Source: PVC group bacterium (GTDB lineage: Bacteria; Verrucomicrobiota; Kiritimatiellia; CAIKKV01; CAITUY01). From it: DNA of 64,000 bases. The position numbers and the translations under genes were made by a program. The stretch covers positions 7,906 through 71,905 of the forward strand of contig CAMDCX010000003.1 in NCBI GenBank assembly GCA_945890715.1. The letters run 5' to 3'. Numbering within the stretch: the first letter of the stretch is position 1; the number at the start of each line of letters is the position of its first letter. Shown here piece after piece: positions 1-64,000 of the stretch. The notes under the pieces are model-generated. The model worked only from the letters and a program-made list of their open reading frames with translations, had not been told where the DNA came from and did no database searches.

Positions 1-443
1 CCCTGAATAATCAAAGCCTGCCGTCCGCCCTCTCCCTCAATGACATCCTTCAAGAGCGCCGGATCCGGCTTCTCATCAGATCGGGCATAATCAATCGCCG
101 AAACGGCAACCTCTGAAAAAGCGCAAGGCTTGTACCCGCAGGCGGATCGGGCATCAACCCACTCGCCCGTCTCAAGTTTGTCAAGAACGTCATCTCGAAG
201 CGCAGGCGGAACCACCTGACTACGACGCAAAATAACGAAAAAGTATATCACCAGCGCCAGGCCGACTACCGACATCAGTCCAAGCACCACCATCACCGCC
301 CCCCCCCGGCTCACCATATCCAACAAAGGAACCTGTTGAGTGGCCAGAAGGTCATCCTTACCAGCCCCCTGTGAAAAGACGGCCGCAGACGATGCAAAAA
401 ACACAACGACAAGCATTGAGAAAACTTTTTTTATTTTGTTCAT
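1..443 (-). CDS. MotA/TolQ/ExbB proton channel family protein (5' part; runs off the window)
   Basis: Manual translation from ATG at 443: MNKIKKVFSMLVVVFFASSAAVFSQ (signal-like), GGAVMVVLGLMSVVGLALVIYFF (TM), then RRSQVVPP...IEGEG, a typical ExbB/TolQ pattern. Not in the ORF track. Confidence 0.75.
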   Translation of the reverse strand, partial: MNKIKKVFSMLVVVFFASSAAVFSQGAGKDDLLATQQVPLLDMVSRGGAVMVVLGLMSVVGLALVIYFFVILRRSQVVPPALRDDVLDKLETGEWVDARSACGYKPCAFSEVAVSAIDYARSDEKPDPALLKDVIEGEGGRQALIIQ

Positions 444-497
444 GGTTTCCCTTCCTCTGTTTCACTGACTTGAAAAGCATTGCCCTCAAGGGCTTTG

Positions 498-1886
498 TCA
501 CTCCACCGGGTACTTAATCCCCATGAGTTTCGTCACAGCCTTGCAATGGGCGGACCACTCCTCGTTATGCCATTCCCGACCTGCCTTGATTCGCTCCCCA
601 TACCACCCAAAGTCAAGCCCGTTGGGCGCACCCCAATGCGTTTTCTTCAACACCGACTCGACCGCATCCATCGTCTCCAATTCGTCCAAATTGGCCTTGA
701 TATAGTTGTAGGCATCCCGGAACGGCATGCCCCGCCCCACCAACTCCAGCGCGCGATCAGTGGCAAAAACGCCGGGCGAAAAACTTTTGAGCAACGCCCC
801 GGGATTGACCTCCATTCGTTCCGTCATCTGCGCCATGCTTCGCAGACAGGATCGGGTTGTGGCAACACCCTCCATGAAGGGACCCTTGGTTTCCTGAAGG
901 TCGCGGTTATACCCACTGGGCAGGCTTCGGGCAATGTCCATCACGGCCAGTTCGCAGGCCATCACTCGAGCCACACGAGCCCGAACCAACTCCACCACAT
1001 CGGGATTATTCTTCTGCGGCATGATACTGCTTCCCGTGCCGTATTCCGCCGGCAAAGTGAAATATCCGAATTCGGGCATGGTGAACAGCATCAGATCCTG
1101 CGCCAGGCGGGACAGCGAAAGCATCACCTGCGTCATCGCCTGAAGAATCAGCGTCTCGATCTTTCCGCGGGCATTGTTGGCATACAAGACATTGTGAACC
1201 GGGCGACTAAACCCGAGTAGGCGCGCGGTGAGCACCCGGTCAATCGGAAGCGGGACGCCATAACTGGCCGCCGAACCAAGCGGACACTGGTCATTCAAGT
1301 CATACACCGCCATCAGCAAAGCGACATCGTCAAGCAGACTCTCCGCATGCGCCGACGCCCATAACCCCACCGAACTGGGCATGGCTGGTTGCATATGCGT
1401 TCGCCCGACCATGGGAACCGTCTCGTGCCGCTTGGCAAATCCCACCAGAACGGCCGCTAGCGCCAGAGTTTCAGATACCGCTCCAATTAACTCTTCCCGG
1501 GCAAATAAACGAAGATCCACCGCAACCTGGTCGTTCCGACTACGACCCGTGTGAATCTTTTTGCCCAAATCTCCCAGCTTCGCAGTGAGAATCCGCTCCA
1601 CGGCCAAGTGAACATCCTGATCGTCCAGGGAAATCGAAAACTGCCCCGCTGCCGCGCGCTGCATGATGGATCCCAATTCCCGAATCACAGCCTTGCACTC
1701 GGCTCCGGTGATCACCTTCGGACGGATTGGCATTCGCGAAAGCATGGTGACATGGGCGGCCGATCCAATACAGTCAGCTTGAACCAACGCCAAGTCAAGT
1801 TGCAGGTCACTTCCGGCGGTAAAATCAAGAACAGAGGGATCAATTGAGCCCACCGTAGTTTTGCGTGTCATCTTACGAGATGTCAT
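498..1886 (-). CDS. argH: argininosuccinate lyase
   Basis: HTGRSRNDQ, GRTHMQPA, GSSIMPQKNNPD and YNRDLQE motifs. Confidence 0.96.
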   Translation of the reverse strand: MTSRKMTRKTTVGSIDPSVLDFTAGSDLQLDLALVQADCIGSAAHVTMLSRMPIRPKVITGAECKAVIRELGSIMQRAAAGQFSISLDDQDVHLAVERILTAKLGDLGKKIHTGRSRNDQVAVDLRLFAREELIGAVSETLALAAVLVGFAKRHETVPMVGRTHMQPAMPSSVGLWASAHAESLLDDVALLMAVYDLNDQCPLGSAASYGVPLPIDRVLTARLLGFSRPVHNVLYANNARGKIETLILQAMTQVMLSLSRLAQDLMLFTMPEFGYFTLPAEYGTGSSIMPQKNNPDVVELVRARVARVMACELAVMDIARSLPSGYNRDLQETKGPFMEGVATTRSCLRSMAQMTERMEVNPGALLKSFSPGVFATDRALELVGRGMPFRDAYNYIKANLDELETMDAVESVLKKTHWGAPNGLDFGWYGERIKAGREWHNEEWSAHCKAVTKLMGIKYPVE

Positions 1887-1915
1887 GGAATCTTTTCCTC
1901 TGCTGACCCGGATTT

Positions 1916-3187
1916 TCAGGGCTTCTGGTATCGTTTCTCAGCGTCGTCAATATAGGACTCTATTTTACTTTTTTCAAGCTCGGGAACCAACCCCTCCCCG
2001 GGCCTCGGATTCTGATCTCGTCGCTTCCCGTCCATATCCCGCTCCACTTCATCAAGATAGGCTTCGCGGGAACGGGTCAGGGCTTCCAACTGTTTCAGGG
2101 CGGATTCAGCCCGGCTTAATCGCCATTTCAAGATCGGGGTCCAGGCTCCAGAAACCACTCCCTCGTAAAAACGGCCATACAAATTGGCAATCGCCCCCAG
2201 TTCCGGAGCCTTTCCCATCGTGACCATCTGAAGCCGCTCCATCTTAAGGGCTGCCCCGTTCGCGACAGCAACGGGCCATTTCTTCCGCGCCTCCATGATT
2301 TCACGGGGTTGGAGGCACACTGGTTCCGGGGTATTGAATTCCATGGGCAACTCCGCCTTCACCTGATCAATCAGGGCTAGAGAAAGCCCGCCAAATTCCT
2401 GAATGGCGAGACCCTGCCGCTGCCGCCACTCCTTCCACTGGACTTCCATCCCTGCCACGGACTCCATCTGAACGCCCGCCACGGCAAGCCATTCCGGAGA
2501 TATCGCCTCCTGTCGCACCACTCGCTCCAGAACCCGGTCGAGGGCCTCGGGAACAGAATTGATCCACGCCACCAGAAGCCCGCACAGCGCCTGCCGACTA
2601 TGCCACCCCTCGGGAAGGTGTTTCCACCCCATCACGGCCGAGGCAGGGGTTGTCCCCAAGTCCACTCCGGAAACCTTCAGGATTTTTCGATTCATGGCCA
2701 CTTGTTCCTTGTTCAGATTCCGGGCAAGTCCCACGCTCAACCACCGGGGAATCTCAGGAATAACAGCGGGCAACTCCGCCTCACGACGGCGACGATCCAC
2801 AATTCCCGTCAGAATCAACCGGATCAACCCTTCCTGAATCAGGTCGTAATCCACTGTGCCCGTCCGGGACAGGATAAGGTCGCGCTTCAACACCTCTCCG
2901 TTTCGTGAGCAGGATACGGATACGGGTCCGGACTCCTCCAGGACAATTTCGATTACGTTCCGACGCTCCGAAGAAATGGGCATTCCCAGAAACCGCTCGA
3001 ACTGAAGGGTCATGTCTTCAGCCCAGCGAGTATAATTGGTATTTTCGAGAGTATCTGATCCCACCACCCGGTAGCGGCCTGAGGCACTCAGGGTTACAAC
3101 CGGAACGGAAAATGCAGAAGGCACCCATAAAAGCAGGAGGCAGGCGGTGAACCATTGACTATTCAGCATCGGGAATTGAAAACTCAC
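1916..3187 (-). CDS. exported hypothetical protein, possibly a degenerate peptidase MA-like fold
   Basis: 423-aa ORF with signal-like N-terminus (CLLLLWVPSAFS); IPRWLSVGLA resembles the PxWxxEGxA motif; overlaps the upstream gene by 4 nt. Confidence 0.55.
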   Translation of the reverse strand: MSFQFPMLNSQWFTACLLLLWVPSAFSVPVVTLSASGRYRVVGSDTLENTNYTRWAEDMTLQFERFLGMPISSERRNVIEIVLEESGPVSVSCSRNGEVLKRDLILSRTGTVDYDLIQEGLIRLILTGIVDRRRREAELPAVIPEIPRWLSVGLARNLNKEQVAMNRKILKVSGVDLGTTPASAVMGWKHLPEGWHSRQALCGLLVAWINSVPEALDRVLERVVRQEAISPEWLAVAGVQMESVAGMEVQWKEWRQRQGLAIQEFGGLSLALIDQVKAELPMEFNTPEPVCLQPREIMEARKKWPVAVANGAALKMERLQMVTMGKAPELGAIANLYGRFYEGVVSGAWTPILKWRLSRAESALKQLEALTRSREAYLDEVERDMDGKRRDQNPRPGEGLVPELEKSKIESYIDDAEKRYQKP

Positions 3188-3885
3188 GGAGCCAGCACCA
3201 GGGTGACCTTGGTGTCCTCGATCGCAACATTCTTCAGGAATGAAACCACTCGCTTTTCTCCGGTGATATCTGAAAACAAAGACCCAAAATAATCGATCAC
3301 AACATTTTTCGAGGATCCAGGCAGCGGAAGATGTCCGACTCGAGCCCGCTCAATCATCAAGACCCCGGCTTGAAATCCCGCCCGCATGTCCATGGTAACG
3401 GGAATCTTCACTTTAGCCAACCAGGCGATGTTCGTGGTCGGCACCCAGTCAAATCCTGCATAAAGGTCAAACATGCCCGTCTTGAGGTCAATGATCAATT
3501 TCCCGGCCTTTCGGGACTTGGCCCGTTCCGTCAGAAATCCATTCAACTCCGCTTCCGTCAGGTCGATTTTGATTTCACGATTGTAGGACAACGCGGTTCG
3601 GGCCGCCTTTGCCTTGATCGGGATCTGGACCGAACCCGCGGCCTCGAAAAAGACAGGAGGTGCTTTGACCGGCCAGAGAATCGCCCCCGCCAATCCACCC
3701 ACACTCAGGATCAGCACTCCCATCAACAAAACCCGGATCCATTTCCCATAATCAACTTCCCGCCGGGCATTCAAATCCGTCATGGATGTATCCTGCAGAT
3801 TAAGCTTCTGTCCGCACGATGAGCAAAACACACGTCCCAGTTCATTTTGAAAACCACACTTTGAACACTCGATGCGAATAGCCAT
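3184..3885 (-). CDS. zinc-ribbon membrane-anchored hypothetical protein
   Basis: N-terminal CSKC...CSSC, one TM helix (WIRVLLMGVLILSVGGLAGAILWP), C-terminal LTEAELNGFL domain. Confidence 0.7.
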   Translation of the reverse strand: MAIRIECSKCGFQNELGRVFCSSCGQKLNLQDTSMTDLNARREVDYGKWIRVLLMGVLILSVGGLAGAILWPVKAPPVFFEAAGSVQIPIKAKAARTALSYNREIKIDLTEAELNGFLTERAKSRKAGKLIIDLKTGMFDLYAGFDWVPTTNIAWLAKVKIPVTMDMRAGFQAGVLMIERARVGHLPLPGSSKNVVIDYFGSLFSDITGEKRVVSFLKNVAIEDTKVTLVLAP

Positions 3886-3908
3886 GGCGGTCCTTTCGAG
3901 CCTCGGGA

Positions 3909-4142
3909 TTATTTTTTACTCTCGGTCGATCCGGAGTCGGCGCTGGCGCCACTCTTGTAACTGGAACTCCGGTAGTCGGTTTGATAAAAACCCGATCCTT
4001 TGAAAATAATCCCGGACCCGGAGCCCATTAATCGCTTCACAGTTCCCTTGCATGTGGGACAACGCTTTAGTTTCGCGTCTTTGATATTCTGAAAGACTTC
4101 AAAATGGCCGCATTTCTTACATTCATAATCATAGGTCGGCAT
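3909..4142 (-). CDS. FmdB family zinc-ribbon regulatory protein
   Basis: MPTYDYECKKC...CPTC...IIFKGSGFYQTDY signature. Confidence 0.9.
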   Translation of the reverse strand: MPTYDYECKKCGHFEVFQNIKDAKLKRCPTCKGTVKRLMGSGSGIIFKGSGFYQTDYRSSSYKSGASADSGSTESKK

Positions 4143-4169
4143 AGTAACTCCAATTCAGAAAAGGCCTAA

Positions 4170-4198
4170 ATCGTATCGGCGAAGCTCCGTCCTGTCAA
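4170..4198 (-). promoter_or_regulatory. sigma70-type promoter upstream of the FmdB-like gene
   Basis: TTGACA-N17-TACGAT on the minus strand. Confidence 0.6.
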
Positions 4199-4254
4199 TG
4201 CTTCGAGAAAAACGGAGATACGGGAAACAGGAAGCATTCGCAGCCCGAAAAAGC

Positions 4255-4923
4255 CTATCCATTGACGTGAAGCCGATGAAGAATCTGCTCCACAACCTGG
4301 TCAATGGAAAGGCCGGTTGTATCGACCACCTGGGCGTCGGGGGCAAGCTTAAGGGGAGCGGTTTTCCGCCCGGAATCACGCTGATCGCGTGTTTTTAGGG
4401 AATCCATGACCCGGTTGACATCCGCCGTTTCTCCGGCGGGCTTAAGTTCCGCATGACGGCGCCGGGCACGCTCCTCGGGACTTGCATCGAGATAAAACTT
4501 GGCGTCAGCCCCGGGAAACACCACCGTTCCAATATCGCGCCCTTCCATCACCAGATCTCCAAATTCGGCCATAGCCTGAAGCCATTGCGTCACCTGCGTC
4601 CTCACTTCAGGAATTGCCGCCACCCAGCTGACCTGTTCGCTGACGCGTTCGGTTCGAATCTCGGCCCGGGGCTCGACCCCATCAATCCGGTACCGCACCG
4701 CGCCCGCCTCGACAAAAAACACAACCTTCATGCAACCCATGGCGGCCACAACAGCCGCCGACTGCGCAGGGTCACAGCCCATCCCGGCGGCTTTCCAGGC
4801 AATCCCCCGGTACAAGGCGCCGGAATCCACATAGTGATACCCAAGCCCCGCCGCCACCTTTCGCGCCACGGTCGATTTCCCGGAGGCCGACGGCCCGTCA
4901 ATTGCAATCACTTTATTCGGCAT
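4255..4923 (-). CDS. cmk: cytidylate kinase
   Basis: IAIDGPSASGKST, DSGALYR and MEGRDIGTVVFP; start taken at MPNK, overlapping the aroA stop. Confidence 0.95.
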   Translation of the reverse strand: MPNKVIAIDGPSASGKSTVARKVAAGLGYHYVDSGALYRGIAWKAAGMGCDPAQSAAVVAAMGCMKVVFFVEAGAVRYRIDGVEPRAEIRTERVSEQVSWVAAIPEVRTQVTQWLQAMAEFGDLVMEGRDIGTVVFPGADAKFYLDASPEERARRRHAELKPAGETADVNRVMDSLKTRDQRDSGRKTAPLKLAPDAQVVDTTGLSIDQVVEQILHRLHVNG

Positions 4924-6238
4924 GGCCGCCAACCTTTCGAAAATCATCCCAGAATTCCGGATAGGATTTGTTCACACAGGCAATATCGTCAAATCGCACG
5001 GGTGCGTCCGCAGTCATGGCAAGAATGGTCATCGCCATCGGAAGACGATGATCGCCGTAACTGTCAATCGACACTCCACCCCGCACCGTCGCCGGGCCCT
5101 CAATAACCATCCCGTCGGGTCGCTCTTCCACCTTGACCCCCATCCGGGTAAGATTGTCTACCACACTGCGGATCCGGTCGGATTCCTTGACCCGCAACTC
5201 GGCAGCGTCCCGGATAACCGTACGCCCCTCTGCGAGCGCACCGGCGACAGCGACCAGCGGAAGTTCATCAATCAAGTCAGGAATCTCAGCCCCGCAGATC
5301 TCAGTTCCCCGAAGCCGCCGCCCCTCGACGCGAATCGTGCCCATGTCCTCACAGGCTGTGGCATCAGTGCTTGCCTCAAAATGAATGGAAGCCCCCATGC
5401 GCCGCAAAACCGAAACCAGGGCATTCCGGCGGGGATTCCAGCCCACACCGGGCAACTCAACCGACCATCCCTCTCGGCAGGCTGCGGCCGTCATCCAGAA
5501 TGCGGCGGAGGAAATATCGCCAGGCACATTCCAAGCGCGAGCCTGGATTTTCGGGCCTGCAGCGCCACAGCCCTTCAGGGAAACCCGAAGGCCATCCACC
5601 CTGACCGGGATACCCATCGCCATCAGCAGTCGCTCCGTATGGTCACGCGTGGGACTGGCCTCCACAACCGTGGTCCGCCCTTCTGCAAACAAGCCGGCAA
5701 ACAGCACGCAGGACTTCACCTGAGCCGAGGCGACCGGCGGGGCATACTCGATCCCACGCAGGGTTCCGCCCGTGATCCGGATCGGTGCGCACCCGTTATT
5801 CCCCAACAAATCAACAGCGGCTCCCATCCGGATCAATGGTTCGGAAATACGGCGCATGGGACGCGAGCGCAAGGAAGCATCCCCGGTCATTTCGGTGGTG
5901 AAAGTCTGTCCAGCCAGCAATCCGGCCAACAACCGGATACCGGTTCCTGAATTTCCCATATCCAATACTCCGGCAGGGCAATGAAACAATCCCCCGGTTC
6001 CCGTGATCCGGAGCTCATCCCCCATGAATTCAGCGTGGGCTCCCAGCCGGGTCATGGCCTCAAGAATCGTCACGCAGTCCTCACTCCGGAGAAACCCCCG
6101 AACCGTCGAGGTGCCTGAAGCCAAGGATGCAAGCATGGCAATCCGGTGCGAAATACTCTTGTCTCCCGGAACCGACAAAACGCCGCGCATAGGCGGGCAA
6201 GGCGAGACCGTGATGCTCTTGGACTGTTGTGCGCTCAT
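4913..6238 (-). CDS. aroA: 3-phosphoshikimate 1-carboxyvinyltransferase (EPSP synthase, class II-like)
   Basis: PGDKSISHR, GNSGT, ASAQVKS, RDHTE, RVKESDR and DHR motifs. Confidence 0.96.
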   Translation of the reverse strand: MSAQQSKSITVSPCPPMRGVLSVPGDKSISHRIAMLASLASGTSTVRGFLRSEDCVTILEAMTRLGAHAEFMGDELRITGTGGLFHCPAGVLDMGNSGTGIRLLAGLLAGQTFTTEMTGDASLRSRPMRRISEPLIRMGAAVDLLGNNGCAPIRITGGTLRGIEYAPPVASAQVKSCVLFAGLFAEGRTTVVEASPTRDHTERLLMAMGIPVRVDGLRVSLKGCGAAGPKIQARAWNVPGDISSAAFWMTAAACREGWSVELPGVGWNPRRNALVSVLRRMGASIHFEASTDATACEDMGTIRVEGRRLRGTEICGAEIPDLIDELPLVAVAGALAEGRTVIRDAAELRVKESDRIRSVVDNLTRMGVKVEERPDGMVIEGPATVRGGVSIDSYGDHRLPMAMTILAMTADAPVRFDDIACVNKSYPEFWDDFRKVGGHAE

Positions 6239-6325
6239 AAAAAGTGCCGCCACTTTAACGAGCGGAAGAGGCAAGATCAAATTCAAATCACCCCTCTCCA
6301 CGCTTGGCATGAAAACCGGCGGGCG

Positions 6326-7366
6326 TTACCGGGCCAGTTGTCCGCAGGCGGCCTGGATGTCGGCACCCAGCGAATGGCGACGCGTTGCCTTGAACCCGGC
6401 TTTCTTTAGTTCCGCCAGGAATTCCCCTACCCGCTGCTCCTGAGACCCGCGCAGAACCTGTCCCGCAACAACCGGCGCAGGGCCGGGTGCCGGATTATAA
6501 GGGATCAGGTTTACATGCACTTGCAATCCGGTCAGCCATTCCTTTAGCCCCGCACAATCAGCATCCGTATCCGTCAATCCCTCCAGCATCAGAATCTCGA
6601 TCATCACCGGTTGACCGTGAACTGTATTCCGCTCCAGGATTGCCTCACGAAGTTCCGGGAGCGGCCATTGGCGGCAAAACGGCATCAGTTCATCGCGGAT
6701 ACCCTGCCGCACGCTGTGCAGACTCACGGCAAGCCCGACCGAGGGAAAGCACGAGGACAGACGGCGTATGCCCTCCGGGATCCCAAGCGTGGAAACCAGA
6801 AGATGCCGGCCCGAAAGATGAAATCCGCCCGGGCTACTCAACTGCTCCAGCGCCGGGAACACGTTCTCCATGTTGTGAAAGGGCTCACCCATTCCCATAA
6901 AAACCACATTCCTGAGACGGCGTCCCTCCGCCTGAAGCATTTCCCCCGTCTGGACAATCTGATCCAGAATTTCCGCCGGGGTGAGGTTACGAACATCCTT
7001 CAGTCTTCCGGTGGCGCAGAACAGGCATCCCGCAACGCACCCGGTCTGTGATGACACGCATACTGAGGATCGACCGGTCTTGATGCGAAGCAGAACGCTT
7101 TCGATACGGCGGTCATCCCGGGTTTTGAACAACACCTTGCTGGCTCCATCCAAAACCGAATGAAGGGTTTCAATCCGCTCCAGTTCATGGAATCTCACCG
7201 CCGTGCTCACTTCGGATCGCATCCCTTCCGGCACCTCGCCGAGGGCGGCATCCTGACCTGAAAAAGAACGGAGAAAAACGGCTCGCACGCGCCGGATCAC
7301 CTGCGGGTCAAGCCGGAGCCGACGCCTCAGCGCTTCTAGTCCAACTTGGTCGACAAAGGAAATCAC
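6326..7366 (-). CDS. rlmN: RlmN-family radical SAM RNA methyltransferase (possibly a paralog)
   Basis: CVSSQTGCVAGCLFCATG (CxxxCxxC), VFMGMGEP, C-terminal IQAACGQL. Confidence 0.8.
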   Translation of the reverse strand: MISFVDQVGLEALRRRLRLDPQVIRRVRAVFLRSFSGQDAALGEVPEGMRSEVSTAVRFHELERIETLHSVLDGASKVLFKTRDDRRIESVLLRIKTGRSSVCVSSQTGCVAGCLFCATGRLKDVRNLTPAEILDQIVQTGEMLQAEGRRLRNVVFMGMGEPFHNMENVFPALEQLSSPGGFHLSGRHLLVSTLGIPEGIRRLSSCFPSVGLAVSLHSVRQGIRDELMPFCRQWPLPELREAILERNTVHGQPVMIEILMLEGLTDTDADCAGLKEWLTGLQVHVNLIPYNPAPGPAPVVAGQVLRGSQEQRVGEFLAELKKAGFKATRRHSLGADIQAACGQLAR

Positions 7367-9276
7367 TGTTCAAAATAGGTGTAACCGCGAATACCGGCTT
7401 TGTAGTCCTTCAGAAACGCATTCTTTTCCTTGGCGGTGATGAAGCCGTGCTTATAGGCCTTATCGGCACGCGACTTGATCGTCGCCACCATGCTTTCCGG
7501 GTCGTATTCCATGTACTTCAGAATTTCATCCACCCGATCCCCCGTGATCTGCTTGGCCGACTCAATACGGCCCTTGTCGTCAATCCTCACATGCAACACG
7601 TTTGTGTTCCCCAGAAGATTATGCATATCCCCGATGGTTTCCTGATAAGCACCCGTCAGAAAAATGCCCATATAGTATTCTCGTCCATCCCATTCATGGA
7701 GCGGCAGGACATGCTTGATATCGTGCAAATCAATGAACTTGTCGATCTTTCCATCCGAATCGCAGGTGATGTCCGCCAAAACCCCTTTGCGGGTCGGGCG
7801 CTGGCTGAGCCGGTGGATCGGCATAATCGGGAACAACTGATCAACGGCCCAGAAATCCGGAATGGACTGAAATACACTGAAGTTCCCGTAATACACGTCG
7901 GCAATTGCGGAATCCAGACCCTCGAGTTCGTCGGGAATATACTTGCGTCCCCGCGTCATTTCGGACATCTGGCAGACGATGTGCCAGAAAATCGTTTCCG
8001 CCAGAGCCCGTTCGCGGAGCGAGATCGTTCCGTGAAGGAACAGGGTGCGCAGTTCGTCGCGATAGAACACGGCATCATGATAAGCCTCCTGCATGTTCCG
8101 GGGGGAAAGGGAATGGCAAACTTCCATCAGGTTTTGAAGCATCTCATGGGCATTCACATCCAGTTTCTCTGGAATGTTGAGGGGCTCGAAACGACGCACA
8201 TCCAGAATGTTGAAAATCAAAACCGAGTGATGCGCCACCGTGGCGCGCCCGGACTCGGTAATGAGTGTGGGATGCGGCACCCCACACTCATCAAGGGTAT
8301 TCATGATCGTCTCGACCACCGTGGACGCATATTCGGCAGTAGAGTAATTGGTGCTACAGGCGAAATTGGTGTGGGAACCATCATAGTCCACGGCCAACCC
8401 TCCGCCCATATTCAGAATCCCCATTCCCGCCCCCTCACGAACGAGCTCAACATAGAAACGGCAGGCTTCCCGCAGCGCGGTACGCACCCTGCGGATGTCC
8501 GACACCTGGCTACCCAGATGGTAGTGCAGCATCTGCAGACAGTCCAACCTGTCGCGCTGACGCAACTGATCGACCATCTCTATGATCTGACTGGCATCGA
8601 GACCAAACTTGCTACGATCCCCACCCGACGAATCCCAATGCCCGCCGGCCCGACTCGACAACTTAGCGCGCACTCCCAGTACAGGCCGGATATCCAGACG
8701 CTCCGCTCGAGACAAAACAAGCTCCAGTTCACTGGGCATTTCTATAACCAGCACGGTGCGGGTCCCCATCTTCAAAGCCTGGAGAGCCATGTCGATGAAT
8801 TCCTCGTCCTTGTAGCCGTTGCAGATCACAAAGGCTTCCGGATCCTTCATGAGGGCGAGCGCGGCAATGAGCTCGGCCTTGCTGCCCGCCTCAATGCCGT
8901 GGTGATACTCACGCCCGTATTCCGTGATATCGCCCACCACGGCGTCCTGCTGATTCACCTTGATGGGGAAAACACCACGATACTGCCCCTGGTAGGCGGC
9001 ATCAAATATGGCCCACCGGAAACTCTCGTTGATCTCCTTGATGCGTGAGGCCAGGATGTTGGAAAAACGAATCAGAACGGGCATATTCAGCCCGCGCCCA
9101 TGACACTCGTCAATCAAGTGCATGAGACTGATTTCCGTGGGACTTTTCGGACCGTTCGGGCGAACCATGACTTCACCGCCGGGCGAGATGTCAAAATACC
9201 CCTGTCCCCAGTTCCGGATCCCGTACAATTCGGCGGAATTTTCCGCCGTCCACCGTGTCAATGCCTCATGCCTCAT
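7363..9276 (-). CDS. speA: biosynthetic arginine decarboxylase
   Basis: FPIKVNQ (PLP lysine), EAGSKAEL, HYHLGSQ, ESGRA, DITCDSDG, GAYQE. Confidence 0.95.
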   Translation of the reverse strand: MRHEALTRWTAENSAELYGIRNWGQGYFDISPGGEVMVRPNGPKSPTEISLMHLIDECHGRGLNMPVLIRFSNILASRIKEINESFRWAIFDAAYQGQYRGVFPIKVNQQDAVVGDITEYGREYHHGIEAGSKAELIAALALMKDPEAFVICNGYKDEEFIDMALQALKMGTRTVLVIEMPSELELVLSRAERLDIRPVLGVRAKLSSRAGGHWDSSGGDRSKFGLDASQIIEMVDQLRQRDRLDCLQMLHYHLGSQVSDIRRVRTALREACRFYVELVREGAGMGILNMGGGLAVDYDGSHTNFACSTNYSTAEYASTVVETIMNTLDECGVPHPTLITESGRATVAHHSVLIFNILDVRRFEPLNIPEKLDVNAHEMLQNLMEVCHSLSPRNMQEAYHDAVFYRDELRTLFLHGTISLRERALAETIFWHIVCQMSEMTRGRKYIPDELEGLDSAIADVYYGNFSVFQSIPDFWAVDQLFPIMPIHRLSQRPTRKGVLADITCDSDGKIDKFIDLHDIKHVLPLHEWDGREYYMGIFLTGAYQETIGDMHNLLGNTNVLHVRIDDKGRIESAKQITGDRVDEILKYMEYDPESMVATIKSRADKAYKHGFITAKEKNAFLKDYKAGIRGYTYFEQ

Positions 9277-9356
9277 TCCGTCGCCCTCCTACCAAGACAT
9301 CAAAGCCGGAACATAACATGAGACGGGGTGATGTACAGTGAAAATGAACCCCTCTT

Positions 9357-10688
9357 TTACCGAATCTTCACCGGCTCAAACCGAGGCGCAAGGAGATGAT
9401 TAACGGCGAAAGCGACCAGATAGGCAAACGCACAAATGCTGAAGAGAATGGCATAACCAGCTGTCTCGCTGCCTGCCAACCTATAGTGATCCAGCATCTT
9501 GCCTGTCATAATGGGAAAAATCATACCGCCCAACGATCCCGCCATACCCCCCAGCCCGATAATCGAGGCAATCGCCCGCTTGGGGAACATATCGGACACC
9601 GAGGTGAATAGATTAGCAGACCAGGCTTGATGCGCAGCCCCCGCCAACCCGATCAACAGTACCGCAGGCCAGTCACCGACTTTTGTAACGAAAAAAATCG
9701 GCAGCACGCAAAGCGCAAACAGGAACATTCCAGTCTTACGGGCACGGGTCACACTCCATCCGGATTTTGCCAAATGACCGGTGATCCACCCGCCAAAAAT
9801 ACTGAGCACGGTAATGATCCCGTAAATGACAACGAGTAATGGCCAACTATGCTTGATGTCCAGATTTCGGGTCGTCTTGAAGTAGTCCGGGAGCCAAATG
9901 AGAAAAAACCACCAAACAGGGTCAGTCAGGAATTTCGCGACAATGAAAGACCAGACCTGACGGTAGCCCAAAAGAGCTTTCCAGGGAATCTTTTCCACCC
10001 GATCACTTTCCTCACGGTCACTAAGGATATGCTCAAGCTCCTTTGCATCCACCTCCTTATGCTTTTCGGGAGAATCATACATTTTGATCCAGAACCAGAG
10101 CCAAACAAAGCCAATTATACCGGCCACGATGAAGGGCATCCCCCACCCGAACTTGATCGCCAGAAGCGGAACTAAAGCGGGTGCCAACAAGGCCCCAACA
10201 TTAGTTCCTGAATTAAACAAACTGGTCGCAAAAGCACGTTCCCGCTTGGGGAACCACTGCGCCGTACTTTTGACGGCGGCGGGGAAGTTCCCGGCCTCGG
10301 CAAGCCCGAGCAGAACCCGACACAGTCCAAACGCCGCCACGGCCAATGCGGCAGCCCCGAATACCCGCCCTCCGATCTGAATACTGGCATGGCCGGGCAT
10401 AATTGCCACGATGGCATGAGCCATCGCCGCCAGGCTCCAGCCTACCATCGAGACGGCATACCCGACCTTGACCCCGAACCGATCCACAAACCAGCCAAAG
10501 AACAACAGACCCAGTCCATAAGCGGCCTGGAACAGGGAATTAACAAGCCCGAAATCGGCCTTGCTCCATCCAAATTGCACATCCAGAAACTCTTTGATCA
10601 GGGAAAGAATTTGCCGGTCAATGTAATTGACCGTCGTGGCGAAAAAAAGCAGCGTGCAAACAACCCACCGGTAATTGCCCTTGAACAT
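9357..10688 (-). CDS. exuT: MFS hexuronate transporter (ExuT-like, ACS family)
   Basis: NYIDRQ, EAGNFPAA, WFPKRERA, KFLTDPVWWF, AHQAWSAN; lies in the uronate operon. Confidence 0.85.
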   Translation of the reverse strand: MFKGNYRWVVCTLLFFATTVNYIDRQILSLIKEFLDVQFGWSKADFGLVNSLFQAAYGLGLLFFGWFVDRFGVKVGYAVSMVGWSLAAMAHAIVAIMPGHASIQIGGRVFGAAALAVAAFGLCRVLLGLAEAGNFPAAVKSTAQWFPKRERAFATSLFNSGTNVGALLAPALVPLLAIKFGWGMPFIVAGIIGFVWLWFWIKMYDSPEKHKEVDAKELEHILSDREESDRVEKIPWKALLGYRQVWSFIVAKFLTDPVWWFFLIWLPDYFKTTRNLDIKHSWPLLVVIYGIITVLSIFGGWITGHLAKSGWSVTRARKTGMFLFALCVLPIFFVTKVGDWPAVLLIGLAGAAHQAWSANLFTSVSDMFPKRAIASIIGLGGMAGSLGGMIFPIMTGKMLDHYRLAGSETAGYAILFSICAFAYLVAFAVNHLLAPRFEPVKIR

Positions 10689-10702
10689 AGAGTTCTCTCC
10701 TT

Positions 10703-11530
10703 CTAAACGCCTGAATAGGCTAGAAATCCGCCATCCACAGGAATCACAACACCCGTGACAAAGGAGGCTTCGTCGGAAACCAGGTAGGTCAGCGCACCGC
10801 ACAAATCTTTCGGATCCCCGAACCGGTGCATCGGCGTCTTGTTAATAACCTTCTGTCCGCGAGCCGTGAGGGTCGTGCCATCCGGCTCAAGCATTAGAAA
10901 CCGGTTCTGCTGGGTGATGAAAAAGCCCGGGGAAATGGCGTTGACCCGGATGTTGGCGGGAGCCAGGTGAACGGCTAACCAACGGGTGAAATTGTCGATT
11001 GCCGCCTTCGCTGCGGAATACGCCGCCACCTTCGTCAACGGTTGCGTTGCGGACATCGAGGATATATTGATGACGCTACCCCCCGTTTTCAGCATGGACT
11101 GACAAAAAACCTGAGCCGGCAACAGGCTGCCGATGAAATTGAGTTTGTTGACAAATTCGAACCCCGCCAAATCAAGACCGAAAAAGGAGTCTTCCAGCTT
11201 CGTTCCCTCTACAAACTGTTCGGCGGGACAGGTGCCCTTGGGATGATTTCCTCCGGCACCGTTAACCAGGATATCAATCCGACCCCACTTTTCCAGCACC
11301 GCCTCCCGAGCCATCTCGAGGGAGGCGCGCTCCAACACATTAACCCCAAAGGCCAGAGTTTCTCCGAGTCCTTTCGACGCAAGGGTCTTCTGAAAGGTTT
11401 TGGCATGATCCTCATTCAGATCAGCCAAGACGACCTTGGCTCCCTCCCTCAGCAGGGACTCCGTCATCACCGAACACAACACACCCGCCGCTCCCGTCAC
11501 TACCGCTACTTTTCCGTCAAGCCGCCCCAT
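10703..11530 (-). CDS. uxuB: SDR D-mannonate oxidoreductase (fructuronate reductase, UxuB/YjmF type)
   Basis: TGAAGVL, NGAGGNHPKGT, catalytic YSAAK, C-terminal DGGFLAYSGV; adjacent to uxaC. Confidence 0.82.
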   Translation of the reverse strand: MGRLDGKVAVVTGAAGVLCSVMTESLLREGAKVVLADLNEDHAKTFQKTLASKGLGETLAFGVNVLERASLEMAREAVLEKWGRIDILVNGAGGNHPKGTCPAEQFVEGTKLEDSFFGLDLAGFEFVNKLNFIGSLLPAQVFCQSMLKTGGSVINISSMSATQPLTKVAAYSAAKAAIDNFTRWLAVHLAPANIRVNAISPGFFITQQNRFLMLEPDGTTLTARGQKVINKTPMHRFGDPKDLCGALTYLVSDEASFVTGVVIPVDGGFLAYSGV

Positions 11531-11559
11531 AATGCCATCCTTCTGCGGGTTTACCGCTG

Positions 11560-12972
11560 CTAATTAAAAAAACCGAAATACCGGCGGGCATTGTGGTAAC
11601 AGATGTCCGCCACCATTTTTCCCGTCAAATCCATATCATTCGGAAGACGCCCGCGCGCCATATCGTGGCCAAGAATGTTGCACAGCAGGCGCCGGAAATA
11701 CTCATGCCGCCCATAGGACAGGAATGACCGGCTGTCCGTCAGCATGCCGACAAATTGGCTCAGCAATCCAAGTTGGGAAAGCGCCTCGATCTGGCGGGTC
11801 ATACCGTCAAGTTGATCCAGAAACCACCACCCGCTCCCGAACTGAATTTTTCCCGGCGTCACGCCATCCTGAAAACAACCAGCCAAGGTGGCAATGAGTT
11901 CATTATCACAGGGATTGATATTATAAAGAATCGTCTTTGGCAGTTTCCCAATCTGATCCAGACGGTCAAAATGACGAATCATCCCTTCACCCGTCGGCCA
12001 ATCACCGATGGAATCAAATCCGGTATCAGGCCCCAGTATCGCCGCCATGCGACTGTTGTTATTGCGCAAAACACCATAATGGATCTGCATCGTCCAGCCC
12101 CGGTCGGCATCCATCACCGCCAGCTCATGAAGCATGAACGCCTGAAACGCCAAGGCCTCCTCGGCTGAAACCGGCTTTCCGGAACGAGCTTTCTCAAAAA
12201 CAGTCCCGGCAACCGCCTGGGTGCATCCTTCGGCGGGGATAAAAGCAACCCCACGGTCAGACAGTCGACACCCACAGGCATGAAAGAAATCATGACGCTT
12301 TTGAAGCGCGGCGAGAAATCCATCCAGATTTCCAATATCCGCATTGACGGTTCCGGCAAGTCGGTCGGTCCAGGCATTGAAGGCCGCCGGATTGGCAACA
12401 GTCCAGCATTTATCCGGACGCCATGTGGGCCGCACCTGAACAGAAAATCGATCCGCAGCGATAGCCTGGTGGTGCTCCAAAGAATCCACGGGATCATCGG
12501 TGGTGCAGACCACCTCAACTTTGGCCTTTTTCATCAGGCTGCGGGCAGAAAACTCCGGCGCGGCAATGACCTTAAGCGATTCAGTCCAGATGGATTCGGC
12601 GGTAGCGGGCGACAACAGGCGGTCGGCAATCCCAAAAACATTTTTTAGCTCCATGTGCGACCAGTGATACAGGGGATTCCGGAGAGCCTGCGGCATGAGT
12701 TCGGCATACTTGTCGAACTTTTCCCGATCGGAAGCGTTGCCGGTGCAATACCGCTCCGCAATCCCGGCCGTGCGCATCTGCCGCCATTTGTAGTGGTCGC
12801 CATAGAGCCAGACCTGGGTAATGTTGTCCCATCGCTTGTTACTCGCGATTTCAGCCGGAGGCAAATGGCAGTGGTAATCAATAATCGGAAGATCCGCCGC
12901 ATACCCGTGGTACAATTCACGAGCCTGCTCCGTCTCCAGTAGGAAATTTTCACCAATGAATGTGTTTGCCAT
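11560..12972 (-). CDS. uxaC: glucuronate/uronate isomerase
   Basis: IIDYHCHL, GDHYKWR, CTTDDP, GSGWWF, GMLTDSRSFLSY, RHEYFRR. Confidence 0.97.
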   Translation of the reverse strand: MANTFIGENFLLETEQARELYHGYAADLPIIDYHCHLPPAEIASNKRWDNITQVWLYGDHYKWRQMRTAGIAERYCTGNASDREKFDKYAELMPQALRNPLYHWSHMELKNVFGIADRLLSPATAESIWTESLKVIAAPEFSARSLMKKAKVEVVCTTDDPVDSLEHHQAIAADRFSVQVRPTWRPDKCWTVANPAAFNAWTDRLAGTVNADIGNLDGFLAALQKRHDFFHACGCRLSDRGVAFIPAEGCTQAVAGTVFEKARSGKPVSAEEALAFQAFMLHELAVMDADRGWTMQIHYGVLRNNNSRMAAILGPDTGFDSIGDWPTGEGMIRHFDRLDQIGKLPKTILYNINPCDNELIATLAGCFQDGVTPGKIQFGSGWWFLDQLDGMTRQIEALSQLGLLSQFVGMLTDSRSFLSYGRHEYFRRLLCNILGHDMARGRLPNDMDLTGKMVADICYHNARRYFGFFN

Positions 12973-12978
12973 AAGATC

Positions 12979-14274
12979 CTACTCCCGATCCGAGAAATTC
13001 CCGCGGAATGACCAAAGGCCCAGCGCAGGGTTGCTAATGAAAAAGACCCGCTCCCCTTCAACCTCATTCATGCCGTCCGAAAGTGTTTGCGGGTTGTATT
13101 GGGCCATCAGGGTCTTGAGATCGCCATACCGATATCCCACCGATTCAATTTCGGTCCGAGAGAGGTACCCGGGGCAATAGGTAATCCCAAACCGGTCTTC
13201 TGAAGAGCCGTGAATAAGATGAGCCGCCGCAGACAGATTGTTTCGCAACTCCAAATTTTCCGCTACACAGCGAAGTGTATAAGGAGTGCCCTTGTAGCCA
13301 TAGTGACGAACCAGACGGTCGATTTCGCGATCTTCACCGAACTCTTTCAACCCAGGGGCAAGAACAACCAATTCCCCGGCATCGGCAATGGCCATACGAG
13401 TCCTGTAAATAGCCTTATTACCCAGCCATGTGGAACGAAATTCCTCAGGATCCAGCCAGACCACCACTTTTGTCAAAGGCTCATCAAGCAATGTGATGTT
13501 GACCTTCCGACAAAGTTGGCAGGCCTCCTGAAAAAGCGAGTCTCCCTTTCCAGCATAAAACCCGCGCATTTTCATCCGACCAGCCGCATGGTCACGCTCC
13601 ATCACCGTGAGAATATACTGGATCGGAAGCCCACTCAGGAAGGTTGAGACACCATAATTGAACAGACGACGCACCGGCGTATCGGCATGACCAAGCGCCT
13701 TCTCCATATTGCAAACGGCACCTAGAAAATGCGATTTGTTGATGGTTTCGGCTCCCCCTACCCCGACCAACACATTCTTCGTGTAGTTGGCCATCCCGAC
13801 CACTTCATGAGGAACCACCTGCCCAATGGAAAGAATAAGGTCATACCCTGAAAACAGGCGTTTATTGACCTCAATATTGACATCGTAGTCCACTCGGCCA
13901 TCGGACCATTCCCGAAGTTTGTCTCCGGGAATAACACCTCGTGAAACCACGTCTTTCCGCCAATCATGAGGCAAGAAGCACTCCAGAGGAATGCTATCAC
14001 CAAACATCAACCGGAGCTCCGCCTCCCCCATTGGGGCATGCGTGCCCAGCGCCGGCATAATATCCGTTTTTGCACCCCAGCCTGAAAGCAACCGGTAGGC
14101 AATTGCGGTAATCGGACCGGCCATGGAGTTGAGCCGAGTGTGATCCGGGGGAAGGAGAAGCACCCGGCGAAGCGTTCTCCCGCCGAATGTCTCCAGCGCC
14201 TGAAGCACCAGTTGCTCCAATTCAGGAGACTGGATATCCAATTTCACACCGGCCTGTTTGATCACAGCGGTCAT
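12979..14274 (-). CDS. LarA/DUF2088 nickel-pincer 2-hydroxyacid epimerase (mannonate/gluconate 2-epimerase-like)
   Basis: PPDHTR, ALGTH, VVPHE...ANYTK, KSH and LGNK correspond to the LarA catalytic and NPN-binding positions. Confidence 0.8.
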   Translation of the reverse strand: MTAVIKQAGVKLDIQSPELEQLVLQALETFGGRTLRRVLLLPPDHTRLNSMAGPITAIAYRLLSGWGAKTDIMPALGTHAPMGEAELRLMFGDSIPLECFLPHDWRKDVVSRGVIPGDKLREWSDGRVDYDVNIEVNKRLFSGYDLILSIGQVVPHEVVGMANYTKNVLVGVGGAETINKSHFLGAVCNMEKALGHADTPVRRLFNYGVSTFLSGLPIQYILTVMERDHAAGRMKMRGFYAGKGDSLFQEACQLCRKVNITLLDEPLTKVVVWLDPEEFRSTWLGNKAIYRTRMAIADAGELVVLAPGLKEFGEDREIDRLVRHYGYKGTPYTLRCVAENLELRNNLSAAAHLIHGSSEDRFGITYCPGYLSRTEIESVGYRYGDLKTLMAQYNPQTLSDGMNEVEGERVFFISNPALGLWSFRGNFSDRE

Positions 14275-14279
14275 CCTAT

Positions 14280-15740
14280 TTACACAACGTAGGTCGACGA
14301 TGTGGTTGAGCCTCCCAGCTTGCACCAGTCCGTGTGGAAGAACTGACCGCGCGGCTTATCAATCCGTTCGTAGGTATGGGCGCCAAAATAATCTCGCTGT
14401 GCCTGAAGCAGGTTGGCGGGAAGTGTTTCGGCGCGATACCCGTCATAATAGGCCAACGCGGACATGAAAGCGGGAATCGGGATTCCGTGCTTCACAGCGC
14501 GGGCCACTGCCCGGCGCCAGGCCTTCTGGCTCTGACGAATCGCCTTCTTAAAATATTTATCCAGAAGCAAATTGGCCAGTTTCGGATTCCGATCAAAAGC
14601 CGCCTTGATATCGCCCAGGAAACGCGCCCGAATGATGCACCCGCCACGCCACATCAGAGCAATGGATCCATAATCGAGCGTCCAGTTCTGCTCTGCGGCC
14701 GCCGCACGCATCAATTGAAAACCCTGAGCATAGGAACAGATCTTTGAGGCATAGAGAGCTTGACGAACATCCTCGATAAAGGCTTCCTTATCTCCTTTAA
14801 ATTTGGCTTTCGGCCCTGACAACACCTTGGCGGCCGAAACACGTTCATCCTTCATCGCGGACATGCAACGGGCAAACACAGCCTCCGAAACCGTCGGTGC
14901 CGCGACTCCGTAATCCAACGCCGCAATGCTGGTCCACTTACCCGTCCCCTTCTGGCCGGCTGTGTCCAGAATGATATCCACCACATGCTTCCCGGTCTCT
15001 GGATCCTTCTCCGCGAGGATATCACGCGTAATCTGAATAAGGTAGGAGTCCAAGTCGCCTTCATTCCACTGCGTAAAGACCTTGTGCAACTCCTCATTCG
15101 ACAGCCCGAGCACCCCTTTGAGCAGGGAGTACGCCTCACAGATCATCTGCATGTCGCCGTACTCGATTCCATTATGAACCATTTTGACAAAGTGGCCGGC
15201 TCCATCAGACCCCACCCAGTCGCAGCAGGGAACATCGCCCTCCACCTTGGCAGAAACAGCCTGAAAAATCGGCTTCACATGGGGCCACGCAGCGGGTGAT
15301 CCACCGGGCATGATGGATGGTCCCTTAAGCGCGCCCTCTTCGCCTCCGGAAACACCGGTTCCTATAAACAACAATCCCTTCGACTCGACATAGTTTGTCC
15401 GGCGGATCGTATCCGGATAATGGCTGTTACCGCCATCAATGATGATGTCACCAGCCTCCAGGTGCGGCAGGAGTTGCTCGATACACTCATCCACCGCCTT
15501 GCCAGCCTTGACCAGCATCATAACCTTGCGAGGACGCTTCAGCGCCGCGCAAAGCTCGGTAACTGTTTTGCATCCCACAATCTTTTTTCCCTTCCCACGC
15601 CCTTGAACAAAGGCTTCAACCTTATCCACCGTGCGGTTGTAGACAGCAACGGTAAACCCATGGCTCTCCATGTTGAGGACGAGATTTTCCCCCATGACGG
15701 CGAGTCCGATCATGGCCATATCCGCAGTTTGATTACTCAT
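14280..15740 (-). CDS. gnd: 6-phosphogluconate dehydrogenase, decarboxylating (NADP)
   Basis: [50 protein letters not shown]. Confidence 0.97.
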
Positions 15741-15774
15741 GCTTTTATTCCTTTGTCTTGTTCGTTTATTGAAA

Positions 15775-16662
15775 TTAGTTTTTCCAGTGAGGCTGGGACG
15801 GTAACGCCGCTTCAAATTCGTCGACTAGTCGCTTCTGGTATGCTCCCGCGAAAGACCCGTTGAAGAATCGCTTCAACCCCTCTCCCGCAAGCTCAGCCCA
15901 GGACGACTCTTCCCGCCCGGGAAGGATCGGAAAGAAAAGGGCCTGGTTCCCATCGGCGGCCTTACGGTCTCCGGGCGCATCACCGACCATCAACACCTTA
16001 CCTTCGGCGTAGTGCCCCTTGGTCGCGTGGGTAAGATGCTCAGTCTTGGTGCCATGCTCCTGACCGGCAATCACACTGACGGTTCCACGAATTCCCGCTT
16101 CCTCCCATTCCCGCTCCAAGGCTTCCAGTGGGGTCTGGGACACGACAATCATGTCAGCTTTTCCCGTGCCGGCTGATAACACCTCGCGCACACCAGGAAA
16201 GGGCGGAATTCCAAACACCATTTCTTCAATACGGCGATTAACCTCCAAGCTCCATTCCAGCAACCGTTTCAGCTCGGGAGTAGGATCATCGGCGACTTTC
16301 TTCTTGAGCGCGGGATTCCCAAGCTTAGTCTCCACTTTGAGCCAGGCGGAAAGCTCCGAGGTATCCGCCAGTTTCACTCCCCGCTGACTGAACTGGCTAC
16401 GCAATCGCATCAACGCAAAGGTTTTTTCAACAGCCAGAAAACGGTTACAACCCCGATCCTTGCTGTAGAGATTTACAAATTCCCAGGTCTCCCGGGCATA
16501 TTTGCTCGCAGATTGAAGGCCGAAATGCTTGATGAAAGCCGGGCAGAAACATTCCTTCTGCTTAATCTCCATCGAATCGAACACGCACCCATCACTGTCA
16601 AATCCGATAAAGAACCCATGCTTTCTGGGCAACTCCACTAATTGCTTTACATACTGATCCAT
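15775..16662 (-). CDS. HAD-superfamily hydrolase/phosphatase
   Basis: Motif [10 protein letters not shown], motif II VSQT, motif III K (GTK), motif [10 protein letters not shown]. Confidence 0.85.
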
Positions 16663-16666
16663 TACA

Positions 16667-17962
16667 TCACTTTCCCTTCCGATTTCCCTCTGGAACATAG
16701 GCCGCCAGCTTTCTGGCGGCAAACACCGGCTTGAACTGCGCGAATCGTTGTCGCCCGCCAATAGTCGGAACCGACGCCCAGTCCTCGCCGATCAGGGGCT
16801 GGGCATAGCGAATAAACTCATCCGTCACATCGGTTTTGCTCGGCGAAATCCAGTTTTTCGGAAACGTACGTTCGGAATTGGCAACCAGCTCCAACGGAAC
16901 CTTGTCATAGCGAACCTGATAAATACGCCCTGGATCCCTCAAAATCGTGGACATAAAGCCGCCCTCACCCCCCACCGCCAACTCAACCGCCTTCTGTCCG
17001 CACCGGTACGCTTCATCCAGATCAACCACCGAGGCATAGACCGCCGTGGAACGCTGATCCGTCCCAAAGACCTGGCCGCGCGCTGCGCCCGCCGCCTTAA
17101 TCCCGTGGTCATTCAGATAGTTGACGAGCATCTGCTGAGCCGTTGTTTTGCTCGCGCCAAAGGTGGCATGCCCGAATTTGTCTTTCAAGGCACCCAGATC
17201 CCCCACATCGCAGCCCTCGCTGAGCACCACCACCGCACGGCCGCGCGCGGCTACCATCTCATTCGTCTTTTCTGCCATCTCACCCAAGGACAATCCGGCT
17301 TCAGCCAAAAAAATCAGCAGAGGCATCTCGCGCTTGGGATCCGCCAGACGGGCGGCTGCGGGGATATAGCCGATCTTGCGACCCATTGCCTGAAGCACCA
17401 GCACGGGATCCGCCGGATAGGAACCCCGGTTCTCCTCTTCGGCATTTTGAACGATCATGGTCCAGTAACGTGCCACAGAGCCGTATCCCGGAGTATGATC
17501 AATCAATTTAAAATCGCTGTCGCCAACATCGTTGTCAATCGTTTTGGGAACGCCGATCCCGACAACATCCAACCCACGTTCACAGGCCAGTTTCGCGATC
17601 TTGTTGGCGGTGTCCATGGAGTCATTCCCGCCATTGTATAAAAAGTATCCAATATTATGAGCCCGCAAAACATCAATAACACGTTCGAAGTCCGCCTTCT
17701 GGCTGGATTTGATCTTATAACGGCAGGTTCCAATCGCACCCGCGGCAGGAGTCCACCGAAGGAGAGCGACCTCCTCTTCACTCTGAATGGATAAATCAAG
17801 CAATTCCTCGGTGAGAACCCCCTCAATTCCATGCCATCCCGCATAAATACGATCAACCTGATCCGGATAACTTCGGGCCGCTTCGATGACGCCTCGTAAT
17901 GAGCTATTGATCACCGGCGAAGGCCCACCGGACTGAGCGATAAGAAGGTTTTTTCTGGTCAT
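16667..17962 (-). CDS. PPi-dependent phosphofructokinase (PfkA family) homolog
   Basis: QSGGPSPVIN; GGNDS (Asp of PPi type); PKTIDND (Lys of PPi type); MGR. Start at MTRKNLL with a GGGGAG RBS. Confidence 0.85.
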   Translation of the reverse strand: MTRKNLLIAQSGGPSPVINSSLRGVIEAARSYPDQVDRIYAGWHGIEGVLTEELLDLSIQSEEEVALLRWTPAAGAIGTCRYKIKSSQKADFERVIDVLRAHNIGYFLYNGGNDSMDTANKIAKLACERGLDVVGIGVPKTIDNDVGDSDFKLIDHTPGYGSVARYWTMIVQNAEEENRGSYPADPVLVLQAMGRKIGYIPAAARLADPKREMPLLIFLAEAGLSLGEMAEKTNEMVAARGRAVVVLSEGCDVGDLGALKDKFGHATFGASKTTAQQMLVNYLNDHGIKAAGAARGQVFGTDQRSTAVYASVVDLDEAYRCGQKAVELAVGGEGGFMSTILRDPGRIYQVRYDKVPLELVANSERTFPKNWISPSKTDVTDEFIRYAQPLIGEDWASVPTIGGRQRFAQFKPVFAARKLAAYVPEGNRKGK

Positions 17963-18037
17963 CACTGAACTCCCCTTAATTCGGTTGATATAGGCTTCAA
18001 AATAGGCTTTCGCGCCGCCTTCTACAATCTGAAATAA

Positions 18038-18077
18038 TCGCAAATTGGTTGACATTTGCGAACTATATTTCCATGTT
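18038..18077 (+). promoter_or_regulatory. promoter of the XylR-like gene with an overlapping palindromic operator
   Basis: TTGACA(18049)-N17-CATGTT; inverted repeat TCGCAAAT-N8-ATTTGCGA at 18038-18061. Confidence 0.55.
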
Positions 18078-18082
18078 AAGTC

Positions 18083-19207
18083 ATGGCCGGAAAAATGAAA
18101 AATGTTCTGGTGGCGCTGGAATTCTACCGGGGGCCTCTGTTTGAGGGAATTGCGGAATATGCCCGATCGCACCACTGGCACCTGTCTTTGGAAATGCTAC
18201 ATAATCCTGGAAACATCCCTTGGGGGTGGGATGGCGATGGAATCCTCACCATGCTCATCCGTGACGAAACCGCCCTGTTGAAATTTCTACAGAAAACTAA
18301 AAAGCCCACTGTCAATCTGGAGGGCCGACGACTGACCACCTCCTATCCCCGGGTTCTCAGCGACACGAAAAAGGCAGCAGAAATGGCCTTTCATTATTTC
18401 AGGGGAAAAGGATTTGAGCACTTCGCCTTCTATGGCATTGAACATTCCGTGCGCGGTCGCGACTTTGCCCTTGTTACACAGGCCAACGGCTATCCTTGCA
18501 CGTTCCTGCTCGAGGGCGCGGTTTCATGGAGGACGCAGCTGGCCGTCACCCGTCGTTGGCTCAAGGATCAACCCAAGCCCCTCGCTGTTCTTTGCTGGGC
18601 TGATTATGCCGGGGCACGCTTTGTCGATATGGCGCACAGTCTGGGATGGCGTATTCCCGATGATGTCGCCGTTCTGGGAATGGATAATGAGAACCGCATT
18701 TGTGATTGTGCAGCAGTTCGCCTATCCAGTATTCAGACCGACATTCAACGCGTTGGCATTCTGGGAGCCGGGCTTCTTGATCGCATTATGGCGGGCGAAG
18801 CCATTGAGCCCAAAAGCCAGCTCATCCCTCCCCGCGAAATCGTGGAACGCCACAGTACCGATACCTTTGCGGCAGACTCCCCGTTGGTAACTCAGGCCGT
18901 CCGGTTCATGAAAGAGCATCATCCGTCAGGAATTAATGTGGCATCCGTGGTCGCCGCCTGCGCCGTGTCACGGCGCGGTCTCGAAAAAGCGTTTCTCAAC
19001 AGTTTAGGAAAAACCCCGTACCAGACGCTACTCCAGATCCGCATGTATAAAGCGCGCCTTCTGTTAAGGGAGGGACAAGAAAAAATTGCAACAGTCGCCC
19101 GTCTGGTTGGAATTCCGGACCCCAAGCACTTTTCCTCGCTCTTTCGCCATGAATACGGAGACGCGCCCCGCAATTACCGTCAGCGCTGGGAGCAAGCGAA
19201 TCTCTGA
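18083..19207 (+). CDS. XylR-like transcriptional regulator (LacI-type sensor domain plus AraC HTH)
   Basis: WDGDGIL, IPDDVAVLGMDN, LSSI, VERHST; C-terminal AraC helices; divergent from the uronate operon. Confidence 0.88.
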   Translation: MAGKMKNVLVALEFYRGPLFEGIAEYARSHHWHLSLEMLHNPGNIPWGWDGDGILTMLIRDETALLKFLQKTKKPTVNLEGRRLTTSYPRVLSDTKKAAEMAFHYFRGKGFEHFAFYGIEHSVRGRDFALVTQANGYPCTFLLEGAVSWRTQLAVTRRWLKDQPKPLAVLCWADYAGARFVDMAHSLGWRIPDDVAVLGMDNENRICDCAAVRLSSIQTDIQRVGILGAGLLDRIMAGEAIEPKSQLIPPREIVERHSTDTFAADSPLVTQAVRFMKEHHPSGINVASVVAACAVSRRGLEKAFLNSLGKTPYQTLLQIRMYKARLLLREGQEKIATVARLVGIPDPKHFSSLFRHEYGDAPRNYRQRWEQANL

Positions 19208-19250
19208 GTTCAGCCTTCTCCATTGGCGTCCACTTTTATATCATCAGGCC

Positions 19251-20213
19251 ATGTCGCATTCACAAATCAACGGAACGGCGTTTCTTTATGACCCCATTTT
19301 ACAAAAACACAAAACGGGCTGCACGCATCCCGAAAAACGGCAGCGCCTCACCGCCATCATGAACGGACTAAAGCAAGCTGGGCTTTGGGAATTGCTCCAG
19401 CATCCCGCCATCCGGCCAGCAACGGCGACAGACCTCACTACGATTCACGACCCACAGTATGTTGATCACATCCGGCAGGCGTGTGAAGCCGGAGAACTCT
19501 TCGCGCCCGATGATGTCACCATCGGATCCCCTGGCACCTACGACGCCGCCCTGATGTCCGCTGGAGCAGTTTTAACCGCGATCGACACCGTAATGGCCGG
19601 TCAAGCCTCCAACGCCTTCTGTGCCGTACGTCCTCCAGGCCATCACGCAGAACGGAACCGAGCCATGGGATTCTGCTTTTTTAATAATGTTGCCATCGGC
19701 GCAAAATACCTTCAGCAGCATCATGGCATCCGCCGCGTCGCCATTATTGATTGGGATGTGCATCACGGTAACGGCACGCAACAGGCCTTTTACGACGACC
19801 CTTCTGTATTTTATTTCAGCATTCATCAGCACCCTCTTTACCCGAACAGCGGGTGGTCTCATGAAACCGGAACCGGCAGGGGAAAAGGCTTCACCTTGAA
19901 CTGCCCAGTCCCTGCAGGCTCCACCAACACAGACTACAATCGGGTATTCCAAGACTATCTCAGACCCGCGCTGGTGCGGTTCAGGCCGGAATTCATACTA
20001 ATCTCGGCGGGTTTTGATGCGCACCATGCCGATCCTCTCGCAGGCATAGCCCTCAACGAAAAGGGCTTTAAGGAACTGACCCACACCGTAATGACGTTAG
20101 CAACGGAATACTCCGAAAACCGCCTCATTTCCGTGCTGGAGGGGGGCTACGATCTCACGGCACTCGCGGCGTGTGTCACGTCTCACATCGAAGCGCTTCT
20201 GGACGCTTCATGA
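19251..20213 (+). CDS. histone deacetylase / acetylpolyamine amidohydrolase family protein
   Basis: HPE, RPPGHHA, MGFCFFNN, DWDVHHGNGTQ, SAGFDAH, LEGGY. Confidence 0.93.
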   Translation: MSHSQINGTAFLYDPILQKHKTGCTHPEKRQRLTAIMNGLKQAGLWELLQHPAIRPATATDLTTIHDPQYVDHIRQACEAGELFAPDDVTIGSPGTYDAALMSAGAVLTAIDTVMAGQASNAFCAVRPPGHHAERNRAMGFCFFNNVAIGAKYLQQHHGIRRVAIIDWDVHHGNGTQQAFYDDPSVFYFSIHQHPLYPNSGWSHETGTGRGKGFTLNCPVPAGSTNTDYNRVFQDYLRPALVRFRPEFILISAGFDAHHADPLAGIALNEKGFKELTHTVMTLATEYSENRLISVLEGGYDLTALAACVTSHIEALLDAS

Positions 20214-20220
20214 AAACCAG

Positions 20221-20742
20221 TTACACCGGCTCGAGAAATTCTATTCCAACCTCAACGGCCAGCGCCCGTCCGATCATCTCCACATTGAGCACCACTTTAG
20301 TCCTGCCCTTGATCGTTTGAACCTGGCCCTCAAGCCCTTGGAAGGGTCCTTTTCGGATTAAAACACGCCTTCCGGCCTGAAAGGCTGCACAAGCATCCAG
20401 AGTCGGATCAATACTTAAGGCTTGCTGAACCTGGGCCAGCTCCCGAATCAGTTGATCCTGATTCTCCACCGGCAGAATTCTAACGACCATGTTACTCTTA
20501 AGAACCGCACCCTTTTCAACTGGAGAGTAATTCACAAACACATAACCCGGGAAGACGGGCTTTTGAACGGTTACCTTCCGTCGCTGATAAATCTTCGTCT
20601 CCTCCCTAAGGGGAAGATCCACCGCTATCGAATGCGCCACGCAGTACTCCGAAAACTTTTTCTCGCACCGTGGTTTGGCATGCACCACGTACCATTTGGA
20701 AAGCTCCCCGAGAGTGTTATGATCCATTTTGTGCTGCATCAT
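20221..20742 (-). CDS. NusG paralog, RfaH/UpxY-like transcription antiterminator
   Basis: WYVVHAKPRCEKK, PVFPGYVFV (NGN domain); KOW domain GRRVLIRKGPFQGLEG. Confidence 0.88.
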   Translation of the reverse strand: MMQHKMDHNTLGELSKWYVVHAKPRCEKKFSEYCVAHSIAVDLPLREETKIYQRRKVTVQKPVFPGYVFVNYSPVEKGAVLKSNMVVRILPVENQDQLIRELAQVQQALSIDPTLDACAAFQAGRRVLIRKGPFQGLEGQVQTIKGRTKVVLNVEMIGRALAVEVGIEFLEPV

Positions 20743-20762
20743 TGAAAAATCCTCAACACGGC

Positions 20763-21272
20763 TTATTCCGTACGCTTTTCAGTTGGGCTGGTCAAGGCGA
20801 TCTCACAACCCAGCATCTGATCCCTGTCGAACAGGAACCGCCCCATGAAGGGCTTTCCCTCAACAGCCAACGGAAGCCAGATCCGATCATCAGCCCACAT
20901 ATTGTAATAGGGGATTTCGGACAAAGGAAACCAAACAGGAACCGCCTCCCTGGTTTCCTGTGGCTGTCCCTCGATCCCGGTGGCAGTAAACACATAACCA
21001 AGAATTGAATGACCGTCGACAAACTGAAACCACAGTTCACCGGCCGGCTGAACGCCCAACGGGGTGACTCTGATTTCCTCTTCCACTTCCCGAATGGCGC
21101 CCTGAAGTGGGGTTTCTCCCTCCTCGACCCGCCCACCCGGCCCATTAAATTTTCCAGCTCCCAGTCCAAGCTTTTTATGAATCAGAAGAATTTGGCCACA
21201 CCAAATAATCATCACCAGGGTCGCCCTCTCACGAGGGCACCAAGTGTCCCAATCAATATCGCTATAGTTCAT
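20763..21272 (-). CDS. Nudix hydrolase, MTH1/8-oxo-dGTPase-like
   Basis: Nudix box GGRVEEGETPLQGAIREVEEEI; KKLGLGAGKFNG; MWADD. Confidence 0.85.
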   Translation of the reverse strand: MNYSDIDWDTWCPRERATLVMIIWCGQILLIHKKLGLGAGKFNGPGGRVEEGETPLQGAIREVEEEIRVTPLGVQPAGELWFQFVDGHSILGYVFTATGIEGQPQETREAVPVWFPLSEIPYYNMWADDRIWLPLAVEGKPFMGRFLFDRDQMLGCEIALTSPTEKRTE

Positions 21273-21282
21273 GCCTAGTGCC

Positions 21283-21313
21283 AAAAAAAGACGCCGATAT
21301 TGCTATCGGCGTC
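21283..21313 (-). terminator. intrinsic terminator after rplQ
   Basis: Minus strand GACGCCGATA-GCAA-TATCGGCGTC (10-bp stem) followed by T7. Confidence 0.9.
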
Positions 21314-21354
21314 AGTAAAGAAACCCTTCTCAACCTAAACGGAAAATCTAAAAA

Positions 21355-21807
21355 TCAAGCGTCCTTAATGGGATCCGCAGATTTCTCCAAATCATCCGCT
21401 TTCGTCTTGCGACGCTTATCCACGGGCGCCAAATTGACCCATTCCAAAAGAACCATTTCAGAACTGTCGCTTCCCCGGCGGCCAAGCTTAACAATTCTCG
21501 TATATCCGCCCAGACGATCCCTATACTGGGGCGCAATAGTCGAAAAAAGCTTGTCCATATGCTTGCGATGACGCAGAACGGCGAGAGCTTGTCGCTTGCC
21601 CTTCATGAGCGCTTCAGGCGTGCCGGCTACAAGAGCTTTCTTCGCAACGGTAACCATTTTCTCCGCCAACATCCTGGCCTGACGAGCCTTGGGAAGGGTG
21701 GTTTTAATCCGTTGCTCTTCAATAAAATTTGCCACCAACGAGCTGAGCAACGCTTTACGCGCCTCTGCCGGCCGGCCTAGTTTAACCATGTTTTTTTTAT
21801 GTCGCAT
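21355..21807 (-). CDS. rplQ: 50S ribosomal protein L17
   Basis: MRHKK..KLGR, IKTTLPKA, GGYTRI; downstream of rpoA. Confidence 0.97.
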   Translation of the reverse strand: MRHKKNMVKLGRPAEARKALLSSLVANFIEEQRIKTTLPKARQARMLAEKMVTVAKKALVAGTPEALMKGKRQALAVLRHRKHMDKLFSTIAPQYRDRLGGYTRIVKLGRRGSDSSEMVLLEWVNLAPVDKRRKTKADDLEKSADPIKDA

Positions 21808-21884
21808 TACTGACTCCCGACAATATCCAGTCGTGATTGAGAATACCCGACCTGAACTCTTCAGTCTTCAATCGTGTTAACGGC

Positions 21885-22907
21885 TCAGGCTTTTTCCTTG
21901 GCGGCTTCTTGCCCCTTCAGAATCTTAATCACATCCTCGTCGAACTTAACCCCCAGACCCAACCCGAGATCCTGAAGTTTCGCCTTAATCTCATTCAGTG
22001 ATTTCTTTCCGAAATTTCGATATTTCAGCATCTCTGCCTCAGACTTCTGGGCAAGCTGACCCACCGTAGTGATGTTGGCGTTATTCAGACAATTGGCAGC
22101 CCTCACACTAAGTTCAATTTCATTGACACTCATGTTCAACGTCTTCAAAAGCTGCTCGCGCGCAATATCCACCTTAGCCTCAACATCTTCAAACTCGACA
22201 ACATTCTTGTCATAGTTCACGAACACATCAAGGTGATGCCGAAGCACCGCTGAAGCAACTGTCACGGCGTCATCAGGAGTTATCCTCCCGTCGGTAGTTA
22301 CCTCGAGAACAAGTTTGTCATAATCCGTGCGTTGCCCAACACGGGTATTTTCAATAAAAAAGTTAACCCGTTTGACCGGCGAGAAGATGGAGTCGATCGG
22401 GATTCGTCCAATATCCTGATTCTCCTTCTTGTTCAGATCAGCGGGACAGAATCCACGCCCAACTCGGATCTCCAAGGTCATATCCAACACCCCATCACTA
22501 GACAGGGTGGCAATATGCTGATTTGGATTCAACACTTCGATGGTGCCATCCGTCTGAATATCGCTGGCCTTGACCTCACGCGCACCCTTCACCTTGAGAT
22601 GAAGCTGCTTGGAGTCACGGTTCTGGGACTTCAATAGCACCTTCTTGAGATTCAGAATAATATCAGTAACATCTTCCACTACACCCGGAAGAGCGCAAAA
22701 TTCATGCGGGGCACCCTCGATACGAACTGAGGAAATCGCCGCCCCTTCCAGAGACGACAATAACACTCTTCGCAACGAATTTCCGATGGTTCGTCCATAA
22801 CCCACTTCAAGGGGTTCGGCAACAAAGCGCGTGAATGTCGGCGTGGCCGAAGCTTCATCTTTCACTAGACGCTTGGGCATTTCGAACTTGCTCAGTCTGA
22901 TTGGCAT
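21885..22907 (-). CDS. rpoA: RNA polymerase alpha subunit
   Basis: GRTIGNSLRRVLLSS, RVGQRTDYDKL, LSVRAANCL, NFGKKSL. Confidence 0.98.
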   Translation of the reverse strand: MPIRLSKFEMPKRLVKDEASATPTFTRFVAEPLEVGYGRTIGNSLRRVLLSSLEGAAISSVRIEGAPHEFCALPGVVEDVTDIILNLKKVLLKSQNRDSKQLHLKVKGAREVKASDIQTDGTIEVLNPNQHIATLSSDGVLDMTLEIRVGRGFCPADLNKKENQDIGRIPIDSIFSPVKRVNFFIENTRVGQRTDYDKLVLEVTTDGRITPDDAVTVASAVLRHHLDVFVNYDKNVVEFEDVEAKVDIAREQLLKTLNMSVNEIELSVRAANCLNNANITTVGQLAQKSEAEMLKYRNFGKKSLNEIKAKLQDLGLGLGVKFDEDVIKILKGQEAAKEKA

Positions 22908-22958
22908 GGTTCAATCCTTTTCCGGGAACAGCCTCACCATCCCCCGGTGCGAATATCT

Positions 22959-23582
22959 TTATTTAGAGTACAATTCAACGATCAACTGCTCATTGACGAA
23001 GGGTGCTATTTCGTCCCTCGTCGGAACCCGTAACACCTCGCCCTTGAGGGCTTCCTTATCCAACGACAACCACGACGAAAGCTCGCCGCTTCGGGCATCC
23101 AGAACCCGCTTCACAGCATCCTGACTTTGCTTCCGCCCCTTGACCTCAATGCGGTCTCCCGCTTTCAAGGTCATAGAGGGCACATCGGAACGCTTTCCGT
23201 TCACGGTGACATGTCCGTGCAAAACCAACTGACGCGCATTGCGACGTGAAGCGGAAAATCCCAACCTGAAAACCAAATTATCCAACCGCATTTCAAGAAG
23301 CTGCAAAAGCATCTCACCCGTCACGCCGCGCTTTCGCAAGGCTCTCTGGAAAAAAAGTTTAAACTGACCTTCTTGAAGACCGTAAAACCGGCGCAACCGC
23401 TGCTTTTCGCGCAACTGAACACCATAGTCCGACTTCTTGGAAGGACGCGCGCCATGCACGCCGGGGGCTGGACGTCCCGTTTCAACGGCACACTTTGACA
23501 TGCGGCAACGATCACCCTTAAGAAATAGCTTCAAGCCTTCGCGTCGGCAAAGTTTGCATGCTGGCCCTGTATATCTACCCAT
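22959..23582 (-). CDS. rpsD: 30S ribosomal protein S4 (Zn-binding type)
   Basis: MGRYTGPACKLCRREG, LEMRLDN, ARQLVLHGH, IVELYSK. Confidence 0.98.
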   Translation of the reverse strand: MGRYTGPACKLCRREGLKLFLKGDRCRMSKCAVETGRPAPGVHGARPSKKSDYGVQLREKQRLRRFYGLQEGQFKLFFQRALRKRGVTGEMLLQLLEMRLDNLVFRLGFSASRRNARQLVLHGHVTVNGKRSDVPSMTLKAGDRIEVKGRKQSQDAVKRVLDARSGELSSWLSLDKEALKGEVLRVPTRDEIAPFVNEQLIVELYSK

Positions 23583-23610
23583 TCGAATTCTCCTGTTCTC
23601 TCAAAACCCT

Positions 23611-24090
23611 TTACACACGGCGGCGCTTACGAGGCCGGCAACCGTTGTGCGGCATCGGCGTCACATCCTTGATCGTGGTGATATTCAGCCCCGCAGACTG
23701 AATGGCACGGATGGCAGATTCACGACCCGCTCCCGGCCCCTGAACCCTCACTTCCACTTCCTGCATTCCGCGCGAAACCGCTTGTCGAGCCGCTTCCTGA
23801 GCCACAACACTGGCGGCAAATGCCGTACTCTTCCGCGAGCCTTTGAATCCAGCTCGTCCCGAGGTACTCCAGGCAACCACGCCACCCTTGCTGTCCGAAA
23901 TTGAAATAATGGTGTTGTTGAATGTCGCCCGAATATGGACGATTCCAAAAGGCACCACACGACCCGCACGAACACGAGGCTGCCGGGTCGTACGAGTTGC
24001 ACCCTCGGCACCCGCTTCAGGAGCCGGAGATCCCGCACCTTCCGGCTTGACGCCAGCTTGTTCTTCACCTTTTTCTTTAACATCTGCCAT
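23611..24090 (-). CDS. rpsK: 30S ribosomal protein S11 (long N-terminal tail)
   Basis: [29 protein letters not shown]. Confidence 0.97.
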
Positions 24091-24123
24091 TGCGAACCCG
24101 ACCTTTTTTAGTACTGATGTTCT

Positions 24124-24519
24124 TTACGTCTTTGCAGCTGCCCGCGCTTCTTTTCCGCGAACTGCACCCACCGTACGCCGTGGTCCCTTGCGGGTTCGCG
24201 CATTGGTGCTCGTGCGCTGGCCGCGTACCGGCAATCCTCGCTTATGGCGAATGCCCCGGTAACTACCGATGCTGATCAGCCGCCTGATATTCTGCGCCAC
24301 TTCCCGTCGAAGATCACCCTCGATCCGGTAGTTGTTCTGAATTACATTTATAATTCGGGCCAATTCTTCATCCGTCAGATCATCAGCTTTTGTAGCCGGA
24401 TCAATCTTGGCCTGATCAATCACTTCACGCGCCGTTGTCGGACCAATTCCATAAAGATAACGCAGGGAATATTCAATGCGCTTCTTACCGGGAATATCTA
24501 CACCTAGTATTCTGGGCAT
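24124..24519 (-). CDS. rpsM: 30S ribosomal protein S13
   Basis: [23 protein letters not shown]. Confidence 0.97.
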
Positions 24520-24531
24520 GCCCAATTCTCC

Positions 24532-24645
24532 TTAACCTTGCCTCTGCTTGTGTCGTGAATTGGTGCAGATTACCCGCACCACACCCCGGCGGCGCACAAC
24601 CTTGCAGCGCTCACAGATTCGTTTTACTGAACTTCTGACCTTCAT
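24532..24645 (-). CDS. rpmJ: 50S ribosomal protein L36 (Zn type)
   Basis: Manual translation [37 protein letters not shown]; below the ORF-track size cutoff. Confidence 0.97.
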
Positions 24646-24675
24646 CCGATGTCTCCATTCCAAAAAGAGTCGACC

Positions 24676-24704
24676 AAAATATCAATGGCCGCATCCAATG
24701 TCCA
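24676..24704 (-). promoter_or_regulatory. probable internal promoter for the rpmJ-alpha operon
   Basis: TGGACA-N17-TATTTT with a TGn extended -10, in the map-rpmJ gap. Confidence 0.45.
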
Positions 24705-24732
24705 CACCAAAATTCAACCGTTCGGCAGTCTT

Positions 24733-25479
24733 CTATACCACCGTCAAAATCTCCGGCCCCTCATCCCCTATCGCCACCGTGTGCTCAAAATGAGCGGATG
24801 GCTTCCTGTCAACAGTTCGAACTGTCCACCCGTCGGAAAGCACTTCGACCGCACTCTCACCCATGTTAACCATGGGCTCAATAGCCAGTGTCATTCCCGA
24901 TTTTAACTTCGGACCCCTTCCCGGATTCCCGAAATTCGGAATCTGCGGATCCTCATGCATCTTTCGCCCTACCCCGTGCCCAACAAAATCCCGAACCACT
25001 GAAAATCCAGCATTCACTACTACCATTTCAATGGCATGGGAAAGATCACCCAATCGTTTTCCAGAACGAGCCATTTCCACGCCGGCCTTCAGCGCCAGCT
25101 CGGTGGCGCGAACCAACCGGATCACCTCAGGATCCGTTACGCCCACCATCACGGTTGTCGCCGTATCCCCGACAAAACCATCATACACAACCCCGACATC
25201 CAAACTCACGATTTGACCCATCTCAATCCTTCGACCACCCGGAATCCCATGAACCACTTCAGAGTCAATTGAAATGCATACATTTCCAGGATAACCGCGG
25301 TATCCCAAAAATGCACTTTTTGCACCCAACGAGGCAATCAGCCTCTTCGCGACATCATCCAATTCAAGGGTCGTAATCCCAGGCGATATCCGACTCGCGA
25401 TTTCATCACGCACCTTCGCCGCAATCCGCCCGCTTTCCCGCATCTTACGGATTTCATCGCGATTCTTGAGAATGATCAT
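24733..25479 (-). CDS. map: methionine aminopeptidase type I
   Basis: VVHGIP, DTATT, GHGVG..MHEDP, AIEPM, SAHFEHT. Confidence 0.97.
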   Translation of the reverse strand: MIILKNRDEIRKMRESGRIAAKVRDEIASRISPGITTLELDDVAKRLIASLGAKSAFLGYRGYPGNVCISIDSEVVHGIPGGRRIEMGQIVSLDVGVVYDGFVGDTATTVMVGVTDPEVIRLVRATELALKAGVEMARSGKRLGDLSHAIEMVVVNAGFSVVRDFVGHGVGRKMHEDPQIPNFGNPGRGPKLKSGMTLAIEPMVNMGESAVEVLSDGWTVRTVDRKPSAHFEHTVAIGDEGPEILTVV

Positions 25480-26135
25480 GGCCGAACCAACGGCCCCGCC
25501 ACCTGCAGAATATCGGAAACGGTATCCTGCCTCGCCCGGGAAGAATCTACACGAATTAAAACACCCTTTGCCTCATAATACGAGATTAGGGTCTCAGTCT
25601 GTTTCGTATACACATCTAACCGGTTTAAAATCGTCGCCTCGCTATCATCCGCGCGCTGGTAAAGCTCACCACCGCACACATCACAGACTCCATCCCGCTT
25701 TGGCGGAATATTGACAACATGAAACCCCTGCCCACATGAACGACACACGCGCCGCCCTGTTAACCGCGAAATCAGAAGATCACGCCCAGCTTCAAGTAAA
25801 AAAACAAAATTCACCTTGGAGGCGTGCTTTTCCAGAGTCTGATCCAACAGGCGCGCCTGCTCACGCGTACGCGGAAAACCGTCAAACATATAGGCCGCAT
25901 CAGGACTCCCCTTCGCGAGACGCTCTTCCACAATTCCAACAATCACATCATCAGGCACAAGCTCTCCGCGCTTCATATATCCCTCAGCTTGACGCCCGAC
26001 GGTTGTGGCATTCTTAACTGCCTCGCGCAACATATCTCCCGTCGACACATGAAGAAATGGGCTTACCGTACGGATCCCATCCGCGATCGTTCCTTTCCCT
26101 GCACCCGGCCCACCTAAAAGAATAATTGTTTTCAT
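25476..26135 (-). CDS. adk: adenylate kinase (Zn LID)
   Basis: GGPGAGKGT, STGDMLR, DGFPRT, CRSC...CDVC. Confidence 0.97.
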   Translation of the reverse strand: MKTIILLGGPGAGKGTIADGIRTVSPFLHVSTGDMLREAVKNATTVGRQAEGYMKRGELVPDDVIVGIVEERLAKGSPDAAYMFDGFPRTREQARLLDQTLEKHASKVNFVFLLEAGRDLLISRLTGRRVCRSCGQGFHVVNIPPKRDGVCDVCGGELYQRADDSEATILNRLDVYTKQTETLISYYEAKGVLIRVDSSRARQDTVSDILQVAGPLVRP

Positions 26136-26160
26136 GCTGCTAAAAGCCTCAAAACCATGA

Positions 26161-27513
26161 TCAACGCCGTCCGCGAAGTTTGCCCTTGCGAAGGAAGCCG
26201 TCATAATGCCGCATCAATAGATGAGATTCCACTTGTCGCATCGTATCCAGCATGACCCCGACCGTAATCAACAGGCTGGTTCCCCCGAAAAAGGACGCCA
26301 CCAACGAGGGCACATCAAATTGCCGGTTCATTACCGTTGGGATCACAGCAATAATGGTAAGGAATAACGCTCCCGCCAATGTAATCTTCGTCATGGTAGA
26401 ATCCAGGAATTCGGCAGTGGGCCTGCCAGGCCGTACACCGGGCACATACCCGCCATACTTTTTGAGATCATCAGCAATCTGAACTGGATTAAACTGCGTA
26501 GCGACCCAAAAATACGAAAAGAACAAAATCATCACCCCATACAGAATCATGTGAAATAGCGCATCCGGGCCAAGTTGATTTGCAAGGGCATGCGCCCACG
26601 TCCAGGACTCGGGAAATCGTCTCAGGATTATCGCAGGAAACATTAGGAGCGACTGGGCAAAAATAATCGGCATGACACCCGAATAATTGACCCGTAACGG
26701 CATATAGGTACTCTGCCCGCCATACACTTTGCGACCCACGACACGCTTAGCATACTGAACAGGGATTTTTCGTTGCCCTTGGGTCAGCAGAATCGTCCCT
26801 GCCACTACCGCAAAGAGCGCCACCAACAAAATCACGCTAAAGATCGGATTAAACTGGCGAACCCCTTCAACGGCTGTAAACATCTGAATCGCATACGCCA
26901 CTGCGGAAGGCAATCGACTTACAATGCCCTCGGTAATGATGAGCGAAATACCATTTCCGATCCCCCGTTGGGTGATTTGTTCCCCAAGCCACATGATAAA
27001 CATGGATCCAGCTGTCACGGACACCACCGTCATAAACTTGAATCCAATTCCCGGGTTCAGGACAATCTGGTGGTTAAGCCCCATGCTCCCGGGATTTTCA
27101 AGTGTAATGGCAAGGAACCATCCCTGAACAATGCAAAGAAACACGGTGAGGATACGGGAATACTGCGTAATTTTTTGCCGTCCCGAATCACCCTCGCGCG
27201 ACAATCGCCCCAAGGTTGGCACGACTGCTGTTAAAAGCTGAAGGATAATGGAAGAGCTGATGTAAGGCATAATGCCCAACGCACCCACCGCGCAATTGCT
27301 TAGAGCTCCGCCGCTGAACATATCCAGCAATCCCAGCATCCCGCCACCCGAGCTTTTCTCAACATCTGCAATCAGTCGCTGAAGTGCAAGAGGATCCACC
27401 CCGGCAATAGGTACATTGGCTACAATCCGGCAGACAAATATCAAACCCATCGTGAACAAAATTCGCGCACGAAGCTCAGGGATCTTAAAACAATTTGTAA
27501 ACGCAGATAGCAT
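26161..27513 (-). CDS. secY: preprotein translocase SecY
   Basis: LGIMPYISSSII, GIGNGISL, GVMPIIFA, PGVRPG, GGTSLLI. Confidence 0.98.
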   Translation of the reverse strand: MLSAFTNCFKIPELRARILFTMGLIFVCRIVANVPIAGVDPLALQRLIADVEKSSGGGMLGLLDMFSGGALSNCAVGALGIMPYISSSIILQLLTAVVPTLGRLSREGDSGRQKITQYSRILTVFLCIVQGWFLAITLENPGSMGLNHQIVLNPGIGFKFMTVVSVTAGSMFIMWLGEQITQRGIGNGISLIITEGIVSRLPSAVAYAIQMFTAVEGVRQFNPIFSVILLVALFAVVAGTILLTQGQRKIPVQYAKRVVGRKVYGGQSTYMPLRVNYSGVMPIIFAQSLLMFPAIILRRFPESWTWAHALANQLGPDALFHMILYGVMILFFSYFWVATQFNPVQIADDLKKYGGYVPGVRPGRPTAEFLDSTMTKITLAGALFLTIIAVIPTVMNRQFDVPSLVASFFGGTSLLITVGVMLDTMRQVESHLLMRHYDGFLRKGKLRGRR

Positions 27514-27541
27514 TTCGCCGTATCTTCTTCCTCTTACTGAC

Positions 27542-27982
27542 TTAAATAACTTCGCAGGATCCGCCAGCCGCCTCAATCTTGGCCTTTGCGCCGGCGCTGA
27601 ATGCATGAGCCTTTACCGTCAATTTCTTACTGAGGGTTCCAACACCCAAAATCTTGATCCCGTCAAAGACTCCGTTTGCCAACCCCATTCCCTGAAACAA
27701 CTCGGGAGTCACAACCGCACCCGTCTCGAACACGTTGAGGGATGAGATATTCACCGCAAGGAACTCCCTTCGTGAAATATTCTTGAAGCCTCTTTTTGGG
27801 ATACGTCGAATCAGCCGCATCTGGCCGCCTTCAAACCCTGGCTTATGCTTATGCCCCGAACGAGCATATTGCCCCTTGTGTCCACGCCCCGAGGTTTTCC
27901 CGAGTCCTGAACCGGTCCCCCGCCCTAAACGTTTACGCGTTTTCCGCGACCCGATTTTATTTTTCAAAGAATGCAAATTCAT
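27542..27982 (-). CDS. rplO: 50S ribosomal protein L15
   Basis: [25 protein letters not shown]. Confidence 0.97.
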
Positions 27983-28019
27983 TGTGTGTATCCCGCCTCT
28001 GGAGTCAGTTATTCCTTGA

Positions 28020-28517
28020 TTATCCCTGTCGTGCAGCCATGATCTCCTCGCGAGACCGGAGATTTTCAAGCGCATCAATCGTGGCCTTAACCACATTCAC
28101 TTTATTGCCGCTACCCAGGGATTTCCCGAGCACATCATGCACGCCAGAAAGCTCCAGAACCGCGCGCATACCGCCACCGGCAATCACGCCGGTACCTGCC
28201 GACGCGGGCTTTAACATCACATAACCACCGTCACACTGCCCCGTCACCTCGTGAGGAATCGTTCGATCTTTAAGGGTTACCTGGAACATGTTTCTCCGCG
28301 CGATTTCCCCGCCCTTTCGAATGGCGTCCGCCACCTCATTGGCCTTGCCAAATCCGTAACCCACCATCCCATTCCGATTGCCCACGACGACAATCGCGCT
28401 GAAGCTAAAACGTCGCCCGCCCTTCACCACTTTCGCGCAGCGGTTGACAAACACCACGCGCTCCTCGACCTCAGAAGAGGATGTCGAATTTCTATCCGCT
28501 GTTGATCGTTCTTTCAC
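28020..28517 (-). CDS. rpsE: 30S ribosomal protein S5
   Basis: [25 protein letters not shown]. Confidence 0.97.
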
Positions 28518-28543
28518 GTTCTTCTCTTTCCTGGCTATCGGGG

Positions 28544-28897
28544 CTAAAATTTAAATCCCGCTTCACGCACGGCATCAGCAATCGCTTTGACTCGGCCGTG
28601 ATACTTGTACCCGCCGCGGTCAAACACAATATCCTTGACGCCAACTTTTTTGGCAATTTCAGCCAACCGCTGACCAATCATTCTGGCACCCTCGGCGTTC
28701 TTCTTCCCCACACCGTCCTTGCCGGATGAGGAAACCGAAGCCAAAGTTGCCGCCTTTTCATCATCTACCAGCTGTGCATAGATATGCTTATTCGACACCA
28801 TGACACACAACCGAGCACGATCCGCTGTCCCGGAAATTTGCTTCCGAACACGGGCGTGCCGGCGCACACGACTTTCTTTTCTATCCACAATTTTCAT
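28544..28897 (-). CDS. rplR: 50S ribosomal protein L18
   Basis: [20 protein letters not shown]. Confidence 0.97.
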
Positions 28898-28900
28898 AGG

Positions 28901-29434
28901 TTAAGCCACCGTCTTTCCGGCCTTACGCCGGACATGTTCGCCTTTATAACGGACGCCCTTGCCCTTATAAGGCTCAGGCGGATAGAACGACCGGATTCGG
29001 GCGGCGACATCGCCGACCATCTGCTTATCCGAACCGCTCACCGTAATGACACTTTCCTTAACCGACACCGTGATTCCCTTGGGGGTCTCGAACACCACGG
29101 GGCTCGAATATCCAAGATTCATCGTCAGCTTGCTACCCTGCACGGCGGCACGAAACCCAACGCCTTGCAGTTCAAGTTCAATCACATATCCCTTGTCGAC
29201 TCCCATCACCATATTAGCAATGAGACTTCGAATCAAACCATGCCGACTCCGTCCCGTCGCAGTATCCTCGGTGCAGGTTATGAGTACCGTACCATCCTTG
29301 ACATCCGCCTTAATAGACGGCATGAGTACAACGGATAGCTCTCCTTTGGGTCCCTTGGCCGACACCGTTGTGCCGCTCACCTGAACCGTCACACCGCTCG
29401 GGATGGCCACCGGTTTTTTGCCGATTCTTGACAT
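28901..29434 (-). CDS. rplF: 50S ribosomal protein L6
   Basis: MSRIGKKP, PEPYKGKG. Confidence 0.97.
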   Translation of the reverse strand: MSRIGKKPVAIPSGVTVQVSGTTVSAKGPKGELSVVLMPSIKADVKDGTVLITCTEDTATGRSRHGLIRSLIANMVMGVDKGYVIELELQGVGFRAAVQGSKLTMNLGYSSPVVFETPKGITVSVKESVITVSGSDKQMVGDVAARIRSFYPPEPYKGKGVRYKGEHVRRKAGKTVA

Positions 29435-29511
29435 TCTTTATCCCCTCTTTAAATCTGATTACCCGCGCCCTCCCAGGCAACGGAGCCGATCCATTCGCCG
29501 ACTAAGGCGGT

Positions 29512-29910
29512 TTACCAAATCTGGCAGAGCAACTCGCCTCCAACACGTTTTTGACGCGCCTCACTATCCGTCATGATTCCCGCGGGTGTGCTAATAATCG
29601 AGACACCCATGCCGCCCAGCACCAGCGGGATCTGATCGAACCCAACATAGCGCCGAAGTCCCGGTTTACTGACCCGACGCAATCCTCGGATCGTGGGCTT
29701 CCGGTTGGCATCATATTTTAGCACCACCCTCAAGGTCTTCTCCCGACCGATGCCCTCGACAGAAATATCGCGGACATAGCCTTCCTTTTTCAAAATAACT
29801 GCAATCGCACCTTTCATCATTGAATGGCCGATGTCAGTTGTTTTCAAGCCCGCTTCGGATGCATTCCGTATGCGGTTCAACATGTCACTGATTGGATCCG
29901 ACAAACTCAT
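29512..29910 (-). CDS. rpsH: 30S ribosomal protein S8
   Basis: [26 protein letters not shown]. Confidence 0.97.
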
Positions 29911-29921
29911 AGGCTCTCCTT

Positions 29922-30107
29922 TTACCAGCTCGCCTTTATCACGCCGGGGATCAATCCCACGGACGCTAGTTCCCGGAAGCAAATACGACATACCTGGAAC
30001 TTACGCATATACGCATGGCGTCGCCCGCAGCGCTTACAACGGTTATAGCGACGCGTGCTAAATTTCGGCTTGCGGCTCGCCTTTATTTCTTGTGATTTCT
30101 TAGCCAA
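29922..30107 (-). CDS. rpsN: 30S ribosomal protein S14 (short Zn type)
   Basis: RCKRCGR...CRICFRE, 61 aa. Confidence 0.97.
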
Positions 30108-30128
30108 AAGAACGTCCTCCCTGCCGCG

Positions 30129-30671
30129 CTACTTGTGCGCCTTCGCGAATGGAATTCCGGTCAGCGTGAGCAGTTCACGCGCCCGTGCGTCCGTTGACGC
30201 CGATGTGACAATCGTCACGTTCATACCCTGTACCTTCTTGACATCGTCTGGATCAATTTCTGGAAAAATCGTCTGCTCCTGAAGCCCAAAGGTGTAACTT
30301 CCTCGTCCATCAAAACCCCGTACCGGCAAACCCCGAAAATCCCGAATTCGAGGTAGCGCAGCGTGAATCAGGCGCTCCAGAAAATCATACATCCGCTCGC
30401 CGCGAAGAGTAACTTTTGCCCCCACCGGCATCCCCTGCCGAAGTTTGAAATTTGAGATACTCTTGCGCGCCTTGGTAATCACAGCCTTCTGACCTGTGAT
30501 GCGTCCCAAATCATCCGCAATAGTTTTGATCTGATCCTTGTCCATGGATGCATTAAAGCCCATGTTTAGATTGACCTTTAGAATGCGCGGAACGTCCATC
30601 ACGTTCTTGCATCCCAGCGCTTTCATCAGCGCAGGTACAATCTCCGTCTTATATTTTGCCTTAAGTCCCAT
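30129..30671 (-). CDS. rplE: 50S ribosomal protein L5
   Basis: ITGQK, FKLRQG, LPRIRDFRG, IFPEI. Confidence 0.97.
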   Translation of the reverse strand: MGLKAKYKTEIVPALMKALGCKNVMDVPRILKVNLNMGFNASMDKDQIKTIADDLGRITGQKAVITKARKSISNFKLRQGMPVGAKVTLRGERMYDFLERLIHAALPRIRDFRGLPVRGFDGRGSYTFGLQEQTIFPEIDPDDVKKVQGMNVTIVTSASTDARARELLTLTGIPFAKAHK

Positions 30672-30679
30672 AATCCACC

Positions 30680-30991
30680 TTACGTATCAAGCGCCTGGGC
30701 GCATTTTTTACACTTTCGAACGCGCTTATCACCTTCAGTCACGCGTTTCACCCTCACCGCCTTTTTGCAGTGCTGGCAATAGAGCATAAGATTCGACAAC
30801 TCAATAGAGGCTTCCTTCCGGGTAATCCCGCCCTTTGGATTGTCTTGCGACTTCCGAAGGTGTTTTGTCACCAGATTGAGTCCCTCCACAATGGCTCGGT
30901 TCTTGCCCAGAAGCATCTGAAGCACTTTTCCCTGCTTGCCCTTTTCGCGACCGCGAATTTTTACAACGATATCGTTTCGCCGAATATTCAT
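30680..30991 (-). CDS. rplX: 50S ribosomal protein L24
   Basis: GREKGKQGKV, VEGLN; position in the spc operon. Confidence 0.95.
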   Translation of the reverse strand: MNIRRNDIVVKIRGREKGKQGKVLQMLLGKNRAIVEGLNLVTKHLRKSQDNPKGGITRKEASIELSNLMLYCQHCKKAVRVKRVTEGDKRVRKCKKCAQALDT

Positions 30992-31003
30992 GCATTCCTC
31001 TTC

Positions 31004-31369
31004 CTACAACACTTCGGGTGCCAATGAGACGATCTTCATGTAGTTTTTCTCGCGAAGCTCTCGAGCAACCGGGCCAAAAATACGGGTTCCCAAAGGGTTC
31101 AACTTTTCATCCACAAGAACCACCGCGTTGGTATCAAACCGCACCGCCGAACCGTCCGAACGACGGATCGGTTGCTTGGTGCGGACAATAATCGCGCGAC
31201 AGACCTGTCCCTTCTTCACCATCCCCGTGGGTTGGGCTTCCTTTACCGCAACCCGAATCAAATCTCCAATGTGGGCATACATCTTCCGCTGCCCGATCAG
31301 GCGAAAACAACGAACGCTCCGCGCGCCGGTATTATCTGCCACATCAAGGTTTGTTTCTTCTTGAATCAT
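31004..31369 (-). CDS. rplN: 50S ribosomal protein L14
   Basis: [19 protein letters not shown]. Confidence 0.97.
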
Positions 31370-31383
31370 GGTCGTTTATCCAG

Positions 31384-31659
31384 TTACTGGCGTTTCCCTA
31401 TTTCCAAGACTTCGACCAGTCGCCACCGCTTAAGCTTGCTCAGCGGACGCGTTTCGACAATCGTGACATGATCGCCTACTTTGGCCTTGCCTTCCTCGTC
31501 ATGAGCATAGAACTTCTTGGACTGACGCATTTCCTTGCCATACAAGGGATGCCTCGTCTTGCGCTCCACGCTTACCACTATGGTCTTCTGCATTGAAGCG
31601 CTGACTACCACACCTGCCCGCTCCTTGCGAAGGCCCCTATCGGTTTCCGTTTCTGCCAT
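31384..31659 (-). CDS. rpsQ: 30S ribosomal protein S17
   Basis: [26 protein letters not shown]. Confidence 0.97.
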
Positions 31660-31664
31660 AATCC

Positions 31665-31862
31665 TCAACCTTGCTGGCGACGCCGCTCGATCATCACCGT
31701 CTTCGCACGGGCAATATCCCGGCGAAGGCTGCGAATCCGTGACGGCTGTTCAATCTGGCTCGCCGATTTTCGAATTTTCAACGTACGCAACTCTTTCTCC
31801 ATGTCGGAGTTTTGTTGCGCAAGTTCCTCTTTATTAAACTCTCTCAGTTTCGCGGCCTTCAT
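31665..31862 (-). CDS. rpmC: 50S ribosomal protein L29
   Basis: [16 protein letters not shown]; position in the operon. Confidence 0.95.
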
Positions 31863-31893
31863 GGCGTCCGCACCCCTGTCCTGTTTGGCCCGG

Positions 31894-32307
31894 TTACCCG
31901 TGCCGTTTCACAAACATCGTCCGGATCGGCAACTTTGCCGCCGCCAGACGCAACGATTCCCTTGCCAACTGTTCGGTCACGCCGTCAACTTCAAACAACA
32001 TGGCCCCTGGAAGAATAACCGAAACCCAGCAGTCCAGAGGGCCCTTACCCTTACCCGACCGCGTTTCAAGAGGTTTCTTACTGACCGGCTTATCCGGAAA
32101 AATCCGCAACCAGACCTTGCCCCGGCGCTTCATATTTCGGTTCATCGCCACGCGACAAGCCTCAATCTGAGTCGCCTTGACCCACGCCCGATCCAACGCT
32201 TTCAGCCCGTACTCTCCGAAAGCCAGGGTGTTCCCTGAATGCGCAGTTCCCTTCCGGGAACCCCGCTGCACCATACGGTGCTTCACACGTTTAGGCATAA
32301 GCGGCAT
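31894..32307 (-). CDS. rplP: 50S ribosomal protein L16
   Basis: [27 protein letters not shown]. Confidence 0.97.
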
Positions 32308-32959
32308 TAGATCGTCCCCTTACTGCCTTCTCAGGCTCTTCCTTTTCTTTACAAATCCAGACTTTGACACCAATTTTACCGGCCGTGGTATTTGCCTCGG
32401 CAAATCCGTAGTCAATGTTCGCGCGAAGCGTATGCAGAGGAATCGTCCCCTCCTTGTACCACTCCACACGGGCCAGTTCGGATCCCCCAAGCCGCCCGGC
32501 GCACTTGATGCGGATTCCCTTGACACCCAATTCCATGGCCATTTTGATCGCCCGCTTCATCGCCCGGCGAAATGACACCCGTCGCTCCATCTGCAACGCC
32601 ACGCTCTCGGCGACCAATTGCGCATTCGTGTCCGGACTCCGGATCTCACGAATCTCCAAATAGATCTCCTTGCTTGTTATCTTCGCGATTTCATCGCGTA
32701 TTCGATCCAGATCCTGGCCCTTTCGGCCGATCACGATGCCAGGACGCGCGGTACATATGGTGGCGCGAACACGGTTCGCATACCGCTCAATAATGATCTC
32801 CGCCACAGCAGCCGCATCCAAACGCTTTTTCACGAGGTCACGGATCTTCAGGTCTTCCATCAGCAGGGTACCGCAGGTTTTCTTATCAGCAAACCAGCGG
32901 GACTTCCACGCCTTAGTGACGGCAATCCTGAGTCCAATCGGATTGATTTTCTGTCCCAA
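32291..32959 (-). CDS. rpsC: 30S ribosomal protein S3
   Basis: [32 protein letters not shown]. Confidence 0.97.
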
Positions 32960-32995
32960 AACGAATCTCCTTTCACATCTCCCGGCATCCGCCGG

Positions 32996-33331
32996 TCACT
33001 TCCCGTCTGACAACACAATCGTAATGTGGCTGGTCCGTTTCCGGATCCGACTCACCATACCACGCGAACGCGCCCAAAAACGCTTCATCGCCGGTCCTTC
33101 GCCGATCGTGGCCTCTTTCACTCGCAGATCATCCGCAGAAAGCTTTGCGTTATTTTCCGCATTAGCCACCGCCGAACGAATCGTCTTCTCCAACTGCCGC
33201 GCGGCCTTGCGCTCACTAAATTCAACCGTCTTGATTGCATCGGCCACCGGCAGACCTTGAATAGCCCTCGCCATATCCCGCGCCTTACGCGGAGACAGAC
33301 GCACATACTTGGTCACTGCTTTGACTTCCAT
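32996..33331 (-). CDS. rplV: 50S ribosomal protein L22
   Basis: SPRKAR, SAVANAENN, GPAMKR, RTSHIT. Confidence 0.97.
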   Translation of the reverse strand: MEVKAVTKYVRLSPRKARDMARAIQGLPVADAIKTVEFSERKAARQLEKTIRSAVANAENNAKLSADDLRVKEATIGEGPAMKRFWARSRGMVSRIRKRTSHITIVLSDGK

Positions 33332-33341
33332 TGCCTTACTC

Positions 33342-33836
33342 CTAGTTCCCGAAACCGGTAACAACAACTGCCCGGTCCTGAACCCTGGGAAATGCCCGAT
33401 TCGTCTTCTGGATAACAGCTCCGGCAACCGCCGCCCGAACATCCACAACCCGCATCGTGGCCACAGCCCGATCCTCTTGCATCACCGCGAACTGCAGACC
33501 CGGCTTTACACCGTCCTGTCGCCCGCCGTCAAGGATCACCATGCCCAGCTCTTTGTTTACGTCTAAAATTCTAAACTCTTTTTTCCTCATTTCGGCTGGG
33601 GCAACGGGCCTTCCGCCCCTCCCCCCCGCCGTTTCATAGTCCCGGCTATCCTCCCGGGCTCTCAAAACATCCACTTCCGCCTTCGTCATGGCCAGCGCCT
33701 CGGTCAAGTATTTAACCTGACGCCGGAGACATTCGTCTTGGCCTCCGTCAACTCCCGCCTTTAAACTGTACCCCACCAGCAGGCACACAATAGCGAGAGT
33801 CAATCCAAACCGCCGCGCCTTATTTCCCGCACGCAT
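33342..33836 (-). CDS. secreted/membrane-anchored hypothetical protein inserted in the S10 operon
   Basis: 164-aa ORF exactly fills the rpsS-rplV gap (4 nt and 10 nt spacers); signal peptide, short coiled coil and beta-rich C-terminal domain. Confidence 0.8.
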   Translation of the reverse strand: MRAGNKARRFGLTLAIVCLLVGYSLKAGVDGGQDECLRRQVKYLTEALAMTKAEVDVLRAREDSRDYETAGGRGGRPVAPAEMRKKEFRILDVNKELGMVILDGGRQDGVKPGLQFAVMQEDRAVATMRVVDVRAAVAGAVIQKTNRAFPRVQDRAVVVTGFGN

Positions 33837-33840
33837 ACGA

Positions 33841-34125
33841 CTACTTCAACGCCACCGTCTTATCGGTATGCGTGCCGTGCTTTCGGAAAATGCGTGTTGG
33901 TGCAAATTCACCCAAACGATGACTCACCATATGCTCCGTGATGTACACGGGAACATGCTGCTTGCCATTGTGTACGGCTAGCGTATGCCCGACAAACTCA
34001 GGAACAATCATGGAACGACGGGACCACGTCTTGACCACGCGCTTTTCGCCAACGCGATTCATTTTCTCGACGCGCTCCAGAAGCTTCTCATCAACAAACG
34101 GCCCCTTTTTTAATGAACGGCCCAT
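33841..34125 (-). CDS. rpsS: 30S ribosomal protein S19
   Basis: [21 protein letters not shown]. Confidence 0.97.
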
Positions 34126-34128
34126 GGC

Positions 34129-34953
34129 TTACTTTCTCCGCCTGACAATAAATTTGCTCGACGTCTTCCGTCCCGCACGGGTCTTCTTGCCCTTCGTGAG
34201 CTGACCCCACGGCGTCACCGGGTGACCACCGCCGGACGTACGACCTTCACCGCCACCCATCGGATGGTCAACCGGGTTCATCGCCACACCACGTACAGTG
34301 GGCCGAATCCCCTTCCAACGCTTACGCCCGGCCTTGCCCAGGCAAATTCCATCATGATCCAAATTACCAACCTGGCCAATCGTCGCCTGACACTCCACAT
34401 TGATTTGCCGAATTTCACCTGACGGCAACTTCACCTGAGCGTACCCCCCCTCACGCGACATCAACTGTGCGGTCTGACCAGCACTGCGAACCAATTGCGC
34501 TCCGCATCCCGCCGTCAACTCGATATTGTGAATCGGCAAACCAAGCGGAATTTTCGCAAGGGGCAAGGCATTTCCATTAATCGGTTCGGCATCCGGACCT
34601 GACATCACCGTTGTGCCAACCTCCAACCCAACCGGGGCCAGAATATAACGTTTTTCCCCGTCCTTGTAGGCGAGAAGGGCAATGCGAGCCGTTCGGTTCG
34701 GATCATATTCAATCGCTTGAACCTTAGCGGGAATACCAACTTTATTCCGCTTGAAATCAATAATTCGGTAGTGATGCCGGTGCCCACCGCCACGATGACG
34801 AACGGTGATTCGTCCCGCAGAATTGCGTCCCGCTTTCGACTTCTGTGATTTCGTGAGCGACCGCTCTGGCTTGCTCCGGGTTATTTCATCAAACGTCGAG
34901 AGCTGCGTGTGTCGCATACTCGGCGTCGTCGGTTTGTAGGTTTTCAGCGCCAT
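34129..34953 (-). CDS. rplB: 50S ribosomal protein L2
   Basis: [23 protein letters not shown]. Confidence 0.98.
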
Positions 34954-34963
34954 GTCGTGCTTC

Positions 34964-35245
34964 CTATTCCAAATCTATCTTATCGCCTTCTCTCAAAGTC
35001 ACCACCGCGCGCTTCCAGGCCGGCTTCTTACCGGAATGAACCGTGCGTTCACGACAAGCCTTACCATCGTAATTCATGGTATTGACCTTCATGACCTTGA
35101 CCTTGAAAAAATCCTCAATCGCCTTTTTAATCTCAAGCTTGTTAGCCGAGGGATCAACCTTAAATAAATATTTGTTTTGCCCAGCAAGTAACGACCCCTT
35201 CTCCGTGATATGCAGACCACGAACTGCGGAAAGTGAATTTTTCAT
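34964..35245 (-). CDS. rplW: 50S ribosomal protein L23
   Basis: [19 protein letters not shown]. Confidence 0.95.
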
Positions 35246-35883
35246 GATTTCCTCCCCGGCTCGCCCTCAAGCCGCGCCTTCAACTGATCCATCGCGGCAC
35301 GCGTTACCACGGTCACGGGAAAACGAACCAGTTGAAACGTGCTAACATCCCGGGCCGTTGTCGCCTCCACCTGAGGCAGATTTCGGAACGCGCAAAGCAG
35401 ATTTTTATCCAGCTTGTCAACCACGATCAGAACGCCCTGCTTAAGCCCTAACGATTTCAACAACGCGACTGCGGTCTTCGTCTTAGGCTCCGTCACCGTC
35501 AGCTTTTCCAGAACCCGTATACGATCTTCCCGGATCAGATCGCTTAAGGCGCTACGAAATGCCAGACGTGCGACTTTCACCGGAATGCGCTTCGCGTAAC
35601 TCCGCGGATGGGGACCATGAGCCACACCACCGCCCCGCCACACAGGAGATTGCCGGAAACCAGCCCGGGCACGCCCGGTTCCTTTTTGTTTCCACGGCTT
35701 CTTGTTGCTACCCGCCACGGCACCCTTTCCAAGAGTGGAGGCCGACCCCGCGCGTAATCCTGCCTGATAGGCCACGATAACATCACGAACAGCCTGCTGA
35801 CCCTTGCTCGTCATCAGCTCGTCCGGGAAGTCAACCTTCGCCAACGAGGATCCTTTCATGTCATAGACAGAAAGCTTGCTCAT
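35242..35883 (-). CDS. rplD: 50S ribosomal protein L4
   Basis: KPWKQKGTGRARAG, WRGGG. Confidence 0.97.
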   Translation of the reverse strand: MSKLSVYDMKGSSLAKVDFPDELMTSKGQQAVRDVIVAYQAGLRAGSASTLGKGAVAGSNKKPWKQKGTGRARAGFRQSPVWRGGGVAHGPHPRSYAKRIPVKVARLAFRSALSDLIREDRIRVLEKLTVTEPKTKTAVALLKSLGLKQGVLIVVDKLDKNLLCAFRNLPQVEATTARDVSTFQLVRFPVTVVTRAAMDQLKARLEGEPGRKS

Positions 35884-36527
35884 TTACCCTGCCCCGCCTT
35901 CGTCTTCTTCAATGCTTTTCGTATTTCAACCAGAGCTCCAGCCGGCCCGGGAACTGCCCCTTTAACCAGGATCAGATTCTCGCTCGCCCGCAACTGAACC
36001 ACTTTCAAATTTTGCGTTGTAACCCGCACATTACCCATGTGTCCCGGCATGCGCTTACCCTTGTGAACGCGTCCAGGAAAGGAACGACATCCAATCGAGC
36101 CTACGCGCCGCTTGGAATGGCCACCATGCGTCATCGGACCGCCCGCCATCTTGAAGCGACGGACAACACCTTGAAACCCGCGGCCCTTGGTAATCCCAAT
36201 AATGTCGACGTAATCCGCTCCATCCAGAACAGAAGCCGTCACGGTATCTCCCGCCTTGACTTCATCACCGGAATCAACCTCAAATTCACGCAGAAAGCGC
36301 TTCGGCGTCGTGTTGACCGCCTTAAACTGTCCCGCATGCGCCTTGTTCGCTCGCGAGGCCTTAACCTCTACGAACCCGAGTTTCAGCGCCTCATAGCCAT
36401 CCTGGCTCTTCGTCTTGCGCTGGACCACAACACATGGCCCGATTTCAATGACCGTGACGGGAGTCTGTTGACCTTCGTCGCCGAAAACCCGCGTCATTCC
36501 GATTTTTTTTCCGAGTATCCCTTGCAT
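35880..36527 (-). CDS. rplC: 50S ribosomal protein L3
   Basis: GKKIGMT, KGRGFQG, MPGHMG, KGAVPG. Confidence 0.97.
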   Translation of the reverse strand: MQGILGKKIGMTRVFGDEGQQTPVTVIEIGPCVVVQRKTKSQDGYEALKLGFVEVKASRANKAHAGQFKAVNTTPKRFLREFEVDSGDEVKAGDTVTASVLDGADYVDIIGITKGRGFQGVVRRFKMAGGPMTHGGHSKRRVGSIGCRSFPGRVHKGKRMPGHMGNVRVTTQNLKVVQLRASENLILVKGAVPGPAGALVEIRKALKKTKAGQGK

Positions 36528-36537
36528 GGCTACCTGC

Positions 36538-36849
36538 TTAAATCTTGATCGTTATATCCACACCGGCGGGCATATTGAGTTTCTTCAACTCATCCACCGT
36601 CCTTGCCGTCGGCTCCACAATGTCCAAAACCCGCTTATGGGTCCGGACCTCAAATTGCTCCATCGATTTCTTATCGGCATGCACACTGCGATTAACACTG
36701 TAACTCTCAATGCGCGTTGGCATCGGAATGGGCCCCACCACCCGGGCTCCTGTTCTCTTTGCCGTTTCCACAATATCGGACACAGACTGATCCAGCACCC
36801 GATAATCGTAGGCTTTCAAACGTATACGTATGCGTTGCTTTTCCATCAT
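36538..36849 (-). CDS. rpsJ: 30S ribosomal protein S10
   Basis: [27 protein letters not shown]. Confidence 0.97.
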
Positions 36850-36853
36850 TCAC

Positions 36854-38988
36854 TCACCGTTCCAGAAGTTGCTGTTGTATCGCCTCCGGCACTACATCAA
36901 AACACGCCGGCTCCATCGTGTAACTCGCCCGCCCCCGCGTCAGAGACCGGACGGCCGTCGAATATCCAAAAAGTTCCGCCAGCGGAACTCGCGCATGGAT
37001 CACCTGCACGGTTTCCTTACCAACCATGTCCTGAACATGTCCGCGTCGGGCGCTCACATCGTTCAACACATCCCCCAAATGATCTGCCGGAAGAATAATC
37101 TCAAGCGACATGATGGGCTCCAGAATCGCCGGCCTTGACGCCTTCGCCGCCACTCTCAGGGCCATCACTCCTGCCGTCCGGAAGGACACCTCCGTGGATT
37201 CCTGATCATGAAACTCGCCGCCCACCACCCTGACCCTAACGTCTACCATTGGATAGTTCGCCAGAATTCCAGTCGTAAGTCCATCCCGAACCCCCTCCTC
37301 CACAGCGCCGCGGAATTCAGCCGGGATTCGAGTGTTCGACACATCAAATTCGACTGAAACTCCTGAGCCGCGTTCAGAGGGCTCGACATTCAGAACGACC
37401 ACGGCAAATTGAGGTTGCCCGGCAATGTCACGCTCAAAGCGATATTCACCCCGACCTGAAGCCAGAACGGTCTCCCGGTACGCCACCATCGGCCTCCCCG
37501 CATTCGCCTGCACCTTGTACTCACGAAACATCCGGTCTTTCAAAATCTCAAGATGCAACTCGCCCATGCCACTCAAAAGAGTCTGGCCGGTATCAGGATC
37601 CACCGACACGATACAGGTCGGATCCTCCGCTGCAAGTGCACTCATGGCCTCGCCCAACTTCTCGCGATCAGCCTGCGATTTTGGCTCGATCGCCATGGAA
37701 ATAACCGGCTCCGGAAAACGGATACGCTCCAGCTCGACGGGCATATTCTCGACACACAGAGTATCGCCTGTCGTGATCTGCTTCAATCCAACCACCGCAC
37801 CGATTTCCCCGGCATGCAAAACGTCCACCTCCTGGCGATCATCCGCATGCAGGAGCACCAATTTCATCACACGTTCACGTTTCCGGGTACGGGCATTAAA
37901 CACATTTTGCCCCTTCCGGATCTGTCCGGAATAGACACGAACAAAGGCGAGTCGCCCCATATAGGCATCGCTCATCAACTTAAAAACCAACGCACTCTGA
38001 GGAGCGAAATCATCCGCTTCACGAGACACAACTTCACGGGTCTTGGGATGTTCGCCTCGAACCGGAGGAACATCTATCGGAGCCGGAAGAAAATCCACGA
38101 CGGCGTCCAACAACTGCTGAACCCCCTTATTACGAAGTGACGATCCACACAAAACCGGCGTCAGGGTCTGTGCGAGCGTCGCACGTCGCAACCCATCCCG
38201 TAGAACCTGCGCAGGAACATCGGCACAGTCCAGATAGGATTCAAGAACTTTTTCATCCCGTTCAGTTAAAATCTCGATGAGCTGAGCACGAGCCTTCTCA
38301 GCCTCCACGGCCAGCTCAGCAGGAATCGAAACCGCCTGAACCTTGCTCCCGAAGGAAGTGTCGTCATAAACAATGGCTTCCATGGCCAGCAGATCAATGA
38401 CCCCGCGGAATCGATCTTCAGAACCCCACGGGATCTGAATGGGCACCGGAACTGCTCCCAAACGGGTTCGTATCTGAGCAACCACCGAATTGAAGTCAGC
38501 GCCAATACGATCCATTTTATTCACAAATGCAATGCGGGGAACATGATAGCGATCCGCCTGATGCCAGACTGTTTCAGACTGCGGCTGCACGCCGCCCACA
38601 CCACAAAACACCACAACCGCACCATCCAGAACACGCAACGACCGCTCGACTTCAACTGTAAAATCAACATGCCCGGGAGTGTCGATGAGATTGATCTGGT
38701 GATCCCGCCAGAAACAAGTCGTCGCGGCGCTCGTAATGGTGATGCCGCGTTCCTTTTCCTGCGGCATCCAGTCCATTGTGGCGGTTCCCTCATGGACTTC
38801 ACCCATACGATGCACTCGACCGGCATAAAACAGAATACGCTCGCTCGTCGTGGTCTTACCCGCATCGATGTGGGCAATGATCCCGATATTGCGAACGGCG
38901 GACAGAGGACGTACACGATCCGCCGCTTCACGCTGGCGCGCGTCCCCTGTGGCTCCACCTTGTTTATTCTGTTCCAAAACTGTTTCCA
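36854..38988 (-). CDS. fusA: elongation factor G family GTPase (str-operon copy, divergent domain IV; start uncertain, ORF open to 39046)
   Basis: [31 protein letters not shown]; downstream of rpsG. Confidence 0.93.
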
Positions 38989-39055
38989 TTTGATTCACTA
39001 AACAAACAACACCCGCCGCCCGATCGTCGGACGACGGGATATTCATAAGCTCAAC

Positions 39056-39529
39056 TTACCATCGATAATGGGCAAACGCCTTGTTTGCCTGGGCCATCTT
39101 ATGCGTGTCGTCGCGCTTTTTAATGGCATTGCCCTGCTCGGCATAGGCATCCAGAATTTCCTGAGCCAGCGCACGCCGCATCGGCACACCCTTCCGGGTC
39201 TTCGCGTACTGGATCAACCAGCGCATTGCCAAGGCACCCTGTCGATCCGGAGTCACTTCAACCGGCACTTGATAGGTCGCACCACCGACACGGCGCGATT
39301 TCACTTCGACTTTCGGCTTCACGTTGTCAATCGCGCGAAGAATCACTTCCAGCGGATCGCCATCAGGATGCTTCTCTTGAATCACCTTCAGGGCATCGTA
39401 AACAATGTTTACCGATACCGATTTTTTCCCAACCTTCATCAGGTGGTTCACCAGACGACCGACCAACTCGCTGTTGTACTTCGGATCCGATTGAACCGCT
39501 CGCCGCACTGCTCTACGTCTTCGTCCCAT
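39056..39529 (-). CDS. rpsG: 30S ribosomal protein S7
   Basis: SRRVGGATYQVP, MAQANKAFAHYRW. Confidence 0.98.
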   Translation of the reverse strand: MGRRRRAVRRAVQSDPKYNSELVGRLVNHLMKVGKKSVSVNIVYDALKVIQEKHPDGDPLEVILRAIDNVKPKVEVKSRRVGGATYQVPVEVTPDRQGALAMRWLIQYAKTRKGVPMRRALAQEILDAYAEQGNAIKKRDDTHKMAQANKAFAHYRW

Positions 39530-39543
39530 GATCTTGCGCCGTC

Positions 39544-39921
39544 CTACGCCTGCTTCGGTGTTTTGACGCCATACTTGGAACGGCCCCGGTGCCGTCCCTC
39601 TACGCCCAGTGTATCCAAAGTACCACGAACAATGTGATACCGCACACCAGGCAAGTCCTTTACGCGACCGCCCCGCACAAGCACAACACTGTGCTCTTGA
39701 AGATTGTGCCCTTCGCCCGGAATATAAGCGGTCACTTCCTCGCCATTGGTCAGACGAACACGCGCCACTTTACGCAGCGCCGAGTTCGGCTTTTTGGGTG
39801 TCTGTGTTTTCACGGACAGACACACGCCGCGACGCTGAGGACAATTCTTCAGCGCGGGCGATTTGCTTTTATTACGGATTTTCTTTCGTCCGTTTTTAAC
39901 CAGTTGATTAATCGTCGGCAT
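39544..39921 (-). CDS. rpsL: 30S ribosomal protein S12
   Basis: [27 protein letters not shown]. Confidence 0.98.
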
Positions 39922-39953
39922 AGTTACATTCCCTTCCAAACGCAAAGCGCGCA

Positions 39954-39983
39954 AAAGTGCCAGAAGTGATAGGTCCTTGTCAA
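39954..39983 (-). promoter_or_regulatory. probable str-operon promoter
   Basis: TTGACA-N18-CACTTT with a TGG extension, in the rpoC-rpsL gap. Confidence 0.5.
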
Positions 39984-39986
39984 GCT

Positions 39987-42900
39987 TTATCCCAAAAGCT
40001 CCTGAGCTTTCTTCAGCGCTTCGCTTTCCTGACGCAAGTCTTCCTCAGGAATCGGCTCCGCAAGAGGCACTAATTTGATGTTCCGGAACATTGGGAAACC
40101 GGTTCCGCCCGGAATCAAATGGCCCATGATAACATTCTCCTTGAAGCCATACAGCGTATCCACACGCCCCAGCGTGGCAGCCTCGGTCAGCACTCGGGTG
40201 GTATCTTGGAACGACGCCGCCGAAATAAAACTCTCGGTCTCGAGCGCCGCCTTGGTGATCCCAAGAAGAGCCGGAGACGCTTCCGCCGGACGTTTGCCCT
40301 CGGCCTGTGCCTTGGTGTTCATCTCCTGGAATAACCGTTTTTCCACCTGCTCGCCCCAAAGAAAATCAGTATCGCCCGCATCCGTGATCCGGACTTTGCG
40401 CAGCATTTGACGGACAATGATCTCGATGTGCTTGTCGTTGATTTCAACACCCTGCAACCGGTAGACTTCCTGAACCTGATTGACTAGGTATTCCTGCAAC
40501 TCCTGAGGGCCACAAATCTCCAGGATTTCCTGAGGAACCACGGGGCCTTCCGTGAGCTGTTGCCCCTTCTGAACATAATCGCCCTTATACACAACGATAT
40601 GCTTGCCCATCGGGATCAAATGCTGCTCCTCGTCACCCGTAACCGCATCACGGATCAACAAGCATCGACGTCCACGCTGATTCGCTCCAAAATCCACCAT
40701 ACCATCGATCTTCGCAATCTCGGCAGCATCCTTCGGCCTGCGAGCCTCAAACAGTTCCGCCACACGCGGCAGACCTCCAGTGATGTCCTTGGTCTTGGAC
40801 TCCTTACGAGGCGTCTTCGCGATCACCTCACCAGCCATGACCTTCTTCCCGTCCTTGATCATAACATGAGCGCCAGCCGGAATATTATACGCCATGGGCG
40901 GCTCGTTATGACCGAAGGTAATCACGATCTGGGGATGCAAATCCTCCTTGTGCTCAAGAACGACGGTACCCATCAGACCGGTGGACTGATCCACCTCCTT
41001 CTTGACCGTTACATTCTCAATAAACCCCTGGAAGTGAACCGTACCGGGCTTCTCCGCAAGAATAGGCACACTGTAGGGATCCCATTCGATGAAGCTTTGC
41101 CCCTTCTTTACCCTACCCCCATCCGCCTCGGCAATGATCGCGCCAATGGCGATCGAATGTCGCTCAACCTCACGGCCGGTATCATCAAAAACAGCCACAG
41201 AACCATTCTTATTAAGCACCACAAATTTGCCCTGCTCATTCACTACCGTACGCATATTGGTATACTGAATGATACCGTCGTGCTTGGAGATCACATGGGG
41301 CTGTTTAAAGACCGAGCTCGCGGTACCACCAATATGGAACGTCCGCATGGTCAACTGGGTACCCGGCTCACCAATGGATTGCGCCGCAATAATTCCGACA
41401 GCCGCACCCATTTCCACGGGGCGCCCATTCGAGAGATCGCGTCCATAGCACTTAGCACATATTCCTCGACGGGATTCGCATGTCAAAACACTGCGGATAC
41501 GAACCTTCTCAATATCCGCGTTCATAACCGCCTCGGCCAGCGCCTCATCAATGAGCCCACCAGCGGGAACAACCAGTTGACGCGTCACGGGATTAACAAT
41601 GTCGTTCAACGCCGTACGACCCTTGATGCGATCAGCCAACGAAACCACATTCTCATCGCCCTCACCGATGGCTTTAACCTCGATACCATTAAGGGTGTTG
41701 CAGTCTTGTTCGATGATCCGGACATCCTGGGCCACATCGACCAGTTTACGGGTTAAATACCCGGCATCAGCGGTCTTCAGGGCGGTATCAGCCAGACCTT
41801 TTCGGGCACCATGGGTACTGATGAAATACTCCAGAACACTCAGACCCTCTCGAAAATTCGACACAATGGGTCGCTCAATGATTTCCCCGGACGGCTTGGC
41901 CATCAAGCCTCGCATACCCGCCAGCTGACGAATTTGCTGGCGACTACCACGAGCCTTGGAGTCCACCATCATAAAGATCGGGTTGGCTTCCTCGCTCCCC
42001 GCATTCTCCTCGATCGCACGATACATGGCGTTCGAAGTTTCATCCGTCGCCTGGGTCCAAATATCGACGATCTTGTTGTAACGCTCTCCGTCCGTAATGA
42101 TACCGCGTCGATACTGGCTTTCCACCTCGCCCACAGCCTTATGCGCCTTGGCAATGATGTCTTCCTTCTCGGCCGGAATAATCATGTCCGACAAACCAAT
42201 CGAGATGCCCGCCAGCGTCGCGTTCTCAAAGCCAATGTTCTTGAGGCTTTCCAAAACTTTCACGGTCTCGGTATGGCCGCTGACACGATAACACTGCCAA
42301 ATCAACTTCCCGAGAAATGACTTATCGCAACAACGATTAATAAACCCAAGCGTCAAAGGAAGGATTTCGTTGAAGAAAACGCGACCAACGGTGGTGATCA
42401 ACATCTTTGAATGATTGTCGCCAAAAACCGTCTTGCGTCCAAAATCGGGATTCCTGAACCGGATGCGGTTGTGGATCTTAAGTGCGCCGTCATCATACGC
42501 CAGACGAACCTGGGACGCCTCATCAAAAATAGGAAGCCGTTCCTGCTCCTGACCCTGACCGGATGCTTTGCGTCGCACCTCCTTGATTCGATCCTTTTGG
42601 GCCGATGAAGTGAGGTAATAGATACCTAACGCAATATCCTGAGTAGGCGTCATAACCGGCTTGCCACTCGAGGGGGAGAACACATTGTTTGTTGAAAGCA
42701 TCAGAAGGCGAGACTCGATCTGGGCCTCGATAGACAACGGCACGTGCACCGCCATCTGATCCCCGTCGAAGTCGGCATTATATGCTGTACACACCAACGG
42801 ATGCACTTGGATCGCTTCTCCCTCCACCAGGATGGGCTCAAACGACTGAATGCTTAAACGGTGAAGCGTCGGCGCGCGGTTCAGCATGACGGTCTTGTCG

Positions 42901-44168
42901 CGCGTGATCTCCTCGAGAATTGCCCACACCTCGTCCGACTGCTTATCGATCAGTTTCTTCGCACTACGAACCGTGTGCGCTACACCCATTTCCTTCAGGC
43001 GACGAATGATGAAGGGCTCAAACAAAACCAGAGCCATCTTTTTAGGCAGTCCGCACTGATTCAGTTTAAGTTCGGGACCAACGACGATCACAGAGCGTCC
43101 GGAATAGTCGACCCGCTTTCCGAGCAGGTTCTGACGGAACCGTCCCCCCTTGCCCTTAAGCATATCGCTCAGGGATTTCAGCGGGCGATTCCCGGCTCCG
43201 GTAACGGCTCTTCCATGGCGCCCGTTATCAATGACGGCATCCACCGCCTCTTGAAGCATACGCTTCTCGTTTCGAATGATTACATCGGGCGTCTTGAGTT
43301 GGAGAAGATTCTTCAACCGGTTATTCCGATTGATGACCCGTCGATAAAGATCGTTCAGATCCGATGTCGCAAACCGCCCCCCCTCAAGAGGGACAAGCGG
43401 ACGCAAGTCAGGCGGAATCACCGGCAAGACTTCCATAATCATCCACTCCGGGCGGGTATTGCTAGTCAGGAATCCTTCCAGGACTTTCATGCGTTTGGAG
43501 TATTTTTTGCGATTTTGCTTGCTGCGCGTGGTCTCCATCTGCGCATCAAGCTCCGCAAGACACTTTTCCAAGTCGATTTTCTTCATCAGGTCGCGAACCG
43601 CTTCAGCGCCAATACGGGCCACAAATGCGTCGCCGTACTTCTCCTGAGCTTCTCGATATTCCATTTCGCTGAGAAGTTGCTTTTCCTGAAGCGGCGTATC
43701 GCCCGGCTCCACCACAACATAATCCTCATAGTAAAGAATGCGCTCCAAAGATCGGGCCGTCATATCGAGAACCAGACCCAAACGACTCGGAGTACATTTA
43801 AAAAACCAAATATGGGATACAGGAACCGCTAAATCAATATGCCCCATGCGTTCACGCCTCACGCGTGACTGCGTAATTTCTACGCCACACCGGTCGCAAA
43901 TCACACCCTTGTGCTTGATGCGCTTGTATTTCCCGCAACTGCACTCCCAGTCCCTCGTCGGGCCGAAGATGCGCTCGCAAAACAAACCGCCCTTCTCGGG
44001 CTTATAGGTACGATAGTTGATCGTTTCCGGGTTCTTCACCTCACCATGGCTCCACGACCGGATTGTTTCCGGTGAAGCCAGAGTGATGTTCACAGAATCA
44101 AACCCCTCCATCAGGGGCATTCCAAGCCGCTCACGGGCGGCAGAATTTGTCAAGGTACGTTCCGACAT
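39987..44168 (-). CDS. rpoC: RNA polymerase beta' subunit
   Basis: Catalytic [35 protein letters not shown]. Confidence 0.99.
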
Positions 44169-44196
44169 AGGTGACTCAGCGTTACCGCCGCCTCCG

Positions 44197-47100
44197 TTAA
44201 ACTCGTTTTTCCTTCGCTTCAGCCCGCACGTCCAACCCAATGGCCCTCAACTCGTTAATCAGCACGTTGAATGACTCGGGGCGATCCGCCTCAAGCACAT
44301 TCTCGCCTTTCACGATGGACTCATAAATCCGGGTGCGCCCATTGGTGTCGTCGCTCTTGACGGTCAACAACTCCTGTAGCGCGAATGCCGCTCCATAAGC
44401 CTCAAGCGCCCACACTTCCATCTCCCCCAAGCGCTGTCCGCCATACTGCGCCTTGCCCCCCAGCGGCTGCTGGGTGACGAGCGAGTACGGCCCTACCGCA
44501 CGGGCATGGATCTTGTCACTGACCAAATGGTGAAGCTTTAGCATATAGATATAACCCACCACCACCCGCTGATCAAATGATTCACCGGTACGTCCGTCAA
44601 AAAGTTGCGTCTTCCCATCGGACGGAAGTTTTGCATCCTTCATCAGATCGTGAATTCGCTTTTCAGAAATACCGTCAAAGACCGGTGTGCTGGCATACAA
44701 CCCAAGGATCTTACAGGCCCACCCCAAGTGCGTTTCAAGAACCTGCCCCACGTTCATACGTGACGGCACGCCGAGCGGATTAAGCACAATGTCAACGGGA
44801 GTCCCATCAGGCAGGAACGGCATATCCGCTTCCGGCAGAATTCGAGCCACAACGCCCTTGTTTCCATGGCGTCCAGCCATCTTGTCACCAACCGATAGCT
44901 TTTTCTTGCTGGCGATGTAAACACGAACCTGCTTGATAATTCCCTGATCCACTTCATCGCCGCTCTCTAGGCGATCCATGGCGTTTTCGTATTCATGCTC
45001 AAGCTCAATGAACTTCTGCTGATATTCGCCAATGATTTCCTGTATCTTGATCTGAATAGGACTGCTTTCGATCGCAATATGAGCGCTCTCATTTGCCAGC
45101 TTGCGCAACAGCGTCTTGGTAATCTTCCGGTTGGCGGGAATAATAATCTCACTGGAATCAATATTCACAACATCCAGCGGAATTTTTTCACCCAACAGGA
45201 TGTTGCTCAGCGCTTCTGTAAGCTGATCCACCAATTCCTGCTTTTTGGATTGCTGCTCCTGAGTCACATTTTTGGCTTGGCGCTTCCGTTCCGCAGGTGT
45301 CATCTTTTCCCGGGCAATGTCCTTGTGAGCCGAGACCTTGACATCCATCACGATTCCATAGGTTCCGCTCGGAACTGTCAGGGACGTGTCGCGAACATCC
45401 GCTGCCTTTTCACCGAAAATCGCACGCAACAAGCGTTCCTCCGGAGCCAGTTCGGTTTCGCTTTTGGGCGTGATCTTTCCGACAAGAATATCATCGGGCT
45501 TGACCTCCGCACCAATTCGAATCACCCCGTCTGAACCCAGATTACGAAGAGCCTCTTCTCCGACATTTGGAATATCCCGCGTGATTTCCTCCGGCCCAAG
45601 CTTGGTATCACGGGCGCCTGCCTCAAATTCCTGAATATGAATTGAGGTGAACACATCGTCCCGAACCACCCGCTCACTGATTAGAATGGCATCTTCGAAG
45701 TTGTAGCCGCACCACGGCATGAACGCCACGAGTACATTGCGTCCGATCGCCAATTCGCCACCCGCAGTGGCCGGACCGTCAGCCAAGACATCGCCCGTCC
45801 TGATCTTCTGACCAACTCGCACAACTGGTTTTTGATTGACGCAGGTTCCGGCATTCGAACGCATAAACTTGTTCAGGCTATACGTCCGCTCACTATCCTT
45901 CTTCTTACCTGCCGCCTTATCATTCGTCACAACGACTTTATTGGCCGAAACATAGGTCACCACGCCGGGCTCCACGGCAAGCATCAGTACACCCGAATCA
46001 TGCGCAATTCGCCCCTCGAGGCCGGTTGCCACAAACGGACGCTCCGTCTCCAGAAGAGGGACGGCCTGACGCATCATGTTCGATCCCATCAAGGCACGAT
46101 TCGCATCATCGTGCTCCAGGAAAGGAATCAATCCGGCCGCCACCGACACAACCTGCTTGGGCGACACATCCATGTAGTCCACCTTCTCCTTCGGGACCTC
46201 CATAAACTCGCCACGATGCCGAACGGCAATCGCTTCACGCGACATGCGGCTACGGGCATCCAGCGGCGTATTGGCCTGGGCAATGACGAATTTCTCCTCG
46301 CGATCGGCACTGAGATATTCAACAGAATCCGAGACCGTCCCGTTATTCACCTTGCGGTAGGGCGTCTCAATAAATCCGTACTCATTGACGCGGGCATAAA
46401 TGCCCAGCGAGGAAATCAGGCCGATGTTCGGCCCTTCCGGTGTTTCAATGGGACAAATCCGACCATAATGACTGCTGTGAACGTCACGAACCTCAAATCC
46501 CGCACGTTCTCGGCTCAACCCGCCCGGACCCAGCGCGCTGAGACGTCGCTTATGCGCCAACTCGGACAACGGATTGGTCTGATCCATAAACTGGCTCAAC
46601 TGACTGCGTCCGAAGAAATCCTTCACAACGGCAGACAATGTTTTGGGATTAACCAGGCGTTGCGGGGTTAGAGTCCCCGTGTTTGGATCAAACAAGGTCA
46701 TTCGCTCACGCACCAGTCGCTCCGCACGAGCCAAGCCCACCCGGCACTGGTTTTCAATCAGTTCACCGATCGTACGCAATCGGCGGCTTCCAAGATGATC
46801 AATGTCATCAATGGTTCCCTGCCCGCTTCGAATGCTGATCAGATAGCGAATGGCCGCAATCAGGTCGCTTCCATCCGGGCTCAATGTACGCAGGCGCTCC
46901 TCTTCCGTGACGGTGATGAAGGCATCCTTTTCTTTCGTGTCCTTCTTCCCCATAATCACGGAAATCAAGTCCATGGAATCCTTGATTTCCGAGTCCAATT
47001 TCTGGCTGATCTTGTACCGACCAACCCGACCCAGATCATAACGCCGCACATCAAAAAACAGCCGTTTGAGCAACTGGCGGGCATTTGACACCGTGGCGGG

Positions 47101-48027
47101 ATCTCCCGGCCGTAATCGGAGATAAATGTCTTTCAGGGCGTCATCCATCGAATGCGTAGGATCTTCCTTGATGCTCTTCAACATCACCCCGGAGTCCCAG
47201 GAAACATCAACTACCTCGACATCCTTAAACCCTGCAGCCTTCATCTGAGACAGCACGTTTTCGGAAAGAGGTTCATAACGGCGAGCCAGCACGGTTTGGG
47301 AATCGACATCAATGACATCATCCCGGAAAACCAAGGTCGCAAGCTTCTCCGCGCTGACTGACTCAGACATCTTCATCTTTCGGAAGGTGTAGAATAAGCC
47401 AAGCAGATCGGCATCAGTTCCATAACCTAATGCGCGAAGAAAAGTTGTCGCTAAAAATTTCCGGCGCCGGTGGCGACGATCCATGTAGATCCACAACAGA
47501 TCTGAGGCATCAAACTGAACCTCCACCCACGATCCCCGATCGGGAATAATGCGGAAGGAATACAGCATATTGCCGCTGGAATGAACGGACTGCTCGAAAC
47601 AGATCCCGGGCGACCGGTGCAACTGACTGACAATAACCCTCTCGGCACCGTTGATCACGAAGGAACCCTGCGGCGTCATGAGCGGAATTTCGCCCATATA
47701 CACGGTTTCCTCGCGAACCTCTTCCCCGTCCTTGAGCCGGAACGTTACATGCAGGGTTCCGGCATAAGTCTGCCCTTCCCGAAGAACCTCAAAAGGATCT
47801 GCCTTGGGGAGAGTAAACTCATACTTCACAAAATCCAACACGTACCGCCCATCGTAGCTCTCGATGGGGAAAACTTCCTTGAAGACCGCCTGCAGTCCCA
47901 TGTTATGGCGACCACCGGGGGCGATATCGAGTTGGAGGAAATCTTTGTAAGACGCCGTCTGAATTTCAATCAGATTGGGCGGCTCGATTACCTCGACCAG
48001 TTTTCCGAAGTTCGTTCTCTCAACCAT
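44197..48027 (-). CDS. rpoB: RNA polymerase beta subunit
   Basis: [38 protein letters not shown]. Confidence 0.99.
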
Positions 48028-48114
48028 TCAAGCACCTGCTGAACCGGGTTTTCCAGGACACCACCACCGCGACCCCATGGCCGCCCGTCGCAAACCACAA
48101 CCTCAGAAGGGGGC

Positions 48115-48513
48115 TTACTTGATCTCGACGGTTGCGCCAGCCTTCTCCAAGACTTCCTTGAGCTTGGCGGCTTCGTCCTTGGAAACACCTTCCTTGACGG
48201 TCTTCGGGGCACCTTCGACCAGATCCTTCGATTCTTTGAGACCCAGACCGGTAATGCTACGGATTTCCTTGATGACGCCGATCTTGTTGCCACCCGCACT
48301 GGCGAGCACAACCGTGAACTCCGTCTTCTCAACCGCTGCTGCCGCCGCCGCACCCGCCGGGGCTGCCGCCGCCATGGCCATCGGCGCCGAGGCGCTGACT
48401 CCCAGGCGCTGCTCCAGGCCCTTCACCAGCTGTGAGAGCTCCAGCACGCTCATGCTCTCGATCGCTTTGACAATCTCTTCCATCTTGCCTTCCAACTTGA
48501 TTTCCTCAGACAT
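48115..48513 (-). CDS. rplL: 50S ribosomal protein L7/L12
   Basis: Ala-rich hinge, [18 protein letters not shown]. Confidence 0.97.
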
Positions 48514-48556
48514 GGTATTCTCCCTTTTCTTAACTCTAACACTAAAACAAACGTCA

Positions 48557-49072
48557 CTACGCCGCGTTCTTCTTGTCCTCGACAGCCTTCAATACGTAAA
48601 CAATAGTCGACACCTTCTGTTTCAACACGCCTACCAGACGCGACAGAGGAGCCGCCACGGTGCCCACCACCTGGCCCAACAACACTTCCCGGGGAGGCAG
48701 TTCCGCCAAGACATCAATCTGTTCCGAAGTAAGGATCAGGTTCCCCATGACCCCCGCCTTCATGGTTGGCAACCCGCCTGTACGACTGAATTGCTTGATC
48801 GTCTTGGCCGCCTGAACCACATCCGTACCGGTTATGATCGCGGACTGCCCCTTGAAGGACGTCTCCAGACCCGACCAGCCCTTATCCCGCATGATCAAGC
48901 GCAGAAAACGATTTTTAACAACCTGCATCCGGGCGCCCGTCTTGCGAAGCTGACGGCGCAACTCGGAGAACTGATCCACCTTCATACCGCGGTATTCCGC
49001 CACCAGCACAAAAGATGACCCGTTAATCCGGGCGGTTATTTCCTCATAAATCGATTGTTTTTCCGGTCTCAT
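48557..49072 (-). CDS. rplJ: 50S ribosomal protein L10
   Basis: [18 protein letters not shown]; position in the operon. Confidence 0.95.
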
Positions 49073-49089
49073 AGCACCGAGCCTTTTTA

Positions 49090-49773
49090 TTAATCCCTCA
49101 CATCCACACGGAGACCTACTCCCATCGTGGAACTGAGCGTACAGCGTTTGATAAATGCACCCTTGGCCGCAGCCGGGCGTGCCGCCCGAACCGCCACGAT
49201 CAGGGCGTTAACATTCTCCAGAAGCTTGGACTCATCGAACGATAGCTTCCCGAAGGGAACCTGGACATTGCCGCTGCGATCCATGCGGTATTCCACGCGC
49301 CCCGCCTTGCTATCACGCACTGCTGAAGCGGTATCATCCGTGACCGTCCCGGTCTTCGGGTTCGGCATCAAGCCACGAGGACCCAACACTTTTCCCAGTT
49401 TGCGGACTTCCTTCATGGCATCCGGCGTCGCGATAGCGACATCGAATTCCGTCCACCCTCCCTTGACCTTTTCGATTAAATCTTCGTTCCCGACGACATC
49501 GGCACCCGCAGCCCGGGCCGCATCAGCCGCAGCCCCGGCAGCAAACACCGCGATGCGGATTTTCTTACCCGTCCCGTGAGGAAGCCCGACCGTGCCGCGC
49601 ACCGTCTGATCCGTCTTCTTCGTATCCACTCCAAGCCGAATCGCAATCTCTGCGGTTTCGTCAAACTTGGAAACCTTGTTCGCTTTCAGGAAGCGAATCG
49701 CCTCAGCCAGGTCATAGACCTTGTTCTCGACGCCGGCCTTCACCTTGTTATATTTTTTTCCGTGAGTTGCCAT
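49090..49773 (-). CDS. rplA: 50S ribosomal protein L1
   Basis: [27 protein letters not shown]. Confidence 0.97.
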
Positions 49774-49775
49774 GG

Positions 49776-50201
49776 TTAACGAACCACCTCGATTCCCATG
49801 CTACGCGCCGTTCCCTCGATCATGCGGGCGGCGTGATTTTCATCGGTTGCATTCAGATCATTCATTTTGGTGCGCACGATCGCAAGCACCTGCTGGGCCG
49901 TCACCTTGCCAACCTTGTCGCGGTTAGGCTGCGCGGATCCCTTGGCCAGACCGGCCTCACGCTTCAACAGCGAGGAAGCGGGCGGGCTTTTGGTGATGAA
50001 CGTGAACGAGCGATCCTGGTAGACTGTGATGACCACGGGGATCACCAAGCCAGCCATGCTCTGCGTCGTCGCGTTGAATTCCTTGCAGAACTGCATGATA
50101 TTCACACCGTGCTGACCCAGCGCCGGCCCCACGGGGGGCGCCGGATTCGCCTGCCCGGCGGGAATCTGCAACTTGATTTTTCCTGTTACTTTCTTTGCCA
50201 T
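49776..50201 (-). CDS. rplK: 50S ribosomal protein L11
   Basis: [22 protein letters not shown]. Confidence 0.98.
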
Positions 50202-50231
50202 ATCTTTCCCCTGCCTCGCCGTCGCGAAGGC

Positions 50232-50783
50232 TTACTGCCGTTCCACCTGCCAGCACTCCAGTTCCACCGGAGCCGAGCGGCCGAAAATGGCCACCGACAC
50301 CTTTAGTTTGCCTCGATCCGCATCCACTTCGTCCACGGTGCCGGTAAAATTCATGAAGGGACCATCCGTGATTTTGACCGTCTCTCCGGCCTCGTAAATC
50401 ACCTTCGGCTTGACCTTCTCCTTCTTCTCTTCCACCTGGAACAGAAGCTGCTCAACTTCATCGGGTCTGAGAGGCGCAGGCCGTTCTCCACCCACAAACC
50501 CGATCACACCGGGCGTCTCGCGAATAAAATACCAGACCGTGTCGACGACTTTCTTGTCATCGCCGTAAAGTCGCATGTTCACCAGGACGTACCCCGGGAA
50601 AAATTTACGCGTGATGACGCTCTTGACCCCTTTTTTCGTTTCGGAGACTTTTTCCGTGGGAATCAGGATCGGCCCGACATAGTCCCGCATCTCCTCCTTG
50701 TCGAGGCGGCGCTCAATGCTTTCCTTGACCTTCGCCTCCTGGCCGGTCAACGTATGCAGCACAAACCACTGTTTTTCACTCAT
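50232..50783 (-). CDS. nusG: transcription termination/antitermination factor NusG (housekeeping)
   Basis: [36 protein letters not shown]; lies between secE and rplK. Confidence 0.97.
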
Positions 50784-50807
50784 GAAAACCCCGGTCCTGA
50801 ATGCCCG

Positions 50808-51029
50808 TTAATGACGCGCAAGAAAACCCATACACTTTCGCAACACGGTGTCGCAGAGTCCGATATAAATCGCGAACAAGATCACCGACACGATCACCAC
50901 CACCGTGGACTCGATCAATTCCCCCCGTGTCGGCCAGGTGGACTTGCGCAGCTCGTTCTGGACATCTGCCAGAAAAAACCGGACTTTTCTAAAAGTTTCC
51001 GTTACCGTGCTCACCAATTTACTCCACAC
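50808..51029 (-). CDS. secE: preprotein translocase SecE (start uncertain)
   Basis: ELRKSTWPTR followed by a single TM; position in the cluster. Confidence 0.93.
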   Translation of the reverse strand: MWSKLVSTVTETFRKVRFFLADVQNELRKSTWPTRGELIESTVVVIVSVILFAIYIGLCDTVLRKCMGFLARH

Positions 51030-51041
51030 TCATGTCTCATT

Positions 51042-51117
51042 TGGCAGGCCAGGAGGGCATCGAACCCGCAACCTCCGGTTTTGGAGACCGGCGCTCTGCC
51101 AATTGAGCTACTGGCCT
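51042..51117 (-). tRNA. tRNA-Trp (CCA)
   Basis: AGGCCAGTAGCTCAATTGGCAGAGCGCCGGTCT-CCA-AAACCGGAGGTTGCGGGTTCGATGCCCTCCTGGCCTGCCA folds as a cloverleaf with encoded CCA end. Confidence 0.96.
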
Positions 51118-51133
51118 ATATCAAGTCAACCCC

Positions 51134-51286
51134 TTACCGGGTCTCCTTGTGAATCGTATGCTTCTTCTCGAATCGGCAGTACTTCTTAAGTTCCATCCGA
51201 TCCGGTGTCAGCCGTTTGTTTTTCGTAGTCGTGTAATTCCGACGCTTGCAATCCGTGCAGGCGAGCGTGACCAATTCCCTTGCCAT
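51134..51286 (-). CDS. rpmG: 50S ribosomal protein L33
   Basis: [24 protein letters not shown]...ELKKYC...HKETR. Confidence 0.97.
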
Positions 51287-51374
51287 GGTGTTCCATCCTT
51301 CATCAGAGCAACGGGCGGCGTCCCTGCGGCGCACCGCCCGCGCATATTATCCCGACCCACGGCCGGATGATTGG

Positions 51375-52583
51375 TTATTGCAAAATTTCCGTCACCGTAC
51401 CGGCGCCCACCGTGCGTCCACCCTCACGAATGGCGAACCGCATGGATTTCTCCATGGCGATCGGAGCGATCAGGGTCACTTCCATCGAAATATTGTCACC
51501 GGGCATCACCATTTCGACGCCTTCAGGCAACGTGACGTCACCCGTCACATCCGTCGTGCGGAAATAGAACTGCGGGCGATACCCCTTGAAGAACGGGGTA
51601 TGACGTCCACCCTCATCCTTGCTCAGAACATACACTTCGCACTTGAACTTCGCGTGCGGCAGGATCGAACCCGGCTTCGCCAGAACCTGACCCCGCTCCA
51701 CATCTTCCTTCTTCGTGCTGCGCAACAGGCAACCCACATTGTCACCCGCCTGGCCCTGATCCAACAGCTTACGGAACATTTCCACGCCCGTGACTGTCGT
51801 CTTGACTGTCGGCTTCAAGCCCACGATTTCAACTTCCTCGCCAACCTTGATGATCCCGCGCTCGATACGGCCCGTCACCACGGTTCCACGTCCTTCAATC
51901 GAGAACACATCTTCGATCGAAAGCAGAAACGCCTGATCAATTACGCGAACCGGCTCAGGAATAAAGGTATCCAGGGCTTCCATCAGCTCCTTGATGCATT
52001 TCGTGCCGGGATCATCAGGAGACGTGGCCGAAATGGCCGCCAACGCGCTGCCGCGGATGATCGGGGTCGTATCCCCGGGGTAATCATACTTGCTCAGCAA
52101 TTCGCGGATTTCCAGCTCGACAAGATCCAGCAACTCGGGATCATCCACCGTGTCCACCTTGTTCAGGAACACGACCACCTTGGGCACACCGACCTGGCGA
52201 GCCAACAGGATGTGCTCGCGAGTCTGGGGCATCGGACCGTCCGAGGCGCTGACCACAAGAATCGCGCCGTCCATCTGGGCCGCACCCGTGATCATGTTCT
52301 TGACATAGTCCGCATGGCCGGGACAGTCGACATGCGCATAATGACGCTTCTCGGAGCTGTACTCCACATGCGAGGTCGCAATGGTCAGAATCTTGGTGGG
52401 ATCACGGCGACCCTGCGATTCCGAGGCCTTCGCAACCTGATCATACTTGACATAGGTGCTCAAGCCACGCAATGACTGCACATAGGTAATGGCCGCCGTC
52501 AAGGTGGTCTTACCATGGTCAACATGCCCGATTGTACCCACATTCACATGAGGCTTGGTTCTGTTAAATGATTCCTTCGCCAT
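51375..52583 (-). CDS. tuf: elongation factor Tu (atypical switch I)
   Basis: [44 protein letters not shown]. Confidence 0.98.
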
Positions 52584-52660
52584 TGTCGTACTCCTTACTT
52601 TTTCCCTGCTTCAGTCGTTTTTTTTACCGTTCCGGCCAGCCGGATATTCCCAATCAAATC

Positions 52661-52736
52661 TGGAGCCCACGAGCGGGATCGAACCGCTGACCTCGTCCTT
52701 ACCAAGGACGTGCTCTACCAACTGAGCTACGGGGGC
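52661..52736 (-). tRNA. tRNA-Thr (GGT)
   Basis: GCCCCCGTAGCTCAGTTGGTAGAGCACGTCCTT-GGT-AAGGACGAGGTCAGCGGTTCGATCCCGCTCGTGGGCTCCA; upstream of tuf. Confidence 0.95.
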
Positions 52737-52873
52737 TTCGCGTTCAATCCTTGCCAAAAACAAACACAAAAGAACGAATTCCTGTTGCTTTCATCAAATC
52801 CGGCAACAGAAAACTTCGCTCTCTATTATTTATCCCACAAAAAAAGGCCTACCAACTAAAAATCAGATCGAAG

Positions 52874-52901
52874 AAAGTACCACAGTCCGATTTGATGTCA
52901 A
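52874..52901 (-). promoter_or_regulatory. strong sigma70-type promoter of the tRNA-Thr/tuf cluster
   Basis: TTGACA-N16-TACTTT with a TGG extension and upstream A-tracts resembling an UP element (52905-52931). Confidence 0.65.
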
Positions 52902-52947
52902 CCACTTTGTCTCTTTTTTGTAATTTTTTTTCATCCCCCGCTTCACC

Positions 52948-54543
52948 TTAGACTCGGGGTTCTCCCGGTTTCGGCGCCGTGTTGAAAAAACTCTCCCCCG
53001 TCTCAGCGTTTCGGATTTCAAAATCCTCAACATGCCGCCCGGGGTCCGCCCGGAAACTGAGATATCCCGAAAATTTACTCTCCAGATCCATCAGAATCAT
53101 TTCGTCTTCCTTGCGTAGACGCTCCAGCACCGTTGGATTGACTACGACCTGAAGCTTTCGCTGTCCTGCGTCCTTGAACCGTCGCATCAACGCCGAAACC
53201 TGCCGCTGGATCTCTACGCTCATTGAAAGCGAGGACTTCACACTGCCCTTGCCCTTGCAGTACGGACAATCGACATACATCGATGAAAGCACGCCCTCAT
53301 CCACGCGTTGCCGGGTCATCTCCAGTAACCCCAGGTTCGAAATCGGAAGCACGTTCGTCTTCGCCTTGTCTCGATGCAGGGCGTCTTTGATCGTTTTAAA
53401 GACCGCGTTGCGATTCTTTTTCTGCTTCATGTCGATGAAATCGACCACGATCAACCCACCCACGTTGCGAAGTCGCAACTGACGGGCCACTTCCTCAGCC
53501 GCCTCTGTATTCACTTCAAATATCACATCCTCCTGGGTCTGGCCCCCTTTGTGTCGGCCCGTGTTCACATCCACCGAGATCAGCGCTTCGGTCTCCTCAA
53601 AGATGATGTAGCCACCGGACTTGAGCATCACTTTCCGGGCAAAGGCATTTTCAAGTTGCCGCTCCAGATTGAAATGCTCAAAAATCGGCACCGATCCCTC
53701 GTACTGCTGAATTCGGGAGCGAACCCGTCTGGAAATCCGGGAGGCCAGATCCTTAATGCTTTCAAACTTGGCCGGGTCATCAACCACAATGCGATCAATA
53801 TCTTCAGTCAGCCAGTCGCGCACCACCCGTTCCACCAGGTCGAGCTCCTCATAAAGACAGCATGGCGCGGGCGTTTCGCGGATTCGCCGGGTAATTTCGG
53901 TCCACCCATCCACCAGCCCGCGCATGTCACGGACAAAGCTTCTCTGCTTGGCGCCCATCCCCGCCGTGCGAATGATCAGCCCCACTCCCTCCGGCATCGG
54001 CAGACGGGCCAGGACCTTCTTAAGGCGCATACGCTCTTTCTCGTCCTCAATCTTACGGGAAACCCCCTTCAGATTACTCCCCGGCATCATCACGAGATAA
54101 CGACCCGGAATGCTCAGGTTTGCCGTCACGCGGGGGCCTTTTGTACTGATGGGCCCCTTAGTCACCTGCACGACGATTTCGGAGCCGATCGGAAACATTC
54201 GCGCGATTTCTTCGCTCGAATACCGCTTCTTTTTAGCCATCGTCCGGATCGTGATATCTTCGGCCGCCTCCAATCGCGCCGCATCCTCCGGAATCATATC
54301 CCAGTAATGCAGAAACGCATTTTTTTTAAGGCCAATATCCACAAAGGCCGCCTGCAACCCATCCTCAAGGTTCTTGACCACCCCTTTGTAAATGCCCCCC
54401 ACAATCCGCTCCTCGGTGGGATGTTCCACCTGAAACTCCTCAAGCTTGCCATTCTCGAGCACCGCCACACGCGTCTCGAGGCTTTCGACATTGATGACAA
54501 TCTCACGCTTAAAACTCTTCCGCCCAAACCGGAATCCAAACAT
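52948..54543 (-). CDS. ribonuclease E/G family (Rne/Rng)
   Basis: AAFVDIG S1 domain, KGPRVT, VDVNTG, RQLRLRNVGGLIVVDFIDM, CPYCKG. Confidence 0.93.
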   Translation of the reverse strand: MFGFRFGRKSFKREIVINVESLETRVAVLENGKLEEFQVEHPTEERIVGGIYKGVVKNLEDGLQAAFVDIGLKKNAFLHYWDMIPEDAARLEAAEDITIRTMAKKKRYSSEEIARMFPIGSEIVVQVTKGPISTKGPRVTANLSIPGRYLVMMPGSNLKGVSRKIEDEKERMRLKKVLARLPMPEGVGLIIRTAGMGAKQRSFVRDMRGLVDGWTEITRRIRETPAPCCLYEELDLVERVVRDWLTEDIDRIVVDDPAKFESIKDLASRISRRVRSRIQQYEGSVPIFEHFNLERQLENAFARKVMLKSGGYIIFEETEALISVDVNTGRHKGGQTQEDVIFEVNTEAAEEVARQLRLRNVGGLIVVDFIDMKQKKNRNAVFKTIKDALHRDKAKTNVLPISNLGLLEMTRQRVDEGVLSSMYVDCPYCKGKGSVKSSLSMSVEIQRQVSALMRRFKDAGQRKLQVVVNPTVLERLRKEDEMILMDLESKFSGYLSFRADPGRHVEDFEIRNAETGESFFNTAPKPGEPRV

Positions 54544-54567
54544 ACTTGCCTTCCTTTCTTTACGGCC

Positions 54568-55746
54568 TCACAAACCCGGACGCCGCACATATACACTCTG
54601 AATCAAACCTAAAGTAAACAGGGTGATCACCATGAACGTTCCGCCGTAACTCACCAGAGGCAGGGGGATCCCCACCACCGGAAGCACGCCGATCGTCATC
54701 GCTACATTCACGAACGCATGCGTAAAAAACATCGTCACGATGCCCACACATAACACCCGCCCCATCTTGTCGCGCGCCACCATGGCCGCGTATAACCCGC
54801 AAACCGTCAGAATCCCATACAGCGCCAGCACCAGTAACGCCCCCGCAAATCCCGTCTCCTCCGCAATAACGGAAAAGATAAAATCGGTAGGGGCCACTGT
54901 TCGCGGAAGGAAGCCCAGAATATTCTGGGTTCCATTCAGGAATCCTTTTCCCGTGAGTCCACCCGAACCCACGGCTATCTCAGACTGACGCTTGTTCCAC
55001 CCCGTCCCCATCGGATCCTTCCCGGGGTGCAAAAACACCGCAATCCGGTCGCGCTGGTAATCGCTTAACCGGATCGTTTGAAAAAACTTCTCCTGGTGCT
55101 CGGGCGTCATGCCCAGCCGTTCAGGCAGGGCCACCGCCGCCAGCACCAACAGCACAACCAACGCCCCGCCAGCCATCAGCGTCACCAACGGCCGCACCGG
55201 GGTTCCCGCCGCAAACAGCATGGCCGTCACAATCGGAAGAAACACCAGCGCACTCCCCAGATCGGGCTCCTTCATCACCAAAAGCATCGGCACCCCGGCT
55301 AGGGCGAACAGCTTCCACAAGGACGGCAACCGGGCATACTTTTCCACCAGCGGGCTCAACAGGCAGGCTCCAAGGATAATCACCGCCAGCTTCCCGATCT
55401 CAGACGGCTGCACCCCGACACCCAGAAACATCAGCCAGCGCTTCGCCCCATAGATCCGGGTTCCAAAAAACAACACCGCCACCAGCAGGATCACCCCCAT
55501 GGCATAAAGCCCCCAGGAGACATCCCGGAGTCGGCGATAATCCGTCATCGCCGTCATCAGATAACATCCCAACCCCGCCGCCGCCCACACCATCTGCTTC
55601 CGGAAAAGATCCGCCGTGGAATCCTCCCGCATCGATGTGGCGCTATAAATAAAAAATACGCCGATCACAATCAGTCCCAGGATCGCCGCCAGCATCAGCC
55701 AGTTCATTCGCTTAAGCAGGCGCAGACTGGAGAGAAATTCACTCAT
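54568..55746 (-). CDS. rodA: SEDS glycosyltransferase RodA
   Basis: GAKRW, QPSE, EPDLG, GSGGLTGKG, TDFIFSVIAEE, LPLVSYGG. Confidence 0.94.
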   Translation of the reverse strand: MSEFLSSLRLLKRMNWLMLAAILGLIVIGVFFIYSATSMREDSTADLFRKQMVWAAAGLGCYLMTAMTDYRRLRDVSWGLYAMGVILLVAVLFFGTRIYGAKRWLMFLGVGVQPSEIGKLAVIILGACLLSPLVEKYARLPSLWKLFALAGVPMLLVMKEPDLGSALVFLPIVTAMLFAAGTPVRPLVTLMAGGALVVLLVLAAVALPERLGMTPEHQEKFFQTIRLSDYQRDRIAVFLHPGKDPMGTGWNKRQSEIAVGSGGLTGKGFLNGTQNILGFLPRTVAPTDFIFSVIAEETGFAGALLVLALYGILTVCGLYAAMVARDKMGRVLCVGIVTMFFTHAFVNVAMTIGVLPVVGIPLPLVSYGGTFMVITLFTLGLIQSVYVRRPGL

Positions 55747-57575
55747 CCCCCCGCCCCCGTTTCCGTCGCCGGAGTACCGCCGAAAATCCCCAGCATCAGC
55801 TCATGCACCCGAGGCCCCACGGTCAGCCCGCCCGATACCGCATCATCCACCACCATGGCTACCGCATAACGGGGCTTGTCATACGGCGCGAACACGATCA
55901 TCCAGCCGTGTTTCTTGCGATCTTCCTTTTGTCCGTATTCCGCCGTCCCGGTCTTGCCGGCCATTTCAACACCGGGAATCCCGGCCCGTCTTCCGGTACC
56001 CGTAGGCGCCATTACCACATCATGCATCCCCTGGCGCACCGCCTCCATCACCGCCGGGGCCACGGGAAGCTGCCTCACTTTGACGGATGGAAAATTCGTC
56101 AGGATCGTTCCCTGCCAGTCCCGCAGGGCTGTCACCAGACGCGGCCGGTATACCGCTCCCCCATTCGCCAACGCGGCGGCCATCAATGCCATTTGCAGCG
56201 GCGTCACCGCCAACGCCCCCTGCCCGATCGAAAAATTACAGGTATCCCCGACACGCCAGTCATCACGCCAGGCATTCTTCTTCCACTCCGGAGTCGGCAC
56301 CAACCCCGGCGCCTCCCGATCCAGCTCAATTTCCGTTTTTGCCCCCATCCCGAATAGCAGAGCAAGGTCGGAGATGGCATCGTTACCACACTTGACGCCA
56401 ATCGTTGCAAAATACACATTGCAGGACTGCTCGATGGCGCGTCGCAGATCGACCCGTCCGTGCCCGTTCGGATTCCAGCACTTCATCGCTTTTTTCCCGA
56501 TCATGTAATAGCCCGGACAATCCACCGTCATCCCGACTGATACGGCTCCGTTGTTAAGAGCCGCCAGCGCCGTTACTGGCTTGAAAATGCTTCCCGGCGC
56601 GTACACCTCCGCCACGGCCTTGTTCAGCATGGGACGATTCGGATCCGCGTTTAACTGTTCCCAGAGAACCTTGGGGACAATCGGCACGAACTGACTGGGA
56701 TTGAAAGTCGGCGAACTGGCCAGCGCGAGGACATCACCGTTTCGGGGATCAAGGACCACCACGGCGCCGGGCACATCCCGGATCGCGGATTCGGCCAGCG
56801 CCTGGATTCGGCTGTCGAGCGCCAGAATCACCGAGTCCCCGGCTCGCGGCTCCTGCTCAACCTGCTCCGCATGCTTGAATCCCGACGCATCAATACGAAC
56901 CAGCCGTCCGCCCGCCTCTCCGGCCATTACCTTATCGAACTTGCGCTCCAATCCCATCTTTCCTTCCATCTCAGGCAAGGTGTACTGGTAGCCGGCAATA
57001 TCCGCATCGGATAACTCCGCCTTGCCTACATACCCGAGCAGGTGCGCCGCAAGCTCGTTTCGCGGATAGATCCGCGCCGGCTCGACATAAATGTCAACCC
57101 CGGTCATGTCGCAGGAAGCCTCGGTCAGGCGCGCCAATGCAGCGGGATCCAGGCTCCGCCAGGCCACAAGCGGCAGGGGAAGCCGCCGCCGGATGTGAAG
57201 CCAGATATCATCTTCGGTAATCACCGGCTTGCGACCAATGAGCACGGCAAGCTCCGTAATCCGCCGTTGAATTTCCGCCACAGTATATTTCCATTTCCCG
57301 GGCTTCCTTATCTCCTCGAGGTATAAGGCCAGGCAGTAACAGGGCTGATTGTCGGCCAGAGCGACCCCGTTACGATCCAAAATAAGACCCCGGGGGGCAG
57401 GCAGGCGGATCCGGCGCATGCTTTGCCGATGCAGGCTTTCCTCAAACTCGCCCTCGCGGGATACCTGAAGACTGAACAGCATTCCCCCAAGCAGAGCCAG
57501 AAGAACAAGCATAATGATCAGAATCAGTCGGATCCTGCCCAGCTCAGAATTGATCGTGTTGTTCGCTGCCGGCAT
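55743..57575 (-). CDS. mrdA: penicillin-binding protein 2
   Basis: APRGLILDRNG, SIFK (SxxK), SCN, KTGTA; lies between mreD and rodA. Confidence 0.94.
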   Translation of the reverse strand: MPAANNTINSELGRIRLILIIMLVLLALLGGMLFSLQVSREGEFEESLHRQSMRRIRLPAPRGLILDRNGVALADNQPCYCLALYLEEIRKPGKWKYTVAEIQRRITELAVLIGRKPVITEDDIWLHIRRRLPLPLVAWRSLDPAALARLTEASCDMTGVDIYVEPARIYPRNELAAHLLGYVGKAELSDADIAGYQYTLPEMEGKMGLERKFDKVMAGEAGGRLVRIDASGFKHAEQVEQEPRAGDSVILALDSRIQALAESAIRDVPGAVVVLDPRNGDVLALASSPTFNPSQFVPIVPKVLWEQLNADPNRPMLNKAVAEVYAPGSIFKPVTALAALNNGAVSVGMTVDCPGYYMIGKKAMKCWNPNGHGRVDLRRAIEQSCNVYFATIGVKCGNDAISDLALLFGMGAKTEIELDREAPGLVPTPEWKKNAWRDDWRVGDTCNFSIGQGALAVTPLQMALMAAALANGGAVYRPRLVTALRDWQGTILTNFPSVKVRQLPVAPAVMEAVRQGMHDVVMAPTGTGRRAGIPGVEMAGKTGTAEYGQKEDRKKHGWMIVFAPYDKPRYAVAMVVDDAVSGGLTVGPRVHELMLGIFGGTPATETGAGG

Positions 57576-57576
57576 G

Positions 57577-58083
57577 CTATCTTTCTTCCGCCCTTGTTAA
57601 TCCCACATGACGCTCAAGCGTGTCCGCCATCCACCATACCAGCGGCGCCACCATCAGACCCAGAAGCGCATTACCGCCTGCTTTCAGCGCCACCCACCAC
57701 AGAGGCATGTCGGCCGCAAGAGAATTCAGGGAGAGCATTCCATACAGGCCGAACGTGGTGAAAGCGGCCATCGACGCCCCCAGCACCGCCACCGTGAGAA
57801 AACTGTCCCGGAACATCGTCTCACGGGTCTGCACCACAAATAACGCAAAAACAACAAGACAAAGTGATGACGTTCCCACTGGAAACAGGCTCATGGTATC
57901 CTGGATCACGCCCGCCAGAATGGCCGCCGTCACAGCCATTCCCCTCGGATAAATCAGAGCGTAATACAACGCCACAGCCTGCAGAATCGGCGGCTTGGAA
58001 AGCCCCAACCACGCCGCCGCCGGAATCAGACCCTGAATGAGCGCGCCCACCAGTAATAAAAAGATCATGATTGCCGCAGTCAT
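57577..58083 (-). CDS. mreD: rod shape-determining protein MreD
   Basis: Multi-TM, AGVIQD..S..P.G pattern; position between mreC and mrdA. Confidence 0.82.
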   Translation of the reverse strand: MTAAIMIFLLLVGALIQGLIPAAAWLGLSKPPILQAVALYYALIYPRGMAVTAAILAGVIQDTMSLFPVGTSSLCLVVFALFVVQTRETMFRDSFLTVAVLGASMAAFTTFGLYGMLSLNSLAADMPLWWVALKAGGNALLGLMVAPLVWWMADTLERHVGLTRAEER

Positions 58084-58931
58084 TGGTTCTCACCCTGTTT
58101 CCCGGTCACCACCAGAACACTCCTGAGTCGACCCAGATCGGCCACCGGTTCAACATCCCCATGCTGATACAGCCCGGTCTCGTCAAGGGTCACCCGAACC
58201 ACTCGTCCCACGGCCAAGCCGGGCGGGAAAATTCCGCCCAACCCCGAGGTCATCACCCGTTCCCCGGCCTGAATTGCCAGATCCTTGCGCAAATAGTCCA
58301 CCCGGAAGGGACCGGGGACACACAACACCCCCGTGCTGTGGACACCCCTCAGCGAAACTCCACCGCCATGCAGAATCCCGAATGAACCCTCCTGGTCGAA
58401 TCGGACGGATACCTTGAAGGATCGGTCTGAAATCAGCAGGACATCGCACGTCTGATCCGACACCTCGGTCGTTCGGCCCACCACCCCGTCGGGTGTAATC
58501 ACCGGCATGTTGGCGGCAAGGCCGTGTTTTCGCCCCTTGTCCAATCGGAGAGTCTGCCACCAGCCATACCCGTCATCACGGGCAATCACCTCACAGGCAA
58601 CGGTTTTCAGGGATACTCGCCGCTGGTAGTCAAGCTGCGCGCGTAACTCCTGGTTTTCACGAGCCAGGGGCTCCAGATTCCGAAGTCTGGTGCGGAGCCC
58701 CATGGCCTCGCGGTCAAGCCGGTCACGCTCCTGGATCACCTCCGTGATATTCCCCACTGCCGAGGACGTCTTTTGAACACCGGACATCAAGCGGGTGACG
58801 CCACCCTGATAGGTGGCCATGCTTTCGCGAAAGAATTCCCGCAGGGAGGACGACACGGTGGGGGGCAGGTTCAGGAGAACCAGGAAAAAGGTCGCCAATA
58901 TCACCCAGAAAAGAAAATTTTTATCCCTCAC
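58080..58931 (-). CDS. mreC: rod shape-determining protein MreC
   Basis: TM plus coiled coil (ENQELRAQL), LDKG, GVVGR, TSGLGGIFPPGL. Confidence 0.93.
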   Translation of the reverse strand: MRDKNFLFWVILATFFLVLLNLPPTVSSSLREFFRESMATYQGGVTRLMSGVQKTSSAVGNITEVIQERDRLDREAMGLRTRLRNLEPLARENQELRAQLDYQRRVSLKTVACEVIARDDGYGWWQTLRLDKGRKHGLAANMPVITPDGVVGRTTEVSDQTCDVLLISDRSFKVSVRFDQEGSFGILHGGGVSLRGVHSTGVLCVPGPFRVDYLRKDLAIQAGERVMTSGLGGIFPPGLAVGRVVRVTLDETGLYQHGDVEPVADLGRLRSVLVVTGKQGENQ

Positions 58932-59001
58932 GTCAAAAGTCCTTTAAATCAAACAAAACCCACTTGGACGTGGAGAGGACGGACTTTGAGGATGGTGATG
59001 A

Positions 59002-60123
<1,122 letters not shown>

Positions 60124-60204
60124 TCAAGCCCCAAATCCATCGGATAGTCTGGACAGAACAGGGGAATGGGTTGATAATTGCGTCCTATTTCCAAGGAGGG
60201 TGTT

Positions 60205-61164
60205 GTGCATCGAGCGAGTCTGACCGTCCTGCTGGGCTTCATAGCCCTGGCCCAAACAGGTTTCACCCTGCCCCAAAAGGAGGCAACAATGAATGAATGG
60301 CGCAAACTCACCCCGAAGGAAGAACAGGTTATTGTTCAAAAAGGAACTGAAGCCCCTTTCAGCGGACGATTCGACAAATTCAAGGCCGAGGGCCTCTACA
60401 CCTGCAGGCGATGCGGAGCCGCCCTCTACCGGTCGGAAGACAAATTTGACTCAGGTTGCGGCTGGCCCAGCTTCGATGCCGAGATCCCGGGCGCAGTGAA
60501 GCGACTAAAAGATCCCGATGGACGACGTATTGAAATCGAGTGCGCCCATTGCAACGCCCATCTGGGACATGTCTTCACAGGCGAAAAGATGACCGCACGG
60601 AACACTCGACACTGCGTGAACTCGATTTCCATGGACTTCATCCCCCAGGCGGACATCGCCAGGCATTTTGAGCGGGCAATTTTTGCCGGAGGGTGTTTCT
60701 GGGGCGTGGAATATTATCTACAGAAGGCACCCGGCGTGTTAAGCACCACGATAGGCTACACGGGCGGCAAAACCATCAAACCCACCTATCAGCAAGTCTG
60801 CGCTCACGGAAGCGGCCATGCGGAAGCCGTCGAAGTGGTGTATGACCCGCGCCAAACCACATTTGAAAAAATGGCCCGTCTCTTTTTTGAGATTCATGAC
60901 CCCACGGAACTTAACCGCCAGGGCCCGGACGTCGGTGACCAGTACCGTTCGGAAATCTTCTATCTGACATCGGAACAAAAGGAAATTTCAGAAAAGCTCA
61001 TTAAAGCACTCAAGAACAAGGGCTGGGCAGTCGTCACCCGCCTCACCCACGCCGTTGCCTTTTGGCCTGGTGAGGAGTACCACCGTGATTATTACCTGCG
61101 AAACGGGAAGACCCCCTACTGCCACCGCCCTGTTCCAAGATTTGAAAAAGGAGAAACCTTATGA
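60205..61164 (+). CDS. msrAB: bifunctional methionine sulfoxide reductase, MsrB-MsrA order (second start at 60289)
   Basis: MsrB: GTE.PF, KFDSGCGWPSF, HLGHVF, RHCVNS. MsrA: AGGCFWGVE, HAEAV, IHDPT, QYRS, EEYH..Y. Confidence 0.93.
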   Translation: MHRASLTVLLGFIALAQTGFTLPQKEATMNEWRKLTPKEEQVIVQKGTEAPFSGRFDKFKAEGLYTCRRCGAALYRSEDKFDSGCGWPSFDAEIPGAVKRLKDPDGRRIEIECAHCNAHLGHVFTGEKMTARNTRHCVNSISMDFIPQADIARHFERAIFAGGCFWGVEYYLQKAPGVLSTTIGYTGGKTIKPTYQQVCAHGSGHAEAVEVVYDPRQTTFEKMARLFFEIHDPTELNRQGPDVGDQYRSEIFYLTSEQKEISEKLIKALKNKGWAVVTRLTHAVAFWPGEEYHRDYYLRNGKTPYCHRPVPRFEKGETL

Positions 61165-62012
61165 CCCATCAGGCTGAAACTAAAAATATGGCTCTGTTCT
61201 GCGATTTCGAGAATGTCGCCCTCGGCGTTCGCGACGCCAACTATGCCCAATTCGACATCAGCAAGGTGATCGAGCGACTTTTGCTTAAGGGAAACATCGT
61301 CGTCAAAAAGGCCTACTGTGACTGGGGTCGCTACAAGGAGTTCAAGGCGACCATGCATGAGGCGTCTTTCGAACTCATCGAAATTCCGCATGTACGGCAG
61401 TCGGGCAAGAACTCGGCAGATATCCGGATGGTGGTGGATGCGCTCGACCTCTGCTACACGAAGTCCCATGTGGACACCTTTGTCATCATCAGTGGCGATT
61501 CGGATTTCTCACCTCTGGTCAGCAAGCTCCGGGAAAACAATAAAATTGTAATCGGGGTCGGCGTCAAGAACTCGACCTCTGATCTTCTGATCGCCAACTG
61601 CGATGAGTTCATCTACTACGATGATCTGGTACGGCGCCAGGCGCCTCGTCCGCCCCCTCCCCCGCGCCCCAGCATCCCTGCCGGACGTAAACCCGTGCGT
61701 CAGACGCCCCCGCCGCCTGCGCCTTCTTCGCCCCCCAACGACAAAAAGAGGGAAGCCTTTGAGCTGATTGTCTCCACGGTTGAGGCGCTGATCCAGGAAC
61801 GGGGCGAAGGCGACAAAATCTGGGGCTCCATGATCAAACAGACGCTTAAACGGCAAAAACCGGGATTCAACGAATCCTATTATGGCTTCCGAACTTTCAG
61901 CCAGCTCCTCGATGAGGCCGCCGCGAGCGGTGTTCTGGAACTGGAACATGACGAAAAATCCGGCGGTGTCATCATCAAGAACTGCCACGCCCGCGATCCG
62001 CTTCCTTTTTAA
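61161..62012 (+). CDS. NYN (PIN-like) domain protein with C-terminal OST-HTH/LOTUS domain (LabA/DUF88 family)
   Basis: CDFEN, KNSAD, SGDSDFSPL, CDEF; Pro-rich linker; PGFNESYYGFRTFSQLL. Confidence 0.88.
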   Translation: MTHQAETKNMALFCDFENVALGVRDANYAQFDISKVIERLLLKGNIVVKKAYCDWGRYKEFKATMHEASFELIEIPHVRQSGKNSADIRMVVDALDLCYTKSHVDTFVIISGDSDFSPLVSKLRENNKIVIGVGVKNSTSDLLIANCDEFIYYDDLVRRQAPRPPPPPRPSIPAGRKPVRQTPPPPAPSSPPNDKKREAFELIVSTVEALIQERGEGDKIWGSMIKQTLKRQKPGFNESYYGFRTFSQLLDEAAASGVLELEHDEKSGGVIIKNCHARDPLPF

Positions 62013-62015
62013 CTG

Positions 62016-62091
62016 GTAGGGCGGCCAGGCTCTGGCCGCCGCGGCGCGCAAGGGCCCTTCGGCAAGCTCAGGGGAGCCCTGCGCGCCCTAC
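62016..62091. repeat. GTAG-type REP-like palindromic doublet between convergent genes
   Basis: GTAGGGCG...CGCCCTAC ends; internal hairpins GGCGGCCAG/CTGGCCGCC and GGCGCGCA/TGCGCGCC. Confidence 0.7.
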
Positions 62092-63281
62092 CTGACATAA
62101 CAGGGCGGAGGAGAGATAGGGGTATCGCGGTATTGGCCGGGAGAGCCGGGAAGATTCGACTCGGCGGCTTTCACCAGATTGTGCATTTCGCGGGCGGTCA
62201 CATAGTGAAGCTGCCAGTGATGTCCGTCATTAAACTCCCGCTGTAAGGTTTCGTGCATAGCCCGCATCGGGGAGCCCAGAAGCACCCTGGTATTACCCGG
62301 CACACAACCATGAGTGTGAAGCTTTACAAACACCCAGTCAGGTCGTCCCTTCACCCCGATCTGCTGACGTGCCCACAACCGGACCCGATCCGCTGTCGGC
62401 AAATTCGCCCCTGAAATATCGGCATTTTCCAGTCGCGGCAAAATCCCCCATTTGCGACGCCGCCAGTTAAGGGCCAAAGGGCCGGTGATGAGCATCAATG
62501 GAACAGTTGTTGAGCTGCCCCGTTGTTGGGTTGTTGAGCAAGAACTCAGAGAGTCCTGCGAACTTTCATTTAACAACCCAGCAACCCGACAACTTGACAA
62601 CTTTCCTTTATCTGCCCCGCGCGGCTGGCCGGGCACATCTTTTGCATAGTAAATCGCATTCACCATCTTCGGCTGTGTTGGCGACGGAGCAGACGGAAAG
62701 GTGAAATCCGCATAGCAACCTGTTTCCGCGAGGATTCCGAGTTCCTCATTCACTCCGCACCAGTCCCCATCCGGCCGCGAGTTGCACAACGACCAGTTGC
62801 CATGGATAAAGGCGTAGCGAATAGAGGGGTCACCCTGAACCCTGAACCCTGCCCCCCTTTTCTCTTCCCCCAACAGCCCGTGTTTTTCATGTAATAGATC
62901 GCGGAACGCTACCAGCTTTCCCTGAAACCCCTCGGCGGTATCGTGTCGGTGATGGAGGTGAATTTCGACCTCACCAAACCCGCGCCGACAAAAGGCGGCG
63001 AGGGAGTCGAGAATAGTCGCATCATACTCCTCCTGCGGATAAAAAAAGGTGTGGCGCGGGGGAAGACCTTCGGAATCACGATAAGAGTCAACCGATCCCG
63101 GATAAGCCGCGAGCCAATCGTGCACCGTCTGGCGGGCGGCAGCCACATCGACGCCATCACGAAACGGCTCGTAATGGTCGCACACACAGACGACTAGGTG
63201 GCGGATACCAGTGACCGGGCCAGGGCGAGCCAAAAGTGACCGAAGGTAACCCGGAAACCACTTATCGATGGCTTTAAACAT
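62088..63281 (-). CDS. conserved hypothetical protein, probable metal-dependent carbohydrate esterase/deacetylase-like fold
   Basis: DHYEP, HTFFYP, EIHLHH, FIHGNW, YADFTFPS, VKLHTHG (His/Asp-rich); adjacent to a YfhO-like gene. Confidence 0.6.
   Translation of the reverse strand: MFKAIDKWFPGYLRSLLARPGPVTGIRHLVVCVCDHYEPFRDGVDVAAARQTVHDWLAAYPGSVDSYRDSEGLPPRHTFFYPQEEYDATILDSLAAFCRRGFGEVEIHLHHRHDTAEGFQGKLVAFRDLLHEKHGLLGEEKRGAGFRVQGDPSIRYAFIHGNWSLCNSRPDGDWCGVNEELGILAETGCYADFTFPSAPSPTQPKMVNAIYYAKDVPGQPRGADKGKLSSCRVAGLLNESSQDSLSSCSTTQQRGSSTTVPLMLITGPLALNWRRRKWGILPRLENADISGANLPTADRVRLWARQQIGVKGRPDWVFVKLHTHGCVPGNTRVLLGSPMRAMHETLQREFNDGHHWQLHYVTAREMHNLVKAAESNLPGSPGQYRDTPISPPPCYVR
62505..62602. repeat. 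inverted pair of 4x8-bp tandem arrays inside a CDS
   Basis: AGTTGTTG AGCTGCCC CGTTGTTG GGTTGTTG ... TAACAACC CAGCAACC CGACAACT TGACAACT. Confidence 0.65.
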
Positions 63282-63293
63282 GGAGGGAGAGCC

Positions 63294-64000
63294 CTATCGC
63301 GTTTTCTTCCTTGCACGAATCACCATCCACAACCATGCGCCCAGCAGCACACTCAATGTGGTGAGCGAAATGGTGAGTCCAATCCAAAGAACCCGTGGCG
63401 AGAATTTAACGGTAATCACGCCGCTACCGGCTTCAGGGATCACAATGCCCTTGAAAGCACCAAAGGCATGAATGATCGGGTATTGGCCAGCATTGGCCTC
63501 CCAGCCCGGATAGAAGCTTTCCGAAATGAAAATCACTCCCGGCGCCGTAGTCTGATAGGAAATCTGATACTGATCAGAATTAATAGGCGTGAAATGAATC
63601 TTGGCCTCCGCCCCAGCAGGCGGCGCAGACGTCGAAACCCCATATTTCACACACTCCTCACGCAAAACCCCAAGGGTTCGATAATAATCCAGTCGGCCTG
63701 CACCCAGTTCCTCATACAATCCCTTGGCATCCGCATACGCCCTGACATCATGATAGAACTTAGCGCGCGGCAAAGAATTGGTATACCGCATTAGCCCAAC
63801 TTGACGCGTCCTCGAGTCCAGATTGGCAATGACTCCCACATTCTGAATATCGAGCCGAATCCGTTCATTGGTGATGGCGTTGAAGGCACTCCAATCTTTA
63901 AGATCAAAAAGAATATACCCTTCCCACGCCTCATAGTCCGAGTGCAGATATCCTGTGTTGCGAGGAAAAATAACTTCCTCGGAAAGCTTTCCATCCCGCA
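63294..64000 (-). CDS. YfhO-like membrane protein (GT-C associated), C-terminal part; 5' end beyond the window
   Basis: Frame is open to the window edge; SESFYPGWEA, F.P..LWIGLTIS terminal TM. Confidence 0.7.
   Translation of the reverse strand, partial: RDGKLSEEVIFPRNTGYLHSDYEAWEGYILFDLKDWSAFNAITNERIRLDIQNVGVIANLDSRTRQVGLMRYTNSLPRAKFYHDVRAYADAKGLYEELGAGRLDYYRTLGVLREECVKYGVSTSAPPAGAEAKIHFTPINSDQYQISYQTTAPGVIFISESFYPGWEANAGQYPIIHAFGAFKGIVIPEAGSGVITVKFSPRVLWIGLTISLTTLSVLLGAWLWMVIRARKKTR

Follow-up and report, generated by a model that had tools for sequence, protein, structure and literature searches.

A hexuronate operon of a PVC group bacterium with a divergent phosphofructokinase paralog as candidate sugar-acid kinase

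The window analysed here, a stretch of 64,000 nucleotides on contig C3 of the assembly of a PVC group bacterium, contains an operon that may encode a hexuronate route ending in the pentose phosphate pathway and not at KDG. The evidence tilts slightly towards such a route with PFK-L, a divergent member of the PPi-type phosphofructokinase family, as its kinase. In the proposed scheme, an MFS transporter would import glucuronate, UxaC would isomerise it to fructuronate, and a short-chain-type reductase (SDR) would yield D-mannonate. The LarA homolog LarAH18, with its nickel-pincer cofactor, would then invert C2, and a kinase would phosphorylate C6, this being PFK-L in the host genome and its nearest relatives and a PfkB protein (c3) in most relatives, so that Gnd could decarboxylate 6-phosphogluconate to ribulose 5-phosphate. 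The order of the epimerase and kinase steps in this scheme is inferred.

Open reading frames and family profiles bear out the first-pass annotation, which had described seven co-directional genes divergent from a XylR-like regulator. The operon lies on the minus strand, and with gene starts placed from the sequence its spacers are 4-34 nt long (4, 34, 5, 6, 29 and 14 nt in the gene order PFK-L, HAD, Gnd, LarAH18, UxaC, SDR, MFS). PFK-L (431 aa; 16667..17962; PF00365 122 bits, NF010675 367 versus a cut-off of 273) is followed by a HAD-superfamily enzyme of 295 aa, which has a DxD motif and whose C1 cap is enlarged (15775..16662), by the decarboxylating NADP-type 6-phosphogluconate dehydrogenase Gnd (14280..15740; TIGR00873 766 bits, cut-off 426.7), and by LarAH18, a putative NPN-dependent hexonate 2-epimerase of the LarA superfamily (12979..14274; NF052594 596.2 bits, cut-off 500). 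The distal genes encode the glucuronate/galacturonate isomerase UxaC (11560..12972; PF02614 641 bits, NF002794 610 versus a cut-off of 387), an SDR of the D-mannonate oxidoreductase (fructuronate reductase) type (10703..11530; NF006132 374 bits, cut-off 281), and an MFS transporter of the anion:cation symporter type (9357..10688; MFS_1 195 bits, TIGR00893 232 bits with a cut-off of 395). The gene of the transporter, a likely hexuronate importer, starts with the ATG at 10688, and GGAGAG lies ahead of this start. The regulator gene (18083..19207, plus strand; Peripla_BP_3 78 bits, AraC-type HTH_18 61 bits) is separated from the operon by a divergent intergenic region of 120 bp, and orthologs have the same divergent placement in two other loci (L001 and L120). 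Within this region lies a perfect 8-N8-8 palindrome (18038..18061), a candidate operator, which occurs once in the assembly when up to two mismatches are allowed and is absent from the fetched loci of relatives.

The host is a freshwater bacterium, and its assembly, in 87 contigs, is 89.5% complete. The window was correctly described as containing no gene for UxuA, Eda, GntK, a PfkB or an FGGY kinase. When the search was extended to the whole assembly, neither UxuA nor GntK was found, but Eda is encoded on C38, within a kduI-kduD-GH88 cluster, and therefore it is only the UxuA branch that is bypassed. The gap extends to the lineage: a search for the mannonate dehydratase UxuA detected it in none of 44 genomes of the order, in none of 16 congeners and in five of 61 relatives, and the GntK profile TIGR01313 had no match in any of the 61 relatives, host genome included. 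Two FGGY kinases on C22 and C23 have xylulokinase and rhamnulokinase as best matches and lie in unrelated clusters; no FGGY gluconokinase was found in the assembly (best gntK_FGGY score 104 bits versus 648), nor was a DUF1537 kinase found. PfkB genes are present on C6, C31 and C56, and a transaldolase gene is present as well. By tblastn, Gnd is detected in one copy in the assembly; a search for the G6PD_C domain gave no match there.

A module composed of a LarA homolog, the SDR and Gnd is near-universal in the class. Gnd is encoded in 42 of 80 LarAH18 loci, the SDR in 30, PfkB c3 in 20, Eda in 3 and UxuA in 2, and in relatives that lack LarAH18 a different LarA homolog adjoins SDR-Gnd in 10 of 12 fetched loci. 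The sequence of steps from UxaC via the SDR and a LarA-type 2-epimerase to Gnd, proposed in the first-pass annotation to operate without UxuA, fits these neighbourhoods as well as the missing enzymes. The cluster is conserved in many genomes and several gene orders, and the host operon is a minority form of this widespread module, the kinase of which is usually a PfkB.

PFK-L is tied to the module both physically and phyletically. It is linked in the arrangements PFK-HAD-Gnd-LarA-UxaC-SDR, SDR-PFK-HAD-Gnd, SDR-Gnd-PFK and LarA-PFK, and in a table made by hand for 251 genomes of the class LarAH18 occurs in 43 of 46 genomes with PFK-L versus 68 of 205 without it. Among the 17 genomes of the genus, seven carry PFK-L (at least 85% identity) but lack c3, while c3 is present in the other ten, in one case together with a 53%-identical PFK-L, and no genome is without either kinase; c3 is thus confined in the genus to genomes without a close PFK-L ortholog. 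The KdgK-like c3, the fold of which is unrelated to that of PFK-L and which is presumably ATP-dependent, fills the same slot in the module, beside UxaC, Gnd, LarA or HAD (for example, it adjoins UxaC in G003 and G008 and HAD in G010 and G012). The assignment of c3 as KdgK was rejected, its neighbours being UxaC or HAD while a distinct PfkB paralog adjoins Eda or KduID. It should be noted that all of these genomes are related MAGs, so that the counts are not independent, and that absences from incomplete assemblies are soft. Several observations count against PFK-L as the kinase of the route: it lies within only four of the 80 LarAH18 loci, three of the 46 PFK-L genomes lack LarAH18, PFK-L and c3 occur together in three genomes while 16 of 61 have neither, and in four relatives PFK-L is found among unrelated genes.

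The earlier proposal, in which the phosphorylation is the task of the PFK homolog, gains independent support from its separate clade and its altered 6-phosphate pocket, in addition to the co-occurrence with LarAH18 and the complementarity with PfkB. The same genome encodes a housekeeping PPi-PFK on C1 and an adjoining third PFK-family gene; PFK-L is 35-37% identical to the housekeeping enzyme and forms a clade apart from it (support 100/100). Both paralogs retain R72, D104, K124, T125, D127, D129, the MGR motif, E222, R243 and R252. T125, D127, D129, M169-G170-R171 and E222 are conserved across 22 of 22 PFK-L rows, except that E222 is missing in one, and D104 and K124 are present in 120 of 120 homologs. 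Asp104/Lys124 (E. coli numbering) is what we take to be the signature of PPi over ATP, and PPi would be the phosphoryl donor of PFK-L. The residues R162, R243, H249 and R252 of the E. coli enzyme presumably hold the 6-phosphate of fructose 6-phosphate. In PFK-L, R243 and R252 are retained, and positions 162, 249 and 250 are altered: Pro is found at or near position 162, where 14 of the 15 housekeeping paralogs have Lys (the alignment of this loop differs by up to two columns between two alignments), Thr at 249 versus Tyr in 15 of 15, and Asp at 250 versus Leu in the housekeeping enzyme. An insert of five residues after TIDND bears a conserved Lys or Arg, and the insert, P162, T249 and D250 are all present in 120 of 120 close homologs. 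Given the two retained arginines and the basic residue of the insert, PFK-L may act on a phosphate-bearing substrate, which counts against the sugar-acid reading, as does its conservation: PFK-L proteins of Lentisphaeria, Victivallales and Kiritimatiellales share 75-80% identity, compared with about 63% for LarAH18, a level that a central-metabolism enzyme might show.

To our knowledge, no PFK-family enzyme phosphorylates a non-phosphorylated sugar acid. Nevertheless, PFK-L appears from these features to be a neofunctionalised PPi-dependent phosphofructokinase paralog that stands in for c3, and a sugar acid would be its substrate. Fructuronate is a closer chemical analogue of fructose 6-phosphate than mannonate or gluconate, but the latter two would be the more parsimonious substrates, since the two forms of the operon, with PFK-L or with c3, have SDRs of 87-94% identity. 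Among enzymes of known structure, PFK-L matches PDB 3k2q and 3hno (E about 1e-74) and shares with these PPi-PFKs of the PRK14072 subfamily the fold, the PKTIDND and MGR motifs, E222 and Asp104/Lys124. It differs from them in lacking Lys near 162 and Tyr/His at 249, in having Asp250 and the insert of five residues, and in travelling with LarAH18 and Gnd, not with glycolytic genes. According to what a citing paper relates, the subfamily includes a Methylococcus-type enzyme that prefers sedoheptulose 7-phosphate.

LarAH18 belongs to LarA group 18, and its NCBIfam model is named 'putative hexonate epimerase'. All of the 22 sequences compared share H156-E157-V158, K166 and H182; H156, K166 and H182 align with the His/Lys/His of PDB 4nar (in the 28% identity range), and their spacing of 10 and 16 residues equals that of LarA (H174, K184, H200). 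LarAH18 also has the 'EV' loop that section 8 of Desguin 2020 gives as the signature of groups 18-20, and action of group 18 on a hexonate is put forward there as a hypothesis. The cofactor genes larB, larC and larE, to which the first-pass annotation had pointed, were all without a match above the cut-off in the host assembly. As 51 of the 61 relatives and 15 of the 16 congeners have larB and larC matches that exceed it, their absence from the host is likely to be an assembly gap.

The HAD label holds with regard to motifs and fold, although a Pfam search at the default threshold gave no match. The HAD_2 score is 19.1 bits, below the gathering score of 23.8; PF13419 is carried by many of the homologs, and no sequence match was found in the PDB. 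Motifs I-IV (DxD, S/T, K, DxxxD) are all present, and none of the 37 homologs deviates at D22, D24, S175, T177, K206, D228 or D232. The AlphaFold2 model (pLDDT 94.5) has a Rossmannoid core with a C1 cap inserted after motif I. With this model, Foldseek returned 141 PDB matches at E <= 0.001 with TM scores of 0.39-0.53, the top matches being subfamily I proteins (YniC, beta-PGM, phosphoglycolate phosphatases) at E about 2e-5, and the enzyme is predicted to be a phosphatase or mutase. It is regarded as part of the module because it is linked to either type of kinase, to Gnd or to LarA in several lineages; our guess is a phosphatase that clears mis-phosphorylated acids or inhibitors of Gnd.

A galacturonate route is said to have been described in Thermotoga maritima by Rodionova in 2012. 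The galacturonate operon of this species is given as gnd-uxaE-uxaD-gntE-gntK in Rodionov 2013, and the epimerase activity of GntE2 is recorded in Desguin 2020. In both organisms a hexuronate operon pairs a LarA-family hexonate 2-epimerase with Gnd, and mannonate carbon would flow via 6-phosphogluconate into the pentose phosphate pathway. However, the host epimerase belongs to the uncharacterised group 18 and that of T. maritima to group 20, GntK is missing from the host operon, which contains a HAD enzyme and a paralog of the PFK family instead, and the host lineage lacks the UxuA branch, whereas T. maritima retains kdgA-kdgK-uxuB-uxuA. The module represents a modified form of the gnd-gntE-gntK route that has been proposed for Thermotoga, and in the host operon the new element is the kinase. 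Another parallel is the isomerase-phosphoketolase hybrid pathway of Lactobacillus suebicus, for which Valk 2020 (PMC6978723) reports a kinase followed by a 6-phosphomannonate epimerase in extracts, ascribes the kinase to GntK-like genes and assigns no gene to the epimerase. There, too, a kinase and a 2-epimerase turn mannonate into 6-phosphogluconate in a redox-neutral conversion of uronate to ribulose 5-phosphate, but there the evidence is enzyme activity in extracts, and here it is a set of genes.

The L. suebicus precedent bears on the order of steps. PFK-L might act on C1 of D-fructuronate or C6 of mannonate and LarAH18 on the resulting 6-phospho-D-mannonate, which would make LarAH18 the epimerase that Valk 2020 (PMC6978723) leaves without a gene; we regard this order, a sub-form of the main reading, as rather unlikely. 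It would agree with the adjacency of LarAH18 and Gnd, 5 nt apart in the host and neighbours in many other loci, and with the Km values of characterised GntE enzymes, which according to Desguin 2020 are high for free mannonate (17 and 120 mM). Fructuronate has the furanose skeleton of fructose 6-phosphate with COO- in place of CH2OPO3, and a pocket that has lost Lys and Tyr, gained Asp and kept two Arg would suit such a monoanion. On the other hand, with SDRs that are 87-94% identical in the two operon types, the reductase probably acts on free fructuronate in either of them, and this speaks against a phosphorylation step ahead of the reduction.

PFK-L could also be an ordinary kinase for fructose 6-phosphate or sedoheptulose 7-phosphate, co-regulated with the uronate genes and drawing carbon that stems from ribulose 5-phosphate along the non-oxidative branch of the pentose phosphate pathway and through glycolysis, while another, unrecognised protein is the hexonate kinase. 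This is unlikely in our estimate, in spite of a score above the cut-off of the PPi-PFK subfamily, the retained catalytic residues and R243/R252, the high conservation, the frequent lack of linkage to uronate genes, and a proposal, as outlined in the literature, that PPi-PFKs of this subfamily phosphorylate sedoheptulose 7-phosphate in a planctomycete without transaldolase. The host already has a housekeeping PPi-PFK, a third PFK-family gene and a transaldolase; seven genomes of the genus would be left without a candidate hexonate kinase; and the complementarity with c3, the link to LarAH18 and the absence from PFK-L of the Lys and Tyr residues lining the 6-phosphate site of the housekeeping enzyme would go unexplained. 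Far less probable still is that UxuA, KdgK or GntK encoded in the 10% of the genome that is missing from the assembly carry the flux, with PFK, HAD and Gnd as mere neighbours. Genes are indeed missing from the assembly, as larB and larC illustrate, but UxuA was found in no congener and in no genome of the order searched, GntK in none of the 61 relatives, and the cluster is conserved in many genomes in several gene orders.

The reading of PFK-L as the kinase of the hexuronate route would correct routine annotation, since its homologs are named 'diphosphate--fructose-6-phosphate 1-phosphotransferase' in databases. A bolder proposal, of low probability in our view, is that PFK-L is the first PFK-family kinase of non-phosphorylated sugar acids (mannonate, fructuronate and perhaps KDG) and uses PPi, that LarAH18 is the orphan 6-phosphomannonate 2-epimerase, and that the HAD enzyme is a dedicated phosphatase that protects Gnd or clears mis-phosphorylated acids. 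If this were true, the three proteins would form a PPi-economising, redox-neutral route of uronate fermentation with a wide distribution in Lentisphaeria and Kiritimatiellia. Polysaccharides of plants, algae and animals contain uronic acids as major monomers, and the PVC bacteria with the module live in lakes, sediments and guts as specialist degraders of such polymers. Should the route operate as proposed, a whole bacterial class would catabolise saturated uronates via 6-phosphogluconate, without mannonate dehydratase, sugar acids would join the substrates of the PFK family, and the use of PPi as donor would save ATP in fermenters.

The ORF listing and profile searches bore out the gene content that the first-pass annotation had assigned to positions 9357-19207: seven genes lie on the minus strand, divergent from the gene of a regulator that combines a periplasmic-binding-like domain with an AraC HTH. 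The first gene (start 17962) encodes a PFK-family protein (NF010675, 367 bits versus a cut-off of 273), here termed PFK-L, a divergent paralog of the PPi-type phosphofructokinases. It is followed by the genes for a HAD protein of 295 aa (start 16662) without a match at default thresholds, Gnd (start 15740; TIGR00873, 766 bits), a LarA homolog of group 18 (LarAH18; start 14274) that matches NF052594, 'nickel-dependent putative hexonate epimerase', with 596 bits versus 500, UxaC (610 bits), an SDR assigned to the D-mannonate oxidoreductase subfamily (374 bits versus 281) and an MFS transporter (start 10688). The starts of the PFK, HAD, Gnd, LarA and MFS genes were fixed by inspection of the DNA, and the spacers are, in gene order, 4, 34, 5, 6, 29 and 14 nt long. 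A perfect 8-N8-8 palindrome at 18038-18061, between the regulator and the PFK-L gene, is unique in the assembly; it was rejected as a conserved operator because it had no match at ≤2 mismatches in the relatives' loci examined. Scans for sigma-70 promoters and terminators gave signals that did not exceed the shuffle expectation. The operon is flanked by genes for a biosynthetic-type arginine decarboxylase (7363-9276, minus strand) and a histone-deacetylase-family protein (19086-20213, plus strand), and the latter neighbour is also kept in two fetched loci (L001 and L002).

In the proposed route, glucuronate would be converted by UxaC, the SDR, LarAH18 and a kinase to 6-phosphogluconate, which would enter Gnd. 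The absence of uxuA, gntK and eda from the window extends to the whole assembly (2.1 Mb, 87 contigs, completeness 89.5%) for UxuA and GntK, neither of which was found, and not for Eda: the gene of this aldolase belongs to a DUF2264-eda-kduI-kduD-GH88/DUF4861 cluster (C38:5117-10883, L081) from which an IclR regulator gene diverges, and the Eda-KduI-KduD-GH88 cluster is a route for unsaturated uronates. The cluster lacks KdgK here, and in the congener G002 a PfkB paralog follows GH88. An FGGY gluconokinase and a DUF1537 acid-sugar kinase were likewise not found across the assembly. A transaldolase is encoded. The FGGY kinases that are present were rejected as hexonate kinases: one gene sits within a xylose-type cluster, and the second next to an E1-dehydrogenase-like gene and a DeoR regulator. 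There are three PfkB genes, one 1-phosphofructokinase-like, one RfaE-like and one housekeeping (57/61 relatives); the PfkB protein of contig C56, considered as a hidden hexonate kinase, was discarded as the displacement partner because it occurs in 57/61 genomes regardless of their kinase type. Neither c3, a KdgK-like PfkB-family kinase of the relatives, nor the KdgK-like paralog found next to GH88 in G002 was detected at E ≤ 1e-30 in the window's own genome (G000), G004, G005, G006 and G011, and thus KDG phosphorylation in this sub-lineage is also left without a candidate, unless PFK-L performs it.

PFK-L shares its subfamily model with a housekeeping PPi-PFK on contig C1 (477 bits), with which it is only 35-37% identical. 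In a maximum-likelihood tree, 19 PFK-L sequences group together with 100/100 support, and long branches set this clade apart from the 15 housekeeping proteins that these genomes encode. The housekeeping gene is one of two PFK-family genes in tandem (C1:97304-99766, L086), and the product of the other is very divergent and clusters, on a long branch, with E. coli PfkA. PFK-L and the housekeeping group have in common R72, Asp104, Lys124, TIDND, MGR, E222, R243 and R252 (E. coli numbering), of which Asp104/Lys124 is the PPi signature. They differ in that PFK-L has Pro at or near position 162, where the alignment shifts by up to two columns between two runs, versus Lys in the housekeeping proteins, and Thr249 and Asp250 versus Tyr and Leu; PFK-L also has a five-residue insert after TIDND with a conserved Lys or Arg. 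These differences separate 120/120 close homologs from 15/15 housekeeping proteins, and in E. coli PfkA the 6-phosphate of fructose 6-phosphate is bound by positions 162 and 249. The apparent change of the 6-phosphate pocket is therefore suggestive, but not decisive, given the shifting alignment and the basic residue conserved in the insert.

Among 251 genomes sampled from the class, PFK-L was found in 46 and LarAH18, counted at E ≤ 1e-100, in 111. A hand cross-tabulation placed LarAH18 in 43/46 genomes with PFK-L versus 68/205 others; it should be noted that the genomes are related MAGs, so that these counts are not independent. For at least 8 of these 43 genomes, the two genes lie ≤5 kb apart on one contig, and the arrangement varies from lineage to lineage: PFK-HAD-Gnd-LarA-UxaC-SDR-MFS in the window's assembly and G004, SDR-PFK-HAD-Gnd in G028, G034 and G038, SDR-Gnd-PFK in G026, and LarA-PFK in G045. 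Orthologs of PFK-L and c3 are present in 17 and 31 genomes, respectively, of a 61-genome set, with both in 3 and neither in 16. [quoted passage not shown] Some congeners, among them G002, share the operon (regulator / Gnd-LarA-UxaC-SDR-MFS), with proteins 77-89% identical, minus PFK and HAD, and encode c3 elsewhere. An assignment of c3 as KdgK was rejected, because c3 adjoins UxaC (G003, G008) or HAD (G010, G012), and it is another PfkB paralog that adjoins Eda or sits within KduI-KduD-Eda-GH88. The pattern in the genus is the one expected if PFK-L displaced c3 as the pathway kinase.

The balance of the evidence leans slightly towards PFK-L as the pathway kinase. The main rival explanation is that it is a sugar-phosphate kinase that serves the lower pentose phosphate pathway. 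Several observations run counter to a role as pathway kinase: PFK-L, with 75-80% identity across orders, exceeds LarAH18 (about 63%) in conservation, it is lacking at 76 of the best 80 of at least 585 LarAH18 loci, it lies among unrelated genes in four relatives, and it keeps two phosphate-binding arginines; furthermore, we know of no precedent for a sugar-acid substrate. A sugar-phosphate kinase, however, would leave seven genomes of the genus without a candidate hexonate kinase and the complementarity with c3 unexplained.

The module that joins these genes is widespread. With one genome per species scanned, at least 585 LarAH18-encoding loci were obtained, of which the best 80 were kept; these span Lentisphaeria, Victivallales, Kiritimatiellia, Verrucomicrobiia, Planctomycetota, Bacteroidales and others. 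With the proteins of the window as queries, tblastn detected at these 80 loci Gnd (42), SDR (30), c3 (20), UxaC (10), HAD (8), PFK-L (4), Eda (3) and UxuA (2), numbers that are lower bounds because many loci end at contig edges. Three Bacteroidales loci (L074, L076, L079) have the order UxaC-SDR-LarAH18-GFO/MocA oxidoreductase-Gnd-MFS-LacI-UxaE, with no kinase within the cluster, and in one locus (L117, G059:C8) SDR-UxuA-c3-Gnd-LarAH18 lie together, so that the dehydratase and epimerase branches coexist. Gnd is above the cut-off in 55/61 relatives, GntK was found in 0/61, and UxuA in 0/44 genomes of the window's order. The LarAH18-negative relatives have a different LarA homolog, which is about 28% identical, scores below the cut-off of NF052594 (176 bits) and lies immediately upstream of SDR-Gnd in 10/12 loci fetched from them (L136-L145; G007, G009, G015, G031, G003, G008, G047, G056, G036 and G033). 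This position indicates that a second LarA group was recruited to the same slot. Of larB, larC and larE, none was found in the window's assembly, but larB and larC are adjacent in 15/16 congeners and in 51/61 relatives. An assembly gap is thus the likelier cause of the missing larB/larC, and their absence was rejected as a sign of a cofactor-independent LarA.

The motifs DxD, S/T, K and DxxxD of the HAD protein are invariant in 37/37 homologs, and the best PDB fold matches of its AlphaFold2 model (pLDDT 94.5) are C1-capped HAD phosphatases and mutases; sequence searches against the PDB gave nothing usable, and the protein atlas matches were generic HAD clusters only. A four-Cys metal site was discarded, as C26 and C38 are the only cysteines that recur throughout the wider family. 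At least one homolog is present in 52/61 relatives. Those of one group are linked to LarA or to a kinase of either type, PFK-L or c3, and some members of a second group to Gnd or LarA; by these linkages, the HAD protein belongs to the module irrespective of the phosphoryl donor. The role of a phosphatase or mutase in a catabolic route is not obvious. As a guess, it might proofread mis-phosphorylated acids or clear a Gnd inhibitor such as 4-phosphoerythronate, which inhibits Gnd. A second HAD paralog (C53:5279-6181, L085), 46% identical, adjoins a CobA-type adenosyltransferase and a PRK/uridine-kinase-family fusion protein, and this paralog type was seen, within the genus, only in PFK-L-bearing genomes.

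The SDRs of the PFK-L and c3 variants are 87-94% identical, which favours a common step in which free fructuronate would be reduced to mannonate, the kinase then acting on a hexonate. Fructuronate is the closer chemical analogue of fructose 6-phosphate. The class-wide association of Gnd, LarA and SDR seen here matches the gnd-uxaE-uxaD-gntE-gntK operon of Thermotoga maritima (Rodionov 2013), and also the mannonate/gluconate 2-epimerase activity measured for GntE (Desguin 2020). A hexonate substrate was only hypothesised for group 18 (Desguin 2020). In extracts of Lactobacillus suebicus, mannonate kinase is followed by a 6-phosphomannonate 2-epimerase, to which no gene was assigned (Valk 2020, PMC6978723); a LarA homolog would be an obvious candidate.

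A search of the accessible literature found no paper that assigns these genes. The new element would be a neofunctionalised PPi-PFK paralog in the kinase slot, together with a HAD partner; the logic of the route is that of a known proposal in a variant form. No glucose-6-phosphate dehydrogenase domain (G6PD_C) was found in this one incomplete assembly, though Gnd is present, and Gnd may operate without its classical oxidative-branch partner in this organism. The placement of LarAH18 or the other LarA homolog and the SDR beside Gnd across the class indicates that Gnd is tied here not to glucose-6-phosphate dehydrogenase, but to an epimerase of the LarA type and an SDR of the fructuronate-reductase type.

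What the first reader, a model, noticed from the sequence alone, without database searches (positions are those of the whole stretch)
16667..17962. PFK homolog with a remodelled 6-phosphate pocket: candidate PPi-dependent fructuronate kinase
Seen: PPi-type donor signatures (GGNDS, PKTIDND) and the sugar-ring MGR motif are kept. Segments that bind the F6P 6-phosphate in PfkA are altered: E. coli HQRISVVEVMGR reads ADPVLVLQAMGR (basic residue lost, ~17380-17415), and GHIQR reads GTDQR (~17051-17065). The alignment was done by eye. Established chemistry: D-fructuronate is fructose with a C6 carboxylate, so it mimics F6P, and its C1 becomes C6 of mannonate after reduction. Inference: PPi phosphorylation at C1 gives fructuronate-1-P; the SDR then yields 6-P-mannonate, LarA yields 6-P-gluconate, and Gnd follows. 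This fills the missing kinase step exactly. Alternative: an F6P/S7P kinase serving a transaldolase-free sedoheptulose-bisphosphate route.
Basis: inference. Interest (0 to 1): 0.85.

Follow-up and report, generated by a model that had tools for sequence, protein, structure and literature searches.

The report
PFK-family kinase in a sugar-acid operon
A divergent member of the phosphofructokinase family heads an operon for breaking down uronic sugar acids and probably supplies that pathway's missing kinase step, which would be a new job for this textbook enzyme family.

Summary
It is one of four PFK-family genes in this genome. It belongs to a sharply separate clade: 63-79% identity within the clade, at most 43% to other members of its PPi-PFK subfamily.

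Both positions are variable across the whole subfamily, and the other two phosphate-binding arginines are kept. The clade does have its own remodelling: Q-A-MGR-K-I-G-F/Y, a 5-residue insert after TIDND, and D302.

Gene context is the strong evidence. In 60 of 80 loci from several phyla the clade sits with Gnd, a mannonate-oxidoreductase-type SDR, a LarA-family epimerase and/or a novel HAD-like protein. For Gnd, LarA and the HAD-like protein the count is 0 of 20 around non-clade relatives. UxaC is adjacent in only 7 of 80.

None of 40 clade-bearing genomes has a recognisable gluconokinase. A same-genus genome without this PFK has an APH-family kinase in its LarA-SDR-Gnd cluster instead.

Best reading (about 0.55): a PPi-dependent sugar-acid kinase that feeds 6-phosphogluconate to Gnd. 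The substrate (gluconate, mannonate or fructuronate) is unresolved. An ordinary F6P/S7P PPi-PFK remains possible (about 0.25).

The parts
16667..17962 (-). PFK-family kinase (431 aa), first gene of the operon. PPi-type signatures; member of a distinct 'QAMGR' clade.
17618..17632 (-). GGNDS motif (residues 111-115). The Asp at the fourth position is the PPi-type signature.
   Evidence: Meaning of the motif from PMC12203962 (passages).
17528..17548 (-). PKTIDND motif (residues 139-145). Holds the PPi-type Lys and the catalytic-base Asp (Asp127 equivalent).
17507..17521 (-). Clade-specific 5-residue insert (D148-K152) directly after TIDND-V-G.
   Evidence: gap in 89 of 89 non-clade rows, filled in all 82 clade rows. 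Coordinates computed by me from the residue numbers.
17366..17392 (-). QAMGRKIGY (residues 191-199). Clade signature around the sugar-binding MGR motif; other subfamily members read E-x-MGR-[NDH]-A-G-W.
17051..17083 (-). ARGQVFGTDQR (residues 294-304). Arg243 and Arg252 equivalents are kept, D302 is clade-specific, T301 is not.
15775..16662 (-). HAD-like protein of an uncharacterised subfamily (DxDG, SxTP, K and GDxxGD motifs invariant). It starts 4 nt after the PFK stop codon.
14280..15740 (-). 6-phosphogluconate dehydrogenase, decarboxylating (Gnd). Start codon uncertain: the ORF opens at 15815, and the Met at 15740 fits the domain start.
12979..14274 (-). LarA-family protein, NCBIfam 'NPN_18_hexonate' putative nickel-dependent hexonate epimerase (596 bits, cut-off 500). 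Start uncertain (ORF opens at 14325).
11560..12972 (-). Glucuronate isomerase UxaC.
   Evidence: PF02614, 640.6 bits
10703..11530 (-). SDR of the D-mannonate oxidoreductase subfamily (fructuronate reductase type).
   Evidence: NF006132, 373.6 bits, cut-off 281
9357..10688 (-). MFS transporter of the anion:cation symporter type (nearest model: D-galactonate transporter subfamily, below its cut-off). Start uncertain (ORF opens at 10802).
18083..19207 (+). Divergently transcribed regulator: periplasmic-binding-protein-like sensor domain plus AraC-type HTH.
   Evidence: Conserved next to the PFK in L011, L012 and L020.
18038..18061 (.). 24-bp palindrome in the 120-bp gap between the PFK and the regulator. 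Possible operator; untested.

Best explanation
The gene encodes a catalytically intact, probably PPi-dependent, PFK-family kinase recruited as the kinase of a sugar-acid route to 6-phosphogluconate.

Proposed route in this window:
1. The MFS transporter imports a hexuronate.
2. UxaC makes fructuronate.
3. The SDR reduces it to mannonate.
4. The LarA-family enzyme epimerises C2.
5. The PFK-like enzyme adds the phosphate.
6. Gnd converts the resulting 6-phosphogluconate to ribulose 5-phosphate.

The kinase takes the place held by GntK in Thermotoga and by the unidentified mannonate kinase in L. suebicus.

Shown: family membership, intact catalytic and donor motifs, a separate clade, clade-specific gene context, and no recognisable gluconokinase.

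Inferred: that it phosphorylates a sugar acid at all, that PPi is the donor, and where it acts. My order of preference for the substrate is mannonate or gluconate at C6, then fructuronate at C1, then another keto- or aldonic acid. The carboxylate would occupy the site held by the retained Arg243 and Arg252 equivalents.
For: 1. Operon. Seven same-strand genes with gaps of about 4-35 nt or short overlaps, the PFK first, and no other kinase among them.

2. Accessory paralog. The genome also has an ATP-PFK-like gene (389 bits), a better-scoring PRK14072-type gene (477 bits) and a PRK06555 PPi-PFK (696 bits). The clade occurs in 7 of 200 sampled genomes of the phylum at 63-79% identity, the next best being 43%. 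It is missing from two same-genus genomes.

3. Separate clade. FastTree gives SH-like support of 97. In IQ-TREE, the 35 other subfamily rows split off with SH-aLRT 100.

4. Context. The 80 best genome loci (66-96% identity, several phyla) carry, within 10 kb: HAD-like 48, Gnd 45, a LarA homolog 44, SDR 42, UxaE-like 8, UxaC 7. At least one core partner lies on the same strand in 60 of 80 loci, and at least 3 partner kinds in 41 of 80. Control: 20 loci around non-clade relatives in the same phylum gave HAD-like 0, Gnd 0, LarA 0, SDR 1.

5. Missing kinase.
- P-loop gluconokinase over cut-off: 0 of 40 clade-bearing genomes, and none in this genome.
- FGGY gluconokinase over cut-off: 0 of 40.
- This genome's two FGGY kinases: one is xylulokinase-like and sits in a xylose cluster, the other is rhamnulokinase-like.
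- Mannonate dehydratase UxuA, the classical exit for mannonate: not found in this genome and present in only 8 of 40.

6. Natural experiment. Same-genus genome G183 lacks this PFK but has an APH-family kinase, an NAD epimerase, a LarA homolog, an SDR and Gnd in a row.

7. Precedent. The mannonate-to-gluconate-to-6PG route and the mannonate-to-6-P-mannonate-to-6PG route are both published (passages of PMC7583248, and PMC6978723).

8. Donor motifs. GGxD Asp in 82 of 82 clade rows and PKT Lys in 82 of 82 (meaning of the motifs).
Against: - The protein scores above the curated cut-off of a PPi-PFK (F6P) subfamily model. It keeps every residue known to bind F6P that the rest of the subfamily keeps, including both remaining 6-phosphate arginines. 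Nothing in the sequence excludes F6P or S7P.
- 19 of 80 loci show the PFK with no module gene nearby. In 7 of the 8 such genomes I examined, the HAD-like gene is also isolated.
- UxaC was not found in 15 of 40 clade-bearing genomes, so uronate is not the universal input.
- 34 of 40 genomes have sub-threshold FGGY kinases, best 336 bits against a cut-off of 648. These could include Thermotoga-type gluconokinases.
- 25 of 40 genomes showed no transaldolase, which leaves room for an S7P-kinase role.
- The clade is unusually conserved across phyla (66-80% identity), more so than its neighbours, as central enzymes tend to be.
- This genome is 89.5% complete. Its apparent lack of Zwf and LarC is probably an assembly gap, because close relatives G001 and G002 have both.
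- The role of the always-accompanying HAD-like protein is unexplained.
- There are no biochemical data.
Confidence: 0.55

Rival explanations
1. Ordinary reversible PPi-PFK acting on F6P and/or sedoheptulose 7-phosphate. It would be co-located with Gnd because the operon's product, ribulose 5-phosphate, must pass through the non-oxidative pentose phosphate pathway and glycolysis. The kinase for the sugar acid would then lie elsewhere or be unrecognised.
For: - NF010675 hit above cut-off.
- All conserved F6P, phosphoryl-transfer and PPi residues are kept.
- The nearest solved structures are PPi-PFKs (3k2q, 3hno; E about 1e-74).
- PPi-PFKs of this general type phosphorylate S7P (PMC12203962 passages; abstract of PMC7029132 in the search listing).
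- Thermogutta PPi-PFKs of this general type were proposed as S7P kinases (PMC5673643 passages).
- 25 of 40 clade-bearing genomes showed no transaldolase.
- PdxB, which uses an erythrose-4-P derivative, and Gnd often sit beside it.
- 19 of 80 loci lack the module.
Against: - This genome has a transaldolase and three other PFK homologs, including a more canonical member of the same subfamily.
- The clade is patchy: 7 of 200 genomes, and absent from two same-genus genomes.
- Its neighbours are specific to the clade: Gnd, LarA and HAD-like are 0 of 20 around non-clade relatives.
- This reading leaves the sugar-acid route without a kinase in this genome, and 0 of 40 clade-bearing genomes have a recognisable gluconokinase.
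- A same-genus cluster carries a different kinase in the equivalent place.
- The clade-specific changes flank the sugar-binding motifs.
Confidence: 0.25
2. A PPi-dependent D-fructuronate 1-kinase acts first. The SDR then reduces fructuronate 1-phosphate to 6-phosphomannonate, and the LarA homolog acts as a 6-phosphomannonate 2-epimerase. This is a sub-case of the best explanation.
For: - Established chemistry: beta-fructuronate furanose is F6P with the CH2-O-phosphate replaced by a carboxylate, and the acceptor would be the same C1 hydroxymethyl that PFK phosphorylates.
- The catalytic Asp, MGR and Glu222 equivalents, which bind the furanose, are all kept.
- The PFK is the first gene of the operon.
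- 6-phosphomannonate 2-epimerase activity exists in nature and its gene is unknown (PMC6978723 passages).
- LarA group 18 has never been assayed (PMC7583248 passages).
Against: - No residue evidence. The cited substitutions are subfamily-wide.
- The clade does not follow uxaC: adjacent in 7 of 80 loci, and not found in 15 of 40 genomes.
- The SDR scores as an ordinary D-mannonate oxidoreductase.
- LarA groups 19 and 20, said to share signatures with group 18, act on unphosphorylated mannonate.
- I tested whether the PdxB-like neighbour pointed to phospho-aldonate intermediates. It does not: it is each genome's single PdxB.
- No paper in the searched library mentions a fructuronate kinase or fructuronate 1-phosphate.
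Confidence: 0.17
3. A kinase-phosphatase pair with the HAD-like protein, acting on an already phosphorylated compound. One form would make a bisphosphate and remove the other phosphate, moving the phosphate within the molecule. Another would serve metabolite proofreading around Gnd. Neither would be the main catabolic kinase.
For: - The HAD-like gene accompanies the clade in 40 of 40 genomes at E<=1e-20 and in 7 of 7 clade genomes of the phylum sample, against 40 of 193 others.
- It is adjacent or nearby in 48 of 80 loci.
- Its model (pLDDT 95) resembles HAD-IA phosphoglycolate-phosphatase and beta-phosphoglucomutase folds.
- 4-phosphoerythronate inhibits 6-phosphogluconate dehydrogenase and is removed by a HAD phosphatase in yeast (abstract of PMC6449344).
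Against: - No substrate can be named.
- The HAD-like family also occurs in 40 of 193 genomes without the clade.
- The link with the SDR, LarA, UxaC and UxaE is left unexplained.
- Foldseek matches are weak (TM about 0.4-0.53, 12-18% identity), so no specificity can be read from them.
Confidence: 0.08

Closest known systems
PPi-dependent 6-phosphofructokinases of the PRK14072/NF010675 type (about 420 aa). Solved examples: Nitrosospira multiformis 3hno and Marinobacter aquaeolei 3k2q. The Methylococcus capsulatus enzyme is cited in PMC5673643 as acting on F6P and S7P.
   Same: Same fold family and length. HMM score is above the cut-off. The GGxD and PKTIDND donor motifs, the catalytic Asp, MGR, the Glu222 equivalent and the Arg243 and Arg252 equivalents are all kept.
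   Different: About 40% identity only, and a separate clade. It differs by E-to-Q before MGR, K-I-G-F/Y after it (others read [NDH]-A-G-W), a 5-residue insert after TIDND, a 4-residue insert before the Arg243 equivalent, and D302. Gene context is sugar-acid/Gnd, which non-clade members do not show.
Thermotoga maritima hexuronate route via GntE (LarA group 20), GntK and Gnd (Rodionova 2012, as cited in PMC7583248 and PMC6978723).
   Same: UxaC, an SDR-type mannonate oxidoreductase, a LarA-family epimerase and Gnd are clustered. UxaE-like genes occur in 8 of 80 related loci.
   Different: The epimerase belongs to the unassayed LarA group 18, or in Hydrogenedentota-type loci to a further group scoring only 182 bits on that model. 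No GntK is present. A PFK-family kinase and a HAD-like protein are there instead.
Lactobacillus suebicus galacturonate pathway: mannonate kinase plus 6-phosphomannonate 2-epimerase (PMC6978723).
   Same: Mannonate is converted to 6-phosphogluconate and then used by Gnd. Phosphorylation can precede epimerisation. The genes for both steps are unidentified.
   Different: In that work the kinase activity was ATP-dependent and attributed to gluconokinase homologs. No PFK homolog is mentioned ('phosphofructokinase' occurs 0 times in the text).
S7P-phosphorylating PPi-PFKs of transaldolase-free organisms (Entamoeba, cellulolytic clostridia).
   Same: A PPi-PFK linked to the pentose phosphate pathway, showing a second acceptor besides F6P within the family.
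   Different: Those enzymes act on sugar phosphates. This genome has a transaldolase, and the clade's partners are sugar-acid enzymes.

Membership tests
Phosphofructokinase (PFK-A) superfamily, Pfam PF00365 | Profile match above the curated cut-off over the whole domain | tested here: met
   122.3 bits against 30.9, profile positions 2-276 of 277.
Phosphofructokinase (PFK-A) superfamily, Pfam PF00365 | Catalytic base Asp in TIDND, the MGR sugar-binding motif, and the Glu222 equivalent | tested here: met
   D143, M193-G-R195 and E249 are each present in 82 of 82 clade rows. Asp127 as the general base comes from PMC12203962. The MGR and Glu222 roles are recalled.
PPi-dependent PFK (EC 2.7.1.90), NCBIfam NF010675 subfamily | Subfamily HMM above its cut-off | tested here: met
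   368.1 bits against 273. This is lower than the genome's other member of the subfamily, at 477.1 bits.
PPi-dependent PFK (EC 2.7.1.90), NCBIfam NF010675 subfamily | Donor signatures: Asp in place of the last Gly of GGDG, and Lys in P-K-TIDxD | tested here: met
   GGNDS and PKTIDND; D114 and K140 are in 82 of 82 clade rows. Meaning of the motifs, which also notes that the Lys alone is not decisive.
PPi-dependent PFK (EC 2.7.1.90), NCBIfam NF010675 subfamily | Groups on a tree with the characterised or solved members | tested here: not met
   It falls in a separate clade. The 35 other subfamily rows split off with SH-aLRT 100, and FastTree gives 97. Rows carrying the STK..EVMGRHAGW signature seen in 3k2q and 3hno lie on the other side.
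PPi-dependent PFK (EC 2.7.1.90), NCBIfam NF010675 subfamily | Phosphorylates fructose 6-phosphate with PPi | not testable with these tools
   Needs an enzyme assay.
Gluconokinase (P-loop GntK TIGR01313, or FGGY GntK TIGR01314) | Homology to either gluconokinase family | tested here: not met
   The protein is a PFK-fold enzyme. It could work like a gluconokinase or mannonate kinase but is not a member of either family.
Thermotoga-type hexuronate to 6-phosphogluconate pathway | UxaC, SDR mannonate oxidoreductase, LarA-family C2 epimerase and Gnd clustered together | tested here: met
Thermotoga-type hexuronate to 6-phosphogluconate pathway | A GntK-type gluconokinase | tested here: not met
   None in this genome (89.5% complete). 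Over cut-off in 0 of 40 related genomes.
Thermotoga-type hexuronate to 6-phosphogluconate pathway | Nickel-pincer cofactor synthesis (LarC) available for the epimerase | tested here: inconclusive
   LarC was not found in this genome but is present in 38 of 40 clade-bearing genomes, including close relatives G001 and G002. The absence is probably an assembly gap.

The most novel reading that the evidence does not exclude
This would be the first PFK-A-family enzyme whose acceptor is an unphosphorylated sugar acid. It would be a PPi-dependent D-fructuronate 1-kinase (or mannonate 6-kinase) opening a fully phosphorylated branch. In that branch the SDR and the nickel-pincer LarA group-18 enzyme act on phospho-intermediates, and the LarA enzyme is the long-sought 6-phosphomannonate 2-epimerase. 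The conserved HAD-like protein would proofread phospho-aldonates that would otherwise inhibit Gnd.
Probability: 0.17. Interest if true: 0.85.

Novelty: new variant of a known kind. Interest (0 to 1): 0.62.

Why it matters
The 2025 review of the PFK superfamily lists only fructose 6-phosphate and sedoheptulose 7-phosphate as acceptors; 'gluconate' does not occur in its text. A sugar-acid kinase in this fold would widen the family's chemistry.

It would also supply the missing kinase of a uronate/hexonate-to-pentose route that is spread across Lentisphaerae, Kiritimatiellota, Hydrogenedentota, Planctomycetota and other phyla. The genome scan found 580 stretches encoding relatives of the query.

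It would give a testable functional context for the unassayed LarA group 18 and for an uncharacterised HAD subfamily.

Automatic annotation will call these genes PPi-PFK, because they score above the model's cut-off. Metabolic reconstructions of these mostly uncultured polysaccharide degraders may therefore miscount glycolytic PFKs and miss the pathway. A PPi-driven entry step would also bear on energy budgets in such organisms.

Tried and rejected
1. PdxB-like neighbour as evidence for phosphorylated hexonate intermediates: rejected. It is present in 35 of 80 loci. However, each genome has a single PdxB-type gene (34 of 41 genomes at E<=1e-40, one gene each) and most have PdxJ (35 of 41). It is therefore most simply the real PdxB.

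2. Absence of Zwf as evidence that Gnd depends on this operon: rejected. Zwf was not found in this genome but is present in 31 of 40 clade-bearing genomes, including close relatives G001 and G002.

3. A transaldolase-free SBP route in this genome: rejected, because a transaldolase is present. It stays open for other genomes.

4. Pseudoenzyme or regulator: rejected. All catalytic motifs are invariant in the clade.

5. Promoter and terminator scan of 9000-18400: nothing above the shuffled expectation (3 promoter-like sites against a mean of 6.3; 12 terminator-like sites against 10.8).

6. Expression: no RNA holder is listed for the operon.

7. Sequence search of the HAD-like protein: no PDB match at E<=1, no NCBIfam match, and Pfam HAD_2 only below its cut-off (19.1 against 23.8).

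8. The crude ORF clustering of neighbourhoods lost genes to antisense ORFs. It was replaced by tblastn with named queries.

9. No structure was predicted for the PFK, because the tools return no coordinates and clade-specific residues could not have been mapped onto a ligand site. No docking was possible.

10. Limits of the context counts.
- SDR and LarA hits in loci were defined by tblastn (E<=1e-8, at least 45% query coverage). Only those of the window, L087 and L092 were checked against family models.
- The 44 'LarA' loci combine 12 that resemble the window's group 18 (49-89% identity) and 32 of a different group (26-31%).

11. Supplements were not seen. Table S1 of PMC7583248 (gene context of each LarA group) and the supplementary tables of PMC5673643 (Thermogutta expression) may already show a PFK neighbour or its regulation.

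Full report
OBSERVATION. The ORF at window 16667-17962 (-) encodes a 431-aa protein, P0001. It matches Pfam PFK at 122.3 bits (cut-off 30.9). It matches the NCBIfam PPi-PFK subfamily NF010675 at 368.1 bits (cut-off 273). Its nearest solved relatives are the structural-genomics PPi-PFKs 3k2q and 3hno (E about 1e-74). HMMER places P186 opposite the Arg162-type arginine of an ATP-PFK. MAFFT places GTDQR opposite GHVQR of the genome's ATP-PFK-like paralog.

LOCUS. The PFK is the first of seven same-strand genes. In order of transcription they are:
- the PFK;
- a HAD-like protein, starting 4 nt after the PFK stop codon;
- Gnd;
- a LarA-family protein that scores 596 bits (cut-off 500) on NCBIfam 'NPN_18_hexonate, putative hexonate epimerase';
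- UxaC;
- an SDR of the D-mannonate oxidoreductase subfamily (373.6 bits, cut-off 281);
- an anion-symporter-type MFS transporter.
A sugar-sensor/AraC-type regulator is transcribed divergently, and a 24-bp palindrome lies in the 120-bp gap.

A PARALOG IN ITS OWN CLADE. The genome (2.1 Mb, 89.5% complete) has four PFK-family genes. The other three are an ATP-PFK-like gene (389 bits), a better-scoring NF010675 member (477 bits) and a PRK06555 PPi-PFK (696 bits). An exhaustive search of 1.84 billion representative proteins gave 4310 hits. Identities were 48-61% for the few full-length nearest ones, then dropped to about 40%.

On a FastTree of 107 full-length rows, the query sits in a 14-row set (support 97) beside 89 other subfamily rows. 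On an IQ-TREE of 64 rows, the 35 other subfamily rows split off with SH-aLRT 100. The clade itself (23 rows) has support 74, and a small sister group 100.

In 200 genomes of the phylum that are at least 90% complete, the clade occurs in 7, at 63-79% identity. The next best match anywhere is 43%. Two same-genus genomes lack it.

RESIDUES. I compared 82 clade sequences with 89 other subfamily members.
- The Arg162-equivalent column is basic in only 18 of 89 non-clade rows, and is Pro in 14.
- The His249-equivalent column is L, T (20 of 89), V, Y and others.
The Arg243 and Arg252 equivalents (R295, R304), the Glu222 equivalent, MGR, TIDND, the PPi-type Asp of GGxD and the Lys of PKT are kept in at least 80 of 82 clade rows.

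What is specific to the clade:
- Q191 for Glu (E in 83 of 89 others);
- A192, K196-I197, F/Y199 for Trp (W in 86 of 89) and P201;
- R205, D208 and R211;
- a 5-residue insert straight after TIDND-V-G, and I154 for Thr;
- a 4-residue insert before R295;
- D302.
The enzyme therefore looks catalytically competent and PPi-type (motif meanings from the 2025 review). It has real but uninterpreted remodelling next to the sugar-binding motifs. The sequence alone does not say which acceptor it takes.

CONTEXT ACROSS GENOMES. A pattern scan of one genome per GTDB species found 580 stretches encoding relatives of the query. The best 80 loci (66-96% identity) come from records labelled Lentisphaerae/Victivallales, Kiritimatiellota, Hydrogenedentota, Planctomycetota, Nitrospir-, Chloroflexota, Ignavibacteria, Firmicutes and Bacteroid-.

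tblastn with the operon's proteins found the following within 10 kb:
- HAD-like in 48 loci;
- Gnd in 45;
- a LarA homolog in 44 (12 like the window's, 32 of a more distant group);
- the SDR in 42;
- a PdxB-like gene in 35;
- a UxaE-like gene in 8;
- UxaC in 7.
At least one core partner lies on the same strand in 60 of 80 loci. At least three partner kinds are present in 41, and none in 19, four of which are contigs under 4 kb.

As a control I fetched 20 loci of 19.2 kb around non-clade subfamily members (34-41% identity) from the same phylum. They gave HAD-like 0, Gnd 0, LarA 0, SDR 1 and PdxB-like 2.

PHYLETIC PATTERNS IN 40 CLADE-BEARING GENOMES.
- P-loop gluconokinase over cut-off: 0 of 40, best 35 bits.
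- FGGY gluconokinase over cut-off: 0 of 40. Sub-threshold FGGY kinases, best 336 bits against 648, exist in 34 of 40.
- UxaC: 25 of 40, two of them weak.
- UxuA: 8 of 40.
- LarC: 38 of 40.
- Zwf: 31 of 40.
- Transaldolase: 15 of 40.
- The HAD-like protein: 40 of 40 at E<=1e-20. That family also occurs in 40 of 193 phylum genomes without the clade.

In this genome I found no gluconokinase, UxuA, Zwf or LarC. The last two absences are probably assembly gaps, because close relatives G001 and G002 have both genes. Its FGGY kinases are a xylulokinase-like gene in a xylose cluster and a rhamnulokinase-like gene. Transaldolase is present.

The PdxB-like neighbour is each genome's single PdxB, in genomes that also have PdxJ. 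It gives no evidence about phospho-hexonates.

A NATURAL EXPERIMENT. Same-genus genome G183 lacks the clade PFK. It carries, in a row, an APH-family phosphotransferase, an NAD-dependent epimerase, a LarA homolog, an SDR and Gnd. A different kinase family thus occupies the module where the PFK and the HAD-like protein are missing.

LITERATURE.
- LarA groups 19 and 20 (GntE) epimerise D-mannonate and D-gluconate. Group 18 is only hypothesised to act on a hexonate (passages of PMC7583248). A further gluconate/mannonate epimerase, LarAH15, was reported in 2024 (passages of PMC11770544).
- In L. suebicus, cell extracts phosphorylate mannonate and then epimerise 6-phosphomannonate to 6-phosphogluconate. 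Both genes are unknown (passages of PMC6978723).
- Thermogutta has one ATP-dependent and three PPi-dependent PFKs and no gluconokinase. Two of its PPi-PFKs were proposed as S7P kinases (passages of PMC5673643).
- The 2025 PFK review names only F6P and S7P as acceptors (passages).
- Full-text searches: no paper holds 'phosphofructokinase', 'mannonate' and 'lactate racemase' together. 'Mannonate kinase' occurs only in the L. suebicus paper. No paper has 'fructuronate kinase' or 'fructuronate 1-phosphate'.
- Supplements were closed, so the gene-context table of the LarA paper was not seen.

MECHANISM. The best-supported reading is that this PFK paralog is the kinase of a sugar-acid-to-6-phosphogluconate funnel, with PPi as donor. 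In the window the funnel runs from uronate through UxaC, the SDR, the LarA epimerase and the kinase to Gnd.
- Shown: family membership, intact motifs, a separate clade, clade-specific context, and the lack of a recognisable gluconokinase.
- Inferred: the acceptor, the donor and the order of steps.
The acid group would sit where the retained Arg243 and Arg252 equivalents bind the 6-phosphate of F6P. I cannot separate gluconate or mannonate at C6 from fructuronate at C1. The first two have published precedents. The last is the closest steric mimic of F6P but has no precedent.

The main rival is an ordinary F6P/S7P PPi-PFK placed beside Gnd for pentose-phosphate traffic. For it: the conserved phosphate-binding residues, the 19 loci without the module, and the 25 of 40 genomes without transaldolase. 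Against it: the patchy distribution, the clade-specific neighbours, the other PFKs and the transaldolase in this genome, and the APH-kinase swap in a sibling genome.

THE HAD-LIKE COMPANION. It belongs to a highly conserved, uncharacterised subfamily. The DxDG, SxTP, K and GDxxGD motifs and many basic cap residues are invariant in 23 aligned sequences. The AlphaFold model has a mean pLDDT of 95. Foldseek places it among HAD-IA phosphoglycolate-phosphatase and beta-phosphoglucomutase folds at TM about 0.4-0.53. Its role is open. One lead is proofreading of phospho-aldonates that inhibit Gnd, by analogy with 4-phosphoerythronate (abstract of PMC6449344). This was not tested.

VERDICT. This is a probable new substrate specificity within a textbook family, testable with a simple enzyme panel.

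Noticed in passing
window 15775-16662 (-); paralog at G000:C53:5279-6181 (L117): The HAD-like protein belongs to an uncharacterised, strongly conserved subfamily: no NCBIfam match, Pfam HAD_2 below its cut-off, no PDB sequence match. It often sits next to PdxB and Gnd in other phyla. A phosphatase that removes Gnd-inhibiting phospho-aldonates such as 4-phosphoerythronate is a lead. A second copy (46% identity) lies elsewhere in this genome.
   Followed up: partly
L092 (G183:C9) 4863-10603: A same-genus genome has a cluster of APH-family phosphotransferase, NAD-dependent epimerase/dehydratase, LarA homolog, SDR and Gnd, with no PFK or HAD-like gene. This is another possible uncharacterised sugar-acid kinase.
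   Followed up: partly
L001 (G000:C4:1234-2412, -): The genome's ATP-PFK-like paralog (NF002872, 389 bits) reads MGH where PFKs have the MGR motif, and GGGGT in the donor loop. It is an unusual 'canonical' PFK.
   Followed up: no
G000:C1:97304-99766 (L002, L003): Two further PPi-type PFK genes, a PRK14072 type and a PRK06555 type, lie in tandem on the same strand. The genome therefore has three PPi-type PFKs and one ATP-type-like PFK. The Thermogutta terrifontis paper reports the same complement.
   Followed up: no
proteins P0022, P0044, P0083, P0090, P0108: A small sister group of the clade shares its insert, Q191, R205, D208 and R211, but reads GGNGT (Gly at the PPi/ATP-deciding position) and FGR instead of MGR. 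It may be a donor-switched relative. Its gene context was not examined.
   Followed up: no
window 18038-18061: A perfect 8+8 palindrome (TCGCAAAT, 8 bases, ATTTGCGA) lies between the PFK and the divergent AraC-type regulator. It is a possible operator.
   Followed up: no
L087 6834-7976 and 34 other loci: The genomes' single PdxB gene is embedded in the SDR / HAD-like / LarA / PFK / Gnd cluster in Hydrogenedentota-type loci and in some Victivallales and Bacteroid-labelled loci. This is an unexplained but recurrent linkage of vitamin B6 synthesis with the module.
   Followed up: partly
G000:C38:5117-10883 (L116): A second uronate-related cluster holds DUF2264, Eda (KDPG aldolase), KduI, a KduD-like SDR and a GH88 unsaturated glucuronyl hydrolase fused to DUF4861. 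The organism also handles unsaturated uronates through the KDG route.
   Followed up: no
own genome G000 against G001 and G002: LarC and Zwf were not found in the window's genome (89.5% complete) but are present in its closest relatives. A transaldolase was found in this genome but not in those two. Presence/absence calls in these draft genomes are unreliable in both directions.
   Followed up: partly
window 19086-20213 (+) and 18083-19207 (+): A histone-deacetylase-family ORF overlaps the 3' end of the regulator ORF by about 120 nt if its TTG start is used. The pair (regulator, then deacetylase) is conserved next to the PFK in close relatives L011 and L012; in L013 the deacetylase is present but the regulator was not detected.
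   Followed up: no

Follow-up and report, generated by a model that had tools for sequence, protein, structure and literature searches.

Analysis of a 64,000-nucleotide stretch of DNA from a PVC group bacterium (hereafter the window, meaning the whole of that stretch) identified a gene between rpsS and rplV, termed here gene X, which is a genuine, non-ribosomal protein-coding gene, conserved and fixed in the S10 ribosomal-protein operon. The X-rplV pair is an old arrangement across Verrucomicrobiota and, since X is tied to L22 across the phylum, production of an envelope-type protein is probably joined here to that of the ribosomal proteins. The rpsS-rplV junction is among the most constant of bacterial gene neighbourhoods, and at this place an uncharacterised, probably exported protein is encoded across a phylum.

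Gene X in the S10 operon

A first-pass annotation of the sequence had described a 164-aa ORF beginning 4 nt past the rpsS stop codon, and the coordinates of gene X agree with this, on the minus strand (Table 1). The same annotation had taken the TAG of X to belong to the AGGAG Shine-Dalgarno (SD) sequence of rplV, and the two were indeed found to overlap. Translation of 33342..33836 on the minus strand gave a protein with an N-terminus that reads MRAGNKARRFGLTLAIVCLLVGYSLKAG. The open frame of rplV reaches a TTG at 33448, and the L22 domain starts at the ATG at 33331. The neighbouring ORFs display the usual S10 gene order from fusA to rpsN, with S19 and L22 covered by the Pfam check and the remaining genes named from our own reading. 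The fusA (EF-G) frame, at 36854-39046 of the window on the minus strand, ends 4 nt ahead of rpsJ with no tuf between them, and when read from its first ATG it carries some 45 residues before the usual start of the GTPase domain.

Table 1. Coordinates of gene X, its flanking features, its predicted protein segments and its paralogues
Feature	Position	Strand	Remarks
Gene X	33342..33836	-	164-aa ORF, stop codon counted in; protein P0001
rpsS (ribosomal protein S19)	33841..34125	-	Pfam Ribosomal_S19 PF00203, 126 bits
rplV (ribosomal protein L22)	32996..33331	-	Pfam Ribosomal_L22 PF00237, 122 bits
Spacer, rpsS TAG to X ATG	33837..33840	-	4 nt; no Shine-Dalgarno before X
AGGAG Shine-Dalgarno of rplV	33339..33343	-	overlaps X TAG (33342-33344); 10 nt before rplV ATG
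Signal-peptide-like N-terminus, residues 1-27	33756..33836	-	sequence and heuristic over 89 members
Coiled-coil helix and predicted parallel homodimer interface, residues 33-69	33630..33740	-	contacts 33-62; AlphaFold2 and complex model
Predicted six-stranded beta-barrel, FlgT-C / MreC type, residues 87-160	33357..33578	-	invariant G105, G109, G113, R129, R134, D154
Paralogue	L122:1283-2236	-	
Paralogue	L123:1599-2534	-	
Paralogue	L126:1156-2034	+	
Paralogues, tandem pair	L124:1916-2863 and 2882-3799	-	
Paralogues, tandem pair	L125:1594-2463 and 2467-3615	-	

Gene X belongs to the S10 operon by its strand, by its gaps of 4 and 10 nt to either neighbour and by the lack of any promoter or terminator belonging to it alone. 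Promoter-like sites were absent from 32200-35000, and of four terminator-like sites none lies on the minus strand beside X. In base composition X (GC 0.578, GC3 0.624) is like its neighbours (GC 0.52-0.57, GC3 0.58-0.63). No inverted repeats were found, and of four short, imperfect two-copy direct repeats none brackets the gene, in agreement with the absence of flanking repeats noted earlier.

A homologue of X was found in 38 of 41 related genomes, which include 13/13 genera, 7 families and 19/19 high-quality genomes; the three relatives in which no homologue was found have genomes that are 68-82% complete. The order L2-S19-X-L22-S3 was observed in all 37 order-level loci holding both flanks (20/20 and 17/17), a count that leaves out one locus cut by a contig end and the second, weak match of one genome, which lies elsewhere. 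Chance falls far short of explaining an ORF that recurs, with its synteny, in 38 of 41 relatives, and X is thus neither a recent insertion nor an artefact. The first-pass annotation had raised the prospect that the ORF might not be conserved, which is contradicted by these homologues, and that of an assembly artefact, which is contradicted by the recurrence of the same arrangement across relatives and phylum. We consider it very likely that X is a real, translated gene.

The closest homologues in public records, with 51-84% identity, come from metagenome-assembled genomes of Kiritimatiellia or Verrucomicrobiota. Across the loci, the identity of X was 35-84%, as against 60-100% for S19 and L22. 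A comparison of dN/dS, also proposed in the first-pass annotation, was carried out by the Nei-Gojobori method on 28 pairs of close relatives and gave 0.34 for X, 0.015 for S19, 0.017 for L22, 0.051 for L2 and 0.015 for S3. Gene X is therefore under purifying selection, which is far looser than that on the ribosomal genes. A lower synonymous divergence was seen in the part of X that encodes the barrel; it was rejected as an anomaly, as S19, L22 and parts of L2 give the same values.

As its protein changes some 20 times faster than those of the neighbouring genes, and as it has been lost repeatedly, X might be suspected of being spurious, a product of misassembly or a gene carried along neutrally. 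However, the synteny of X extends across the phylum, its dN/dS lies well below 1, its barrel is modelled with confidence, 433 protein clusters match it at E <= 1e-10 and RNA-library contigs cover it, and we regard such an origin as exceedingly improbable. These contigs were recovered from five freshwater metatranscriptome runs of two studies, in which 5-6% of the words sampled from the window are present. Placed at 90% likeness, they come from close relatives, are 90-95% identical to the window and bridge X and its neighbours. One contig of 982 nt (X1 record 5) runs from rplB through rpsS and the complete X into the first part of rplV, and two others, X2 record 11 and X4 record 27 (second run, second study), bridge X and rplV. 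The contigs are compatible with co-transcription of rpsS-X-rplV, with the qualification that assembled contigs are no proof of a single transcript, that DNA carry-over is possible and that they derive from relatives.

The translation signals around X are arranged asymmetrically, with a strong SD before rplV in 31 of the 37 order-level loci as against 2/37 before X. The start codon of X lies 2-10 nt past the rpsS stop in 23/37 of these loci, its stop codon is part of TAGG in 33/37 and of TAGGAG in 23/37, and the gap between this stop and the rplV ATG is 9-14 nt in 35/37. As X has no SD of its own and its stop lies inside that of rplV, we infer termination-reinitiation coupling on both sides of the gene. 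In other classes the gap between X and rplV is about 40-175 nt, and the overlap of stop and SD is therefore not general. The RNA at the X-rplV junction was no more stable than mononucleotide shuffles in the 8 loci analysed (z -1.8 to +0.9), and no Rfam matches were obtained in 29000-40000 of the window.

Distribution across the class and the phylum

A profile built from 37 sequences (A1) was used to search 151 genomes of the class, and 89 of them matched at E <= 1e-3. A hand comparison of the profile-match rows with the L22 coordinates in the same 151 genomes placed a match on the rplV contig, within about 50 nt of rplV, in 49 genomes, matches only elsewhere in 40 and no match at all in 62, leaving 102/151 in which no match adjoins rplV. 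Of 19 loci representing other families of the class, 18 showed the order S19-X-L22, and in the remaining one (L067) S19 falls outside the fetched stretch. In genomes that do not carry X, rpsS lies 18-126 nt from rplV with no ORF between them (5/5 checked, from five families, 95-100% complete), and thus X has either been lost repeatedly or was never gained there. Gene X is dispensable in many relatives.

At the level of the phylum, 70 of 301 genomes matched the X profile at E <= 1e-10, a figure which is a lower bound as the profile missed X-like ORFs in some genomes. Five additional genomes of other classes, picked by handle number and none among the 70 (G184, G186-G189), were inspected, and four of the five that the profile had missed contained an X-like ORF before rplV, three of 295-321 aa and one a 136-aa form; the fifth had none. 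The 136-aa frame, L144:1843-2250(-), is a minimal version located between rpsS and rplV, with a signal peptide and a barrel and no coiled coil, in a genome of 1.8 Mb that is 100% complete and belongs to a class other than that of the window.

In 24 of the 25 loci fetched for other classes, rplV is immediately preceded by X. The exception, L116:2237-2896(+), is an X-like gene (220-aa frame) away from rplV, which groups with other-class X in a quick tree. In 11 of those 24 loci rpsS lies upstream of X, and in the other 13 it is absent from the fetched 1.4-2.3 kb, the gene upstream of X there being a DNA topoisomerase (L108 and L114, called by Pfam Topoisom_bac, which was checked in both), an M20 peptidase (L103) or unassigned. 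In several of these genomes the break in the S10 cluster falls precisely at the upstream side of X, and X-rplV-rpsC is preceded by a topoisomerase gene (L108, L109, L112 and L114) or by the peptidase gene (L103). The other-class X proteins are longer (220-412 aa), through added coiled coil. As X and rplV are kept together where rpsS is not upstream, the stable unit is X-rplV and not rpsS-X-rplV. Thus, the synteny of rpsS-X-rplV, which the first-pass annotation had asked to be checked, is seen in the order and in 18 of the 19 loci from other families of the class and is not general in the phylum, where the bond conserved is that of X with rplV. In the same way, its description of X as 'inserted between rpsS and rplV' is right as to location and wrong as to an event in this lineage, the arrangement being old and Verrucomicrobiota-wide.

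When the profile was run against 1.84 billion representative proteins, the clusters matched numbered 433 at E <= 1e-10 and 1971 at E <= 1e-3. A protein atlas contributed only unnamed clusters of Verrucomicrobiota and Omnitrophota, and in two clusters FlgT_C was assigned to 15-40% of the members, with scores below 0.9. A search for homologous proteins among longer proteins found none, and the homologues of similar length retrieved with the profile were only unnamed or 'hypothetical' proteins.

The attachment of X to rplV could be envisaged as regulatory. Secretion-dependent leaders such as SecM-secA, MifM-yidC2 and VemP-secDF2 offer a comparison, and X may likewise be a cis-acting leader whose translation and export gate ribosome entry into rplV and the downstream genes. 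Such a leader would fit with an X stop codon that lies within the rplV SD in 23/37 loci and a gap of 9-14 nt in 35/37, with an X-rplV bond that outlasts breakage of the operon and with a product that looks exported. A mere leader, however, needs neither a folded barrel nor invariant residues nor purifying selection, all of which are seen in X; the overlap is not general, given the gaps of other classes, and the junction RNA is not unusually stable in the 8 loci, with no arrest motif identified. We hold a leader of this kind to be very improbable, and hardly less so the broader proposal that X is glued to rplV by a cis role in which its translation or export status sets ribosome flow into rplV and the downstream genes. 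L22 itself forms part of the lining of the exit-tunnel constriction, where arrest peptides are sensed. Were such a cis role true, it would tie ribosome production to envelope or Sec capacity and constitute a new kind of S10-operon feedback. We favour instead a protein that acts in the envelope and is co-produced with the ribosomal proteins.

Predicted export, fold and dimer of X

A signal peptide, a short coiled coil and an MreC/FlgT-C-like barrel had all been proposed in the first-pass annotation, and each has a counterpart in our predictions: an export-type N-terminus in X and in most of 89 family members (by heuristic), an AlphaFold2 helix over residues 33-69, and a six-stranded barrel with a Z of 12.1 to FlgT-C and of about 8 to MreC. 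Four positive residues mark the n-region of X, MRAGNKARRF, which is followed by a hydrophobic core of 15 residues and by a cleavage-like site between SLKA and G. By our own heuristic, in which the (-3,-1) rule is weak, the N-terminus of X fits the layout of a cleavable Sec signal peptide with a positive n-region, an h-region of about 7-15 residues, small residues at -3 and -1 and no lipobox, as MRAGNKARRF / GLTLAIVCLLVGYSL / KA, with cleavage before G. The closest relatives have hydrophobic cores of 13-17 residues followed by small-x-small sites. Across the 89 family members, the same heuristic found a strongly hydrophobic 13-mer in 81, a net-positive n-region in 74, an absence of net positive charge behind the hydrophobic segment in 77, and a lipobox-like motif in 4. 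On these sequence features, X is likely to be exported. In a minority of members from three families (L051-L053, L057-L061, L087, L090 and L092) positive residues (arginines) directly follow the hydrophobic segment, and the topology of that minority is ambiguous for this reason.

An AlphaFold2 model of X, computed from a 37-sequence alignment (mean pLDDT 76, pTM 0.46), places helices at residues 4-26 and 33-69 and six strands within 88-160 (pLDDT about 90), with a linker of low confidence at 70-79. The second helix shows the 3-4 hydrophobic repeat of a coiled coil, in which V41, L44 and L48 are at least 90% conserved in the 37-sequence alignment, as is L58 in a subset of 11 of these sequences (alignment A2). 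When two copies of residues 28-164 were modelled together the score was 0.53, against 0.01 for the best of 3 controls; in a benchmark, a score of 0.53 was reached by 20 of 30 solved one-chain pairs and by 1 of 23 solved single chains. The two-copy runs share at least 58% of their contacts, with a partner pLDDT of at least 72. Contacting residues pair in register (41-41, 44-44, 48-48, 51-51, 55-55 and 58-58), and the modelled dimer is therefore parallel. The coiled-coil dimer is a textbook motif, and thus part of the dimer score may reflect likeness to solved structures. The models support the formation by X of a parallel coiled-coil homodimer.

When compared with the PDB by Foldseek, the model of X gave as its first match 8z5n (FlgT chain of the Vibrio LPHT ring, E 1.6e-4) and as its second 2j5u (Listeria MreC), followed by 3w1e (FlgT, E 4.2e-4) and the N-terminal barrels of F1 ATPase subunits. 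With VIA-align, 8z5n_5 was aligned at Z 12.1 (rmsd 3.0 over 83 residues), about 3 Z units over the next unrelated rows. The N-terminal barrels of rotary ATPases and HerA followed at a Z of about 8-9.3, MreC entries at 7.9-8.4, and a tail of small barrels included Gar1 at 7.4 and eukaryotic ribosomal proteins at 6.2-6.5. Given that rotary-ATPase, Gar1 and ribosomal-protein barrels also match, the fold alone is no pointer to the envelope. The X profile matched PDB sequences with coiled-coil noise only (E 0.29-1).

The X barrel is mildly basic (pI 9.7), and this property, together with the matches to Gar1 and ribosomal-protein barrels (Z 6.2-7.4), would suit an X that faces the cytoplasm, where a membrane-anchored protein could act on ribosomes or their assembly, for instance near L22 and the exit tunnel. 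Such a role near L22 would explain why the X gene never leaves rplV, which it directly precedes in 13 loci without rpsS upstream, and the positive charge behind the hydrophobic helix in some homologues points the same way. In contrast, however, most members have signal-peptide-like features (n-region 74/89, following charge 77/89), the best structural matches are periplasmic proteins, and the gene is missing from many relatives that have ordinary ribosomes. We thus consider a cytoplasmic X improbable, and favour an exported one.

The explanation that we prefer may be outlined as follows. X would be translated from the polycistronic S10 mRNA by coupling, with ribosomes that leave X passing on to rplV, and its product would be exported by Sec. 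Once in the periplasm, two copies would pair through a parallel coiled coil into a homodimer that bears two C-terminal barrels of the FlgT-C/MreC type. Barrels of this type dock onto other periplasmic assemblies and X may, by analogy, be an envelope scaffold or adaptor, the supply of which would be tied to the synthesis of ribosomal proteins through its place in the mRNA. The assignment as an envelope scaffold is by analogy and thus tentative, at slightly less than even probability, and for the combined reading, in which coupled translation within the S10 mRNA yields an envelope scaffold that is exported and dimeric, the balance of our judgement is slightly favourable. If X were an abundant periplasmic scaffold, made in proportion to the ribosomal proteins, it would represent a lineage-specific matching of envelope building to growth, in a group, Verrucomicrobiota/Kiritimatiellia, whose envelope is poorly understood.

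Comparison with known systems

The only Pfam match to X was FlgT_C, which stayed below the cut-off of 27 bits with 13.5 bits (E 0.1), or 12.8 bits when the genome was searched, and a search of NCBIfam with X assigned it to no family. Among the 37 family members, nine matched FlgT_C at E <= 0.1 with a best value of 0.0043, all under the cut-off. FlgT_C (PF16538; PDB 3w1e and the FlgT chain of 8z5n) is nonetheless the closest fold to the X barrel, and FlgT is exported, as X is predicted to be. The two differ in that FlgT is a protein of about 350-380 aa with three domains, which occurs with flagellar basal-body genes, whereas X has 164 aa, lacks the FlgT N and M domains, adds a coiled coil to its one barrel and lies in a ribosomal operon. 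No gene for the FlgI P-ring turned up in the genome of the window (89.5% complete), and a role of X in a flagellar H-ring is therefore unlikely.

MreC (PF04085; PDB 2j5u, 6zlv, 7eft and 2qf4) shares with X a hydrophobic N-terminus, a dimerising coil (predicted in X) and a beta-barrel, in which the motif LD.G...G(V/L)..G is common to both. In contrast to X, which has one barrel in the model, MreC has two, and its bitopic anchor with a cytoplasmic tail differs from the N-terminus of X, which looks cleavable; MreC is furthermore encoded with mreB/mreD, whereas X lies between rpsS and rplV, outside any mre operon. MreC (PF04085) gave no match on X at E <= 1, and in an hhalign comparison of the X alignment with 17 MreC sequences of the class a probability of 58% (E 9.7e-5) was obtained over 35 columns around LD.G...G. 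A true MreC is encoded in the same window, at about 58104-58586 on the minus strand in a 287-aa open frame (PF04085, 141 bits), some 24 kb from X, and it is the only PF04085 match in the genome. MreC was found in 149 of 151 genomes of the class, with or without X, and as it is present nearly everywhere the phylogenetic profiling of X against MreC was uninformative. The idea that X is a replacement MreC was rejected, because true MreC coexists with X and the losses of X do not track MreC.

It could still be asked whether X is a truncated MreC paralogue in the elongation machinery, either anchored or exported, the single barrel of which binds a PBP2-like peptidoglycan synthase. The outline of N-terminal hydrophobic segment, coiled coil and beta-barrel is MreC-like, MreC structures align to the barrel at Z 8.0-8.4, and the second place of 2j5u in Foldseek and the 35 columns of the hhalign alignment add to this. 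However, no PF04085 match appears at E 1, there is one barrel and not two, a true MreC is found in the window and in nearly all genomes of the class regardless of X, and FlgT-C gives the clearly better fit (Z 12.1). A truncated MreC thus seems an unlikely identity for X. By the families' own criteria, X is outside both FlgT and MreC, yet it has their barrel. An exported envelope scaffold with a barrel of this type remains our preferred description.

Weak matches of the X profile elsewhere in the class genomes belong to a family of paralogues of about 290-320 aa, which begin with a hydrophobic helix and continue through a long coiled coil to a C-terminal barrel as in X. These matches had been considered as MreC, which was rejected since their coordinates differ from those of the PF04085 matches. 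The likeness of the paralogues to X extends over coil and barrel (hhalign probability 98%, E 2.4e-13, 122 columns); they differ in being twice the length of X and in lying elsewhere in the genome, without a conserved neighbourhood. The adjoining genes include those for aspartate-semialdehyde dehydrogenase, a flavoprotein, a methyltransferase, a glycosyltransferase and YjeF_N. The paralogues match no Pfam family over its threshold, and none was found in the window's own genome (89.5% complete). In a quick tree they form one separate clade (SH-aLRT 100), which may branch either inside or outside the X of this class. Together, X and its longer paralogues define a domain family that lies outside all curated libraries.

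A full-text search of the literature, which covered few subscription journals, found nothing on X or on the rpsS-X-rplV arrangement, and the passages searched in PMC2474590 and PMC3444138 contain nothing relevant on L22, S19 or the operon. Gene X should serve as a good synteny marker, its annotation needs a family model, and it is a clear target for knock-down where members of the phylum are in culture.

Non-ribosomal genes embedded in ribosomal-protein operons have precedents in the spc and alpha operons, namely secY, adk, map, infA and rpoA. These resemble X in being non-ribosomal, in lying within operons of ribosomal proteins and in having been retained over long evolution. They are, however, nearly universal, have known functions and occupy other positions, whereas X is lineage-specific and splits rpsS from rplV. 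Gene X represents a new family made up of known folds, and its place is unusual yet not unprecedented, since secY and adk also live in ribosomal operons.
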